A stretch of 64,000 nt of DNA, taken from positions 434,001 to 498,000 of the forward strand of contig JAVKOQ020000004.1 in the NCBI GenBank assembly GCA_031835245.2, written 5' to 3'. Both the position numbers and the translations under genes were made by a program. Shown one piece after another: positions 1-64,000 of the stretch. Source of the stretch: Balamuthia mandrillaris (lineage: Eukaryota). Under the pieces are notes generated by a model. The model searched no databases. It had not been told where the DNA came from and worked only from the letters and a program-made list of their open reading frames with translations. Within the stretch, counting starts at the first letter, position 1, and each line of letters begins with the position of its first letter.

Positions 1-411
1 GAGTCGGTATGGGGCAAAGGCTCTGTTTTTTCCTTCATCTTATCTCTCACCTTCGATCCCGACTCATATCTGATGAAAGAGTCTTTGATGCAAGAAAGCG
101 AGAAAGACAGCGAAGACAGCCAAAGTGCTTCCGAAAAAACGGAGTTAGCAGAGAACGAAGTTGAGCACGGAATGCACATAACCGAACTGAAACTACGAGC
201 AAGGCAACACCCCGTCACTTGGTTCGACTGGCAGAGGTTTGTTCGGACACGGAGTGTCGGATCTTCGTGTGAATCTACCTTTTCCAACGCAGAAGACTGT
301 GAAGAAGCTATACCGATGCTTCCTGTTTCTCTGTCTCTTCCACCTCTGTGCCTTGATGGCGATGCAGAAGAAGATAAACCTGCATCAGCCGCAGGAGAGG
401 AGGAACTATGA
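1..411 (+). CDS. 3' end of a histidine kinase (HATPase_c G2-box strand plus acidic tail); 5' part outside the window
   Basis: Frame 1 is open from base 1: ESVWGKGSVFSFILSL... matches the S-x-x-G-x-G-S-x-F-x-F-x-L end of HATPase_c. It continues into the 73..411 ORF to a TGA stop. Confidence 0.6.
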   Translation, partial: ESVWGKGSVFSFILSLTFDPDSYLMKESLMQESEKDSEDSQSASEKTELAENEVEHGMHITELKLRARQHPVTWFDWQRFVRTRSVGSSCESTFSNAEDCEEAIPMLPVSLSLPPLCLDGDAEEDKPASAAGEEEL

Positions 412-480
412 CTTGTAAAATGCCTCTTGAAAAGATAAGAAAAAAATAAGCACAAAAAAACTATAGCTTCATTTTTTGCT

Positions 481-1841
481 TCACATGAAAATAGAAGAGA
501 TTGTTTGAAGAGGAGAAGAGAGAGAAGCAGCAGTGCTGCCATCTCCGTTGTTGAAAGTGCCAGGAGGACACTTGATGCCCTGCCCCGGTTCCGCGATGTC
601 CTCCACGTTGCATCCACAGAAGCCAGGTGTGGACTTCAGGGGATCCTCTGGGCAGAGATCCACGCAGTCGGGAGTGCCGTCTCCATCGCTGTCGGTTTCG
701 GGCTCTCCGCATCCACAAAAGCCTGGCTCTGACTTGTTGGGATCTTCGGGGCACAAGTCATCACAATGATAACCATCCTGAGAAGAAGGAGGAAGTAAAT
801 AATTCTAGTTCTAAAAAGTAAGGCATGAACAAGTATACTTACTTCATCCTCGTCTATACAGGTACATTCCTTGTTGCTCGGAAGTGGGAGAGGACGGTTA
901 GAAGGGCAAGGGATGTTCTCGCCGTCAGGGATGAAGGCCATGGCGGTACCATCCTCAAAGAAGGGACGACCTCCCTCCTGATAACGAGGCTGAGCGGCAG
1001 GGCAATCCTCAGGGATCAGAGCGAACTCTGTAAATGATGCGCTGGCGTCTTGGATGCCAGCAAAGGCGCCCTTCCACGTGGTCACTTCTCCTTTATCCTT
1101 GTATTGGAAGATGATGACACCGTTGTCCACCAAGATGGTTTGAACGGTAACTGCCTTCGTGTAAACGAAGCCCGCTGTTTTGTTTTATTGGTTTTGTTTT
1201 TGAAAGGTTTTTGTTAGTATTGTTTACGCTGAGCGAACCAGTTTAACGGACGTACCAATAGCCCAAGAGACGTCTCTGAACTCCAAGACGAAGCAAGCGT
1301 GGTCGCTCAGGAGGGAATAACTGCAGTTCTGTTGGCTGGCATAGTGATAGCTGCACTGTCCGGGAAAGTTGTCCGTGCAGGAGGCCAAAGAGCCGTAGAA
1401 CCAAGCGATAGCACGGCTGAAGGCAACTGTTGGCCAACAGCTCAAAGTACTGCCCAAAGAAGGGCATGTAGCGTCAAACGTGAGGACGCCATCATAATGC
1501 GCTTTCATCGAGTTATAACTGGTTTTACACGGGGTATTGTAAGACTTTTTCCCCCCCACAAAAGCAAAAAGGACCAAAACACACAAAAACTAAAATAAAA
1601 AGAGAAGAGGCGAACGTTTGGTTGAAGAACGGAAAGTCAAAGCCCAGAGAAAAGTCTTCGCAACCCGCAGAAAGCTGAAACTCCTGACCGATGTCTGTAA
1701 GGTTTAGCCATTCGAAATGGAGAGTCGGCTCGGTAAGGACATAACTATTGGTAGCTCCTTCAGAAGCTCCTTTTTTTTTTTCGGAATAACAATAAAGTAT
1801 GAGTTCAAACGTTTTTTTTTTTGGCGCTGCTGGAACAACGC

Positions 1842-1873
<32 letters not shown>

Positions 1874-1943
1874 GAAAAAAGAGTGTCCACAAACCGAAGA
1901 ACCCGACAACAACAAGCAGCACCGCCAACGCAACTGTCCTCAT
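481..1943 (-). CDS. Secreted or surface protein: signal peptide, NIDO/PLXDC-like domain, Cys-rich thrombospondin type-3-like repeats (about 5 exons)
   Basis: Begins MRTVALAVLLVVVGFFG|ASEG. Contains LGFDFPFFNQTF...YDGVLTF...AIAWFYG...ILVDNGVIIFQY. Has two DLCPEDPxKSxPGFCGC repeats around DSDGDGTPDC. Ends in a weakly hydrophobic C-terminus. Confidence 0.6.
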
Positions 1944-2226
1944 CTTCCTCTTTCTTTTTTGTCTTCTGGTCCTGGTAGTGTAATGTTTGGCGTTACCTAA
2001 TTGTTTAATGAAGTACCAGTCGAGGGTTCCGGTAGTTTCGGATATTTATATTAATTGATGGTAATATACCAAGTATCAACCTATTATAACTTATGATATA
2101 ATATATCCTATTAGAATTTGTTGCATACATATTACTAATCCATTGTATGTCATGCTAGAAGGATTTCCATCATCAACATATTACGTGATAGGTATAATAT
2201 GAAAATGTTGATATTCTAATAGGCTA

Positions 2227-5200
2227 TTAGTATCCGCGATGAGCGATGGGAGCACGAACGACGGCATCGGGAAAGCCCCACCCGGCCAGCAGAGAGCTGA
2301 CGTGAGGCCGTAGACCCACGCAATGCTCGTTGATGTGGTTGCTGATGATGCGATGAAGCGGTGCTCCGGTGTCTCTGTTGTTGGTGCTGCTTGGCATAAA
2401 GTTGGTACTGAGGAAGAATCCCTATTTTAAGAAAATAAAAATAAAGAAGAGGACAAAAAACAAAAGAAGAGAGTAAATAGAAGACGTACGAGATGCTTCT
2501 CTAAACGTCCTAAAGCATAGAGACAATAGAGCTTGCGAAGCACCGGCTGCAATGATTTATCTGCACGGGCGATACCATCCAAAAAGTGTTGCTGTTTTGG
2601 GGGTAAGATAGGTGAGCGCATGTAATTGTCTTTTGCCGGAGGAGATCAAGACAAAAGATTTCGTACTAGAACCAAGCGCTCAGCAAACGCATCGGCAGCT
2701 TGTAGAGCAATGTCAAGGTTATCATTCCATGCTTCCGCTTGGGACTTCTGTCTTTGGGCTTTAATTTTCTCTGCCAGTTCTCTCACCAAATATCCTGATT
2801 TGTGTGGAACGGAAGATGTCATTAGAAGAATGTAACAAGAGCAAGAACATGAAAGGAAGATGATGACTATGGTGAAGCAGAATACCTTCATGGAATTGGA
2901 ATGCTTTCAGCTGAAAGTGCGGGCAGAGCAGCTGCTCCGCTTGAAAACCATCCATTCTCGAAGAAGAGGTTGCCCGTTGGAAAAGAGGTTGTATATCGTC
3001 CATGTAGCTCAACCATGTGTCCTTAAACTGCATGCTGTTGCGACAGCCCTTGATGTACTGAGCCAACAGCTCTCTCGCCACTTGTTGATATAATACCTTT
3101 TCATGTTGAAGAGACAGGCCAAAATAAATGATAATGGATGATAGTTAATAGAAGAGATAGAATGTACTGTGTTGTCGCCTTCAAATGTAAGAAACGCATC
3201 TGAATCTGCTTTGAGAAGACTGAACTGGCTATCGGCTCTATAGCCTAATCCGCCACAACACTCGCGAGCCATTTGTAGCGTCCTTGACATGAACCAGGTG
3301 CTGTGTGGCTTCATAGCAGAGGCTAGAATGTGTACCTCCTTTGCCACTCCCATGCCAGTTCGTTTCTTCGTTGCAAAACTGGTAGTTGTTTTTCATTTTG
3401 TTGTTGTTAGAATGGCAGAGACGGGATGCAAGAAGAAGAAGAAGAAGAAGAAGAAGAAGAAGAAGAAGAAGAAGAAGAACAAGAAGAACAAGAAGAACAA
3501 GAAGAAGAACAAGAAGAAGAAGAACAACAACAACAACAAGAAGAAGAAGAAGAAGAAGAACAAGAAGAACAAGAAGAACGAAGAGAAAGAAGAATAAGAA
3601 GGAAGAAAAAAGAAAAAGAAAAGCACACTAGAACTCAATAACAATGAGGCGGAAGGCAATGTACCTGTGAATAACAAAGTTGTTTATAAATGTATGGGCA
3701 TAAGCCTCAGCAATGAGTGGAAGTAGCCGACGTTGGTGGGACAAATAATCCATCAACCGAACTCCAAACTGAGTACGAGAGAGAGCATATCTAGTGGCAA
3801 TAATGAGACCTTGTTTGGCCACAGTGGTGCCAGCTGCTTGAAGCAACACTCTTCCACCAACAAGTTCTCCTGGAATTGCGGAGATGTCAGAATCAACTTG
3901 AAAGAAGGAAAGTGGAGAAGAAAGGAGAAGCAACAAAAAGAGATGGGAAATAACGGGAAGACAAAGAAGAGAGGATATCAGACAGCCTTAATTACGGTAC
4001 CCAGATGGGCAGCAAACCGTCGAACAGGATCAGAAATAGGACTGCTGTACACCCCATTCTCATCTACATTGCCAAAACGGTCGAGAAGGTTCTCGCGTGG
4101 TACACGAACGCGGTCGAAGCGGATGCACCCATTGTCCACTCCATTAAGACCCAGTTTAACGCCAACATCAGTAACTGTTACTCCCGGCACCGTCTCCAGG
4201 TTTGCTGTACTTCTTGCTTCCGCAGACAAAGGACGGTGAATGGGACAGATAAAAGTGTGGATGCCATGATTGGTGCCATCCGGCATTACGAGTTGAGCAA
4301 AGACGATGCCTTGTTCGGCAGTGAGTGCGCCGCCGATCCAGTACTTTTGGGCGAGCGTTGTTGGAGTGTGGATGATAAACTCTTTGGTTTGAGGATCATA
4401 TGTTGCTGTTGTTTCTAGTCCTCTTACATCTGATCCATGTCCCAATTCTGTAGAAGCATCGTGAGAAAGCAGAAAACGAGAACAAGAACAAGAATAGGAA
4501 GAAACAACGAAAAAAAAAAAAATAACACAAACCGCTCATAGCGAAGCAACCGAGTAGATCGAGGCTAGTTACAGCGTCAACTAGGTGTTGATGACGCTGG
4601 CTGCCAAGGCTGAGCAGACCACCTCCCATCAAGCTGTATTGGGCAGCAAACTTGACGACCACCGACATATCCAACAACGACAGGGCTGCCATCACGTTGC
4701 AAAACCTATGAGGATCTGTTTCCAGGTCTCTAACCGAGAATATTTTCGCCTCCACCACTCGTTTCATTCGTCTTTCATGAGAACGAGCGAGGAGCATGAG
4801 TGTGACACACATAGAGAAGAGAAGCAGAGAAGCAGAGAAGAAAGAGAAGAGAGCGAAGAGAGAAGAGAAGAGCGAGAGAGAAGCAGAGAAGAGAGCATAG
4901 AAGCAGAGAAGAGGATGGTACCGGAAGCAAAGGTCACGCTGCTCAGAAAGGGAGAGGTCCGGCTGATACTCTGCAAAGAGCGGCTCCTTGGCAAGCTGCC
5001 ACACCTTGTGCAGGTCCTCCCGATTGCGCGGCAGCATCAGCAGCGACATGGCCGCAGGATCAAACGCAAGCTCACCGACAGCGGACGTGCTAGCACAGCC
5101 CAGCTGCTCCTGCCCCTCCTCTCTGTTCCACAAAAACCACCGAACCGAAAAGCGCGATTAGCTATATTCTATCCTTCGCATGACACCCTTTAAATAAAAA

Positions 5201-5306
5201 TATACAAACATACGTACATGCTTGTTGCAGATCTTTCGCCATGGAGATGACGACAGGTAGCCGCGGCTCTGCGCAGCGCTACTGTGGTTTGCTGTGAAAG
5301 CGACAT
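2227..5306 (-). CDS. ACOX: Peroxisomal acyl-CoA oxidase (multi-exon) with N-terminal PTS2-like signal
   Basis: Motifs GCFAM..GHGSDVRGLETTATYDP, AQKYWIGG, GLNGVDNG, RYALSRTQFG, RECCGGLGY, FEGDNTV. The last exon ends VVRAPIAHRGY* (stop at 2227). A first exon 5306-5218 splices in frame to 5122. Confidence 0.93.
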
Positions 5307-5479
5307 ATAGGACGCAGGTCAGAAAGCCTTCGTTACGACAGACTGAGTCTCTTTCTTTTCTTTTCTAGTTGTCGACTTTATTTCTCTTTTTGTCGACATG
5401 CGACTTTTTTTTGTGCACACGTGGACCAATTTTACTGTACAATTTGTATAGAGGTTATGTACAAAAGTGTCCCTTCGAG

Positions 5480-8400
5480 CTAAAGGAGGATGCTATCGGA
5501 GCCCAACTGCGCGGGACCCCCAAGGGTGGCCTCTTTCGCGGTGGTGTTCGGTGCGGCAGAGTCCGCTGCACGGGGGTTGAGTTGGTACTGAAGCGAGTCC
5601 GTTCCGGCTTCGTGGTCAATGCGCAGGACGGTGCGGTCGGCGAGCTCTCCGCCGAGTATCATCTCGGAGAGCTGTGTTCCGATGACGTTCTCCACGAAAC
5701 GCCGAATGGGACGAGCGCCGTAGGCGGGTTGATAGGCCTTCTCCAAGACAAAATCCAACGCGCGGTCCGATACTTGCAGCTCGATCTGCCTCTCAGCAAG
5801 AGGCTTCACCAGCGAGTTCATTTGCAGTCGAACGATGGACAAAAGATTGGCTCGGGTGAGCGGGTTGAAGACCACGATATCATCTAACCGGTTGAGAAAC
5901 TCTGGCTTGAAGTTTCTTCGCACTATAGCCATCACTTGCTCTTTCACGTTTTCTCCGATGCCACCTCCGTTGGCTTTGCTATCCAAAGCTTGAAGCAGCA
6001 CTTCAGAGCCAAGATTCGAGGTCATGATGATGACAGTGTTGCTGAAATCTACGGTCCGTCCTTGCCCATCGGTCATGCGTCCGTCATCCAACACCTGCAA
6101 CAGAACGTTCCAAACAAGTGGGTGGGCCTTCTCTATCTCATCCAAAAGTACCACGGTGTAAGGCCTCCTCCTCACGCTCTCCGTCAGCTGTCCTCCTTGG
6201 TCGTAACCAACGTAACCAGGAGGAGCTCCAATCATCCTGCTTACGGAATGGGCTTCCATGTACTCTGACATGTCGATGCGAACGATGTTGTCGGCATCTT
6301 CGAAGAGCTCCTCCGCCAAGGCTTTAGCCAGAGCAGTTTTGCCCACTCCTGTTGGACCGAGAAAAAGGAAAGTGCCTTGTGGCTTCCCGCGAGGGCTCAG
6401 TCCAGCTCTGCTGCGAAGCACGGCGTTGGCGACGGCGGTCACAGCTGCATCCTGTCCGATCACTTTGGAGCGTAGCCGTTGAGAGAGGGAGAGTAGTCTG
6501 TCCCTCTCACTCTGGCTGAGCTTTGAGACTGGAATACCGGTCCATCGACTTACCACCTCAGCAATCTGTTGAGGTCCAACTGTTTCCACCAATAGCCTTG
6601 TGTCTTCTTCATCTTCGCCTTCTTGCTTATGTGAAGCTTCCAACAGCTCCTCAAGCTCTTTTTCTAACTGAGGAAGAGTCTCATACCGTAGTTCAGCAGC
6701 TTTGTTAAGGTTGTATCTTCGTTCGTTCTGTTCGATGGCCCATTCAGTGTCTTCTATCTCCTTTCTCAGCTCCGCCAGACGATCCAGTTTTGATTTCTCC
6801 TGCTGATACTTTGCTTTGATGACATCCAGTCGTTCGTTGGCTTCTGCCAGCTCTCTTTGAACGGTCGCTAAGCGAACTGCCAGATGGTGGCTGTCTCTCT
6901 TCTCCGTCTCTATTTCCTTTTCTAAAGCCGTTGCTTCGATCTCCAAACGAAGAATGGTGCGCTCCAGTTGATCGATGACTTCAGGCTGGCTGTCTAGTTC
7001 GACTCTCGTGTTGGCGCAAGCTTCATCCACCAAATCGATCGCTTTGTCCGGAAGAAAACGACCCATGATATACCTATATAATGACAGATAAAAGAGTCAT
7101 TGTTTGTGTCATATACATTAACAAAACCATCCTTACCTATCTGAAAGTTGAGCAGCAGCCACAAGTGCACTGTCCGAGATCCGAACTCCATGATGCGACT
7201 CGTACCTATCCTTCAACCCTCTGAGAATACTTACCGTATCCTCCACTGAAGGCTCGTCAACAAACACCTGTTGGAATCTTCTCTCAAAGGCAGCATCCTT
7301 CTCCACATGCTTCCTGTATTCATCGAGAGTGGTTGCTCCGATGCATCGCAGCTCTCCTCTTGCCAACATGGGCTTCAGGAGATTGGCGGCATCCATAGGA
7401 GAACCTTCGGCCTTCCCCGCCCCAAGCACGTTGTGTATCTCGTCTATGAAGAGGATGACGGAACCTGCGGAGTCGGAGACCTCGGAGAGAACAGCTTTGA
7501 GGCGTTCCTCGAATTCGCCACGATACTTGGCACCAGCTACCAGTCGTCCCATGTCCAAGCTTACCACTCGGCAGTGCTTCAAGTTCTCTGGTACATCTCC
7601 TCTTACGATTCTCTGCAACAGATAAGATAGCAAAACGTAAATGAATGAATTACCGTGAAGCAAAGAAGGAAAACAAAGAATAAGGGAGCCGAACCTTTGC
7701 TAATCCTTCCACGATGGCAGTCTTACCTACGCCAGGTTCTCCGATAAGAACCGGATTATTCTTGGTCCTCCTTGACAACACTCTTACTACCCTCCTTATC
7801 TCGTCATCTCTGCCAATTACCGGATCCAACTTGCCCTCTTCCGCTAGAGCCACCAGATCAGTGCCGTACTTGTTCAGCGCCTCGTAGGCTGCCTCTGCGC
7901 TGTGGCTCTCCACCTTTCTCCGGCCTCTAATCTCGTTGATGACGCTCTCCAAGCGGCTGCGTGTGAAGCCAGCCGAGTTGAAGACCTCTCCCACGTGTGC
8001 GTCCCCCATAAGCCCCATTAAGAGGTGATCGACCGCCAAGAACTGGTCACCCTTGTTGCGACGTACTGTGTCGGCCGTGGATATGACGTTGGTGATGGCT
8101 GCCGACGTGCTGATTTGTTCTGGGGGAGGACTTTGTTGGGCTATTCCGTTTAGCTTGTCCTTCAAGCCCTGTTGTTTTGTCGCATTGTGAGTTTTCGTCG
8201 ACCAAAAAAGACAGGCAGAAAAGAAAAGAAAGAAAGAAGGAACGATAAGAAAGACATAACGGAGAGAAGGAGAGAGAGCGAAAGGGAGAGAGAAAGTTTG
8301 GAAGAGGAAAGAAAAAGAAATACTCCAGAGAGTAATCACAAAGAATGAGACACCAAGAGAAACAAAATGTGGAATATACGCAGTAGAAGCAACGAAGAGA

Positions 8401-8706
8401 GAGAGAGAGAGAGAGAGAGCTTACATTTTTGATGGCTTTCACCGAGATGCCGGCCCTCTCACAGACCCTTCTGGCGAGGCCGTCGTTGTCGGCAAACAAG
8501 GCGGTAGCCAGGTGGACCGGCATCAGGCGGGCGTTGCCCTGGCTCTGCGCCAAGGCGACCGCGTTGTTCAACATCTCGACCGTCTTCTGAGTGAAGGTGT
8601 TGGGGTCGACGCCCCATTGGGCCGCCACCATGGAGCGGTGGGGCAGGAACCCGACCGCACAAAAGAGGACGAAAAGGATGGCCGGCATCTTTCGAAATGA
8701 AGTCAT
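5480..8706 (-). CDS. clpB/HSP101: ClpB/Hsp101 AAA+ disaggregase (4 exons, about 8706-8423, 8169-7694, 7613-7136, 7074-5480) with a signal-peptide-like N-terminal extension
   Basis: [14 protein letters not shown], Walker A GEPGVGKT and GPTGVGKT, Walker B LFIDEIH and LLDEIEKAH, pore loops GAKYRG and GYVGY, and a coiled-coil M-domain. Confidence 0.96.
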
Positions 8707-8955
8707 GCTGTTTCCAAAAGGAAAATGAGCGGAGTGAAGAGGCGTACTTGTGTTATCGTTGTGTGTGTGGGACGTCTTCCTCTAGGATGTGATACCGTTT
8801 GGTCTGTGCGTCTATAATGCCTGTGGATGGCAACGGACCTGGTTTTTTTTTTCTGTTGGATGGTGTGCGTGGAGTGCACCACCTGCCCACGTGGAGCATT
8901 GCCATTGGACCAACGCGCCCACTTTTCAAATATTCCGCAATTCCCCATTTGAGAT

Positions 8956-9017
8956 GAAAGTTCACAGCAGTTCCATTCGAAATTCCAGTGGAAACTTCCA
9001 GCAGTTCCACTCGAATT
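8956..9017. promoter_or_regulatory. Imperfect ~28-bp direct repeat of heat-shock-element-like GAAnnTTC units upstream of Hsp101
   Basis: gaaagttcacagcagttccattcgaaatt (8956) and gaaacttccagcagttccactcgaatt (8991), about 250-300 bp upstream of the ATG. Confidence 0.45.
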
Positions 9018-9708
9018 GGATTGAATGCTCAGATGGGATTCCCTCTCTGGGGCGTCGAGGGAATGAATAGGTCCTCCTCCGAGACGGATAATGCACCCAG
9101 CAAGACTCGTATGTCGTGAGGTGGGTGAATGTGTTGGTTATATGGAAAGACCTCTTCCGAGGACTCTCCCGCTGTGCCTGTGGGTGAATGTGTTGGTTCC
9201 TAACGGAAGGCGCTTTGATGTCATCAATCCTCAGGAAGGATAGTCACGTCTGCACACAGCGGATTCAGCTGCTTCAACACTCGTACCCATTGATAGACCA
9301 CAGGCACAGGAATGGTAAGCAGGTCCTGCCTTCCTCAGAAGCTTCGTTGTTTTCAAGAGGCGAAACGGACAAAAAAGATGACGCCACGGAGTAACATATT
9401 AAATGTCGACATGACGACATTAATTCCTCAAAAAAAAAAAAGTAGAAGTCGAGGGTCCGAAAATCTTGTTGATCCGATGACCCCTCGTAAAAGAAGGAAA
9501 CTTCGCCACAAACGAAAAGAAGAAAGTAAGAGGAGCCTCGCTTCCCTCCCTCCTTTTGTTTTTTGTTGTTGTCCGGGTTGTTGGCTTGCTTCTCCAAGTC
9601 CAACGGTTGGTTTGCCTTCCTTTGCCTCAAGCTCCACTTTTTCCGTTCGGCTTTTTTTCTTTCAAACCAAACGCTGAAAAGAGTGGTTAGGTTAGCACAG
9701 GTTCCTCT

Positions 9709-10241
9709 ATGTCGACAAAAAAAGATGCGGACAGCAGCTCCACCTCCTCCTCGGCGGCAGCGCCAGCGCCAGAGTCGCTCGCCAAATCAGAGGACGTCTC
9801 CAAAGTGGAGCTCGAGAGCGTGAACCGCCCCATCTTCCTCGTCAAGATGCCCGTCTTTGTGGCCAAGCACTGGCACAACCTCCCGCCAGGCGCTGAATTG
9901 GGGCGCGTCACCATGCCAGAGGAATTCTTCGCCATCACGGAGGCCGTCGGGCGTGAGATGAGCCCCAGTGCCAAGAGCCAGACGGGGGAAGTGCGCAAGA
10001 GGAAGATCGCAGAGGAGGCGGAGAACCTGAGGAAGCTCTCTGGGGCGGAGCTGCAGATCACCGCCCCTGAAATTTTGCAGCAGGGCACTTATCCTGATAG
10101 ACACACGCTGAAGATCCAATCCGTGCCGAACCCTTCTTACTGTTTCATCGAAGGTTCAAATTTGCTCTTCTATCTTAGCTCACTTTCTTTTGTGGTTCCT
10201 CTTCTTGTTACCCCTCTTCTTCTTGTTGATGTTGTTGCCGT

Positions 10242-10324
<83 letters not shown>

Positions 10325-11093
10325 CATATGTTGTTGCTGTTCTTGCTGTTCTTGTTCTTCTTCTTCTTCTTCTTCTTCTTCTTCTTCTTCTTCTTCTTCT
10401 TGTTCTTCTTCTTCTTCTCCTTACTAACTTTTCAATCAAACTTTTATCTCTTCAGAGCGACAAAAGAAAAGAGTAAAGATGCAAGGCACAGTAGCAGCGC
10501 GAATGATATGCGAGCCACATGACACCAAGACCTACCGCACCCTTGTCAAGAACCGCCAGGAGGCCTCCGAACAAGTGACGATGTTCCTACGGCCCTACGA
10601 CGATAGTGAGCCGGCCTCTCAGCCAAAACCTTTCACTCGACAGGCGCCAAAGAAAGCCGAAGCGCCCGACAAGAAGACGCGCCTCGATAGACAAGACCTC
10701 ATCAACCTGCTGTTCTTGCACTTTGAACAGAAGCCTTATTGGACGCTCAAGGATTTGTTGCACGTTACTAAGCAGCCAACGGTTTGTACTTTCATTCTTT
10801 TCGACCTGAAACTTTTGGCATTCGGTTTTCTTTTCATTTTTCTATTCCCTATTTCTGTTGAACTCTCTCGTTCTCTTTTTCGGTTTTCGTTATCTTTTAT
10901 CATTCCTTTTTCTTTTTCTTTCGTTGGAGATAAAGCTAACAACGCAACACAAAACCAAACAAAAAAGGTGTGGTTGAAGCAAATATTGACAGAGTTATGC
11001 ACCATCAACAAGAAAGGTCCTAATAAGAACAAATGGGAACTGAAACCAGAATACAAACAACGAGGCGGTGGGGATGAGGCTGGTGCTGGATGA
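9709..11093 (+). CDS. GTF2F2: Transcription initiation factor IIF beta subunit (RAP30), 3 exons
   Basis: N-terminal IFLVKMPVFVAKHW. C-terminal winged helix RLDRQDLINLLFLHFEQKPYWTLKDL..TKQPT|VWLKQIL..KGPNKNKWELKPEYK. Confidence 0.9.
10242..10420. repeat. Intronic (TTG)n plus (TTC)n microsatellite
   Basis: Lies in TFIIF beta intron 1. Similar compound tracts occur at 3431-3595, 13095-13270, 16140-16300 and 31190-31306. Confidence 0.9.
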
Positions 11094-11297
11094 GCGCTTG
11101 TCTTCCGGTCTTTTTATCACCACCACCTTGTTTATTTTGCTTTTTTTTTTTCGGTCCAAAAATTCTCTTTTCACATAGACATGAGAGCGTATAGGTGAGA
11201 GCGCACCATATTCAGGACGACACGAAATTAAAGGATCACGTCGTCCCAGTCGCAAATTATCGGGACGACGTGGAAATGGATTAAAAAGAAAGAAAGA

Positions 11298-12252
11298 ATG
11301 AGCGGAGCAGAACGGCTGTGCCGTGGTGGCGATTTGCTTCTTCTTCTGCTCAATGGGCTCCTTCTGGTGCTCAGCAGCTGCGAGGCATACGGCCTGACAC
11401 AGATGTCCTCCTGTCGGCAGTGTCAGAGCGTCAAGGTCTCGCCGCCCGTGTTTTGCTCCAACTATGTCAACTACTCCCATTGCATCTCTTGCTCTTCCCA
11501 CGAGATCGACCCCTCGCTGCCTGATTGTGCGAATACCACTGTGTCTGATGACAGGGCCCTCAAGATCTACCAGCAGTACGTTGGTGACATAGAGAAAGTC
11601 GGTCAGTTCTCTCTCTCATTCTCTCTGCTCTATTTCGCTCTTTCTCCGCTTCGCTCTTCTTCTCTCTGTCACTCTCGCTTCTCTCTCTCTCTCTCTCTCT
11701 TCTTTCGCTCTCGCTTCTCTTTTTCTCTTCGTCTCCTCTCTCCTTATTTGTGTTACCAGTGAAACAAGATCCGCTCCCCGACGACTGCTTGGACACTATC
11801 AAACGAATGTCCTGCTTCAGCTCCTTTCCTGACTGCCACGAGCACCACGAGCACGCCTTTGTGGGACCCTGTCAGAAGACCTGTCTGGAAATGGTGAAGG
11901 CCTGCCGCCTCGAGGAGACCTACTTTCGTGATAACTGCTATCTGACGTGGCAGACTTACGACTGCGTGGAAGGGCCAGCTGGCAGTGATGCTCAACGGGG
12001 GTGGAATGCCTTGCCTGGTTTGCTTTCTTCTTCTTTTTCTTCTTCTTCTTCTTCTTTTTCTCTTTCTCAGTGTAATGTTTGGGAATTAACTGTGGTATAG
12101 AAGCATTACAGGTGTTCATCATAGTGGCATCCGTATTGACTGGTATCATCCTGTTGTTCATGTGTGGAGTGGGCAGCCTCATCGCTGTCAAGCGTTACGA
12201 GATAAGGAGCATTCAAAACGAGGAACGGAGATCTTTGTTGAACCACTCATAA
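11298..12252 (+). CDS. Type I membrane protein with a Frizzled-like cysteine-rich domain
   Basis: Signal peptide. Cys pattern DCLDTIKRMSCFSSFPDC..GPCQKTCLEMVKAC. Single TM segment VFIIVASVLTGIILLFMCGVGSLIAV. Tail ends EERRSLLNHS*. Confidence 0.65.
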
Positions 12253-12333
12253 CCCTCTTATCTCTCTCATCCTCCTTTCTCTCTTCTTTTTCTTTCAACA
12301 AAATGTCTTCATTTTTGTACAGTTTTTGTTGGA

Positions 12334-12510
12334 TTACTTGAGAGGTTGCGTCATGGCAAAAACCTCACGAAAAGCATCCTGGTCGACGCTTACCGTGATG
12401 AACGTGTTGGACCCAGGTGATGGATTGCAGCCCCATCCTCTCCCTTTTCCTTCTTTGGTTTCATACATCTCCACTGTAGTATTTGTTTTTTGTGAGAACT
12501 TCTTTCTTCT

Positions 12511-12553
<43 letters not shown>

Positions 12554-12758
12554 AAATGAAACCTTCAGCAAAGGTGGCTATAGAAGGATCGATGGCAATG
12601 CAGGCTGCCAACGGGTCGTGCAACGCCTTCTCACTCTTTCGCTCAAAGTAGCATTCCATTGCTTCATAAATAAACTGCAAACCTTTTAACAGAAGAAAAG
12701 AACAAGTCAAAACAAAGAACGAAAAGAAAAGAAGGAACGAGAGGAGAGATACAAGGAA

Positions 12759-12800
<42 letters not shown>

Positions 12801-14033
12801 TTCACTATCTTTGATATATGGTTTAAGAAAACGGTGAAAGTCGGCATCGTAGAGCACGCCGTGACAAACGTTCTTGGAGACCAGCACTCGCTGCTGCACT
12901 CGCTCCGAGGTGAGCATCGCCATTGCGCTTCTCCGGTCTCCTCCAAAATTAAAGGTTGGACAAACAGTCTTTCCGTTGAACTTTTCCAAGCGGTGCTCTG
13001 TTGTTTGTAAAAGAAGAGAATGAATGTCAAAAAAAGAAGTAAGTACCGAAGAAACAATAACAAACAACGAAAGGAGGAAGGTGAAGCAGAAAACGAAGAA
13101 GAAGAAGAAGAAGAAGAAGAAGAAGAAGAAGAACAAGAAGAACAAGAAGAAGAACAAGAAGAAGAACAAGAACAACAACAAGAACAAGAACAACAACAAC
13201 AACAACAACAAGAACAACAACAACAAGCAGAAGAAGAACAAGAGGAAGAACAAGAAGACAAGAAGACAAAGTAGATAGGAACAAGAACAAGACACGAAGA
13301 GCAACAAAGAGAAAAAGGAACAAACCAGGAGGAACAATGTTATCTCCAGCGAAGCCACCCTGCGCCACCCATCGCCGAATCCGAACGTCCGGATAGGCCT
13401 CCAACAGCTGTCCAAGGTTGCCCAGCGGAGCGCCCGTCACTATGGTAGCCTCTGGATAGCTCTGAAACGTCTTGTAGAGCACATCGCAGCCTCTTCCATC
13501 GGATTCGGCCACGAGCGGACTGGAGAGCCCTAAAGCACGCCAGTGAAAAGCAGAGACGCTGCGTGAAGAAGAAGAAGCAGAAGAAGAGAAGGAACGAGTC
13601 CCGACGGGAATGGAGTGAAGGCGAGAGTCTTTATAGCGACGGAGAGTGTATTTCACTAGCCCTACTTGTTCTCTTGTTCCTTTCAGGTTGGACAAGATAG
13701 AGAACGATGGTTAGAGACGACAGAAACTAAGGAAACAAAGAAGTGACAAGAAAAAAAACAAACAACAAACCAGGAGTAATGGTAACGGCACGAAGACACA
13801 CACTAGGATGACTGGCAAGAAGGCATCTAAAAGGGCAAAAAAAATTGAACGCATGAGCAAAAGTAAGTTTTATTTCCGCACGAAGGGAACACAAAAAAAC
13901 GAGATGCGTACAAAGTCAAATAGTCGTCCGGGTCATTCGTTTCCATGTCGAAGATCACATCCATCTTTTGCGAAAGGTCGCGTCTCAGTTTGACGTATTC
14001 GACTTTGTTGGTTTTCCGTTTCGGTGCCTCCAT
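12334..14033 (-). CDS. Inosine-uridine-preferring nucleoside hydrolase family protein (multi-exon)
   Basis: IFDMETNDPDDYLTL, TIVTGAPLGNL, WVAQGGFAG, PTFNFGGD, SKNVCHGV, ALHDPLAAC. Ends FREVFAMTQPLK*. Confidence 0.85.
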
Positions 14034-14128
14034 CTTTTATGTTTGGATAAAGCTGTTGGCTTTCTTTTCGGATATACAAGAAATAAAAAAAGGGGGTGGT
14101 AGGGCTAAAGGTTTGGACCCAAGGGAGA

Positions 14129-14159
<31 letters not shown>

Positions 14160-14395
14160 GAAAAAGAGAGGAAACAATTCGCTGCATTCCCACATCTGAA
14201 GTTGCACAGCTTGTGCAGAAATGGTGAACGATTTCTTCTGCTCCCTTATTTTTTGCGGACGTTCATGCTGCACAATGAATGCTGTTATTGTGACCACATT
14301 CTGCTCCATTGCAATATTTTTTTGATTTTCTTTATTCCCTCTCTCTCTTCTCTCTCGCTCTCTCTCGCTCTTTTTCTCTCTCTCTCTCTCTTTCG

Positions 14396-15452
14396 TTAAG
14401 CGTTTTGAGTTCGAATAAGCTCATCCAAATGATAATCGAACTTGGCGCAGCGGATGGGTTGTTCCCTCTTGAACTCGTAGAAAGGGTTCTTCAGCACGTA
14501 GTCCGTGTATAACACGTAGATGCTTTGGAGGACCTTGTCCACGTTTGTCCGCTTTGCGTCTGCCGTCATGAAAAACTTGGTCCCTTTTTGTTGAAATGAG
14601 TAAGTTTAGCAAGAGAAGAGGAGAGAAGAGGGGAGGAAAGGAAGAGAGAAGAGAGAAGAGAGAGAGAGAGAGAGGAGAGAGGAGAGAGAAGAGAGAAGAG
14701 AGAGAGAGAAGAGCGAAGAGAGAAGAGAGAAGAGAGAAGAGAGAAGAGAGAAGAGAGAAGAGAGAAGAGAGAAGAGAGGATAGAGGAGAGAGGTTAGAGG
14801 AGAGAGGAGAGAGGAGAGAGAAGAGAGAAGAGAGAAGAGAGAAGAGAGAAGAGAGAAGAGAGAAGAGAGAAGAGAGAAGAGAGAAGAGAGAAGAGAGAAG
14901 AGCGAAGAGCGAAGAGCGAAGAGCGAAGAGAGGAGAAATAGAGAAGTGAACATAGCAAGCAAGAAACAAGAGAGGAATGAGAAGGCCCGAACAAACCAGT
15001 GAGAGTCTGGAAGCAATGCAGCCGGAAGGTGTCTGTCTCCAACACTTCTAGTCCAGTACAATCAGGAACAGGCGACAACTTGCTGGTAAACGTGTGCATG
15101 CTATTTTTGTAGACTGATGATTAGAGGAAAAAAAAAATTGAAAAAAAAGATAAAAATGGTAGAGAAAAAAAAACCAAACCCATAAAGTAGACCACCAAGA
15201 CGAACAGGATCCTCAGCAATAGATACTCCTTCCACAAAATTCTAATCAAATAGAAAAAAAAAGTGTTACCAGCAAACAAATAAATGATAGGATAAGAATC
15301 TTCAAAAAAAAAAAAACAGAATAAAACAAAGAAGGTACCTTTTGGTAAATGAGACCTCCAGACTTGTTGATGATGTAAAGAGAATGAACCAGCGGCTTGT
15401 CAGGGCCGCTCTGCCTGCCTTTGTCAGCTTGTGCTTTCGTCACAAATTCCAT
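14396..15452 (-). CDS. TRAPPC4: TRAPP complex subunit 4 (Trs23/synbindin), 4 exons
   Basis: SLYIINKSGGLIYQK, GLEVLETDTFRLHCFQTLTG|TKFF, YTDYVLKNPFY..PIRCAKFD. Confidence 0.9.
14612..14935. repeat. Intronic AG-rich 5-7-bp satellite (AGAGA/AGAGAAG)n
   Basis: Fills a TRAPPC4 intron and is pyrimidine-rich on the sense strand. Confidence 0.9.
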
Positions 15453-15875
15453 CCTGGCCGCTACCTTTTTTTTTTTGTATTTTTAAAATTTTGTCGACTA
15501 TCATGACGACTCGATCCATCTGGAAGCAAATCGGTATTTCATGAGTGGAAACGGCGAGGAAATGATTGGCAGAAAAAAAGTCCTTGCCGGTCTCTGCTGC
15601 TTTTGGTGCGTCCACAAAGGACTACCGGCAGAGCAAACCATTGCGCATTCCTTGTTCAATTAAAAAAAAAATAAGGCTCAAAAAGAGAAGAGAGAGGAGA
15701 GACACGATGGAGAGCACAACCTCCTGCTTTCCATAAGGTACTGCTCCTGCCGGCATCACAGTAACTCTTTCCAACATAATAAATATGATAACAATATTTT
15801 TTTGTTTTGAAAACAATGCAAATACAAACTTAAAAACGGAAGAGAGAAGCGTTCTTCATCGATGTTGTTATCGTT

Positions 15876-18800
15876 TCAAAGAGGAAGCCGCCAGTCGATG
15901 GGAGTCTTGCCAGAAGCCACCAACAAGCGGTTGGCCTCCGAAAAGTGCTTGCATCCACGAAACGGAACGGACGAGCGAGGGCTTGGATGGCCCGCTTTGA
16001 GAATGTGATGCTTGCTCTGGTCGATGAGCTTCGCTTTGGCTTGAGCCTCTTCTCCCCACAACATAAACACCAATCCCTCTTTCTTCTCGCTTAGCTCGCT
16101 GCAAAATCCGTTAGCAAAGAGGGAAGAGGAAGAGGAAAAAGAAGAGGAAGGAAGGAAGGAAGGAAGGAAGAGGGAAGGAAGGAAGAAGGAAGGAAGGAAG
16201 GAAGGAAGGAAGGAAGGAAGGAAGGAAGGAAGAAGAAGAAAAAGAACAAGAACAAGAAGAAGAACAAGAAGAAGAATAAGAAGAAGAACAAGAAGAAGAA
16301 TAGCGAAACAACGAAAGAGGGAAAGAAAGAGAATACCGAATAACAGTGTCAGTGAAGCGAGTCCATCCTATTTCACGGTGGCTGTTGGGTTTATGTGCCT
16401 CCACTGTCAATACACAATTGAGCATTAGCACACCGTTTAAGGCCCAACTCTCCAAGTTTGCGTGATCTTTGGGTGCCTCGAATCCCTCCACATCTTCCTT
16501 GAGCTCCTCAAAGATGTTCTTCAGACTGGGAGGCAGGTCCTTCTCCAGCGATTGGATCCGTTTGTGGATGCTGAAGCAAAGGCCGTGGGCCAAGCCGGGA
16601 GTGTGATAGGGATCCTGTCCAAGGATCACGCATTTGACTTGTTCGAAAGGAGTCAGTTTGAAGGCAGCCAGAACATCTGCTTTGTTGGCCGGGAAGATGC
16701 GTTTGTTGTTGCCTCGTTCCTCTCGTATTATAAATGCAAGCATGTCATCGAAATAGTCGTCCTCCTCATCTTTACCTTCTTTGTCGCCTTGGATGGCAGT
16801 TCCTTTCCAACCTTCGGGGCAGACCCACCACTCGTCTGCATCGAATTCGCGGGCTTGACACCAGCCAAAGAAGCGAGAAATGGTGCGGAGGTCCTGACTA
16901 AAGTTACGCCCAGCAAAGTACTCGCGGATGGCTTCCAGAGTTTTTCCAGGCGAGCGAGCTTGTTGTTGTCCTTCCTCCATCCAATGTTTAATCTGATCCA
17001 CTTCTGCCAGAGTCAGGCCTGTCTTCTCCGCCACGTGAGCAGGTGCGCAAGGATGTTCTGCTAGCGTGTTTGGGGACAGCAAGGCCAACGCGGAGTAGAC
17101 GCGTCCTTTTTGCCATTGGCTGACGTTCTTGCCTTCCTCTCCTGCCATAAAGCGATAGAACGAATGGTAGAATTGTTCGGCGGTGGGTTGACTGCCATCC
17201 ATAGCTCTCATGCTGAGGCCCACACGAGGACAACAGAAGATCTTTCTCCTTTTGAACAGGCCTTGTCGTTGTGGCGGTTGGATCTCACTTTCGTTTGCTT
17301 TGTCCTTCTCCTCCTCTTGCTTCTCCAACCTGTCCTCCTTTTCATGATAATTATAAGAGAGGTAAAGCAAACGTGGAGCGAAGAGCCAAGACCCAGTGTT
17401 GCCCACAGCAAAGTCAAAGCGGGGATGAGCGACTAAAGCGTCGATACTGGGGCAGCCCGTCTCTTCCAGCAGTTGGTTGACTACCACACACGGTCCTTCG
17501 AAGAACGCTCCATCCCGTACGCGTTCCACTGCTCGAATGAGCACCCCACCGTAGACCTCTCTCCCCTTTTCTTCTTCCTCTTCTTGTTCTTCTTCCTCTT
17601 CTTCTTGTTTCTTGGTTTTGGTCTGTTGGTAAACGCTTCCTTCTTCCTTGATCTTATCCTTCAAGATTGAGCCAAAAGTAATGTCCAAGCCCTTGAAGTT
17701 GCCATCTCGATACTTGCCATCCGGTTGTTGATGGAAGTACCAACGACCAGCCAAGCGTTGCATGGGATTCTTGTGAGTGAAGATGTCCTCGTGCCTCGAG
17801 GAGAAGAAATAAAACTCCACTTCTCGCAGTCGGTAGAGCTCATCGTTGGGGCCAACATGTAACACACATCCGTTCATCAGCCGTTCCGCCACTTTTGTGA
17901 AGTGTTGATGAAAGTGGTGAGGAAGAAAGAAGCGAGATGACGTGCTCAGCAGGCCATTCACCAGCATCGCATGATCTCGCCCAGTGGTCTCCACAAGTTT
18001 CCTCTCCAAATGGGGAATGGCGAAGGTATCACAGTTCGACAGCCATCGATAGAACCCACGCACCAGAGGCATCACCGACCCATTCGATGCCAGAAGATAC
18101 CAATCAGGCAAATGAGTGGCGGACAGTTCGAAGCGAGACCGGCGATGATGCCAAGTTGCTCCGTCCGTGATAACCTTCAACGGAGTAGCATGCGAGTGTT
18201 TCACAATCGACACTTTGCTTTTTCCTTTCTGTGTTTTTCCTTTGCTTGCACTTTCCTCTTCTGCCATCGCGTCCTCTTCTGAAGATGATGTGGTGGGAGA
18301 GGAGGGAGCTGCAGATGAGCGATGAAGGAGTTCCATGCGATGTGCTCTTTCTTTTCTTCTTCTCATCTTGCGAACCTCTTTTTTCTTCATAAGCAAACCC
18401 GTCCGAGGGTCACGCTCTTCTCCGTATTCGTCGTCCCCGTCTTCACTCTCGCTCGATGAGGAAGCCTCCTTCAATTTTCTGCGTTTAACAACCCGCTTTC
18501 TTGCTCTACACTTCACTTCGCTTTTCTTCAACAACAGGCCTGTTTTCTCGTCCCGTTGTTCGCTGTACTCATCGTCACTGTCCTCCTCTTCCTCTTCACT
18601 GACGGCAGAAGCCTTCTTCGATTTTCTGTGTTTGCCACCCTTCATTCTTGCTCTTCGTTTCACTTCGCTTTTCTTCAACAACAGGCCTGTTTTCTCGTCC
18701 CGCTGTTCACTGTACTCATCGTCACCATCCTCCTCCTCACTGGATGCTGCATTTCTTCTTTTCTTGCTTCGCTTTACGCTATGTTCTCGTCTGCGTACTT

Positions 18801-21800
18801 CACTTTTCTTCAACAACAGGCCTGTTTTCTCGTCCCTTTGTTCGCTGTACTCATCATCGCTATCCTCTTCCTCATCACTGGCCTTCTCTTCATACTCATC
18901 ATCGCTACGATCCGAATCTTCTTCAAATTGTTCACTCTCTACATCATATTCTTCCAACTCTTCTCCATCGATGCTTCCCTCTTTCGCCAACAGCCACAGT
19001 AAACCGTTGGCTGACTGAATGGAACTCTCGCTGCTTACGAACGAAGCGGAAGAGGAAGAGGAAGAGGAGGAAGAAGAAGAAGAAGAAGAAGAAGAAGAAG
19101 AAGAAGAACAAGAAGAAGAAGAAGAAGAAGAAGAACAAGAAGAAGTAGAGCTACTGGTGCCGTCCTCAGTAGCCTTTTCCTGTCGACGCAGCTTTCGAGC
19201 ATACTTCTTCGCTTCAACAGCAGTGGTTGGGGTAAGACCTGGAACCACAATTGCGAAGCCTCGTTTTGCATACTTTAACAACCGTCGCGCGTAGCTTGGG
19301 CTCAGTCTGAAAGGATCCACAACATTAATGCTCATGGCAGAAGCGATGAGGGCACGATAATGAGCCCAGACATGGCAACCGTCGTAGGCCACAGCACAGC
19401 AATCCAAGTCGAATCCAGACAGCAGCTCCGTCACACTGTTCATCAAGTACAACACGATTTGGATGGGAGGAATGGCCACAGGTTTCGTAGCGATAGTAGA
19501 GCTGGAAGAAACATCGGAGTTGGTTCGAACATCTATCACCTTCAAGCCTTTCACAGGAGAATAGGGCGTGTCGCACATCTCGCATCTCTTTCGTTTCTGC
19601 TCGTGGCGGAAGGTGCACACACTGCACGTCCATTCCTTGTTCATCTTCTCCGCTGTCTCTTTCTGGGATGAGAATTGTTGTGTCTCATTGCTTCGTGGAA
19701 GTAGTGTGATGGTATGGCTTCTACACTTCCAATCGTAGGCCACACCTTGTTCATTAAGGCGAGTCGTAACCTTGTTCAATACTTCTTCCATTTTGAGGGC
19801 GGCTTCCTGGGAGTCGGTGCTGCAGATGAATACATCGATATCGCTCTGCGACTTGCCCTTGGCACGGTTCCACAGGGGCCATCGCCTATGGAATGGCATC
19901 ATGCAGCGAAGCACAGAACCGCCTGCCACGCATACCTTGCCCGGTTCCAAAACGTCGTCCAACACACCGTGTGTCATTTGCTTCCAATTGCTAAGAAACT
20001 GTTGTTTCGATCGAACATAGCATTGCTGTCGCAGTTCCTCTTCCTTTTGCTGTCTTTCTTTTGTCATAGCTTCCTCTTGCCGTTTGTTGGCTTGTACAGC
20101 AGCAGGAGAAGGGCGAAGGATTCGATCATCCACGATGAGGCCCCAATGCTTGCCTCTGCCAATCATCCAAGTTATGCGATGACCAGCGTTGGCCAGCTCG
20201 GCATAAACGGAATCGGTCTTGTTCTTGTTTTGCTCGATGTACGTCACCTCTGCCACCTGAACAAAACGACATCCTGCCTTCTCACTAGTGGATAACTCGT
20301 ATTTTTGTCCCTCGATCGTAACGTGCGTCTGCTGTGTGTCATGAATGGCTTTGTGGATGGTTTCCAGAAAGGAATCCTGAGAAAGAGGTTCTCCTCTGCG
20401 TGGTCGTTCGCCCACTGCACCATCACTGACCTGCATGGCGTCTTCTCCCTCCATCAGTCCCGCTGAGGAAGCTCCACCGCTGGACGTCTTTGCAAGGTAG
20501 TCCGTTGCTTGAAGGTAGCACAGTCCTTTTATCAGGCGCTCGATGTCCATAACTTGTGCCAGGCGTAGATGAGCTCCTTGACTCTCCTTCGCCAAAGCTG
20601 CATAAAACGAATCCGCGTAGTGGTGTTGGCCACATTGCACACCGTAGACATGGATGCCCAGAGCCGTCAATTGGTTAAGCTCTTCACGCCAGTCCAACTC
20701 CACCTCTTTTCCTCCGGACTCTGTGCCTTTCTCGTGTGGAATGTCATCTCCGATGACCACCAGGGCTTTCATTGCCGATGGAGTCCAGCTCAGCGTACGA
20801 GCATCTTTCAAAGCAAGCTCGTAACATTCTGCTGAATCGCCCCCGCCAGTGGAGCCCACGCCCTGAACAAAGTCGCAAAGGCGGTCGGGATCGTTAGAGA
20901 AGTCCAATCGCTTCAGCACGTACTGTTCGCGATCGCAATAATCTCCATGAGCGATGATGGCGATGCGAAGAGAAGGGAGGTCCAGCAGCAGGGATTGCAC
21001 CAAGAACTTCAGGCTTTTGCGAACTTGAGCGAGGTAGCAAAACATGGAACCCGTAGTGTCAAAAGAGAAGCAAATCTCCAATTGAGCTTCCTCCTCTTCC
21101 TTCTGTTTGTCTTCGTCTACCGTCACATTCTCCTCTTCATCCTCTTCACCATCCGCGTCATCGTCTAGATTCAGTTGTTCTGCATTCGCTGTTGATGGTG
21201 GTGATGTAAGAGCCCCAGCGAAATGGAAGATGCCAGCTTCCGCATCGTGATGAACCAAAGCAAAGGCGTTACGTTTTTGTTGCTTAGTGGAGGGAGTGCA
21301 AGCAGCCATTTCCTTCTGTTGCCACTCTTTCAGCCAGTTTGGCCGCTGTTGTGCCAGAAAATCATCTCTCTCGCCCAACGTTCTCTTTCCGGTCGGATCG
21401 CACAGCACCACCAGCTTCCTGTTGTCACGGATGATGGAATCAAGTGAAGAGGATCCAGTTTCTTTCAGACGAGGCGCTCTATACCAGGGGATTTGCCCAG
21501 AACTCGAGGGGGATGTTAAGCTGGTCGCTTCATTCTCCTTCTCCTTCGCTTTCTCCTTCTCTCGTTGTTTGCCATCACGACCACCACCAAAGAATGGAAT
21601 AACAAGTTGACGCTCCAACAATGAGAGGCCGTCTTCTTCATCTTCCAGAACCATCTTCTTCTTTCTCTTCTTGGTGCCACCTGTCCTATTCGTCTTCTCC
21701 ACTCTATTCCAAAGGCGACTGTGCAGAACGAGGGCATCCAAGTCTCGAAAGCCACGAATACAGTCATTTAGGCGCAACTGGCTGAGAAGATGTTCCTGAA

Positions 21801-22545
21801 AGAAAACGTGGCGAAGCAGATATCCGTGCCACAAAGCGAGCATGGGAGGGCCCCACAACTTGTATGATGCCGACTTGCCGCAGACTAACAGGGTTTTGCT
21901 GGGGCACAGGTTTGCTTGTGTGTCCTTTAGCCGGTCGTTGGAAACAGGAGATCGGCGAAGTGCTGGTACGTCGTCTTCTAAAAGCAAAAGGACTGCTGCT
22001 TCATGTTGTTTGCTTGAAGAAGAAGAAGAAGAAGGAAAGAGGTTTGATGAATCGTGTTCATCAAGCGGAGGAAATAGCTTTTCCCAATAGTACGTGCGGT
22101 GGGCACACAGCGGTTTCGCCAAGAGTGGAAGGCGGCGCCCTGTTATGCCAATGGCCTTACGTGATCCTTCAGGGGTAGAAAGGTATTTGTCCAGCTGGAT
22201 GGCAGCAGCGTTGAAAGCCATAACGTAGACGGTGGTTCCAGGAAGCGCCTCGGTGGTGGGCAGCGCTTCCGGCTTTGCTTCTTTCTTCGAGAGAACATTT
22301 TTCTTACCCACTGCTCTGCCTTGCAAAGCGCAAACGAAACCCCATTCGGTTTCACCATACCAGCGATGCATAGGGAACTGATTATGGACCAAAACCTCCA
22401 CTTCCGACCGAGGCAAGGCCGCCACCTTGCGGTTCACCCACGCCACCGGGTCTTTGTCCAACCGCTCATCGTCTATGATGCCCTCTTCCAGAAAGAGGGA
22501 ACAAGGCGCCACTTCTTTGGGCGGTTTGGTGTACAGGTTATCCAT
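15876..22545 (-). CDS. Giant multidomain protein: GT-like(?), vWA, nucleotidyltransferase with RanBP2 finger, acidic repeats, MPG-like glycosylase, uracil-DNA glycosylase. One ~6.2-kb exon plus a last exon ~16100-15876.
   Basis: First ATG at 22545. vWA: FSFDTTGSM, GGGDSAECYE, VVIGDDIPH. NTase: VAGGSVL, SDIDVF, FDLDCC, RLLKYAKRGF. Finger: WTCSVCTF..CEMC. MPG-like: EVEFY, KGLDITFG, GGVLIRA, EGP, RVGL. UDG: VILGQDPYH, PPSLKNI, VLMLNCVLTV, VFMLWG, HPSP. Confidence 0.88.
18375..18865 (-). repeat. Four in-frame coding repeats, DDEYSEQRDEKTGLLLKKSEV (last copy DDEYGEERDPRTGLLMKKKEV), about 135-150 bp apart
   Basis: Near-identical nucleotide blocks (cttttcttcaacaacaggcctgttttctcgtccc..ttc.ctgtactcatc) at about 18521, 18668 and 18803, with a diverged copy at about 18380. 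Confidence 0.9.
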
Positions 22546-22776
22546 CCCCAGAGAGACTGTGTGTGTGTGGTCGCAGTGTACGTGTTGCAGCTTCAAGATC
22601 TTGCCCTCGCGTCGACAACCAACGAGACACGCGACACCAGCGCACTCAAATATTTTTTCCTGGAAATACAAAAATTTTTGTGATTTATGCCGACATTTTC
22701 AAGGGACCCTCGTCTACTTTATTTTTTTGTTTTGATTATGGGCAAGTCTGAGGAGGCATAATGTTGGACTCTGCGT

Positions 22777-25700
22777 TCAGTCGCTGTCAGAAGACGAGGA
22801 GGAGCTTTCTTCCTCTTCGTCTTTGGTTGAGGCTTGGCTATCCTCCTCTTCTTCTTCTTCTTCTTCTTCGGATTCGCTGCTGCTACTGTTTTCGCTGTCA
22901 TCCTCCTCTTGAGCCTTGGCTTCTTGTTCCGGATCTTTCTCTTCCTTTTGTTCCTCATTCTCGTCTTCTCTCTCTTCCGTTTCGTCTGCTTCCTCTGCTT
23001 CCTCCTCCTCGCTGCTACTGCTGCTCTCAACGGTTGAGGAAGAGTGCTGGTTTTCTCCTTCTCCCTCATCCTCTTCTTCGCTGCTACTTTCGTCGTCGCT
23101 ATCTTTATGCACCGTATTTACTTCTTCTCCGTCTTCTCTGCCTTCATTATTGCTGGGTTCTTCGGGTTTGTTGGTGCTTTCTTCCTCTTCCTGTTTCCTT
23201 GTTTCTTCCTCTATCTTGGCTATCTCTTCTTCCTGCTTCTTCGCTTCTTCCTCCTCGCCCAATTTGGACGCGGACTGCGTCTTTTCGGCCAGAGTGATTC
23301 TCCTCAGCCTCTCCTGCAACTTCTGTTCGACCTCGTTCATGGGAGGAGGCGAACCGCCCTGCGCCTCGCCTTTGTCAGGCGCAGTCGCTCGCCGCCGTAG
23401 GTGAGATGGCTGCAGAGAACCCGACCCTGTGCCATGCCTCTTCAACAAGTGAACACCAAAGCTGTTGCCACTGCCTGACTCACGGGCAGAGGAGGAAGTG
23501 GACGGGGTGGAGGAGCTGTCTGCTTGTTGGTCATGTTCTGCTCTGGTGGCCCTCAACTTGGGGAAGGAAAGCACTCCTTTCTCCTCGGGTTGGTTCTTCT
23601 TTTCCTCCGGGGGTGGTCCTGTGGAGACTTTCTTCAGCTCAAGGCAGCCAACACTGCCGAGAATCCAGGGCCAGAGTCGCTGGTGGAGGTGCCATTGCTG
23701 TTGTTGGTGTTGGGAGTGGTCTTCTTCAGCTGCACGTTGCCCAATCCTGCCAGCAGGTTACCTAAAGAAGGCGGTGCTGCAGCAGGGGCCGGCTTGGGTG
23801 GAGCGCTGCCAGAGGAGGGACGTTTTAGTGCAGCCAAACCGCCAGCGATCTTCAGAGGAGCGCCGCCTGCTGGTGGAGGTGGTGGAGGACCAGCCCCTGG
23901 AGGAGGCGGAGGAGCACCTCCTCCGCTGGGGGGTGGTGGGGGTGCTCCCATCGGTGGTGGTGGTGGCGCTCCTCCCATTGGTGGCGGCGGGGCAGCTGCA
24001 GCCATCAGAGGTGCTCCTGATCCAGCAGGGGTTGCCTTGGGATCCATCTCTCGCATGAGGTTGGTCATTGCCTCGGTGGCACGCTTCAGGGCGGTTACAT
24101 TAGGCTCCTCGGACCCGATGCAGAGGCGGTCAGCGCTGCGCAAACAATTACCAGCGCTGCTGCAGAATACCTTGACGTAAGGGTAAAGCCCTTCCCACAG
24201 TTTGGCGAGGGCCTTGGACTCGGCGGACAGCAGCTGAGCCTCGTCCTCTGCGCCTTTTTTGCCCGCAACAACTTCCTTTAGCTCGTTGTCGGTCTTCTCT
24301 ACAAAAGTTTTCAGGCCTTTCAAATCGTCAGTGCCCAGGCTGGCTATCCTCTTTTCTTTCCTGGTGGATATTTGGGAGCCAGAGGCAAAACTACCGATAC
24401 TGCTGCTGCTGCTATTTGAGGGATTCCAAAGAGCAAGACTTCTTCTCTTGGAGGAAGAAGTTGCCTTTCTTTTCTTGGCTTCCTCCTTCCGATCTACTGC
24501 TATGGTTGTGCCTGCCTTCTTTTTCTTCTTTTTCTTCGCCCCATCTGATCCTTTAGTTGCAGGCTTCTTTACTTTCTCTTCTTTGGAAAGTGCCTTTTCT
24601 CTTTCTTCCTTCTCCTTTTTCTCTTTCTCTTCTTTTTCTTTTCTTTCTTTTTCTTCACGTTCTCTTTGCTCTGCTTCTTCCTTCTCCTCCCTTTCTTTCT
24701 TTTCTCTTTCTTCTTGTTCCTTTCTCTCTCTTTCCTGGCGTTCTTTTATTTCTCTTTCTTCTTGTTCCTTTCTTTCTCTTTCCTCGCGCTCCTTTGTTTC
24801 TCTCTCCTCGTTTTCTTTCCTTAACCTTTCCTGCTCTTCTCGTTCTGCTTTTTCTTTCTTTTCTTGTTCTGCCTTGGCGCGAGCTTCGGCTTCTTCATTT
24901 CCTTTTGTCTCCCCTTTCTCATCTTCGTCTTCGCTTGAACTAGAACTTTCCTCGCTAGAAGAGTCTTCTTCATCGTCCCTTTGCTCTGGTTCAGCTGACT
25001 CTTTATCTTTTTGCTCTTTCTCTTCTTCTTTTATGTCTTCGGCTTCGCTTTGTTCCTTCTTCGCCGAGCCGTCAGCTTCTTCTGTTGGCATAATTGTTTC
25101 GGTAACTTGCTCTTCCTGCTTCTCTTCTTCTTTGGCTTTGATAAGCTGGCGAACTTCTGTTTCTTCCTTGCTTTCTGGGTCTTCTATTGTGCTCTTTTCT
25201 TCGCTTTCCGTTTCTTCCTCTTCTTTCTGTTCTACCTCTCCATTTGCGTTTGCATGTGTCTCGATATCTTCCTCTGTCTTATCGTCCTCGCTTTCTTCTG
25301 ACTCTGAGTCCTTCTGCCCTTCGGCCTGTGCCTCTTCAGTTGCTTTCTCCGTGGATTGCTCGTCGTCATCTCCATCGTCCTCTGACTTGTCTTCATCGGA
25401 GACATGCCCATTGGTAGTATGCGTGGACTCTTCAACCACCTTATGTTGTTCCTCTTCTTCAAGCTCGGATTGTTGCTGTTGTTGGACCTCTCGCTCTTGT
25501 TGGTTCTCTTCTTGGGCATCCTTTTCTTCGGTGGAAGTGCCCTCCTTGCGATTGGAGGAGGCTGTCCCTTTATCCTCGTCCTCGCTCTCTGACTCGGAGG
25601 AAGAGGAAGAAGACGAGTCACTGCTGGATTCGGCTTTTCTGCGAGCTGCGGCTTCCTCCTCTTCTTTCTTCTTTCTAGCTGCCTCTGCCGCTGCTGCCTT

Positions 25701-26288
25701 CTTCTCTGCCTCCTTTCTTTCCTTCTTCTCTCGTTTCCTTTCCTTTTCCTGTCGCTCCTTTTCTTCCCTCTCCCGCTCCTCCCTCTCTTTTTGGTCCTTT
25801 TCCTCCTTGGAGCGGGCGCTGGCCAGACTGGTTTGCTCCTTGTCCTTCTTCTTTTTCTTCTTGTCGCTGGTGGCTGCCTTGAGCTTCTTTCCAAAGGCAG
25901 CGCTGATGGTAGCCGCTTTTTTATCCTTCACCTTGCTGCCTCCTTTGGAGCTGCTGTGGTGTTGTCCGCTGGAGGTAGTTCTGTTTTTTTCTCTCACGGT
26001 GCCCCGCTCTTTCTTCTTGGAGGAAGGAGAGGAAGAGGCAGGAGAGGAAGAGGACTGGTTGTTACTTCGTCCTTTGGGGCTCTTGACCTTCTCCTTCTCT
26101 TTCTTGCCATTGGTGGCTCGTTTCAAGTCCAACTCGGGTTGTATCTCTGAGCCCTTGCTCTTTCCTACGCTGTTAAACTTTTTGGTCTTCTCCTTCTTCT
26201 TTGTGGCTTTCTTTTCGTCTTTCTCCCTTTCCTTTTCCTTGGGCTTTTTCTTTTTGTGCTCCTTTTTCAGCTTGCCCGAGCCGTCCAT
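22777..26288 (-). CDS. Large charged low-complexity protein with poly-proline and WH2-like LKK motifs (putative actin regulator), split by an apparent frameshift at ~23640
   Basis: K/E-rich N-half, a helical region, then PPPPMGGAPPPPP repeats, LLAGLGNVQLKKT, ELKKVST and FPKLRAT. Two long ORFs abut in different frames. Confidence 0.65.
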
Positions 26289-26927
26289 TCTTCAAGTCGT
26301 TTTCCACCACAAGAAACAACCTTTTTCTCGCTTCACAACTATGAAAAAGCTTTTCTGTGCGTGTTGAATACCAAAACTTATTCACTTATTGTACAGGTAG
26401 CGTGCTTTTACAGGCCTTTCGGTTCCAAGGTTGACAAGAGTGCAAATCCTCTGGTGGTCTCCTCCAAAGACACACGTATTTCGCCGTTTAGAAAAAAAAA
26501 TATATGGTCACTTCTCTACAGTCAAAGAGAAGACGACTTTTCTCGGGCAACCAACTCTCGTCAGCGGTTCCCCCCCACAGGCAGCGAAACCTGGACAGTT
26601 TTGTTAGCGCCGGGGCACCTCCCCCCCGTCCCACAAGAAAAAGGCAACTTATGGGAGGGTCGCCGATTAGTCCGAAGCTGTTTGGTTAAAAACGGGCAAC
26701 CCTCGTTTTGCTGAGATCTGATCGATTCTACCCGAACACGTCAGTATACCGTAAGGTTACGTCATATCTTCTACAAAAAGGAAAAGTCCAAATCAGCTTT
26801 TTGTCGACAAAATCCCTCCCCATTGCTTCCTCCGTTTCCTTTGCTACATTTTTTGTAGCAGTCTTCAGTTCACACACCACAACCAACGCGCACACAGCTG
26901 AGAGGGAGCGTGAAATAAGATACAAAG

Positions 26928-28223
26928 ATGGCATCCACCGATCAGTGGTTGTCGACCCTGTCCTTCGAGACCCTCTTCCAGGATTTCCTCCATTACCTGC
27001 GGAACGGCTCCCCCATGGATGAGACCATTCTCAACGTGTCCGCCGCGATCATGGTGCTCTGCTCCCTGCCCACTTTCCTCGCGCTGGTCTTTGGCACCGC
27101 CGCTCCCTACGGACGCTACGCCCCGGAAGCCAAGTCCATCGTGTACAAGCCGCAGCTCAATGCCAAGTTTGCTTGGTTCGTGCAAGAAGTACCTTCTTTC
27201 CTTGTTGCCGCTGCTCTCGGCTATTTTGGTTCGTTCCTTCTTGTACTCATTGTTCTTGTTCTTCTTTTTCTTTTTCTTCTTGTGCTTCTTGTCTGCTTAT
27301 TGGTGTTTTTCTGTTTGTACTGTTTGTTCTTGTTCTTGTTATTCTTCTTCTTCTTTCTTCTTTCTTCTTTCTTCTTTCTTCTTTCTTCTTTCTTCTTTCT
27401 TCTTCTTCTTCTCCTGCTTCCTTCTGCCTTCTGCCTTCTTCCTTCTGCCTTCTTTCTTCTTTCTTCTTTCTTCTTCCTGCTTCCTGCTCCCTGCTCCCTG
27501 CTTCCTTCTTCCTTCTTAGTTTCTTCTCACTCTTTCTTTAAAAAAAACAGGTAAAGAAGAATGCATGTCTTCGACGGTAAATCGCATTTTGTTGGGTTTG
27601 TACTTGACCCACTACTTCCAACGCTCCTTTATCTTCCCTTTCCTGATACGTGGAGGGAAGCCCACGCCAGTGTTGCTGTGCCTGATGGCTTTTGGCTTTT
27701 GCATGTGGAACGGCTTCCAACAGGGCCGCTACTTGACTCACTACTACACCTACGATGAGAGCTGGCTCTCTCACCCTATGTTCATTATCGGTACCTCTTT
27801 CTTTATCTTATTCTCTTCTTCTTCTCCTTCTTCTTCTTCTCCTCCTCCGTTTCTTCTCTTTCGTTTCTGTATCTTTCTAATATTTTTTTAACAATTCAAA
27901 TAGGAGTAATCATGTTCGTTTCAGGTATGGCCATCAACATCCACAGCGACCATATCCTGCGAAACTTGCGAAAGCCTGGAGAGCAGGGCTATAAAATCCC
28001 TCGTGGCGGCATGTTCGAGTACGTCTCTGGCGCCAACTTTTTTGGAGAGATTTTGGAGTGGGCAGGCTTTGCCGTGTGCAACCCCTCACCCCCGGCCATT
28101 GCCTTTGCCTTTTTCACCTTTTGCAACATTGGTCCAAGGGGCAAGCAGCATCATGAGTGGTACCTGAAGAAGTTTGAGAACTACCCCAAGGGACGCAAAG
28201 GGGTCATCCCTTTCCTTTGGTAA
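26928..28223 (+). CDS. SRD5A: 3-oxo-5-alpha-steroid 4-dehydrogenase (SRD5A/DET2-like), 3 exons
   Basis: APYGRY, AWFVQEVPSF, HYFQRSFIFPF, INIHSDHILRNLRKPG..YKIPRGGMFEYVSGANFFGEILEW, HHEWY, RKGVIPFLW*. Confidence 0.94.
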
Positions 28224-28351
28224 CAGAGAGAGACAAATCTTTTTTTCTTGTGTGTTTTTTTAATATTTATAATTCTTCACGGTTTAAGTTCATAGGAACT
28301 CCCATTTGACAAAAACCATCATCTTCGTTGCTCTCTAGGCTTCTCTCTCCG

Positions 28352-28407
<56 letters not shown>

Positions 28408-28907
28408 CACTGCGTGCACCCCAAGCAATGGATTATTTGGGATGTTTTATCAACAATCGAAAAAGTGTATCGACAACCACGACAAATAGTTGAACAAATT
28501 AAAATAATCCAATAAAAGAAAGGATAGGAAAGGAGATAGGAGATAGGAGCGAAAAAAAAACGGCGTGGAGCTGCACCCCACAAAGGTGACCACCAACAAA
28601 AAGGACCGACCTGAAGCATTGGGTGGTGGTGTCCTCTTTGGTGTCTTCTCTCTTGTCTTTTTTTTTTATTTATTCTTGACCAGTATACTTTTCTCTCTCT
28701 CTCCTCAGCTACATACTACACTCTGATCTTTTTTTTTTGTGAAAACATATCTTACCCATCTGAACCGCCACACAGAGATAGCTAACACCAAAAAAAAAAA
28801 ACCTAATCAAACAGAAGCTGGCACATCAGATCAAACTACGAAAAAAAAATATATACGCCAGAGAGAGAGAGAGAGAGGAGAACAAAAGAAACCAAAACCA
28901 TCCAAGA

Positions 28908-29522
28908 ATGTGGACTAAGCCACAAGGCTTACAACGCAAAGAACAACTGCGGTGGGTGCACGACGGTGGCGGCAGTGGTGGAAGTAGCAGCGCTGGCTCC
29001 GACTTCGCGCCCTCAAGCCGTCTCTGGCGGAACCACCCGCGCTGCAGCCAAAACGACTACTTCTTGTTGCAATGCAGCGGTGGCAGAGGAGAGGACGAGC
29101 AGGACCCTTTGCTGCGGGCGGAGGATCAGCTAAAGGAACGGCAGTGGCTGCCCACGTGGCGGATAGTCCTGTTGATGGCATCTTTGCGAGAAGGAGAGGA
29201 GGAAGAGGAGGTAGAAGAAGAGCAAAAGAAGAAAAAGAAGAAGAACAAGAAGAAAGAGAAAAAGGATAAACAAGAGAAAAAGAATGACAACAATGTGGCG
29301 GTTGTTGTGGCAGAGGCAGAGGAGGAGCAGTCCATTTTGGAGGCCTGGGCGTTTATTGAGGCCAACATCATGCCCAAGATAGAGCTCATTGTCATGGAGG
29401 AAGTGGAGGAGGCCAACCAGCGCCAACACAAATCGTCAGAGCAGTCGTTGGGGCAGAAAATCGACACTTTCCTTCTGCTACAGTTCCAGGTTCTTTTCTC
29501 CTCTTCGCCACGCTTTCTCTCC

Positions 29523-29553
<31 letters not shown>

Positions 29554-31225
29554 GCTTTCTGTCGTTGCATCTCTTTCGCTAACTCATCTCGACTCTCTCT
29601 CCTCTCTCATCACCTTTCTCTTTACTTACACGTGAAGATGCTGTACTTGAACGAGAGCAACGAGCAAATAGTACAACGGCAACAAGCGAGAGCCCGGAAG
29701 TCAGGCCCCAACATCACTCGCAACAACAATTCAAAAAGTTCCGTCCCTACCCCAACTGTCACTCCTGTCACTAAGGCCAAGTCAAGTGAACCCTCTCCTA
29801 GAAACGTGGATGATTCCTCTCCACCCAGCCCCAGCGACGAAGAAGTTATTACTGGTTCATTCTCTCAGTCTCTCTCTCTCACACACACTCTCTCTCATTC
29901 TCTTGCTTAGAATTACTAACCATGTGAGGTTTCCTTCCACAACATAGCATTTCCTTGTTCGTTGTGGGTAAAAATACGGTACAGAGGCGGCGAAATGACA
30001 GTACGCTACTCACACTTAACGTTCAGCTCGGTGGGCATGAAAGACGTGCTCGTTCGATTCATGGAGGTAACGGCCTTGACTAAGGAAACCTCGCGGATGG
30101 GAGTCTATAGAGACTCTCTTCGCATCAAGACCAAATCAGAGGAATTATTCTTTTCTGGGATAGAGAGGCGTGACGATGTCTATGAACTCCTCTCCCAGCT
30201 GTGGAACATCGACATGGAGAATAGGTTAAGAAAAGTGAAGAGAGGGACCAGTGCTTCGCTCGATTCTCCACGAACATCTTGCACCATGGAAGATGGAGCA
30301 CAACACCGCAACTCCATCGATCTCTCCTCTGATTATGACGAGGAAGAAGACGGTACCAGCGAGGACGATAGCATCTCAGTTGGAGCCATACACGCGGAGA
30401 AACACAACGGAAAGCCTCTAGAAAAATTTTCAGGAGAAGAAAGGCCACTATCATTGGGCAAGCTGGAACAACCAGAACAGCAACGGAAGGAAATGAAGGA
30501 ACAAAGAAGGAAAGAAAAGGACTTAGAAAAGAAAAAAGCAGCTCAGGATAATGAACGGGGCACAAACGCAAGCAGATATGAGTTGGGGGGTGATGGATTT
30601 GAGAAGAGGAATAAGTATGGCATTCCCAAGCTAGAAATGAGCTTTGTGGAAGGAAACAAGCGGGACTCCAAAAAGTTGGAATTAGCTGATAAAAACCAAA
30701 CCAAAGATAGCGAAGAGGAACAAATCAAACATAGCCGTGCTTCATCCCCGAAAGAGACCGAACTTAAGGGAGCAATGACAACGGAAGGTACTGTAGCACA
30801 ACGAGAATTGAACGCAAATAAGTCAAAGAAGGGTGAGAGTGATGATGATGATGATGATAAAGAAGGCTATGATGAGCGGCTGCGACAGAAGCCAGAAGAA
30901 GCAGCCAAACTCGTTGTGGAGAAAGACCGCATGGACCCAAACCTCAAGCCTCACGCGGAAAAAAAGGAAGCCTCTCGGCTGGAAAGTATGACTTATTCTG
31001 GTTCTCGTACTCATCGAGTGCTGTCGGTAAGTATCTCAGTTGCAATGTTTTGTTAAATCTTGTATTAAATAGCTGATCACAATCTCCATCTGCTCTCCTC
31101 TCTAGCGCAATGAAGCAGACGACGTAAGTGAATTACTTCGCTTTTTCTCCTCTCTCTCCTTGTTCTTCTTCCTCTTCTTTCTCTTTTTCTTGTTTTTCTT
31201 CTTCTTGTTCTTGTTCTTCTTCTTC

Positions 31226-31257
<32 letters not shown>

Positions 31258-32399
31258 CTTCTTCTTCTTCTTCTTCTTCTTCTTCTTCTTCTTCTTCTTC
31301 TTCTTCCAACTAATGCCGATCCGTTGGTTACTGTGAAGCTTTTAGCCAAAAAGAAATCTACGAAAGAGATTTTGGACTTACGGAAGAGAAACGAACACTT
31401 CCAAACCCTCTTCCATCTTCCCGCTGAAGAAGTGTTAGAGCTGAAGTTGGATTGTTCCCTGCGAGTCAAAAACATCTTTGTGGCTGGCAAACTCTACGTA
31501 TCTCCGGACTTTGTTTGTTTCCACTCTTTGCTTCCCGAAGACGAAAACGAAGAGAGGAACAAGCGAAGGAGTCTCGTACTCTCGCGGAATAGTGCTGGTA
31601 TCGGTGTTGTGGGTAATTACCTCCTTACCCTTGTCCCTATTCGTGTTGTCCTCATTTTTTTGTTTTTTGTAGTTGATATTCCTTCGTATGCTAATTTATC
31701 AAACATTGAATGCAACAAAAGACATAACGCAGGTGTTGGGTGGTGTGGTGATGGAAGGTATCAGTCAGTCTCAAGGTCTTATGAGACGCAGGATTAATGG
31801 GGAAGAGCTAACCCAGGTGGTCATACCCTTCACTGAGATTTCCGACATTGTGCTTCAGGACATTGGCTCTATTGGGAGCACTTATCGGCCTCACCTTGTT
31901 AATATCAATACTCGTCGCAACAAGGTTTCTCCCCCTCCTCTAATCGATTTTTATCTTCTCTCTCTAAATTTTTCCACATTTCTCTCTGCTGTCTCTCTCT
32001 TTTATCTAAATCTTCTCCTGCATCAGTTCCTTCTGTCTTTTCCAATCCCTCATGCCTATGAAAAATTGCTCCGTATGTGGAAAAATTGTTGTTTGGACCG
32101 TTCCTTTGAGGGTCATGTATTTGAAACAACAACAACAACAACAATTTCGTCTTCCTCTGCACCTCAGCATAAACAGCAAAACCAAAACAAGTCCGAAAGT
32201 GATGAAGACAGCAACGAAAACCCAGAAGGTGATGACAACAGTCAAGAGGCTAATGGTGATGAAAAAGAAAAAAGTGGCTCTCTGAGCCATCTTGCTTTCT
32301 CTCTAAGCACTTGGGGTGCTGCTGCTGCCAGCAAAGTTACCAACAAACGTGAATACCTAACCCTTCTCACTCTCTCACTCTCTCTCTCTCTCTCAGTCA

Positions 32400-32432
<33 letters not shown>

Positions 32433-33212
32433 CTTATATTTGTCCTCTTTTCTTTGCGTCTCTGACTATTGATATGTTATGCAGGAAATGCTCACTCATA
32501 TGGATTTGCACAATCACGTAACCGACGTCGCCCACGACAAACTATCAGCCTTGGTCATTTCATGCCATCAGAGGATGGCTCCTCTTCTACCCCCGACGAT
32601 CCGTCGGCTTCTTTGCTTCCTCATCAACGCCATTCCCCACGCAGAAAGAGCCGACCAACAGATTTATCACCTCGAGATTCTCTACAAGAACAACGGTGTG
32701 CTCCCTTTTCGTCCATGGATTGGAGGAATCCGGAACATTGGCGCATGTTCTTTGGAGAGGAGTTCAACCTTAGTGTCGACTTAGCGGCGGAGCATCAGAA
32801 GAGGGCGATGTGGAAGGAGTACTTTAGAGAGCACGGCATGGGAATAGACATGATAAAAACGCAGGAGTTCGCCCGGTTGATCAGGGAGGGGGTGCCCAAT
32901 GAGTTGAGATCCAAAATCTGGCAGCTTTGTTCGGGTTCCGTCTATAAGCCTATGACCCCCAAGCGAAAGGGTCACTATGATCAGCTCTGGGAGCAGTTTG
33001 CTGGAATGGAGTCATTGGCAACGGAGGAGATAGAAAAGGATCTTCATCGCTCATTCGATCACGCGTTTTATAGGAATGGAGGTCCAGGCATTAACTCTCT
33101 TCGCCGAGTCTTAACTGCTTATTCCTGGCACAGACCTTCCATTGGTTTCTTTTCTGCTTCTCTCTTTCTCTCTCAGTTCTCTTCCTGTTTCATACTAATT
33201 TCGCCTTCTATG

Positions 33213-33252
<40 letters not shown>

Positions 33253-34302
33253 CTCTTTTCCATGTTCTGATTTAATTTGCTGCAGGTTACTGCCAATCCA
33301 TGAATATCGTGTGCGCCGTATTTCTGCTCTTTCTCAACGAAGAGGAGGCGTTCTGGCTCTTATCCACAGTAGTAGACGAGATGCTCAAAGGCTACTACAC
33401 TAAGGAAATGCTGGGCTCTTGCGTGGACCAACGCGTATTTGAAGTGTTGTTTGCCGAAAACTTGCCTCGTCTTTATGCCCACATCAACGAGATTTTGCAA
33501 ATCCCTATCGCCTGGTTCTCTCTGCCATGGTTCCTCTGCCTGTTTATCGGCAAACTTCCACTCAAGTGCGTGCTTCGAATACTCGACTGCTTCTTTTGCG
33601 AGGGATCGCCATGCGTGCTCTTTCAGGTCGCTTTGGCCCTCTTCAAGATCACAGAAGTGGAAGTGTTGGCCATGGAGCAGGGAGAAGATGATGGCAGCGC
33701 TGTGCTTCACATCATGAGACAAAAGGCGGTGGCAGACCCGGAGAACCTCTTTAGAGTGGCTTTTGGGTCGAATGCCTTTCCAGGCACGCTCACCATGGAT
33801 AAGATCAATCAGCTTCGTAATTCCTACAAGTTGCAGGTAATCTTAGAGTTGGAGGAAGAGAAGAAGAAAGATCAGGAGTGGAAACGAAACGAGAGAAGAG
33901 CACGTCGCCTAAAGCGACAGCAACAACAGCAACAAAAACAACAAGAACTAGCTGTCAAAGCTATGCCTGCTGTTGTTGCTAATATGGAGGAAGATAGCGA
34001 AGTAGAGAACATGAAGGTAAGGAGTCACAAACGCAAGGGATCAAGACCTTCAGCCATCATGGCGCGTTCTTTGAGCGACGAAGGCGAAACTACCTTGTTG
34101 AATGGACTCGATAAAGACGGTGACGAATCGTCGGTGGCACCTGCTTCTGCGGCTATAGCTGTTGTTCCGCGCCATCATAGGAGAACTTCTTCCATTGAAG
34201 AAAAGAGGAGCTCGCCTGCTGTTGGCGTAGATCGCCGTGGTGGTAGCCCCTCGAAGGCTTGTCTGTCACAGGACTTACGAAGCGGTACTAGCTTCTGCTC
34301 GT

Positions 34303-34340
<38 letters not shown>

Positions 34341-36130
34341 GGTTATATTTGCTGAACATCACCGTGTTTGCCTGATCAGCGCGCAAGCGTTCAAAGTCGC
34401 TCCCTCCAACTCTTAGCTTTGGCCCAACTGAGAATGATGAAGACATAATAGAAGGCAACAGAAGAACCAAATTCCTACGGAGGAAACCAAAACTGCCAGA
34501 GCTCAGCTCCTCTGAAGGAATAACAGAGCTACCGACATCATACAAAAAATCTCGACAGCACCGACAATCTCAACAAAGAATGGCTGATGGAGGTGTACTT
34601 CCTTCGACTGCCAGCAATTCGGAAAGAGAGAATGAAGTGGCATTATTGAAGAATTTGTTGGCTGCCAAAGGCTTGGAGAATAAGAAGAACAAGAAAAAGC
34701 AACAAAAACAAAAGAAAGAGAAGGAAGACGAAATGGAACAGGAAGAATTTATGTTCGCTTCGCCCACCGATATTCGTCGAGGAAGAAGAGCTAGCAGAGA
34801 TGATACTGAGAGTGATGAAGATGACGACGACTACGACGACGATAGCGAACTAACTACCGACAGTGAAGATTCGTTATTCGATGACCGTCTATCAGCTTCT
34901 ACTTCATCATTGCCCAATCCCTCTACCGCTGCTCCTTCATCTACTGTTCCTCCTTCGCCTGTTCTTTCTCTTCCTCCTTCGTTATCTGCTTCTTCCATTG
35001 TGAGCAAAGAGAAGAAAGGTGAAAAGAAAGGCAAAGAACATGAAGCGGACCAAATAGATTACCTTTACTCAACCCCCACTTTCGCCGCCAGCGAAAGCCA
35101 ACTCCTCACCCGCACGTCTTCATCCTCTTCGATCATTACTCCCTCTTCTTCTTCCATAACACCTTCCTCCAAATCAGAAGGAGCAAAAATAGGAGGTGAA
35201 GCAGAAGGAAAAGAAGGAATGGGAGGAGAAACTTCTTCAAAAGCAACTGCCGCTGCTATAACACCTTATAGATTGAGGCTTGCCGACATGAAAGCTATGA
35301 AAAACTCTGGCATCTTCCCTAAGTTGGCACTCGTCCGAAAAGGCGCTTCCTACACCACTCATCTTGCTTCCTCTTCGTTCTCCACTGCTAAAGCCGCTGT
35401 TACTTCCACCGCCACCAGAACGACCTCGTTATTTAATGCTGCTGCGTCGTCTCCTTCTTCTCTGCCTTCTTCTGCTGCTTCTCCTTCTCTTCCATCTTCT
35501 TCCTCTTCTTCTCCTTCTCCCAGCGAGAATACTAATGCTCCCACCGCAGCTCCGTTCTCTTCGTGGTGGAAAAAAGTGCCCGTTCCAAGCACCCTATTCA
35601 CACCAAATTCATCCAACAACATCAGTAACAACGACACCTACAACAACAAAGCTCAACCACGTCTACAACCATCTTCTGCCGGAGAGGCTTCGCACTCGCC
35701 TGATGTCGCTCCACTTCGGGGTCGAGCCAGAACCCTTCATATCGTTCCACGCGTTGCCTTGACTGCCTCCCCACGAACTTCCTCCTCCTTTTCCTCTCCT
35801 TCCCTTTCCTCTCCTCATTCCGCTTCTTCTCCTCTTGTACCTACCATTATTACTAGCAGTTCTGCCATTTCTTCTTGCGCCTCCTCCACCTCTTCCTCTG
35901 CGGTTTCTTCTCCCTCGAATTCTTTTTCTTCGTTGGTGGATTTCAAAGGGGTGAAAGACGGAGAGATCGTCAAGGTTTTGTTTGAGGATGAGGATGGAAA
36001 CATTGTGGATACTCATACCGGCAGCTTGCTTCCTTCTCCTACTTCTTCCTCTGCTTCGTTTTCCTCCGTTCCTGCCTCTCCTAAGCTTCATCCTGACGGT
36101 GATGAAGAAGATGAAGATAGTTCCCCTTGA
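28908..36130 (+). CDS. TBC1D8/9-like Rab GTPase-activating protein (GRAM domains, TBC domain, long Ser-rich tail), multi-exon
   Basis: MWTKP..LW..NDYFLLQ N-terminus. GRAM: FQTLFHLPAEE..AGKLYVSPDFVCFHS. TBC: LIREGVPNELRSKIW, EIEKDLHRS, LRRVLTAYS, GYCQSMNIV, EEEAFWLL. Confidence 0.88.
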
Positions 36131-36392
36131 ACAGAATCCCTCTCTTTTTTTTTTCCTCTCCTGAAAAATACATTTTTCTTCTGTAATTAGATTATGTCGA
36201 TTATTGAATATTTTAATCGACAATCTGAAATATAGGACAATTTTTTACTAATTTGATGATTATCGACAATTTGTAAAAATGTTGTTCAAGATCAATAATT
36301 TTTGTTGACTTTGTCGATCATTTGATTAAATAATTGTTATTGAAAGAACAGCACGAGCACCGGCAAGTGGCTCCGAGGCCCAAGCAAAGCAT

Positions 36393-36776
36393 ATGGCCAT
36401 CCAAGTGGGAGAACGGAAGGAACGGATAGGCGAACTCACCCTCTCCGCCATCGAGCTGCTGGCCGCGATAGCCGCCATCGTGCTGGCCAGCATTGCCTTG
36501 GGCATAGCCACCAAGGAGAAGCCCTGCCAAATGGAAGACCTGGACGAGGACGACACCAAGGACAACAGCACCATGTGCGCCCCATTTACCGCCGACAAGC
36601 AGATATGCTGCGGGATGGACGATGCTGCGGTGCTGATAAACGCCGGGGTGGTGCAGCTCGCTAGCGTAATCTTCTTGGTGCTGGTCTTTCGTTTGGGATT
36701 GCAGGCTTGGCGCTATCACGAGGAACGGCTCCAAAGGAGAGCTGATGTCCAAACGCAGGGCACTAAGGGCCAGTGA
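36393..36776 (+). CDS. Small intronless two-TM protein with a Cys-containing loop, function unknown
   Basis: 127-aa ORF with GC3-rich coding-like codons between AT-rich flanks. Two hydrophobic segments flank a loop with 4 Cys. Confidence 0.6.
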   Translation: MAIQVGERKERIGELTLSAIELLAAIAAIVLASIALGIATKEKPCQMEDLDEDDTKDNSTMCAPFTADKQICCGMDDAAVLINAGVVQLASVIFLVLVFRLGLQAWRYHEERLQRRADVQTQGTKGQ

Positions 36777-36875
36777 AAGCCCATGCGTCTTTTTGTATCC
36801 ATCACCCCGCCAAGCGCTTCGTTTTACATCATAAAACTTTATAAAAAAAAATACATTGAACAAAGCGAAATGAAT

Positions 36876-38237
<1,362 letters not shown>

Positions 38238-38760
38238 GGAACGTTGGTGGTGGGGTGTGCTTCTCTCTTCTTCTGTAGAGCCATGCTCTCCGCTGGAGTC
38301 AAGCGAAGAGGCTTGCATTCTTTTCCCTATCTCTCTCTCTTCTTTTTGGTTCCCTTTGCTGTTATTCAGTTATCGATAATTTGTCAAATTTTTCCAAACT
38401 GTTTGCTGTCGACAGATAAACATGACAATTCGACTTTCGGTTCGAAACCTGCTGCGGACATATTTGTTTTTTAAAATTTGTCGACAAATGCCGGGTGCTG
38501 GGTTCGACACCTATCGACAGCAATTTTCTGATCAAACATGTGTTTCTCTCTATTTGATATTATATGAGATCTCATATAATATCATTGAAAACATTTCAAT
38601 CTAAGATAAACAACTCCAACATCACTACATGCATAATATTGTTTAATATCCTAGTAGGTATGTTGGAAAAAGTCTAATAGGATAATAGATTACTATCAAA
38701 AAAAAAAAGTGAAATTAAAGAAGAAAGAAAAAGAGTAGAAAAGAAGTAGCGCAAAGCGCC

Positions 38761-39143
38761 ATGACGGATGGCCTCTACTTCAACGACGGGGCGGAGGACT
38801 ACGGCGAGTACGACCTCTACGAGCGCGAGCTGAACCAAAACAATCACGACCAGGAGGAGGAGGACTACGAGGACCACGAGACCCAAGGAGGAGGGGGAGG
38901 AGGAGAAAATCGCAGGGAGGAGCTGGAGGATTTGCTCTACTTGAAGGTCTACACCGGGGCGTTCGATGAGGCGTTGAAACCAGGTCGGGCGAGTGCAGGT
39001 ACGGAGAAGAAGAAACGGGGAGGAGGGGAAGAGGGAGGGGCGGAGGAAGGAGAACTCGCAGAAGAAGAAGAAGACAGCGGAGATTGGATAAGCGGGAAGA
39101 AAAGCGGCGGGGGCGGTGGCGGCGGAGGCGGAAGAAGGGTACC

Positions 39144-39192
<49 letters not shown>

Positions 39193-41970
39193 GTCTATCC
39201 CTCTCTTCTCTCTCTTGATCTCCCTCTTGTTCTTTTTTTCTTTCTTTCTTTTAATCTTTTTAATCAAAAAAAAAAAAAGCGCTACTGGGAGACACCCAAT
39301 CAAACGGTGAAGTGTTTTATTTGCGGGCAAATGGGTCACATGAGCTTCGAGTGCGTCGAAGAAGGTTCTGCTGTACGTGTGGTTCTTTTTGTGTGGTATT
39401 TTCTGTTTTTGACACGAAGAGAAAAAATAAAAGAGAGGAGGCCCTCCGAGACTTTGCTACGTGTGTAGCGAGGAAGGACACATCTCAAGAGTGCGTATCT
39501 CTCTTCTCTCTTGAAATATGTAACAAAAGAAAGATCAGAAAAACAAAGAGGGCGAGAGAGAGAGAGAGAGAGAGAAAAGAGAGATAGATGAGATTCTGCC
39601 TTCTCTCGCATCTCCATCTGACAAAAAACGGTTTGGTATACATAGGATTGCCCTCAAAAGTTAACATGTTATCGTTGCAACGAAAGAGGACACATAGCAA
39701 GAGTATTATACTCTCTTTTTTTATACTTCTTCTTTGATCCTTTGCATCTTTCTCCTCTCTCTCTGTCTCTCTCTCGCCCTCTCGCCCTCTCCCTCTCTCT
39801 CTGCCGTTGTGTTGCTCATTACTAATTTTTGGTGGAATAAAGGACTGCAACGGGTATTACCGAGAGAGGGATAGAGGAGGATCGTCAAGTAGCAGCTATT
39901 CTTCTTCATCACGCCGGTCACGAGGAGGAGGAGAAGAAGATGACTATCAGCGCTACGACATGCCAGATGGGCGCAACAAACGACAAAAACGATACGACAA
40001 TGAAGACAGAAACAGGGATAGAGACCGATATAGAGACAGAGATCGATATAGAGAAAGAGACAGGCAAGAAGATACAGGCAATAGACAAAGCGAAAGCAAT
40101 GATGGAGATAGAGACGGAGAAAACAAAGAAGGAGAACGAAACACTGACCGGCGGTTGTTTGGGCGGGACAGAAGCAGTTCGCACGCTCAAAATGAAGGTA
40201 CTCTTCACCCATCTCCAACTTCCTCCTCCTCAACTTCATTATCATCTTCAGCTCATTGTGAGAGGGAGCACTCTCCTTCCTTTCCCAGAGGGAGAAGTAG
40301 AGAAGAAACAACAACGACAACAAAGACAACGACACCAATTGGGAAAAAACAAACGGGAAAAGAGGAGGAAGGATTAAACGGATCGGTAGGAGAAGGAGGA
40401 GAAAGAAGAGGTTTGAATGGGGTACACGAGGAAGAGCAAAAGAAAGGAGGAAAGAACGAAAAGAAGGTAAAGAATAAACAGAAGGAAAAACAAAAGACAC
40501 AAGAACAAGAAACCACTCCCAAGTTCTACGACGTCAGAGAAATCGACTTCAACAATGAAAGTGTAACAATACCAACAATTGAAGGAGAAGAAGCAGGGAA
40601 CCTGAAAGACGAACACAACGATAGCGAACGCGATGAAGTCGAGAACGAGGATGACAAAGAATACGAGAATAACGAAGAGGCCGAGGAGGAGGGCGAAGAC
40701 GACGATGGTAGCATTCTGATCAACATTGTGTCGGAAGAACGATGGCCAACGCTACCACAAAAGAATCGTCACCCAAGTGCTTCGAACGTTATCGTTATTT
40801 CAGACGGAGAAGAAGCAGAACATGAAGGAAGGCACACCAAAATGAAGACAAGCACAGCTGACGAAGAAGACGACGTCATCTGTGTGGAGAAAGAGGAAGC
40901 AGTGCTGCCTGTCACACGTGTGCGGCGTTTCAGTGAAGGCGTCGTTTCCTCTGGTCCTTTGCTTCTTCCCTCTCCTAAACGTAAGTTTTGTTACAATTGT
41001 GGGCGTCGTGGTCATGTTGGACAGGTTTTTCGTAACTCCCCTTCACGCTCTCCTCTCCTCTCCTCTCCTCTCCTCTCCTCTCCTCTCCTCTCCTCCTCTT
41101 CTTCTCTCTCCTAAACATTCGCAACCAAAACAAATACAAAAGAACTGTTCTCTTTCAACAATGGACGAGATGGGAGGATACACCAAACAGCCACCAAAAC
41201 GAAGGGACAGCAACGGCACTTGGCTCATCTTTGACGAGGAAGCACAGGACTATCTTACCACTGCAGAACGTTTTCTGCCTCCTTCACCTTCATCTCGATC
41301 TTCTCACCGTAACTTAAAACGAAAGAGAAGCAGTTTAAGCGATATGGATGATCGACGACGTTATTATGATGATGAAAGCGAAGAAGACGAACAATACTAT
41401 TTGGAAGAGGAAGCAACGAATTATCAGCAAAACAGAAAAAAGAAGAAAGGAACGTTGCAAAGAGGAGACAAGAAGATGGAGAAATGGTATAGGAACGTGG
41501 TGAAGCAGCAAGCCAAAGAAGAGGAACGCAAAAGAAGAGATTCCGACAAGAAACGAAAGAGAGACAGCAAGAAGCTCATCAACAAACTAAACAACGAATT
41601 GGGGACGAGGGATGATGACAAGGCAGAAGCTCTGCTCCAGCAAATGACCAACAAAGAGAAACGACTTTTGCTGCGCAAGCGAAAAGAGACATCGACGACT
41701 AATAACACTCGAGCAACGGATTCTTCTCTTTCTTCTGCTGCAACAGAAACAAAAGGCCGAGACGGAAAGAGAAGAGGAGGAGGAGGAGGTGACAACAACG
41801 ACTATTACGGAAGAAGACAAACACAACCTGGACAACAACAACAGCAACAAAAGAGAAGAAGTTTTGATGAGAGTCGAAAGAACGAGGCGAATGGTTTCGC
41901 GGGAGATGTGTCGAGGAGCAAAAAACCTTTCAACAACAACAAGAAGAAGAAGAAGAAGAATGGATATTGA
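38761..41970 (+). CDS. CCHC zinc-knuckle protein, Air1/ZCCHC7-like, multi-exon
   Basis: RYW..KCFICGQMGHMSFEC, LCYVCSEEGHISR|DC, TCYRCNERGHIAR|DC, and a distal FCYNCGRRGHVGQ|NC. Confidence 0.75.
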
Positions 41971-42101
41971 AACCAACAACTAACAAACAAAAAAAACGAT
42001 TACTTGACAATGGAGGAGAGAGATGAAAAGAAGAAGAGAAGCAGAGAACGACGAAGAGACAAGAGAGCAAAGCAAGGGAGTGAGATAACCTTGTTGTATG
42101 T

Positions 42102-42647
42102 TCAGAAAGGAAGAACGAGACCTCCTCCGCCTCCAAGATAAAGGAAATAGCCAAAGGCGAGGGTGAGGGGAAGGTGGACCAGAAGGGCGCCGATCTTGAT
42201 GCTGACATCCTTCTCCTTGAGCACCATGAGCGTGAGGAACAGGTGGTAGAGGCCCATTCCGGCCGCGAAGCCCTGTTTGGATTTCTCTGTGTCCGGAGCT
42301 GATTTGTTTTAGAAGGAGGGTGGTGAGATGTGCATGCTCAGCAGATGACGAGACAACAAGGGGGATAGAAACCTGCGGCAAGGAAGAAGCTGGTCACTGC
42401 GAGAGCCAACACGGCAGCGCTCCACCATCTAACCGCGGTGAGACCTTGCGGCGCTTGCAACTGTTTTCATCAAAAACTGGTAATCAATCTCAAAGGGCAC
42501 AAAAAAAGAAAGGCAATCGTCAAAGATTTCAAGAAACAAAAAGTGTACTTTGGAAAAAGTGGGCATGATGTTAGGGTTGAGCAAGGACACCAAACCGGCC
42601 CCTCCTTCGATGGCCGCGTTCACCACAAACAACCAGTACTGCCACAT
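42102..42647 (-). CDS. Small multi-TM membrane protein, tandem copy B (3 exons)
   Basis: MWQYWLFVVNAAIEGGAGLVSLLNP..|LQAPQGLTAVRWWSAAVLALAVTSFFLA|APDTEKSKQGFAAGMGLYHLFL..GGGGLVLPF*. Confidence 0.8.
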
Positions 42648-42785
42648 CTCTCTCCGTTCTTGCTCTTCTCTTTCTTTTTCTGTTTTTATTAAACTAACGT
42701 TCCTTTTTTCAGAGGAGAGAGAGAGAGAGCGGGCGCGAGAAGAGAACGATGAAGGGAAAGCTTTTTCTTAAGGGGATGGGTGCGT

Positions 42786-43322
42786 TTAGAATGGAAGGGT
42801 GAGGCCTCCGCCAAGGTAAACAAAGTAAGCAAAGCCGAGGGCGAGGGGAACGTGAATGAGAACTCCGCCGATCTGGACGATGGCTTTCTCTTTGAGCACC
42901 ATGAGGGTCAGGAACAGGTGGTAGAGGCCCATTCCGGCCGCGAAGCCCTGTTTCGACCTTTCTGTGTCCGGAGCTGTGTTGTGTTGAAATAAAAGATGAG
43001 ATAGGAAGAGAGACTTTGACAGAAGAAGCGGAAGAGAAGAGAAACCTCCGGCAAGGAAGAAGCTGGTCACTGCGAGAGCCAACACAGCAGCGCTCCACCA
43101 TCTAACCGCGGTGAGACCTTGCGGCGCTTGCAACTATTTGATGCAGAAGAGGATCAAAAAAAGAGAACAAGTGTTACACTATAGGACCAAAGCGTTACAT
43201 AAAAGTTTTTTTATGAAACGTACTTTGGAAAACGTGGGCATGAAGTTGGGGTTCAGCAGGGAGCCCAAACCGGCAACGGCTTCGACGACCGTGTTCGCCA
43301 CGAACAACCAATACTGCCACAT
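42786..43322 (-). CDS. Small multi-TM membrane protein, tandem copy A (3 exons)
   Basis: MWQYWLFVANTVVEAVAGLGSLLNP..|LQAPQGLTAVRWWSAAV..|APDTERSKQGFAAGMGLYH..GGGLTLPF*. Same exon structure as copy B. Confidence 0.8.
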
Positions 43323-43422
43323 CTCCGCTCTTCTTTCTGCGACAAAGTAGTTTTTTTCTTTTTTTTCTTTTTTTTTTTCTTTTTTTTCTGTTTCTTTTTG
43401 TTTAACTTTTAGTCGCGCCCCT

Positions 43423-43755
43423 TCAAGAAGTAGAGGAAGAAGGATGAGTCCTGTTGTTGCGGCTCGTCATGGTTGGTCTTGGCGCTTTGTGTTTAGATAT
43501 CTTTTGAAGCTTGTTGCGAACAGAGAGGACAGTGGCGTTGACGGACGACGAAGTTGTTGTTGAGGAAGAAGAAGGAGTATAGGAGCTGTCGGAGGAAAGA
43601 CGAGGCCGTTTATGTTGTTGTGGTGTTGCTGCTACGGCTTGGGCTTGAGGCAGCGATGAAGATGAAGATGGAGATGGAGATGATGACGGTGGAGACCGCA
43701 AAGAAGAATAGGACCGTTTTGCTAAACAAACATGTAAGAACCATAAATGAGAGGA

Positions 43756-43818
<63 letters not shown>

Positions 43819-44567
43819 CAGAGAAAGAAGAGAGGCGAACTCCGCTGAATTTTATGAAGGATGGTGGATCGTCTCTCCTCGAGCTTCAGGCACGTATCGG
43901 AGAGTGTCTCAAACTCAGGAGCATAGGCCACATGCAACAGGGATCCGAAAAAGTTATAGTTGTTACACTTCTTCTTGGCAAACCTCGCCTCCGCGATGTG
44001 CGCGTATCTTATCCAGTAAACCTCGGTATATTCGGGAGCAGGGTAGTCATCCAGAAACCTCCATCTTCACAGCAAAAGAAGATGGGAGAATTGGAGATCA
44101 GCTTAAAAAACGAGAGAAGAGAGGCAGAGAACGTGCAAAGAGAGAAGAAACAGAGAGAGGAGAGAGGAGAGAGTGAAGAGAAGAGAGAAGCAAAGAGGAA
44201 GCAGAGAAGCAGAGAAAGAATGAAGGGATGAAAGTAGGGAAAACATACTCCTCAACGGTGCCATACAATGCAAAGAGGTTGATGAGTTCTTTGGAGGCTC
44301 CAACTGTTGGAACGTTTTGCACAATGAGATATCTGTTTTTTGTTTTTCAAAAAATGAAAAAGAAAAAAAGAAAAGAATGAGAACAAAGCATCAAACCACA
44401 AACCGTAAAGCAAAAATGGCGAACCTCGATTCTTGATTTACAGTGTATACTTTTACAGCGGTTTCTTTCTTGGTGCTCCTGTACTTTTTTCGGGTTTCGC
44501 AAGGCTCTGTGCGTTGGTGGACGGCCGGTTTGCGAGTCACAGAAGCAAGGATGTTGCTCTCTTCCAT
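43423..44567 (-). CDS. RBM48: RNA-binding protein 48 (minor-spliceosome factor), 4 exons
   Basis: AVKVYTVNQES|RYLIVQNVP..ELINLFALYGTVEE|WRFLDDYPAPEYTEVYWIRY..ARFAKKK..FFGSLLHVAYAPEFET. Confidence 0.88.
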
Positions 44568-44798
44568 CTATCTTGCTTTCTTTTCTCTTATCTATGTAAA
44601 GAATGTTAACTATGAGATTCCAATCATTCTCTTCATTCATATCATGCTTATCATTACACACATTTTTTACATACCAAACATTCTTCGGCACAAAATAAAA
44701 TAAATTAAAATAAATAAAATAATAAAAGGAATAAAGAAACAAGAAGAGAAGAAGAGTCCAACGAAAACGGACAGACCCCTTTTGTTTGTTTTTGTCCT

Positions 44799-46014
44799 CT
44801 AGTTCTGTTTAAATCCCTGCAAGGACAACAAGAGCAGGTCAAAGAATCGCTTGACGGAAGGAATGCAGCACTTCTCGTCAGGCGTGTGAGCGTCCCTGAT
44901 GTCCGGCCCGATGCTCACGCAGTCCATGTCGGGGTACCTCCCCTTGACGAAGCCGCACTCCAAGCCGGCATGCACCGAGTAGATGCGCGGCTCCTTGCCG
45001 AACACCTTCTCGCAGGCCTCCTTGACCACCACCAGTGCCTTGCTCTCCATGTCGGGGTTCCATCCGGGAGCGTAGTTGAGCATCTCTGAGATGCGGCCGC
45101 CAGCAAGACGGACCAAACCCTGCAACCTCTTCCTGACGTCGAGCAGTTGGGAGTCGGAGGAGGAACGGGCGAATTGGTGGATGAAGAGGTGGTCTTGGCT
45201 CAGCTTGACGACGGAGCAGCTGATGGAGGTCTCCACTTCTTTCTGGTCGAAAGGAACGTTGCGAAGAGCGCCGTGCAGCATGCTTGCTATGAAATCAAAG
45301 ACCTAACGTGTTTGTTGTTAGATTCTTTATAAGAGAAGACAGAGAGCGAGAGAGAGAGAGAGAGAGAGAGAGAACAAAAGAGAGAATGAAAAAAGAAAAC
45401 AGCGATGACAGAAGAGAGAAAGGATGAGAATCATACCTTTTGGGTGGAGGCAGCGTCAAGCGGCAGTTGCTCATCTTGCTGTTGTTGAGAGACAGGTTCG
45501 ATGAGGAGGATGATGTTCTCCTCAATGCTGATATGCTCCTGCTTCACGACAGCCAACAGCTGCTCCATCTTTTCCTTAAAGAGAGACACCTTGTCCTCAG
45601 GCAGCGCCACTTGCGCAAAGCATTCCCTAGGGATGGTGTTGACGGCACCACCACCCTCCAAAGAGCAAAGCCGCAAACCAGGGACCTCTTCCTCCATAGT
45701 ATGGGCCAACATGCGTGACAGAACTTTGATGGCGTTGGCCCTGCCCTTGTGAATGTCAATGCCAGTGTGACCACCTACCAATCCCTTCAATGCAACAGAG
45801 AGACGAGTCAGCGTTTCAGGCGTTGTGGTTCGTTCCACTGGGATGGTGATGTGGACTTCAAAGCCGCCTGCGCAGCCGATACAGATGGCTTCCTCTTCCT
45901 CGCTGTCCACATTGATGAGGATCTTACTTTGCATAAAAGGAGCTGGTGCCAAGAACTCTGCTCCTGCCATTGTTGTTTCTTCATCTCTGAATAAAGGAAG
46001 CATAAAAAAGGGTC

Positions 46015-46067
<53 letters not shown>

Positions 46068-46467
46068 TGTAAAACAGAGAGCAGCAGACAAGAAGAAGAA
46101 AGAAGAAGGAAGAAAGTACACGGTGAACAAGCACTCCAGAGGTCCGTGGAGGGCGTCTGGGTTTGCGAGAATCGCAAGGCAGGCAGCCAGGCCCATGCCG
46201 TTGTCTGAGCCCAAAGTCGTTCCTTTGGCTTTCAACCACTGCTCAACAACACCAGTTTAGCGACAAAATGAACACCGAGAGAACAAGGAAGTTACCTCGC
46301 CAGAGATCTCACAATTGATAGGGTCCTTGAGGAAGTCGAACACGGTGCCCTCGTTGGCGGAACACACCATGTCCATGTGACACTGAATGGCCACGGAGGG
46401 TACCTCCTCCCAACCCTTTGCCGCTTTTCTGTTGTGCAGCAGTCATACCAGTTCAGTCAGACAGTGC

Positions 46468-46498
<31 letters not shown>

Positions 46499-46892
46499 TG
46501 AGTGAGTGAGTGAGTGAGCAAGAAGAGAAAGAGAGAGTGACGAGAACGACAAGCAAGCTTGCTCGAAGGGGACATAATAAAAAAAAAACGCCGTACTTGC
46601 GAATGAGGACGTTGCCGATTTCGTCGGTGAAGCCTTGGCAGCCTTCCCATGACTCTGCCAGCTGCAACAGGTGTTGGCGCAGCGCGTCCAAGTGGCTGGA
46701 CATCCGCGGGATCTCCGTTCTTCATTATTTTTAACGTATAAAGCATCAAATATATTACAAAGAAGAAGATGGGAAAGAAAAAGGGAGAGAAGAAGGTACG
46801 AACAGCATCAAGAAAAAGGCCCACACATCCTTGGGCTCAGGGAGCTGGGCCAACAGCTCCCTGTTGCACTCTCGCTGCAAGTAGGACGCCAT
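44799..46892 (-). CDS. pepD: Aminoacyl-histidine dipeptidase (M20C family), multi-exon
   Basis: [77 protein letters not shown]. Confidence 0.92.
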
Positions 46893-47642
46893 CTCTCTTC
46901 TTCTTGTTTTCACTGTTTCCCACTGTCCGCAGAAAAAAATTCCATACAATAATCCGCAAAAAATACAAATTTATCCACGATAATTCGAAAAATTGGAGTT
47001 CTGTCGGCAATAATTCGACTTGTTAATGCAAAACGAACGAACAGAAGATAGTGAACCATTGCGGCTTACTCTTTGTTTGCTGTATGGTAGGTGGAGCTGT
47101 TTCAGGTGAAATCAATGGTGTACTTCAAGGACCACAAACATTTGCTGATTTGACTACAACGGAAAAAACAGATGTGGTTAAAACAGAGATGTGTCGAGTT
47201 TATTGGTTAGGTAGAGCCAGAAGCCACGGCAACGGCCTGCATTCCATGTTCATTCAACGATGGAGATCAACACTTTTGTTGTTTTTTTTCTATTTGAAGA
47301 ATGAAAAAAGTTCCACGTCTCAGCACTCTGACAAGGAGAGAGCAAAACAGGAACTTTTAAGAGAGTCCAGAAATTTGCATTTCTGCAGAGGTATTGGATG
47401 AAGTAGTTTTCAACCAGCAAAAAGCCATGCATCCCTAAGGCGGTCACTTGCAAATATGGCTTTACCCCGAGCGTAAAGATGGAGAAAAAGACCTCACGCA
47501 CTTCGCCCCTATCAACCGCCCAGCTGCTCCGACTTTGGTTGTGGGACGGCGAAAGGGTTTCCGAGAGAGCTGTAAAACAGAAAGATTACAGAACTTTTCC
47601 TCAGCGAAAAGGCACGCCACGAGATAATCATTTCTGCCGACA

Positions 47643-47739
47643 TGTCGACAGAATTAACCAGAATGATGATGTCAGCAATGTCGACATGTCGACGCAGTTT
47701 ACGGCGGTGACGTCATCATTGTCGACAGACATGTCGACA
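47643..47739. promoter_or_regulatory. Cluster of five TGTCGAC(A/G) palindromic motifs just upstream of the SMYD-like ATG
   Basis: Copies at 47643, 47679, 47687, 47720 and 47732. The same motif recurs in other promoters. Confidence 0.6.
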
Positions 47740-47784
47740 GAAGGGAAAAAGAAAAGAAAGGAAAAGAAAGGAAAAGAAAAGCAG

Positions 47785-49836
47785 ATGATGGAGCGAGTGC
47801 GGCCGGGCAGTGCGCCTTTTGCTGAGGAATACTTTGACGGCGTTTTGGCGAACGGCGAGGTCATTCAGAGCGGTTCCGGTACGTGCGCTTCGTTTCTCTC
47901 TCTCTCTCTCTCTCTCTTTTGTTTAACGGAGTTTTAAAAAAAAAAACAGATCGGTTTAGCGTAGCGGAAACGCTGGCTGTGAAATGGGAATCGAAGGAGA
48001 AAGGAAAAGGTCTTTATGCCCTCCGGAAGATACCCGCTGGTTCCATCATCTTCAAAGAGAAACCTCTCATCGCGTTGCAAGACACTCCGAACAAGGTCTG
48101 TTCTGAGCGGTTGATCCGTCGTTCGCTCCTATTCTTTCTGTCCTTACGGCTGAACGTATGTTCTTTTGTTTGTTTTTTTTTTTAAGGCGCAAGTGGAAGC
48201 ATGTGCCTATTGTCTCCGGTTTGTAGGCTCGCTGGAAGGTCAACTGGCGTTGATCACCGCTGAAACTTCTCGACCGTATTCTCCTGGTCAGTCTTTCTCT
48301 TCGCTTTACTTGTTCTTTGCTTCGCTGCTCCTTTCTTCTCTGCTTCTATGTTCTCAATTGACAGACTATATATGTTGTTTGTTTGCTGCAGAGCAAGCGT
48401 TGCCCTTCCAAGAGCGTTGCATGGGAAGCAAAGAGCCATTGCCATCTTCTCTTCCTTGCTCGGAGGGTGGTGTGGAGCGTTACTGCAGCGTTTCCTGTCG
48501 GGAACGAGCTCTTGCCTCTCACCAAAAGCTCCTCAGCTGGCGTACTTCACGCCCTGTTCCTGGACATCCCCTCTATGCCTTTGATACTCACGCTATTGGT
48601 TCGTCTAATTCTTGCTTCTCTCTCTCTCTCCTCTGTTTGACGGATTGAAAGATAGGGCATCATTCTGATTTATTCTCTATCTTTACTCTCAAATCGTTTA
48701 TCCATATACAGAGAGCGGGTGCGATGCTTTTCGTTTGGCGGCCGCCATCATCGCCAAGACAGTCCTCGAGGCAGAAAGAAATGGCGGCGATGTTTCCAAA
48801 GCATGGTACCCTTTCGGGCAATTTGTGCGAGCGCCTTGGTGGGAGGTTAAACCATCTCCTGAAGAAGACGATGACGAACCAAAGACAACGGAAGAAGAGA
48901 AAGAACGACGCCAACGTTGGAAGGCGGAACTGAAACGGGATTTGGGCCAGTCTCTTGCTTTGTTGCGCCACGCTTTCCAACCTTTCTCAGAAAAGTACCC
49001 TCAATGTATGTCCGCCTTCCTGTTGTTGTTCTTCTCCTGGTTCTTCTTCATTTTCTTATCTCCTCCTCCTCCTCCTCCTCCTCCATTTTCTTCTTCTTTT
49101 TTGCTGCTCTTTCTTTCTTCCTTCTCCCTGTTTCAAGAAAAAAATAAGTACTAACAAAAAACATACAGTATTCACAGAAGAATTCTACAGCGACATCATG
49201 GGAATGTTAGAGCTGAACTCTCTCTACCTCCAAATCCGTTCCCCGCTGGAGCGTTACTTTGGCAACTTGGAGCGGCGCCTCACTCCCGAAGAATACGAGA
49301 GCGTTCGCGAGGAGCTCAGCTCCGTTTTAGCCGCTGTCAACGAACAACTCGAGTCTTCTGCTTGCATCGACTGCGACCACGATCACGACCATCACCACGA
49401 AGGAGAAGATGAAGAGGAGGAGGACGAAGAGGATGAAGAGAAAGAGGGTAAACAAAAGGGCAAAGAAAAAGATAAGGAGAAAGAAGAGGACGAAGAGGAC
49501 GAAGATGAAGAAAACGAGTTTGAGTTCCCGGCGTGTTGTGGAACTGGATTGTATGCAGTGCAATCATGCTTGAATCACAGCTGCCAGCCAAACGTTCAAG
49601 TGTTTGGGTTTAACGAGAACAGCAACGACAAGAAAAAGAAGAGCAGCGAGAACGAAGAGGACGAAGCACAAAACAGACAGGAAGACAGCACACTTATTTG
49701 TTGGGCCTTGCGGGATATCGAAGCAGGAGAAGAGCTGCTGATGTCGTACATCGACGAACGAGCTGACAAAGAGGAGCGACAAAGAGCGTTGCTTTATCCG
49801 TACTCCTTTAGATGTGCTTGCCCCAAATGCGCTTAA
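47785..49836 (+). CDS. SET/MYND-type (SMYD5-like) lysine methyltransferase, multi-exon
   Basis: KGKGLYA..IIFKEKP, CAYCLRF..RYCSVSCR, GTGLYAVQSCLNHSCQPN, ELLMSYID, YSFRCACPKC. Confidence 0.85.
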
Positions 49837-50012
49837 CATACCGAAACAAGAAAGAAAGAAAGAAAGAAAGAAACGACAAGAAAGCAGGACGACAAGACAT
49901 GAAAGAGAACACTTTTAACAATGCAAATGTTGACGAGTTACTTTCCACAAAACAAAACAAAAGAGGAAAAGGAAACAAAGAAGAATCTCTGAGAGGTGCT
50001 GATTTTTTTTCC

Positions 50013-50218
50013 TTAGAAGCGGCCTTGAATGAGCTTGTCGAGTTGGTCGCGAAGTTCGATGAGTTGAGGACGAGGCAGCATGGCGGCGTGGCCCAGCAGA
50101 GCCCCCACCGTTACTGCAGCTGGCTTGATGAACGTGCGGAGGTGCACGTACACACACAATCCCGTTATCATTTGGCAATCCATTCTGTTTTTTTTTTGTG
50201 TATTGTTAATTGAGAAAA

Positions 50219-50263
<45 letters not shown>

Positions 50264-51370
50264 AACAGAAAAAGTAAGCAATAAGTACCTATCGGTGACA
50301 CCACCATGGCCTGGGATGATACTGTCAAAGTCCTACCAAAAGTAAAAAAAAGGCGAGAAGATACTACGTTAGGACGACGAGCAGAGTGAGAAAGAAGGAA
50401 AAAGGCCACATACCTTGATGGAAAAGGCGCGCTTCAGGCCGCTGGCAAAGAAACCACCAAATGGAGCAATGATAGAAGCAAAGAGTGCAAATAGAATAGA
50501 ATGAAGTTGGATTGGAAGCACCGTAAATTGAGTCCACTCCACTCCAAACTGAATTTCATTAGTCAGTAAACTCGATTTCAAGACAAAAGAGGAAAGAAGA
50601 GAAGAAAGAAAGAGAACGTACGCTATTGCGAAGGAAGGAACTAAGAGTGGAAGGCAGAACGTAGGAGTGAGGCAAGAACACTTCGTCGGGGGTGCAGTCC
50701 AGGTTACTCGGAGTGTTGATGCCCAGATCTACCTTTGGGCAAATGAAGTAGTTGTACTGAGACAACAAACCAGAGAACTATGTGAAAGTTTGTTGTTTTT
50801 TAAAAAGTGCAAATGATGAGCATTCAACAATGATAAAGAAACGGTTTGTAAATAAGGAGTGCGAGAGAGCGCTTACATAGAATGCAAAGAGCAAGGTGAA
50901 AATGGCAGCACCAATGAAGCCTTCCCAGGTTTTGTTGGGAGAAAGCTTGGTGAGTTTTTTCTTGATGAAGCGACGGCCCAAAGCGAGGCCGCAGAAGTAT
51001 GCCATTATATCATTGCATATGATCAACGAGTGAGGCAACAACAGCCAGAATAGACCTTCGTAAATGTTGTTGATGATAACGGAGGATTGAACCACAACAA
51101 GGCCCTTTTGACAAACGGGTGGAGCGTGTCATTACAAAGAGAAGCAAAGAATAGATGGAAAGAATGTTACAAGAGTCATCAAAGTCCAAGCAAACTGTTG
51201 GAACTGGAAGAAGAAATATCCTTTTTTCAAGCTGAGCACGAATCCAACGAACCCTATTTGTAACATAAAGTCAGTGTGTGCTCTCTTTGGTGAAATAGCA
51301 GTGAACCACTATAAAGAACACAGTACAGAGGAGGAAATGGAAAACAAGAGGGGAGACGGAGGGAGGGAGG

Positions 51371-51421
<51 letters not shown>

Positions 51422-51907
51422 CAAACCGATGACGTAAAGGGAGAAGGAGAGCCAAAGGTGGTAGTGCGCAAGGAACGCATATTCGGTGTATCGCACGGCT
51501 ATAAGGTCAAGAAGGGGCTCTCCATAGATCCAAAAATAGCTGGTCAGCAGGAAGTAATAGTTGATGGTGCGAAAGAGGGGCAGCAGCTGTTGGCCTTTCT
51601 CCTCCTCCACGGCTTGGCTCTGCTTGTAGCGCAGGGAGACCACCTCACGAAAGACCAACGTCTGGATGAGGACCACCAACAAAGAGACCCAAAAGTGGCC
51701 CAGGTAGAGGAGGAAAGCGAACATGAAGACGAGGAGAGCACCAAAGATGGTCCTCTTGAGCACTTTGGAGGCGAGGGTGCCGGCATCGGTTCCTTGCGGG
51801 GCCGCTGGGGCCTTCTTTTTCTTCGCTGCGTCCGGCTGTGTCGTAGTGGAGCCCTTCTTGGAGGCCTCAGCACCGCCTTTCTTTGTCCCGGCCGTTCGTT
51901 GTCTCAT
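50013..51907 (-). CDS. CDS: Phosphatidate cytidylyltransferase (CDP-DAG synthase), multi-exon
   Basis: [58 protein letters not shown]. Confidence 0.93.
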
Positions 51908-51965
51908 CGTATGTTCTGGTTCAGCAAAAAAAAAAAAAACTCAGCGGTAGTTTAAATCCGTGGAG

Positions 51966-52007
<42 letters not shown>

Positions 52008-52316
52008 CCAATTGAATAAAATGCGAAAAAAAATAATGCCAATCGAATCAGATCAAAAGAAGAAGAAAACGAAAAAGAAAAGGGAGGGATCTTCTTACGA
52101 CAGTAAGGGACTTTGCTCTGCCTTCTCCGGTCCCAGATTTTTTTTTTTGTGGTACAAGTGCCTCGCTGCTGGCGGTGCCCAATTGTTTATCTCTCTTTTT
52201 TTTAACGGTGTTGTCTTCGCGCGTCGAACTTGCGTTGATTGGATTTTCTGTGAATTTCACGCGACGACACGAAACACAAGACGAAAGGTAGGTTCATCCT
52301 ACGAGAGATAGAAACC

Positions 52317-52980
52317 CTATGAGATTTGCCTGCTGGATTGCTCCACATACCTTTGCATGGCGGATAACGGCCACCCCCACTGTTGTTCTTGCTGTTCTCC
52401 TCCTTCTCCTTCTCCTCCTCCTCCTTCTTCTTCTTCTTCTTCTTCTTCTTCTTCTTCTTGTTGTTGTTGTGCTATTTCAGCTTTCTGTTGATTTAAAGTA
52501 CTGCTGTGCCGTTGGAAGAAGGGGGTGGGAGGAAGCGGCCGCAAGCTCCAATCTTGCACGTTAGCGGAGGGACGGCCTTTGGCATCGGCAAAAGGCACTG
52601 CGTTGAGACTGATCTTGACGTGTACATCCTCGTCTGGCTTTGATCTGCTTTGAGAGAACAAAGAGAAGTGAGGAAGGAGAGAAGGTGAGAAGCAGAGAAC
52701 AGGAATTGAACTGGAATGCAAATGTAGAGAACAACGAAGGAACGTACGTGGAGCGATAGACCTCAAACAACAAGAAGGAACCAAAACTAAGGAGAGGGCG
52801 GGGATAGCAGTCAAAACCCAGAGAAGCGAGAAGGGACATGATCGTGTAGTCATGGCCGCTGTACAGCCCGAAGCAGGGTCGTGATGTTGATGACATGCTC
52901 TCCCACAGCTCCATCAGCTCTTGCAATAGCTTGCCTCCTTTTTTGTAATGTTAGAATTGTCTTGTATCTCTCTCTCTCTC

Positions 52981-53020
<40 letters not shown>

Positions 53021-54030
53021 GCTCGCTCGCTCGCGTGGCCTCCGCTGTGGCTTACCGATGAGAGGACCCCATCGTTGGTATTCAGAGAAGAAGCGTTGAT
53101 TCCAAGCCCAATGGGACAACTCATCTATCTTCTGTATGTCTTCTTCGCTCAACTTTTCCAACAATGCTCTGCGTTGCATCTCCTATGAATGCAGAGAGAG
53201 AGAGAGAGAGAGAGAGTGAGTGAGAGTGAAGAAAAAAAGACAGAAAGAAACAGAAGAAGAATGAAAGAATACCTTATTCTCCTCATTACCAATAATGCTG
53301 TACAGTTCGCACTCTATGAGTTCTTTGTAATAGGTTATATCGCTCATTTTCTTTGCCATCGCCATCACTTCCCCAGTTGCTGTTTCCGTTGTGGCCGCCG
53401 CCGCCGTGGCACCACAATAACGCTCTTCCAGTTTAGCCAGGAAGGAGAGCTCCTGTTGCGCCTTTGCCGCAAAGATAGGACCTCGCCGCAGTTCTTCCAC
53501 GAAAGCAGCGAAAGCCGAGTTCTGGAGGTACGCCCTGAAACGGGACTCTGTCTCGGCTTCTGAGGAGTAGGGTTGAGGCTCCTTTGGAACATGCTCCGAA
53601 AACGCCGGCAACACTACTAACAGTTTAAAAATGAAAGAAGAAACCGAGTGAGAAGACAGGGAAGAGAAGAGACGAAGAGAGAGAGAGAGAGACCTTCACG
53701 AAAACCGTTCCAAAAGTCACCTCCGCTTTCAACGGTGCGAGCGGAAAGGCTGGAGCGCCAAATAAGCGTCGGGCGCGAGCCAAACAGGGAGTCAGCGTAG
53801 CGTTGGTGAAACCACCGGCCCAAGCTGCTCATCTGCTGCCGGCCGGTGGGCGACAAGGTCTCTATCTCCTCCTCGCGCCACTGGGTGACGACGGGGGAGG
53901 CAACAACCTGGATCGACTCATCCTCGTCGTTGCGCGCGAGGAAGGGCTTCAGCGCGCCTCGTGTTGGCCCGCGAGCTCCGTGCCTGGCGAGCACTATAGC
54001 GCCGCATAGCTGCCATTCTTGTCCTGCCAT
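52317..54030 (-). CDS. Histidine acid phosphatase family protein with no signal peptide, multi-exon
   Basis: RHGARGP, LSPTGRQQM..LG, RSSLSARTVES, LYSGHDYTI. Confidence 0.85.
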
Positions 54031-54406
54031 TCCTTCTTCACAAATTTATTCCGATATTTTGGATATTTTTTTACAATAATTGGAATAATTGAGATGAGAT
54101 CAGCGGATCAGCTGTAACCATGACAACAAGATGCATTTATCGGAACACGATCGTTTTCGAGTAACGTTACTTGAAAAAGAATATGTTTTCAAATAATGAG
54201 TCGGGAAAAAGGAAACTGAAAAAATAGAACGCACCATTTTTGTGCTTCTAGGCTCATTTACGGAAACCAGATAAATGTCCGTTATTTATTTATTTTTTTT
54301 CTGTTTCTTTCTTTTATTCAAAATCACAAACCAAAACACACACCAAACTCCTCAGCTACACACACAAGCTACTCAACACACACACACACACACACACCAC
54401 CAAACA

Positions 54407-54997
54407 ATGGCTATGCAAGCAATCAAGTGCGTGGTGGTCGGCGACGGAGCCGTCGGCAAGACCTGCCTCCTCATCTCCTACACCACCAACGCCTTCCCCG
54501 GAGAGTACATCCCCACCGTCTTTGACAACTACTCGGCCAACGTCATGGTGGACAACAAGGCCATCAACCTGGGCCTCTGGGACACGGCCGGCCAGGAGGA
54601 CTACGACAGGCTGCGGCCTCTGTCCTACCCCCAGACGGACATCTTTTTGCTCTGCTTCTCCATCGTCTCCCCGCCCTCCTTTGAGAACGTGCGCGCCAAG
54701 TGGAACCCCGAGATCACGCACCACTGCCCCACTACCCCCAAGCTGCTCGTCGGCACCAAGGTCGACTTGAGGGACGACAAGGACACTTTGGAGAGGCTGG
54801 CCGACAAGAGGATGGCCCCTATCACCCCCACCCAGGCCGAGCAGATGAGGAAGGAAATCGGAGCCGCCAAATACCTGGAGTGCTCCGCTTTGACACAAAT
54901 TGGACTCAAGGCCGTCTTTGACGAGGCCATCCGGACGGTGCTCAACCCTCCTGTGACCAAGTCCAAGGAGAAGAAGAGGGGATGCTCTCTTTTCTAA
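54407..54997 (+). CDS. rac: Rac-type Rho GTPase, intronless
   Basis: [56 protein letters not shown], CaaX CSLF. Confidence 0.97.
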
Positions 54998-55120
54998 ACA
55001 GTTTATTTATCCTTATTTTTTTGTTGTTAAAATAGAAGAAAGACTTTTTTGTACACCTATCCCCTCTTTTTTTTTTGTTGCTTCCTTCCTGAGCGATCTC
55101 TCTCTCTCTCTTTCTTTCGT

Positions 55121-55157
<37 letters not shown>

Positions 55158-55773
55158 CAGCTGTACACTGTCTTTGCCAGTTTTGCCTCCATTTCTTCTC
55201 ATCCCTTTCCCCTCTTGCTCTCTTCGCCTAGGAAAGCGAACAAAGCTAAGAAGGGCACCACCGCCCCTCATCTCTCTTGGCCGTTGTTGCCAGCGTTCGC
55301 GCGCTCCGCAAAGTTGTGCAAGAGCTAGTCGCCAGCCAAACCAAGCTCCACCAAGAGGTACTCCGCACGCGGCCTTCTACTCCTTCAGGCCACACTCAGC
55401 CAGTCAGCACACCGGCACTGGGTGTGAAGAGCGTGTTGGCAACATCAGACCACCACCTCATCACCTACCCACTACGCTCATTGACAATAGCGGTTAAGCC
55501 TATCGAAGACCAAGCAGCACGTCTCTCCGAATGGGCCTCCACCGCACCTGCTGTGCCCGAGCACGCCACCCACGTCCCTGGCCCTACCATCACGGAGACG
55601 GGACTCTTAACGGCGTGGTCCTCCACCAACTTCAACGAAGCGGGCGGCCATGAGGGTATCGAAGAACGCATGCTCAGTGAAGGTCAAAGAAGTTCTCTTA
55701 CCACACCTCCTATCCCTCTTCAACTACATCGTGCACACACTGGCTTCTCTCTCCCTCCACCACGTTACTCCTC

Positions 55774-55820
<47 letters not shown>

Positions 55821-55955
55821 GTTAATGTCTTGTCTTGTCGCTCTCTCTGCTGGGGGCGTTGTGGTAGGTGGGTATTTTATTATTTTGAATAAGAAATAGT
55901 TCAAACTATCAACATACAAGAAGCAAGAACAGCAACTACTCTCCAGCGGGGAGCA

Positions 55956-58493
55956 TCAAACATGGAGCAGCACAGCTGGTAACGCAGCAGCTAACCTAGC
56001 TGCAGAGGAGCCTCCTCCGTCAGAGCCGTCTCCGTCGCCGCCATCTTCAGAACCATTAGGATCAGAATCAGAAGAGGAAGAGGCAAGAGAGGAGGACTCG
56101 CCTGTGCCATCATCGCTGCCCTCCTTGCCGCAAGAATAGGGAGCTGTGGGTTGGTCCTTCAACGGCAAGAATGGGCGAAGGGGTTCGATGCCATCCAGGC
56201 CCGTTCCTACGCCTCCAGTTCCTTCCACACCCAACAGCGAAACGGCACCGTTGCACTCCAGGTTGTACACCAGCATGGCATCCTCGTAGGCGTTCTGCTC
56301 GCCGTCAACCACTCCGTTGCTGTCCACTTCACCCTGTTTCAACAAATCCTTGGTCAAGGCATCTCCGTTCTCACCGCTCAAAAGGTCCCCGGTGTTGTTC
56401 CACTGCAGCCAGGCCTCCCCGTTGATAGCAGCAACGTAGGGGGCTTGGTAGCAGTAAGCAGTGGCACAGGTCACCCATGTCAGCTCCACCTTCTGGTCGG
56501 TGTCTGGGAAGCGCACTGTGGTGGCAATGACCTCGTAGGTTTCAGAATGGGTGGGAACATCGGAGCGCATGCGACTGCCTTGGTCGTGGGTCACCGTTCT
56601 GGTGTGCTCTGCATTCTTCACGCGCTCCTGGAGGAGAGCAAATGATCCCTCCAGGTCATCCTCGTCCAGCTCAGCTGCCTGAGTCAAGATGGTGACGTCG
56701 TAGTTGGCGGTAGACAAGTCGCCTTCCAACTTGTGTGGGATCCATATGGCGGATACTCCCTGTTTGCGTCCTTCTGGGTCGGCGACATACATCAGGGTAT
56801 AAGCTTGCTCGCGGTTCTTGCCAGGCAGCGGGGTGTCCTGGTCCACTTCAAGCACTTTGAACGGCTCTCCTTCATCTGGCACAAAGGTCTTGATCATAGC
56901 CTCCGGCATTTGCTCTGCATAAAGGACTCTCCAGGCGAAGGCCGCGCGGCCCTTTCTGAAGGCGATGACTGAGTTCTCAGGCAAGGCCAAGCGGAGGTAC
57001 TGGGCGGACAAGTCCACCTCCTGCCCGTTGATGGTGATGGAGTCTGCGTCCAGCGGAAGCCAGATGAAGGTGGCCGAGCTGAGCTTCTTGTTGCACTGCA
57101 CGCCTGATTCACAAGACAGCACACCAGGAGGGTAGGTGCGACGAACGTTGAGCTGAGTGCCCAGATCTTGGATGCAAGTGCCATCATAGTAGTCATACCA
57201 GAAGTAGCCATAGGGCTCCTCTCGACCCAGGAAGGGAGACTCCCGGTACCAGCTCATTATTCGGTACTTGGCCCTCCATCCGTAGGGGGATTTCTGTGGG
57301 TTATCTTCTGGGTCGGCCGGAAGGTCGTAGACCACTGGAAAGGTTTGTTGCTGGCCGCCGACTAAGGTGGAACAGGCCAAGGAGAAACTGGGAGTGAACA
57401 AGGAGTACAGCTCTGCTCCATTCACCGGGTCGAAACGTTGTCGCACTACACGATAGGGGAGCTGGCTGAGCTTCAACTCTTCAGTGGGAAAGAAGAACTT
57501 ATCGGAGAGATAGGAGTTCTCGTCCAGTATCCTGGGGTAAAAGTATCGGGGGTAGGCGCTTTGAGCAGAGTACAGCAGGTTGCCAGAGGTCACCTCGCCA
57601 ATAGCATTTCCTGGTCGAGTCTCTGGAAACTGGAAGTAAGTAAAGTAGGCCACTGGAGCTCCGTCGGCCAACTTCCATCGATAGCTGCGGCTGTTTGGTC
57701 CACTCATCTTGGCTGGTACAGGAGGCCAGTAGCTGCCAGCCATGGTGGACCATTGGTACTGCAGCAGCATGCGCACGGTCTCCTTGACCTCCGGGTCCTC
57801 CGTAAAGTAAAACACAGACTCTATGGCCGACAGCCCAAAGACATAGTACTGGTTGGTATTATATTCCTTAATGCCACGTCGGTAGACCCATGTGTAGGCC
57901 ATGTCCTCCAACCACCCCTTGGCCAATTCCATGGTTTCCTCGTTCTCGCTAGCCTCTCCGATCAGAAGCAGGGCCGCCACCAAGCTGGCCTTGGAGTTGT
58001 CGAACCATTGACCCCATTTGAGGTAGTAGTCATGGCCGACACGCATGGCGGCCTGGTAGTCCTCGCTTTTGAAGAGCTGCCACACGGACTGGGGCCAGAG
58101 CTCGCCATAGGCCATCATGTTGAGGCCGACAGAGATGGAGGTGAAGGCGTGGGCGTGGTTGGCAGCGCCGTAGCCGTCTTCTGCATTCCGGTCGATCAGC
58201 AGCTGTAGCTTGTTGAGCATGAGCTGAGCGGCCGCGTCGATGGCCTCCTGACTGTAATTATGATGGTAAAGGAACCTTGGGATGGTGTCGAGGTTGTTGT
58301 CCAAGACATTGGCAGCCGGAGTGGCTTCTAGGAAAAGTTTCATTGCTCCCGGTAGAGGGTAGCCCGCCGGAGCTTCGCAGTCCACCTGTCCGCCGGAGGT
58401 GCAGAGAGCAGATGAGCTCCCGGATGGGAATCCCAAGGCCAACAGCAGGGCGACCCCGAGGAGCAAAGCTCGAGCGGCGTGCGTGATCGTCAT
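55956..58493 (-). CDS. Intronless 845-aa secreted, probably GPI-anchored protein with heparinase II/III-like (alpha/alpha-toroid plus beta-sandwich) motifs
   Basis: Signal MTITHAARALLLGVALLLALG..SSA. Motifs ANH, GIKEYNTNQYY, MSGPNSRSY. Ser/Gly/Asp linker and hydrophobic end AARLAAALPAVLLHV*. The ORF is solid; the product call is tentative. Confidence 0.7.
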   Translation of the reverse strand: MTITHAARALLLGVALLLALGFPSGSSSALCTSGGQVDCEAPAGYPLPGAMKLFLEATPAANVLDNNLDTIPRFLYHHNYSQEAIDAAAQLMLNKLQLLIDRNAEDGYGAANHAHAFTSISVGLNMMAYGELWPQSVWQLFKSEDYQAAMRVGHDYYLKWGQWFDNSKASLVAALLLIGEASENEETMELAKGWLEDMAYTWVYRRGIKEYNTNQYYVFGLSAIESVFYFTEDPEVKETVRMLLQYQWSTMAGSYWPPVPAKMSGPNSRSYRWKLADGAPVAYFTYFQFPETRPGNAIGEVTSGNLLYSAQSAYPRYFYPRILDENSYLSDKFFFPTEELKLSQLPYRVVRQRFDPVNGAELYSLFTPSFSLACSTLVGGQQQTFPVVYDLPADPEDNPQKSPYGWRAKYRIMSWYRESPFLGREEPYGYFWYDYYDGTCIQDLGTQLNVRRTYPPGVLSCESGVQCNKKLSSATFIWLPLDADSITINGQEVDLSAQYLRLALPENSVIAFRKGRAAFAWRVLYAEQMPEAMIKTFVPDEGEPFKVLEVDQDTPLPGKNREQAYTLMYVADPEGRKQGVSAIWIPHKLEGDLSTANYDVTILTQAAELDEDDLEGSFALLQERVKNAEHTRTVTHDQGSRMRSDVPTHSETYEVIATTVRFPDTDQKVELTWVTCATAYCYQAPYVAAINGEAWLQWNNTGDLLSGENGDALTKDLLKQGEVDSNGVVDGEQNAYEDAMLVYNLECNGAVSLLGVEGTGGVGTGLDGIEPLRPFLPLKDQPTAPYSCGKEGSDDGTGESSSLASSSSDSDPNGSEDGGDGDGSDGGGSSAARLAAALPAVLLHV

Positions 58494-59230
58494 CTTCGCT
58501 CTCCTTCGAGCCTGATCGCAGCGAAATTGTTCCAAGCTAATTAATATGTGCGGGTAACGCGGTAATCCAGCAGAGCGAAGTTTTGTTTGTGCGTCAACTT
58601 GTTGTGTGCGGAACCTGAAAAACAAAAGGTTGGTGATGAAAAAAAGCAAAAGGGGCAAAAGGGAACGACAAAGGGAGGGAAGCAGTTAGCAACAAATAAA
58701 TATGAATAAAACGTTAAAATGGGAATTGAGCCGATGCAAATGACCTGCGAAATTACCTCTGTGGTGAAATGATAGGGGAAATGCCCATGTATGGCAGCAC
58801 GGCCTCTCTTTGACTGCTGCTATAAACATGCGATTGGCAGCCGGAGTTAGTGTTGCACCGTTTCCTGGTGCGTACGTAATTGTTGAGTCGCAAGCAAGTA
58901 GGGTGGCTGTTCTTTGTCAAATAACACCAACCATCCTTATCGTCAACATGCACGATGACGAAGAGGATGAAGCAATTCTAATCTGCCCAAGGGCACAGGA
59001 AGCTCTCGTTGCGTCCGAAAGCGAGCAGTTTCGGCCAAAAGGGAGTTTTTGGTGCGCATCGCTCACAGCTCTCTTTCTTCGTTCCGCTGGTGTTTATCCA
59101 TCAGGACGACACGATACATGGACATGAGAGAGGACGTGAGAGCGGTGTAACTCGTCGCTATAATAATTAAAAAAAAACGATAATAATAAATAAGAAATAA
59201 AAGAAAGGAATAAAAGGTGCGGGCAAGCGA

Positions 59231-61576
59231 ATGGAACAGGCGGTGGTGGACCTGCTCCAAAAAGAGCAGCAAAGGAAGAAAGCAACGACGACCTCGGGGG
59301 GCTCCCAACATGGCTCCCCCTCTCAGCCGCGACGCGCGACGCTACCCGTGTTCAAGTTCTTCCCCGCCCTGGAGAGGGACGCCATTCGCACCATGAACTG
59401 GGACGTCATGAAGCCCACCTGGAAGAAAGCGGGCAGCGGCGCCACTCCTGCCTCCTCCGTTCCTTCCTCTCCCGTTACGTCCAGGTTGACTCCGACCCCC
59501 ACCACCACCACCACCACCACCACCACTGCTGCTGCTGCTGCTGCTGTTCCGGCTTCTGGTTCGCCGGTGCCGCAGTTGTCTTTGGGAAGTCTGGCCGTTG
59601 CGTTGCAGAGGCCGTCTCCCTCTCCGTTGAGCTCGCCGAGGAGCTCGCCGCGACGAAGCTCCATAGACGTCCTCCAGCAGGCGACCTACTCGGAGGTAAA
59701 CGAGATGCCCTCCGCCAACGAGCTGAAGCAGTTCACCATCGCCAAACAGCAGACCTACCGTACCATGCGGCTTAAAAAGAAGGCTATGACCGTGGAGGGT
59801 TCGTTTTGTTTTTCTCCTGTTTTGTGAGGCGACGTTGTTCAGTTGTGTTCTTTTTATTTCTATCCTTTCGTCCACGTGCTCGTTGTTTCTTCTTTCAGTG
59901 CGTTCTTATGCTCCTTTTGCAACGAGCAGACCTTCGCCCGTTGATCGCTTCATGGCAGTCATGGGCAGGCGTCAAGAACATTATAGAAGTCCAAGAGGTA
60001 GAAGAGGATGAAGGAGCAAAAGCGCAGGAGGAGCAGCCTACGAGCAAATGGGCGCTGCTTCGAAAGAAGAAGCTGCAGATATTGGCGCAGGCCTCCGACG
60101 ATGAGGTGAAGAGAAAAGCGGAAGCCACCCAACGTTCAGAAAAGCAGCGACTCACCAAGGATATTCTCCTCCAAGAAAGGGATGACCAACTTCAATGGCA
60201 ACAACTTCAAAAGCAGCAACAACAGAGAAATGAGGCAGAGGAAACAGCAACTGCAGAACATACAGAAACGCAAAAGTTGAAAGAGAAACTCGAAGTGTCC
60301 CCAGAAGGAACAATACAAAGCGAGACGGAGCTGAAGACAGAAGAAGACAGAAAAGAGCAAGAGCAGAAACCAGATGAAGGTCCAATGATCCTCCAAGACG
60401 ATCCGGATGATCTGGAAGGTTACCTCGCCGTCTTTCAAGACAAAGAAGGCAGCAGAGCAGTTGAGAACATCAACCTCTCGGCCTTGGGTCTGGGAGATGA
60501 GAATGTAGCCTCTTTCATGGAGGCAGTACGGGGCAGTCATCCCGCTGTTCTTCGATGCTTGAAGGGGATGGTGCTTGATGCCAACGATTTGCACGAGGTC
60601 GGTGCACGTGCCATTTCGGATGTTCTCAAAACGAACGGCTGCGAGATGGTATCGTTGAGTTTGAAGTGGAACAGCATCGGTTTGTTATTTCTTTCAAAAC
60701 AGGGGAAAATAGAGACCTAACCACAGATGAATAGGTATTGACGGAGCACCGTTCTTGGCGGACGCATTGATGATGAGCGACACATTGACGGTGTTGCAGT
60801 TGGAAATGAATGAACTGGAAGCGGAAGGAATGATAGCTCTGGCTGAAGGCCTAAAAACCAACACCAGTCTCACCGATGTCAATCTGATGCAGAATGAAAT
60901 CGGTGATGAAGGCGCTCGTGCCTTGGCCGAAGCTTTGAAGGAAAACAACTCTATCAAGTGTTTAGGTATCCTCTCCGTTTTGTTTTCCCTCCGTAGTTGT
61001 TTCGTTTTTTTTTTGTGTTTTCTTATTGAATGGGCTTTCTCACGTTATTGGTAGATATCAGCGGTAATAACATCGGACGTGGTGCCATGGACCTTGCCGA
61101 AGCGCTGCGACACAACCAGTCCATTCGCTATCTTGTTTTGAGCGAAAATATGCTCTACGATGAAGGCGCAACGGCAATCGCTGCAGCCATGAAAGAGGAC
61201 AACAGAACGTTAGTATCGTTGGAAGTGAAGGATAACAGCATTGGAGAAGCCGGCCTTCTGGCGCTGGCAGAAGCTTTGCAAGTTAACCCAACCTTCAACG
61301 ATCTTGACGCTACTCTCAACATGCTCTCACTTAAGGCGGAGCTTGCGTTCATGGGAGTGATAGAAAGAGATGAAGAAGAACAAAAACAGTCACAACAAGA
61401 ACAAAAGGAAAGGAGAGATGTAATCTGGAAAGATCCTGACATGCCTTCTACGTGGAGCGAGGAGGAAATCAAGGCCATTGTTGATCACTATGGAAGCGCA
61501 AATGCATGTTTATCTCTCTCTCTCTCTCTCTGTCTCTCTGTCTCTCTGTCTCTCTGTCTATCTCTGTCTCTCTGTC

Positions 61577-61609
<33 letters not shown>

Positions 61610-62855
61610 TTGTTGTTTTACTTTTGTATTCTGACATTGGAAATTTAGATACTGAACCGCTTGTTGGATGGTAGAAGCTTCCGCCCGTTAATCGGTGACG
61701 AAGATCTGCTCCACCACCTATCTCTTTCTTACGAATCTGCCATCGCTTTTCTGGATCGCGTTCTCTCCGAGGTAGCGTTTGCTCTTCTTCTTATTATTTT
61801 TCTTTGGTCTTACTTATTACTCCCAATAATAGGAGGGTTCCTTGATGGCAGCCGGAATAGATATGCTCATCGTAATGTTGAAGCGATGGGAAACGTCGAA
61901 ACACGATCCTGACACTGCTTGGGAGAACATGGAGCCGTTTCTCCAGGCTCTTCATAATCGCATGGATCAGTTCCTACAAATCCTGATTTCGAATAAAGGA
62001 ACGGCTATCCAGACAACGGCAGGACCGGTGCACCCTGTTGGAACATTCCGCCTTAAGATTGTGGAGCTACTGCGTTCCATCATCCAGGCAAACTTTATTA
62101 TGTTCGACTTAAAACTTCGTGATTCTGGAAGTATTTCTGCTGCCTTGGTTTGTTCTGCTTCTGTACTCTGTTCTCTGTTCTCTGCTCTCTGCTCTCTCTG
62201 CTCTCTCTACTCTCTCTTTTATCCTATGCTCTCCACTGATTTTGTCTGAACCCGTTTGTGTTGTCTTAAAGGATTTGTTTATCGACTACAAGTGGAACAA
62301 CTTCCTGCATCACCAAGTGCGACGGTTCATAGCGGCCGCTCTTCATGCCAACAGAGAGCTCCTCACAAGAGAAGTCATTTCGGGATGTAATCTGTTGATG
62401 GGCATTGCCTCCAAGTGCTCTGACGAATGGTTCGTTCATATATTCATTTATTTTTTTCGAAAATGGGTTTTACACAGTGCTTTTCGATTTACTCATTCAA
62501 AAACATAAAGCGAAAAAGAACAAGGACAAAGGAACGGATACACGGGAGACCTTATTGAACTGGCAAAAGAAGTTATCAAGGCTGCTTCCGACAATGAGTT
62601 GCTTCGCAGTTTGACCACTGGTATGCTCTTTCTCTCATTTTTTTTTCTATTTCTCCTCTTGTTCTCTTGTATCGTTTTAGCTAACACAACCAACTTAAAA
62701 CAGAGAATGAAGTTTGGAAGGCGTTCACAGAGAACCAGCTGGCACAATGGCAAGAAACACAAGAATGGCCGTTCCCAAGACCCGTTTGGAGGCCTCCCAC
62801 CGAGGAGGAGATCCAACGCTTCAAAGAAAGAGAAAACGCAAAGATGAACTCTTGA
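59231..62855 (+). CDS. RI-like leucine-rich-repeat protein with a C-terminal SAPS (PP6/Sit4 regulatory subunit)-like region, multi-exon
   Basis: LRRs LTDVNLMQNEIGDEGARALAEALKEN and LEVKDNSIGEAG. SAPS-like PVGTFRLKIVELL, DLFIDYKWNNFLHHQV, RNGYTGDLIELA, VWKAF. Confidence 0.78.
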
Positions 62856-62967
62856 ATATAAAAGAAAGAAAGAAAGAAAGAAGAAAGTATACAACAAAAA
62901 CTGGTGTAGAAAATGTGGTAATGTTTGATACAAAAGATTTTAGCCAACCGTTTTCTCCTCTCTTTGT

Positions 62968-63800
62968 TTACAGGTACATGGAAGAAACGTATGTAGAATT
63001 GCTGTCTTGTTCGTTCCGCCGATCGTGGTAATGCTCTTCTTCATAGTCTTCAACTGTTGGGGATTGTTGTCCTCGTTCTTGTGCCTTTCGTTGTATTCTC
63101 TTCCTCGCTTCGTAGTCTTCATCCAAGGTTGGTAATTCGTATCGACATGTTGGGCATGTGTTCCTCTGTTGTTTTCGTTGGGTTGGATGAACGAAGAAGC
63201 AAGATGCGAAGAAGTAAGAAAGCTGGAGAAGAAAAAGAAAAAGAAAAAGAAAGCAGAAGCAGCAGCAGCAGCACCAGCACCGGCAGCAGCACCAGCAGAA
63301 GAAGAGCAACAGTAACAATAACAAGAGGGAAGGAAGAAAGAAGGAAGTGGCAGAAGGAAGAAGCAAGCAGCAAAGGAAAGAATGGTTACCCGAGAGAGCC
63401 ATGGCAAGAGGCACATATCGTGAAAAATGTGTTTACATGGCATTTGTTTGGCGTCTTCTTTTTGCTTGAACGCTGCATCAAAAGAGTGTATCCAGTTAGA
63501 GGAGCTTGTAGAGAAATGATGGCGGGTAAACCTACGGTTGCCACAAACAGTGCAGTCTAAGCCGCGATGGACGTGCTTGTCCTCTATGACCACGTCCGGC
63601 AACTCGCTGATGGACAGCTGTGAAGCAGGTGGGTTGCCGCCGTCGCTGCGTTTTTTAGAGGATGGGAACGCGTCAAAAGGAGGATGAGAGGGAGCTGAAT
63701 GGGAAAGAGAGACAGAAAAAAAAAAGCAGACGAACCCGCTGAGGTTGAAGCCCATTGCGCCGGATCGCAGCAGTTCAAGCATGTGTTGTACGTCCTCCAT
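62968..63800 (-). CDS. RING-H2 E3 ubiquitin ligase, RNF181/RNF126-like, multi-exon
   Basis: NPPASQLSISELP, CTVC..F..KQMPCKHIFHDMCLLPWL|RNTCPTCRYELPT, ends SMYL*. Confidence 0.85.
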
Positions 63801-64000
63801 CGCGCTGGCAAACGTTTCCCGCCCGTATAGTCCGTACTTGTTTCCTTTGCGCCTCGTAGCCCAACGAGAGAGAAGAAAAAGTCGGCGGTGTCTTCTCTCT
63901 TTTCTCTTTCTTTTTTTCTTTGCCAACCAATCATTTGGTGTCGACGAAAAAGAAGTTGGCATATTCCCCCAAAAAGTTCCATCCCGTTGGGTTACGATGC

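What the first reader, a model, noticed from the sequence alone, without database searches (positions are those of the whole stretch)
8560..8706. ClpB/Hsp101 disaggregase with an apparent ER signal peptide
In frame before the usual Clp N-domain start ([10 protein letters not shown]) lies [32 protein letters not shown]. This has a basic n-region, a hydrophobic h-region and a V-A-A cleavage site, and is unlike an Arg-rich mitochondrial presequence. Knowledge: Hsp100s are normally cytosolic, mitochondrial or plastidial; the well-known secretory exception is Plasmodium PTEX HSP101, which drives protein export. There is no KDEL (ends DSILL). Inference: a lumenal or secreted unfoldase, possibly part of an undescribed translocation or ER/phagosome disaggregation system. 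A downstream ATG (MVAAQ) could give a cytosolic isoform.
Basis: partly seen in the sequence, partly recalled or inferred. Interest (0 to 1): 0.8.

Follow-up and report, generated by a model that had tools for sequence, protein, structure and literature searches.

The report
Secretory-pathway Hsp104 disaggregase clade
This amoeba gene encodes an Hsp104-type protein-untangling machine whose transcribed leader is predicted to be a signal peptide, and its closest relatives carry such leaders too, several with ER-retention-like tails, so it likely belongs to an undescribed branch that works inside the endoplasmic reticulum, a compartment not known to have such a machine.

Summary
The minus-strand gene (8706-5480, four exons) encodes a 941-aa Hsp101/Hsp104-type ClpB, identical to a public Balamuthia mandrillaris protein. 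A spliced RNA contig reaches 109 nt above ATG 8706 with no earlier ATG, so the hydrophobic leader lies on the mRNA. The leader is inherited, not accidental: 6 of the 120 best homologues have such a leader, and they form one clade with this protein (100/98) on a tree built without leaders or tails. Four of the 7 end in RDEL/RDEM/KEL, against 0 of 114 others. Balamuthia has a separate leaderless cytosolic-type paralogue. A perfect ER-stress element (CCAAT-N9-CCACG) lies 75-93 nt above the transcript's 5' end. Best reading: an ER-lumen Hsp104-type disaggregase, likely working with BiP (0.6); entry into the secretory pathway about 0.85. Against: this copy has no KDEL-like tail, SignalP was not available, localisation is untested, and the relatives' organisms are unnamed. 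Plasmodium HSP101 joins the clade in 3 of 6 trees, a lead only. My searches found no description of such a clade.

The parts
8890..8908 (-). ERSE-I consensus CCAAT-N9-CCACG, 75-93 nt above the 5'-most transcribed base; candidate ER-stress element
   Evidence: Only match in the 64-kb window; 3 of 100 shuffles give one; consensus per PMC3935401. Function in amoebae untested.
8707..8815 (-). Transcribed 5' UTR (at least 109 nt), without ATG
   Evidence: Contig of run X1 spans 8815-8428 with 0 differences; no ATG in 8830-8707; raw reads of X3 reach bin 8767-8817
8620..8706 (-). Predicted signal peptide, residues 1-29 (n-region MTSFRK, uncharged core residues 7-22, inferred cleavage VAA|Q30)
   Evidence: like leaders in 6 relatives, five of them with Gln in near register at the inferred +1 position
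8425..8706 (-). Exon 1 (leader and first Clp N repeat)
8169..8424 (-). Intron 1, 256 nt, GT-AG
   Evidence: Absent from the X1 contig, which runs from 8428 to 8168 with 3 record letters between; no joint row listed because a repeat there is masked
7695..8168 (-). Exon 2 (second Clp N repeat, NBD1 Walker A)
7613..7694 (-). Intron 2, 82 nt
   Evidence: 82-nt skip in X1 contig and in X3/X4 raw reads
7137..7612 (-). Exon 3 (NBD1 pore loop, Walker B)
7074..7136 (-). Intron 3, 63 nt
   Evidence: 63-nt skip in X1 contig and 5 raw reads of X3
5480..7073 (-). Exon 4 (M-domain, NBD2, C-terminal domain, tail, stop)
6707..6742 (-). Clade signature WAIEQNE(R)[RK]YNL in the M-domain, residues 522-533
   Evidence: In all 7 clade members, in none of the other 34 rows shown; W522 in 1% and N527 in 0% of 114 other homologues
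5483..5509 (-). C-terminal tail QLGSDSILL; not KDEL-like, but similar to the tail of the nearest relative P0156 (PQLTNDVIL)

Best explanation
The gene encodes an intact Hsp104/ClpB-type AAA+ protein whose leader is predicted to carry it into the ER, where it likely forms a ring that pulls aggregated secretory proteins apart with the ER Hsp70 (BiP), likely under ER-stress control. Shown: the leader is on the spliced mRNA as the first ATG; both ATPase domains, both pore loops and the M-domain are intact; the protein belongs to an old leader-bearing paralogue clade apart from the cytosolic Hsp101 of the same amoeba; several clade members end in RDEL/RDEM/KEL; an ERSE consensus lies in the proximal promoter. 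Inferred: cleavage after VAA; lumenal location; hexamer formation and activation by BiP through the M-domain (by analogy with ClpB-DnaK and Hsp104-Hsp70); induction through the ERSE. The Balamuthia copy has no KDEL-like tail, so it would stay in the ER by partner binding or by its own ...D-x-I-L tail, or in part travel further.
For: First ATG on the mRNA, A at -3. Hydrophobic leader (11-residue mean 2.0 or more) in 7 of 7 clade members against 1 of 114 other homologues; RDEL/RDEM/KEL ends in 4 of 7 against 0 of 114 (P0275 and P0276 end RDEI). Clade support 0.993, 98, 100/98, 97, on columns 38-897 only. A sister relation to the Balamuthia cytosolic paralogue is rejected, p-AU 8.6e-5. That paralogue (59% identical, no leader, ends QKKKPKI) is expressed in the same runs (loose ends read as its LRACKDYFRP). 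In the relatives the leader runs straight into the N-domain, with no transit peptide. Catalytic motifs intact. ERSE unique in the window.
Against: No KDEL-like tail in this protein, in P0001, P0156, P0196 or L002. No SignalP score, no localisation. The retention-like pattern and the ERSE were noticed first and counted afterwards; the 4 tails come from only two sub-lineages, and P0166/P0169 are 89% identical. An ERSE-II consensus also lies at 5430-5420 ahead of an acyl-CoA oxidase gene, so such motifs may be general promoter parts here; no paper on ERSE in Acanthamoeba was found. A second public Balamuthia model (P0001, 97% identical) is annotated from M45, without the leader. The M-domain signature differs from that of cytosolic Hsp101s, so BiP coupling may be altered. 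Raw-read depth over the leader is only about 2-7, and no start site was mapped.
Confidence: 0.6

Rival explanations
1. The protein enters the ER but in Balamuthia works further on (phagosome/lysosome, cyst-wall assembly, cell surface or medium), having lost the retrieval tail; the hydrophobic ...D-x-I-L(L) tail would be a sorting signal.
For: No KDEL-like end in P0005/P0001; the nearest relative P0156 keeps a similar tail; Plasmodium HSP101 passes through the ER to a vacuole (PMC8896661).
Against: An AAA+ ring needs ATP and an Hsp70, which the ER lumen has and lysosomes or medium largely lack (own knowledge); relatives carry retention-like tails; ERSE in the promoter.
Confidence: 0.2
2. It is the motor of a PTEX-like or retro-translocation machine that threads cargo through a membrane pore rather than a soluble disaggregase.
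For: Plasmodium HSP101 groups with the clade in 3 of 6 trees and shares 4 of 10 diagnostic sites; the clade has a distinct M-domain surface.
Against: Neighbours are a TFIIF-beta gene and an acyl-CoA oxidase; partners could not be sought, since no genome is held; the M-domain keeps the disaggregase-type ELRY/ELRF helix, which P. ovale HSP101 has lost; short branches suggest conserved function.
Confidence: 0.07
3. The protein is mostly cytosolic: translation starts at ATG 8631 or 8574 and the leader is untranslated or a minor isoform.
For: P0001 is annotated from M45; start sites are not mapped.
Against: Two upstream ATGs in good context; read depth shows no step at 8631; leaders are kept across a clade of 58-63% identity; retention-like tails make no sense in the cytosol; a separate cytosolic paralogue exists. 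Runs whose reads carry P0001-type substitutions also cover the leader with no listed difference (not phased).
Confidence: 0.07
4. The leader targets mitochondria or another organelle (an Hsp78-like role).
For: The first six residues are basic/hydroxylated and no acidic residue occurs before D34.
Against: A 16-residue uncharged core and only 2 Arg; relatives' leaders have 0-3 Arg and 18-26-residue uncharged runs; the N-domain is present and the best solved matches are plant-type ClpB1 and fungal Hsp104; retention-like tails.
Confidence: 0.05

Closest known systems
Cytosolic Hsp101/Hsp104 disaggregases (plant ClpB1/Hsp101, PDB 9ip0; fungal Hsp104, PDB 6d00; Dictyostelium Hsp101)
   Same: Domain order, all catalytic motifs, M-domain, 58-63% identity; the clade nests among these proteins.
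   Different: Signal-peptide-like leader, retention-like or hydrophobic tail in place of the basic tail, distinct M-domain signature, ERSE and no clear three-unit heat-shock element in the promoter.
Plasmodium HSP101/ClpB2 of PTEX (PDB 6e10, 6e11)
   Same: Hsp100 with a signal peptide and the same N-terminal offset; an ER pool is reported (PMC8896661); may share ancestry with this clade.
   Different: About 40% identity and a very long branch; remodelled M-domain; docks on PTEX150/EXP2 to export proteins from a vacuole. No such partners were found or could be sought here.
BiP-based ER disaggregation (Melo et al. 2022, PMC9076838)
   Same: Same compartment and task as proposed here.
   Different: Hsp70 alone; the paper calls the BiP system apparently the only ER-resident machine with that potential, in a mammalian setting.
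Torsins (ER-lumen AAA+ ATPases of animals; PMC4999309 seen as a listing)
   Same: Clp-related AAA+ proteins in the ER lumen.
   Different: Single ATPase domain needing LAP1/LULL1, no N-domain or M-domain (own knowledge); the protein here is a full two-ring ClpB.
Mitochondrial Hsp78 / organellar ClpB
   Same: Organelle-targeted ClpB paralogue beside a cytosolic one.
   Different: Hydrophobic, Arg-poor leader; N-domain kept; derived from the cytosolic Hsp101 lineage.

Membership tests
ClpB/Hsp104 (class I Hsp100) | Double Clp N-domain plus two AAA+ domains with Walker A/B | tested here: met
   Pfam Clp_N, AAA, AAA_lid_9, AAA_2, ClpB_D2-small; [33 protein letters not shown]
ClpB/Hsp104 (class I Hsp100) | Tyr pore loops in both rings and sensor-2 GAR | tested here: met
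   [21 protein letters not shown]. Five relatives have Met for the first pore-loop Tyr (sequences).
ClpB/Hsp104 (class I Hsp100) | Long coiled-coil M-domain with the Hsp70-contact helix | tested here: met
   Aligns without gaps to cytosolic Hsp101 M-domains, [10 protein letters not shown]; the role of this helix is recalled
ClpB/Hsp104 (class I Hsp100) | Score against the curated ClpB model | tested here: inconclusive
   TIGR03346 1218.9 bits against cut-off 1232.1, over 848 of 853 positions; best family by far, but the model is prokaryotic
ClpB/Hsp104 (class I Hsp100) | Hsp70-dependent disaggregation by a hexamer | not testable with these tools
   Needs biochemistry
ER-resident lumenal protein | Cleavable N-terminal signal peptide on the translated product | tested here: inconclusive
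   Anatomy, home-made rule, RNA cover and conservation agree; no SignalP, no peptide evidence
ER-resident lumenal protein | C-terminal KDEL-type retrieval signal | tested here: not met
   Ends DSILL; retention-like ends in 4 of 7 clade members
PTEX HSP101 | One clade with Plasmodium HSP101 | tested here: inconclusive
   Inside the clade in 3 of 6 trees, outside in 3
PTEX HSP101 | EXP2/PTEX150 partners and a host vacuole | not testable with these tools
   No genome held; not among the two neighbours examined
Mitochondrial Hsp78 | Arg-rich amphipathic presequence, no Clp N-domain (features recalled) | tested here: not met

The most novel reading that the evidence does not exclude
An old, undescribed branch of Hsp104-type disaggregases lives in the ER lumen of several protist lineages, is wired to an ATF6/bZIP28-type ER-stress element in an amoebozoan, and is the lineage from which the malaria parasite's PTEX export motor HSP101 was drawn.
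Probability: 0.2. Interest if true: 0.92.

Novelty: new variant of a known kind. Interest (0 to 1): 0.76.

Why it matters
Hsp104/ClpB disaggregases are known from cytosol, mitochondria and plastids; for the mammalian ER, BiP is described as apparently the only disaggregating machine (PMC9076838). A natural ER-lumen Hsp104 with retrieval tails would change the inventory of ER quality control in protists, would supply an enzyme already adapted to the lumen for asking whether ER aggregates can be cleared by an Hsp100-BiP pair, and would give a testable origin for PTEX HSP101. A perfect ERSE in an amoebozoan promoter would also suggest that this form of ER-stress wiring is older than animals and plants.

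Tried and rejected
Whole genome: none held, so BiP/GRP94/PDI promoters, mitochondrial Hsp78 and translocon partners could not be checked. Exon-1 search against longer proteins gave 1 hit of 274 candidates and an N-domain search 4 of 542; only the full-length search reached the clade. The 50%-representative search collapses the family; 8 of its best 150 have a hydrophobic N-terminus by my cut-off, three with a leader right before the N-domain (P0049, P0102, P0118). Run search: no listed holder is on record as RNA; laying showed splicing. No start-site peaks. A possible 40-nt intron at 8747-8708 is not spliced in the X1 contig, and removing it would put upstream sequence out of frame. Heat-shock element: no perfect three-unit site, one gapped site at 8973, 11 one-mismatch matches against 42 expected: no support. 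Clade-signature DNA pattern: 4 loci in metagenome contigs, all of this clade; 0 in prokaryote genomes; 1 viral match to a shorter pattern, unrelated. Atlas: no answer for the leader; P0166 1-180 gave only bacterial Clp_N clusters. Earlier findings of the scan: none relevant. The bacterial promoter scan does not apply. Organisms of P0156, P0166, P0169, P0173, P0175 and P0196 are unnamed. No structure or complex prediction was run: it cannot decide location.

Full report
Gene and observation. The finding lies at the 5' end of a minus-strand gene with exons 8706-8425, 8168-7695, 7612-7137 and 7073-5480 and three GT-AG introns of 256, 82 and 63 nt. The 941-aa product is identical to P0005, which NCBI names as a Balamuthia mandrillaris protein, KAL6079439.1. 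It is a complete ClpB/Hsp104: Clp N repeats, two AAA+ domains, M-domain, with both Walker A and B motifs, both Tyr pore loops and sensor 2 intact. The best solved relatives are ClpB1 (9ip0) and fungal Hsp104. No trained predictor was on hand. A home-made rule passes the leader from M1, fails it from M7, and passes 13 of the window's 1771 ATGs.

The leader is on the mRNA. A contig of run X1 matches 8815-8428 with no difference and continues at 8168, so intron 1 is absent from it; contigs of the same run skip introns 2 and 3, as do raw reads of X3 (both) and X4 (intron 2). There is no ATG between 8830 and 8707, so 8706 is the first ATG; it and 8688 have A at -3, while 8631 has T. Raw reads of three RNA runs (3-5% of each read) cover the leader at depth about 2-7, without a step at 8631; no start-site peak was listed, so a second, lower start is not excluded. 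A second public model, P0001 (868 of 898 columns identical), is annotated from M45. Reads in X2/X3 carry several P0001-type substitutions and the same runs cover the leader with no listed difference. This suggests a gene-model choice rather than a lost leader, but the reads are not phased.

The leader is inherited. The full-length search scored 7999 candidates and listed 120. Six of them have a hydrophobic leader directly before the N-domain: P0156 (the best non-Balamuthia hit), P0166, P0169, P0173, P0175 and P0196, the last two cut at their 5' ends. With leaders and tails left out of the alignment, these six and P0005 form one clade: 0.993 in FastTree on 127 rows (with P0001), 98 and 100/98 (bootstrap not fully settled) in IQ-TREE on 41 chosen rows, and 97 on 40 rows without Plasmodium. 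They share an M-domain signature, WAIEQNE(R)[RK]YNL. Identity between P0005 and the others is 58-63%, so the leader has been kept over a long span. A hydrophobic N-terminus occurs in 7 of 7 clade members and 1 of 114 other homologues (113 plus P0002); RDEL, RDEM or KEL ends occur in 4 of 7 and 0 of 114 (pattern set after seeing the ends; two sub-lineages). P0005 and P0156 instead end DSILL and DVIL, P0196 TTNQ and L002 GAAS. The relatives are unnamed. Genomic fragments in the P0166 cluster break off as intron read-through would, and the signature pattern has 0 matches in prokaryote genomes, so they are likely eukaryotic.

Division of labour. Balamuthia has a second Hsp101, P0228/P0273, 59% identical, without a leader and with a basic tail like other cytosolic Hsp101s (its annotated N-terminus looks mis-modelled). 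It groups with the Dracoamoeba protein, and a sister relation to P0005 is rejected (p-AU 8.6e-5). Its reads appear as loose ends in the same RNA runs.

Promoter. CCAAT-N9-CCACG, the ERSE-I bound by ATF6/NF-Y in mammals and bZIP28/NF-Y in plants (PMC3935401, passages), lies at 8908-8890 on the gene's strand, 75-93 nt above the 5'-most transcribed base. It is the only match in the window; 3 of 100 shuffles give one, and the chance for 200 sense-strand bases is about 2e-4. I saw it by eye before testing. An ERSE-II consensus lies 50-60 nt past the stop codon, ahead of an acyl-CoA oxidase gene, which warns that CCAAT/CCACG pairs may be general promoter parts. No clear heat-shock element was found. 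No paper holds both 'ER stress response element' and 'Acanthamoeba'.

Mechanism. Most likely the leader sends the protein through Sec61, is cut before Gln30, and the mature protein forms a ring in the lumen that threads aggregated clients, switched on by BiP at the M-domain as ClpB is by DnaK (PMC4131146 and PMC8896661, passages). These steps are inferred. I put secretory entry at about 0.85 and the ER-disaggregase role at 0.6. The main rival (0.2) is a post-ER role in Balamuthia, since it lacks a retrieval tail.

Link to Plasmodium HSP101. P. ovale HSP101 (P0102) falls with the clade at support 98-99 in three trees (23 rows, 39 rows and 21 rows with a mixture model) and outside it in three (the same 41 rows, where it joins two other long, leader-bearing sequences, P0049 and P0118). 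Holding all ten together is not rejected (p-AU 0.48). It matches 4 of 10 clade-diagnostic sites, a score also reached by 1 other of 109 representatives and 1 of 114 background hits. With one very long branch this is a lead only.

Literature. Ten searches listed no paper on an ER-lumen Hsp104 clade or on this gene; the library lacks most subscription papers. Seen as passages: PMC10471605 and bioRxiv 10.1101/2025.02.25.640156 (0 occurrences of 'clp'), PMC7355975, PMC4131146, PMC8896661, PMC9076838 (BiP apparently the only ER machine with disaggregating potential; mammalian), PMC12283024 (a eukaryote-wide HSP100 phylogeny with 0 occurrences of 'endoplasmic' or 'signal peptide'), PMC3935401. One supplementary file of PMC8569187 held none of six terms. 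The preprint's supplementary tables could not be read and may hold expression data for this gene. All other papers were seen only as listings.

Verdict. Real feature; first reading supported and sharpened. A new variant of a known kind: a leader-bearing, partly RDEL-tailed Hsp104 clade, not a proven ER resident. Interest 0.76.

Noticed in passing
window 5420-5430 (-): Perfect ERSE-II consensus (ATTGG-N-CCACG) just past the ClpB stop codon and about 370 nt upstream of an acyl-CoA oxidase-like gene; only match in the window, 6 of 100 shuffles give one.
   Followed up: partly
P0049/P0291 and P0118: Two further, very divergent Hsp100s with a signal-peptide-like leader directly before the N-domain; P0049 ends NNGEL. 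They fall outside the clade but a common clade is not rejected.
   Followed up: partly
P0166, P0169, P0173, P0175, P0196: All five replace the first pore-loop Tyr by Met (AGTKMRGE, AGASMRGE, AGATMRGE), which may change substrate grip.
   Followed up: no
P0003, P0210, P0236, P0241, P0245 and kin: A supported group of short-leader ClpBs on long intronless contigs, two named Planctomycetota, nests among eukaryotic Hsp101s rather than with ordinary bacterial ClpB; a eukaryote-like ClpB in bacteria or a transfer.
   Followed up: no
window 8965-9017 and 9121-9198: A 17-nt direct repeat with GAA/TTC-rich half sites, a 13-nt inverted repeat and an exact 19-nt direct repeat in the intergenic stretch shared with the divergent TFIIF-beta gene.
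   Followed up: no
window 7900-8470 and 5448-5534: Raw RNA reads of runs X2-X4 show several alleles or copies of this gene, some of P0001 type with a longer tail ending DASILL.
   Followed up: partly

What the first reader, a model, noticed from the sequence alone, without database searches (positions are those of the whole stretch)
15876..22545. ~2140-aa polyprotein fusing two DNA glycosylase-type domains with a nucleotidyltransferase and vWA
Seen in one reading frame: vWA with a DTTGS MIDAS (~21085-20510); a small QN..S.YA..GH.I.W module (~20370-20115); a Pol-beta-superfamily nucleotidyltransferase (GGS..DID, FDLDCC, RLLKY..RGF; ~20000-19240); an MPG/AAG-like domain (EVEFY, HEDIFTH, GLDITFG, GGVLIRA, EGP, RVGL; ~17910-17150); and a family-1 UDG with intact GQDPYH. 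Knowledge: UNG and MPG are normally small standalone base-excision enzymes. Inference: this may be an undescribed all-in-one base excision/tagging machine for repair or for defence against modified (e.g. uracil-containing) foreign DNA. A single 6.2-kb exon in an intron-rich genome suggests recent assembly or lateral (possibly giant-virus) input.
Basis: partly seen in the sequence, partly recalled or inferred. Interest (0 to 1): 0.9.

Follow-up and report, generated by a model that had tools for sequence, protein, structure and literature searches.

The report
Giant two-glycosylase nucleotidyltransferase fusion protein
One real, spliced eukaryotic gene joins a standard uracil-removing DNA repair enzyme to an unnamed relative of the alkylpurine repair enzyme and a tRNA-tailing-type nucleotide transferase; the enzyme half recurs in a second eukaryote, and the protein likely removes uracil plus a second, still unknown kind of altered base from DNA.

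Summary
One 2,143-aa minus-strand protein is encoded, with a single 238-nt intron whose splice appears in a run's contig. Order: unknown N-terminus, vWA, small QN module, nucleotidyltransferase with a zinc-finger insert, acidic/basic repeats, AAG-fold domain plus HTH, family-1 UNG.

The AAG-fold domain (Z 14.1 to human AAG) is not canonical MPG. It belongs to an unnamed family (3,208 clusters; bacteria, giant viruses, amoebae, fungi). It keeps the catalytic Glu, Tyr, His and Arg, but has Asp in 149 of 149 sequences where AAG has its selectivity Asn169. The transferase is Gad2-like with a class II CCA/poly(A)-type fold, not a gap-filling polymerase.

A metagenome contig from another eukaryote (L105) carries the same transferase-repeat-AAG-like-UNG order at 36-68% identity. 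The fusion is therefore neither an assembly chimera nor recent. Its vWA half is seen only in this species. Giant-virus origin is neither shown nor rejected.

Best reading: a base-excision initiation platform for the cell's own DNA with an extra specificity (0.5). Antiviral use is the main rival (0.25). No activity was tested.

The parts
16337..22545 (-). Exon 1 of the fusion gene (aa 1-2070, 6.2 kb)
   Evidence: RNA-run reads and contigs along it
16099..16336 (-). 238-nt GT..AG intron inside the UNG domain
   Evidence: spliced contig in run X1 (table 5); absent in L105
15876..16098 (-). Exon 2: UNG C-terminal part (VFMLWG, GHPSPRS loop) and stop
21106..22545 (-). N-terminal region (~480 aa), fold and family unidentified
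   Evidence: no meaningful hit in Pfam, NCBIfam, PHROGs, PADLOC, PDB sequences or 201 Myxococcota genomes; covered by X1/X2 contigs and RNA reads
20476..21078 (-). vWA domain with DTTGS MIDAS, of a cyanobacterial/large-phage type
   Evidence: PF00092 25.2 bits, above the 23.8 cut-off; 49-51% identical to cyanobacterial proteins, 45% to a phage protein
20101..20340 (-). Small QN..S.Y..GH module; a mobile domain also found C-terminal on TIR proteins
   Evidence: 2 of 201 Planctomycetota genomes, E about 2e-6; TIR_2 plus weak DUF7132 in those proteins
19216..20010 (-). Gad2-like (PF26128) nucleotidyltransferase, class II CCA/poly(A)-polymerase head-neck fold; AGGS..DxD (D902, D904), GFDxD, RLxKY..RG
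19564..19638 (-). RanBP2-type zinc finger inserted in the transferase
   Evidence: PF00641 E 8.5e-5, below cut-off; absent from the aligned relatives
18360..18858 (-). Four DDEYxExRDxxTGLLxKK repeats with basic clusters (likely nuclear import or chromatin contact; inferred)
   Evidence: aa 1230, 1275, 1324, 1371; two strict matches in L105 and a third similar copy visible in its translation
17941..18240 (-). Conserved unassigned segment before the AAG-like domain
   Evidence: 45% identity over 67 aa to L105; no PHROGs hit
17104..17958 (-). AAG/MPG-fold domain of an unnamed family: E1577, Y1579, D1587, H1591, R1671, R1774 kept; D1621 at the Asn169 position
16837..17103 (-). HTH plus C-terminal helices belonging to the AAG-like family
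   Evidence: HTH_23 in 37 of 149 members; helices in the model
16337..16780 (-). Family-1 uracil-DNA glycosylase, N-terminal two thirds (GQDPYH, HGLCFS, PPSL, LMLN)
   Evidence: TIGR00628 E 1e-44; PDB UNGs to E 5e-38

Best explanation
This is one gene whose protein likely acts as a nuclear base-excision initiation platform: an intact-looking UNG predicted to remove uracil, and an AAG-fold domain predicted to remove a different, amino-bearing damaged or modified base, tethered to a CCA-type transferase that would add nucleotides to 3' ends without a template. Shown: one ORF, the splice, the folds, the kept catalytic residues, the Asn-to-Asp pocket change, and the same transferase-repeat-AAG-like-UNG order in a second eukaryote. 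Inferred: (1) both glycosylases flip out bases and leave abasic sites, and the added HTH helps hold DNA. (2) Asp at the position where AAG's Asn169 excludes guanine would favour a base with an exocyclic amino group (a damaged or modified guanine, or a cytosine-like lesion). (3) The natural Arg in the UNG intercalation loop would hold the product site longer. (4) Host AP endonuclease and ligase must finish the repair, because neither domain was detected here. (5) The transferase tags or tails the resulting 3'-OH (or a bound RNA) rather than filling the gap, with vWA, zinc finger and repeats as scaffold and localisation parts.
For: Single ORF and splice. Independent DNA contigs with about 3% other letters span UNG to repeats (16332-18541) and transferase to N-terminus (19157-21903). 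Of the 40 listed variant places (of 235), 19 of 23 in catalytic domains are synonymous, against 9 of 17 in the acidic region. L105 has the same order without introns; best-segment identities are 68% (NT), 36% (AAG-like) and 62-69% (UNG). The two form a 100-supported pair. AAG fold: the top nine Foldseek rows are human AAG; Z 14.1, rmsd 2.9 over 167 residues. E/Y/D/H/R match AAG E125/Y127/D132/H136/R182 (roles from passages of PMC3075667). Asp in 149 of 149 family rows against Asn in 31 of 31 canonical MPGs. UNG scores 1e-32 to 5e-38 against cellular enzymes. Repair-type context: neighbours of bacterial family members are mostly housekeeping genes, and 13 of 143 hit PADLOC, nearly all through generic domains. 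One giant-virus contig has UNG beside the AAG-like gene (L010, 1 of 19). The 8 best cyanobacterial vWA relatives all adjoin NAD-dependent DNA ligase (related genomes, not independent).
Against: No activity was tested and no substrate is known for the family. The transferase resembles RNA-tailing enzymes (Z 11.8 to a tRNA-processing enzyme, about 5 to Pol beta), so a DNA-repair role for it is unsupported. It also departs from near-invariant family residues (R to Y1033, Y to M1035, E to A1086, each otherwise kept in 35 of 37 rows). The family is patchy (3 of 81 Myxococcota against 34 of 81 for canonical MPG), and 2 of 5 carriers tested also have canonical MPG. Among 289 loci held, only L105 joins any two of these domains in one ORF. 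The vWA half is not shown in L105, whose contig starts inside the transferase. The wedge residue (AAG Tyr162) could not be mapped unambiguously.
Confidence: 0.5

Rival explanations
1. Antiviral effector: the two glycosylases attack uracil-rich or base-modified foreign DNA (giant viruses, engulfed bacteria), and the transferase tags the broken DNA or a protein as a signal.
For: The parts are mobile and conflict-linked. The transferase family includes the phage anti-defence protein Gad2 (passages of 10.1101/2023.05.01.538930) and is expanded in giant viruses, including vWA-transferase proteins of Hokovirus and Yasminevirus. The QN module sits on TIR proteins. The vWA type is common in large phages (42 loci). 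The AAG-like family is patchy. Defence glycosylases Brig and Dag are a precedent (passages of 10.1101/2025.10.29.685425).
Against: No defence-island context for bacterial family members. No meaningful PADLOC hit for the window's domains or four family members. Giant viruses themselves carry the AAG-like gene (19 loci). The UNG is of ordinary cellular type.
Confidence: 0.25
2. Loosely coupled bead-string: an ordinary housekeeping UNG that has collected horizontally gained domains. The transferase acts on RNA or protein (or is partly degenerate), independently of the glycosylases.
For: The domains occur apart almost everywhere. The transferase family fuses promiscuously with ankyrin, BTB and vWA domains. 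Long low-complexity linkers separate the domains. The transferase has three unusual substitutions.
Against: The order, the repeats and an unassigned linker segment are kept between two deeply diverged eukaryotes. All metal-binding and core residues of the transferase are intact.
Confidence: 0.2
3. Artefact: an assembly chimera or read-through of separate genes.
For: No listed read or contig bridges the Ser microsatellite at about 19020-19156, and no piece spans the whole gene.
Against: There is no stop in 2,070 codons. Independent contigs bridge every other domain junction. L105 joins transferase, AAG-like domain and UNG in one ORF.
Confidence: 0.04

Closest known systems
Human AAG / MPG family (PF02245)
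   Same: Same fold (Z 14.1, rmsd 2.9, 167 residues); catalytic Glu, stacking Tyr and His, Arg182, GP and RVG motifs kept.
   Different: No PF02245 hit for the window domain; 62 of 149 relatives hit at E up to 0.05, best 1e-8. Invariant Asp for Asn169; the YVYxIYG hairpin is replaced by WYFH..YRxGxFK; extra HTH and helices; fused.
Family-1 uracil-DNA glycosylase (UNG, TIGR00628)
   Same: GQDPYH, HGLCFS, PPSL, LMLN and HPSP motifs all present.
   Different: It is the C-terminus of a 2143-aa protein. The intercalation loop reads HPSPRS, the same as PDB 4skn, which I recall to be the engineered L272R/D145N human enzyme; a passage of PMC3260424 says that double mutant stabilises the enzyme-substrate complex. 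L105 has Met there.
Gad2 family nucleotidyltransferases (PF26128) and class II CCA-adding / poly(A) polymerases
   Same: All three sequence relatives found carry PF26128. The atlas's nearest clusters are Gad2 (0.88, a lead only). Head-neck fold Z 11.8; GG..DxD intact.
   Different: Zinc-finger insert and three substitutions at near-invariant sites. The region aligned to CCA enzymes covers only their first ~200 residues. Relatives fuse to ankyrin, BTB or vWA domains rather than glycosylases. Gad2's activity is itself only predicted.
Klosneuvirus-type vWA-transferase proteins (Hokovirus A0A1V0SG41 and A0A1V0SF85; Yasminevirus A0A5K0UBH1 and A0A5K0U836)
   Same: Named VWFA-domain proteins that match the transferase model (E 4e-8 to 3e-7).
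   Different: 14-15% identity; their vWA type and domain order were not examined; no glycosylase is indicated in their names.
Defence glycosylases Brig1/Brig2 (UDG superfamily) and Dag1/Dag2 (HhH)
   Same: Precedent for glycosylases used against modified viral DNA.
   Different: Different folds or families; standalone bacterial proteins. The terms AAG, alkyladenine and methylpurine do not occur in the main text of the Dag preprint.

Membership tests
Family-1 UNG | Profile match and GQDPY water-activating loop | tested here: met
   TIGR00628 152.9 bits on the exon-1 part alone (cut-off 185.75 for a whole protein); exon 2 matches UNG structures at 5e-21
Family-1 UNG | Uracil pocket Tyr/Phe/Asn and HPSP His | tested here: met
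   GQDPYH, HGLCFS, LMLN, GHPSP
Family-1 UNG | Leu in the intercalation loop (HPSPLS) | tested here: not met
   Arg in the window, Met in L105
Family-1 UNG | Uracil excision activity | not testable with these tools
   needs assay
AAG/MPG superfamily (fold) | AAG fold | tested here: met
AAG/MPG superfamily (fold) | Catalytic Glu, Tyr127, His136, Arg182 | tested here: met
   E1577, Y1579, H1591, R1671; hhalign probability 96-98%
Canonical MPG (PF02245) | Score above the Pfam cut-off | tested here: not met
   no hit for the window domain at E up to 10
Canonical MPG (PF02245) | Asn169, strictly conserved (PMC3075667 passage) | tested here: not met
   Asp in 149 of 149 rows against Asn in 31 of 31
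Canonical MPG (PF02245) | Intercalating Tyr162 hairpin | tested here: inconclusive
   this segment is remodelled; the hhalign register and the secondary-structure register disagree
Pol-beta nucleotidyltransferase superfamily | hG[GS]..DxD motif and fold | tested here: met
Gad2 family (PF26128) | Direct profile match | tested here: inconclusive
   the Pfam scans gave no PF26128 row even for three proteins that carry it precomputed, so the profile appears to be missing from that copy; indirect support
X-family gap-filling polymerase (Pol beta proper) | Closest fold among transferases; 8-kDa lyase, fingers and thumb domains | tested here: inconclusive
   Z about 5 to Pol beta against 11.8 to class II enzymes; only a weak palm hit, E 0.034
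vWA | Profile match and MIDAS DxSxS-type motif | tested here: met
   PF00092 above cut-off; DTTGS
Antiviral defence glycosylase | Defence-island context of relatives | tested here: not met
   13 of 143 neighbours from 41 loci hit PADLOC, nearly all through generic domains; no control set was run
Antiviral defence glycosylase | Protection against virus | not testable with these tools
   needs infection assay

The most novel reading that the evidence does not exclude
The AAG-like domain defines a widespread, unstudied glycosylase family whose Asp pocket recognises a modified guanine- or cytosine-type base. The fusion is then a eukaryotic excise-and-tag antiviral machine: two glycosylases damage uracil-rich or modified viral DNA, and a Gad2-like transferase nucleotidylates the product or a partner. 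It would be built from the same parts that giant viruses carry separately.
Probability: 0.2. Interest if true: 0.92.

Novelty: new variant of a known kind. Interest (0 to 1): 0.7.

Why it matters
It exposes two untested enzyme families in one protein. The first is an AAG-fold family of more than 3,000 sequence clusters with a fixed change at the residue that sets AAG's base selectivity; engineered MPG variants are already used in base editors (titles and abstract starts). The second is the eukaryotic and giant-virus branch of Gad2-like transferases. Small standalone bacterial members (~280 aa) make the substrate question directly testable. The fusion to a bona fide UNG, kept in two distant eukaryotes, is the clearest contextual link I found between both families and DNA base processing.

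Tried and rejected
No whole genome is held, so I could not test whether this is the organism's only UNG or whether it has a canonical MPG.

A search for long relatives (750-2387 aa) using the transferase C-half found none among 40 candidates; this is weak evidence. Viral scans with the single transferase or vWA+module sequence found nothing. tblastn of the transferase against phages found nothing. The QN module was not found in 251 Myxococcota genomes, and no match among 151 cyanobacterial genomes covered it. The profile of the AAG-like family does not reach human AAG by sequence. No Rfam match in 10000-30000. No holder run is on record as RNA.

The first tree lost L105 through a frame error in my script. 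It was rebuilt on 60 rows after leaving out 28 redundant rows and two partial proteins (quick method). In that tree the fusion pair lies outside the 97-supported group that holds 13 of 15 viral rows. Fusion plus all viruses is still one side of a branch against bacteria and archamoebae, at support 53, so origin is unresolved.

I considered by eye that the Ser tract might be an in-frame intron, or that a 31-nt GC-AG intron might extend the N-terminus upstream of 22545. Splice phases do not fit the first and neither is shown; I did not test the second.

Literature searches for Balamuthia + UDG, Acanthamoeba + transferase + vWA + glycosylase and a divergent MPG-like HTH family returned 0 papers. 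Searches listed none describing this protein. Earlier-findings look-ups were empty. No complex prediction was run.
Full report
Observation. The minus strand holds a 2195-codon open frame, 16111..22698, with the first ATG at 22545; shuffles gave at most 256 aa. Removing a 238-nt GT..AG intron (16336..16099) gives 2143 aa ending at 15876. Run X1 (listed as 'RNA?, a guess') has contigs that skip this intron and three others nearby, so it behaves like a transcript assembly. Two RNA-Seq runs with the same species label laid 96 and 111 reads on the 10-kb stretch from the 3-5% of each run that was read. Depth was about 1 over most of the gene, and about a third of the reads ran on unlike the stretch. 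This indicates low-level transcription without giving strand or a single transcript. Contigs of run X2, with about 3% other letters, span 16332-18541 and 19157-21903. X1 contigs span 16460-17190, 17376-18573 and 19811-20857. The indels shown keep the frame (18 letters in all at 17311-17323, and 3-letter events elsewhere; 13 more rows were not shown). Of 40 listed variants (of 235), 19 of 23 in the catalytic domains are synonymous. The only junction with no listed bridge is the Ser microsatellite near 19020-19156. The host is an intron-rich eukaryote; that it is an amoeba is my recalled impression, not tested, as no genome is held.

UNG. The C-terminal domain is family-1 UNG: TIGR00628 E 1e-44, and bacterial, protist and animal UNG structures at E 1e-32 to 5e-38. 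Three entries named 'probable UDG' (which I recall as mimivirus) score only about 4e-7. All pocket motifs are present. The intercalation loop is HPSPRS, identical there to PDB 4skn; a passage of PMC3260424 states that the L272R/D145N mutant stabilises the enzyme-substrate complex. That 4skn is this mutant is recalled.

AAG-like domain. Pfam does not call it MPG. It has 24 relatives in the word search, and a profile finds 3208 clusters at E up to 0.001. The best 150 are mostly standalone proteins of about 280 aa. Members come from Planctomycetota, Myxococcota, Cyanobacteriota and others (80 of 146 loci kept), 19 viral contigs, many labelled as giant-virus MAGs, Pelomyxa, Mastigamoeba and a basidiomycete. 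62 of 149 aligned members hit PF02245 at E up to 0.05, and 37 hit HTH_23. The AlphaFold model (pLDDT 83) matches human AAG as the top nine Foldseek rows, with Z 14.1 and rmsd 2.9 over 167 residues; the next unrelated fold is at Z 4. Profile alignment to 31 canonical MPGs (probability 96-98%), with human numbering, maps E1577, Y1579, D1587, H1591 and R1671 to E125, Y127, D132, H136 and R182. It puts D1621 on Asn169: Asp in 149 of 149 rows against Asn in 31 of 31. Passages of PMC3075667 give E125 as the catalytic base, Y127 and H136 as stacking residues, and Asn169 as strictly conserved. Passages of PMC5363859 say Asn169 suppresses guanine excision. I infer an active glycosylase with a different base preference. 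The hairpin that carries AAG's wedge Tyr162 is remodelled and could not be mapped with confidence.

Transferase. The three relatives found first all carry PF26128, which the atlas names Gad2 (score 0.88, a lead). Passages of bioRxiv 10.1101/2023.05.01.538930 describe Gad2 as a phage anti-Gabija protein with a predicted transferase domain (supplements not seen). A model from 37 rows (pLDDT 72) matches class II CCA-adding and tRNA-processing enzymes best (Z 11.8, rmsd 3.1, 163 residues; Pol beta about 5; Foldseek best E 1.8e-3). It also matches 107 viral models at E up to 0.001, including ankyrin, BTB and vWA fusions of giant viruses. GG, DxD, GFD and RLxKY..RG are intact. Three near-invariant sites differ; two of the changes are shared with L105, and the third lies outside its contig. 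A RanBP2-type zinc finger is inserted.

vWA and small parts. The vWA is 49-51% identical to standalone cyanobacterial proteins (8 such matches among 151 genomes), all 8 beside NAD-dependent DNA ligase. It is up to 49% identical to proteins of 42 viral loci. The QN module recurs at the C-terminus of TIR proteins in 2 of 201 Planctomycetota genomes. The N-terminal 480 aa remain unassigned.

Conservation of the fusion. The metagenome scan returned L105 (4086 bp). Its 1029-codon frame begins inside the transferase and continues without introns through the same repeats, the linker segment, the AAG-like domain and UNG. The next gene is a cysteinyl-tRNA synthetase broken by stops, read as introns, hence eukaryotic. 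Window and L105 share only two short DNA patches (71-77%) and form a 100-supported pair with long branches. Three partial, intron-like database proteins resemble the same clade; two of them were in the first tree and grouped with the window at support 80. Whether they are fused is unknown. Among all 289 loci held, L105 is the only ORF with more than one of these domains. Two viral loci have two domain types as separate genes (L010 UNG, L018 transferases). So the enzyme half of the fusion is old and lineage-restricted, and the vWA half is documented only in this species.

Origin. GC and GC3 fall within the range of other long ORFs in the window. The AAG-like tree neither shows nor rejects a viral source. 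Best viral and non-viral scores are close for the vWA, transferase and AAG-like domains. Ancient lateral gain of modules is plausible; recent insertion is not supported.

Mechanism. I favour a platform that starts base excision on the cell's own DNA with two specificities, hands the abasic site to host enzymes, and carries a template-independent tailing or tagging activity (0.5). Points for this reading: an ordinary UNG, viruses keeping the AAG-like gene, and housekeeping surroundings in bacteria. 13 of 143 neighbours from 41 loci hit PADLOC, nearly all through generic methyltransferase, protease, kinase, desulfurase, ankyrin or MotB domains, and no control set was run. Points against: the transferase looks like an RNA-tailing enzyme, and several parts have conflict associations, which supports the antiviral rival (0.25; passages of bioRxiv 10.1101/2025.10.29.685425, give precedent in other folds; supplements not seen). 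Independent domains on one chain (0.2) and artefact (0.04) follow.

Novelty. Each fold is known. Neither the architecture nor the AAG-like family was found described in the held library, which lacks most subscription journals. PMC7824862 was read only as passages and added nothing specific; the other papers were seen as listings. Verdict: a new variant of known kinds, real, conserved and experimentally tractable; interest 0.7.

Noticed in passing
L214-L221: Cyanobacterial vWA proteins (~355 aa, with a C-terminal domain not present in the window protein) adjoin NAD-dependent DNA ligase in 8 of 8 loci; the same vWA type is common in large phages (L248-L289).
   Followed up: partly
L230:973-1704, L231:970-1701: TIR-domain proteins of two Planctomycetota genomes end in the QN module (weak DUF7132 match); a possible sensor or partner-binding domain.
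   Followed up: partly
L010:7242-8657: Viral contig with a UNG gene divergently adjacent to the standalone AAG-like gene.
   Followed up: partly
L018:2968-8744: Viral contig with two tandem Gad2-like transferase genes close to the AAG-like gene.
   Followed up: partly
P0052: Basidiomycete protein with two tandem copies of the AAG-like domain (736 aa).
   Followed up: no
window 12390-14420 (-): Intron-split inosine-uridine nucleoside hydrolase-like gene two genes downstream (PF01156, weak); probably unrelated.
   Followed up: no
window 14500-15452 (-): Small spliced gene directly downstream (two introns skipped in run X1); resembles a TRAPP/sybindin subunit from recall.
   Followed up: no
window 22777-26291 (-): Upstream gene: long acidic, proline-rich protein with WH2-like segments (by eye; no Pfam hit).
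   Followed up: no
window 5480-8420 (-), 29920-34355 (+), 48934-49836 (+): ClpB chaperone, GRAM/TBC Rab-GAP and SET-domain genes: ordinary eukaryotic context.
   Followed up: no
window 22546-22698 (-): The frame stays open for 51 codons upstream of the first ATG and is Cys/His-rich; an upstream exon cannot be excluded.
   Followed up: no
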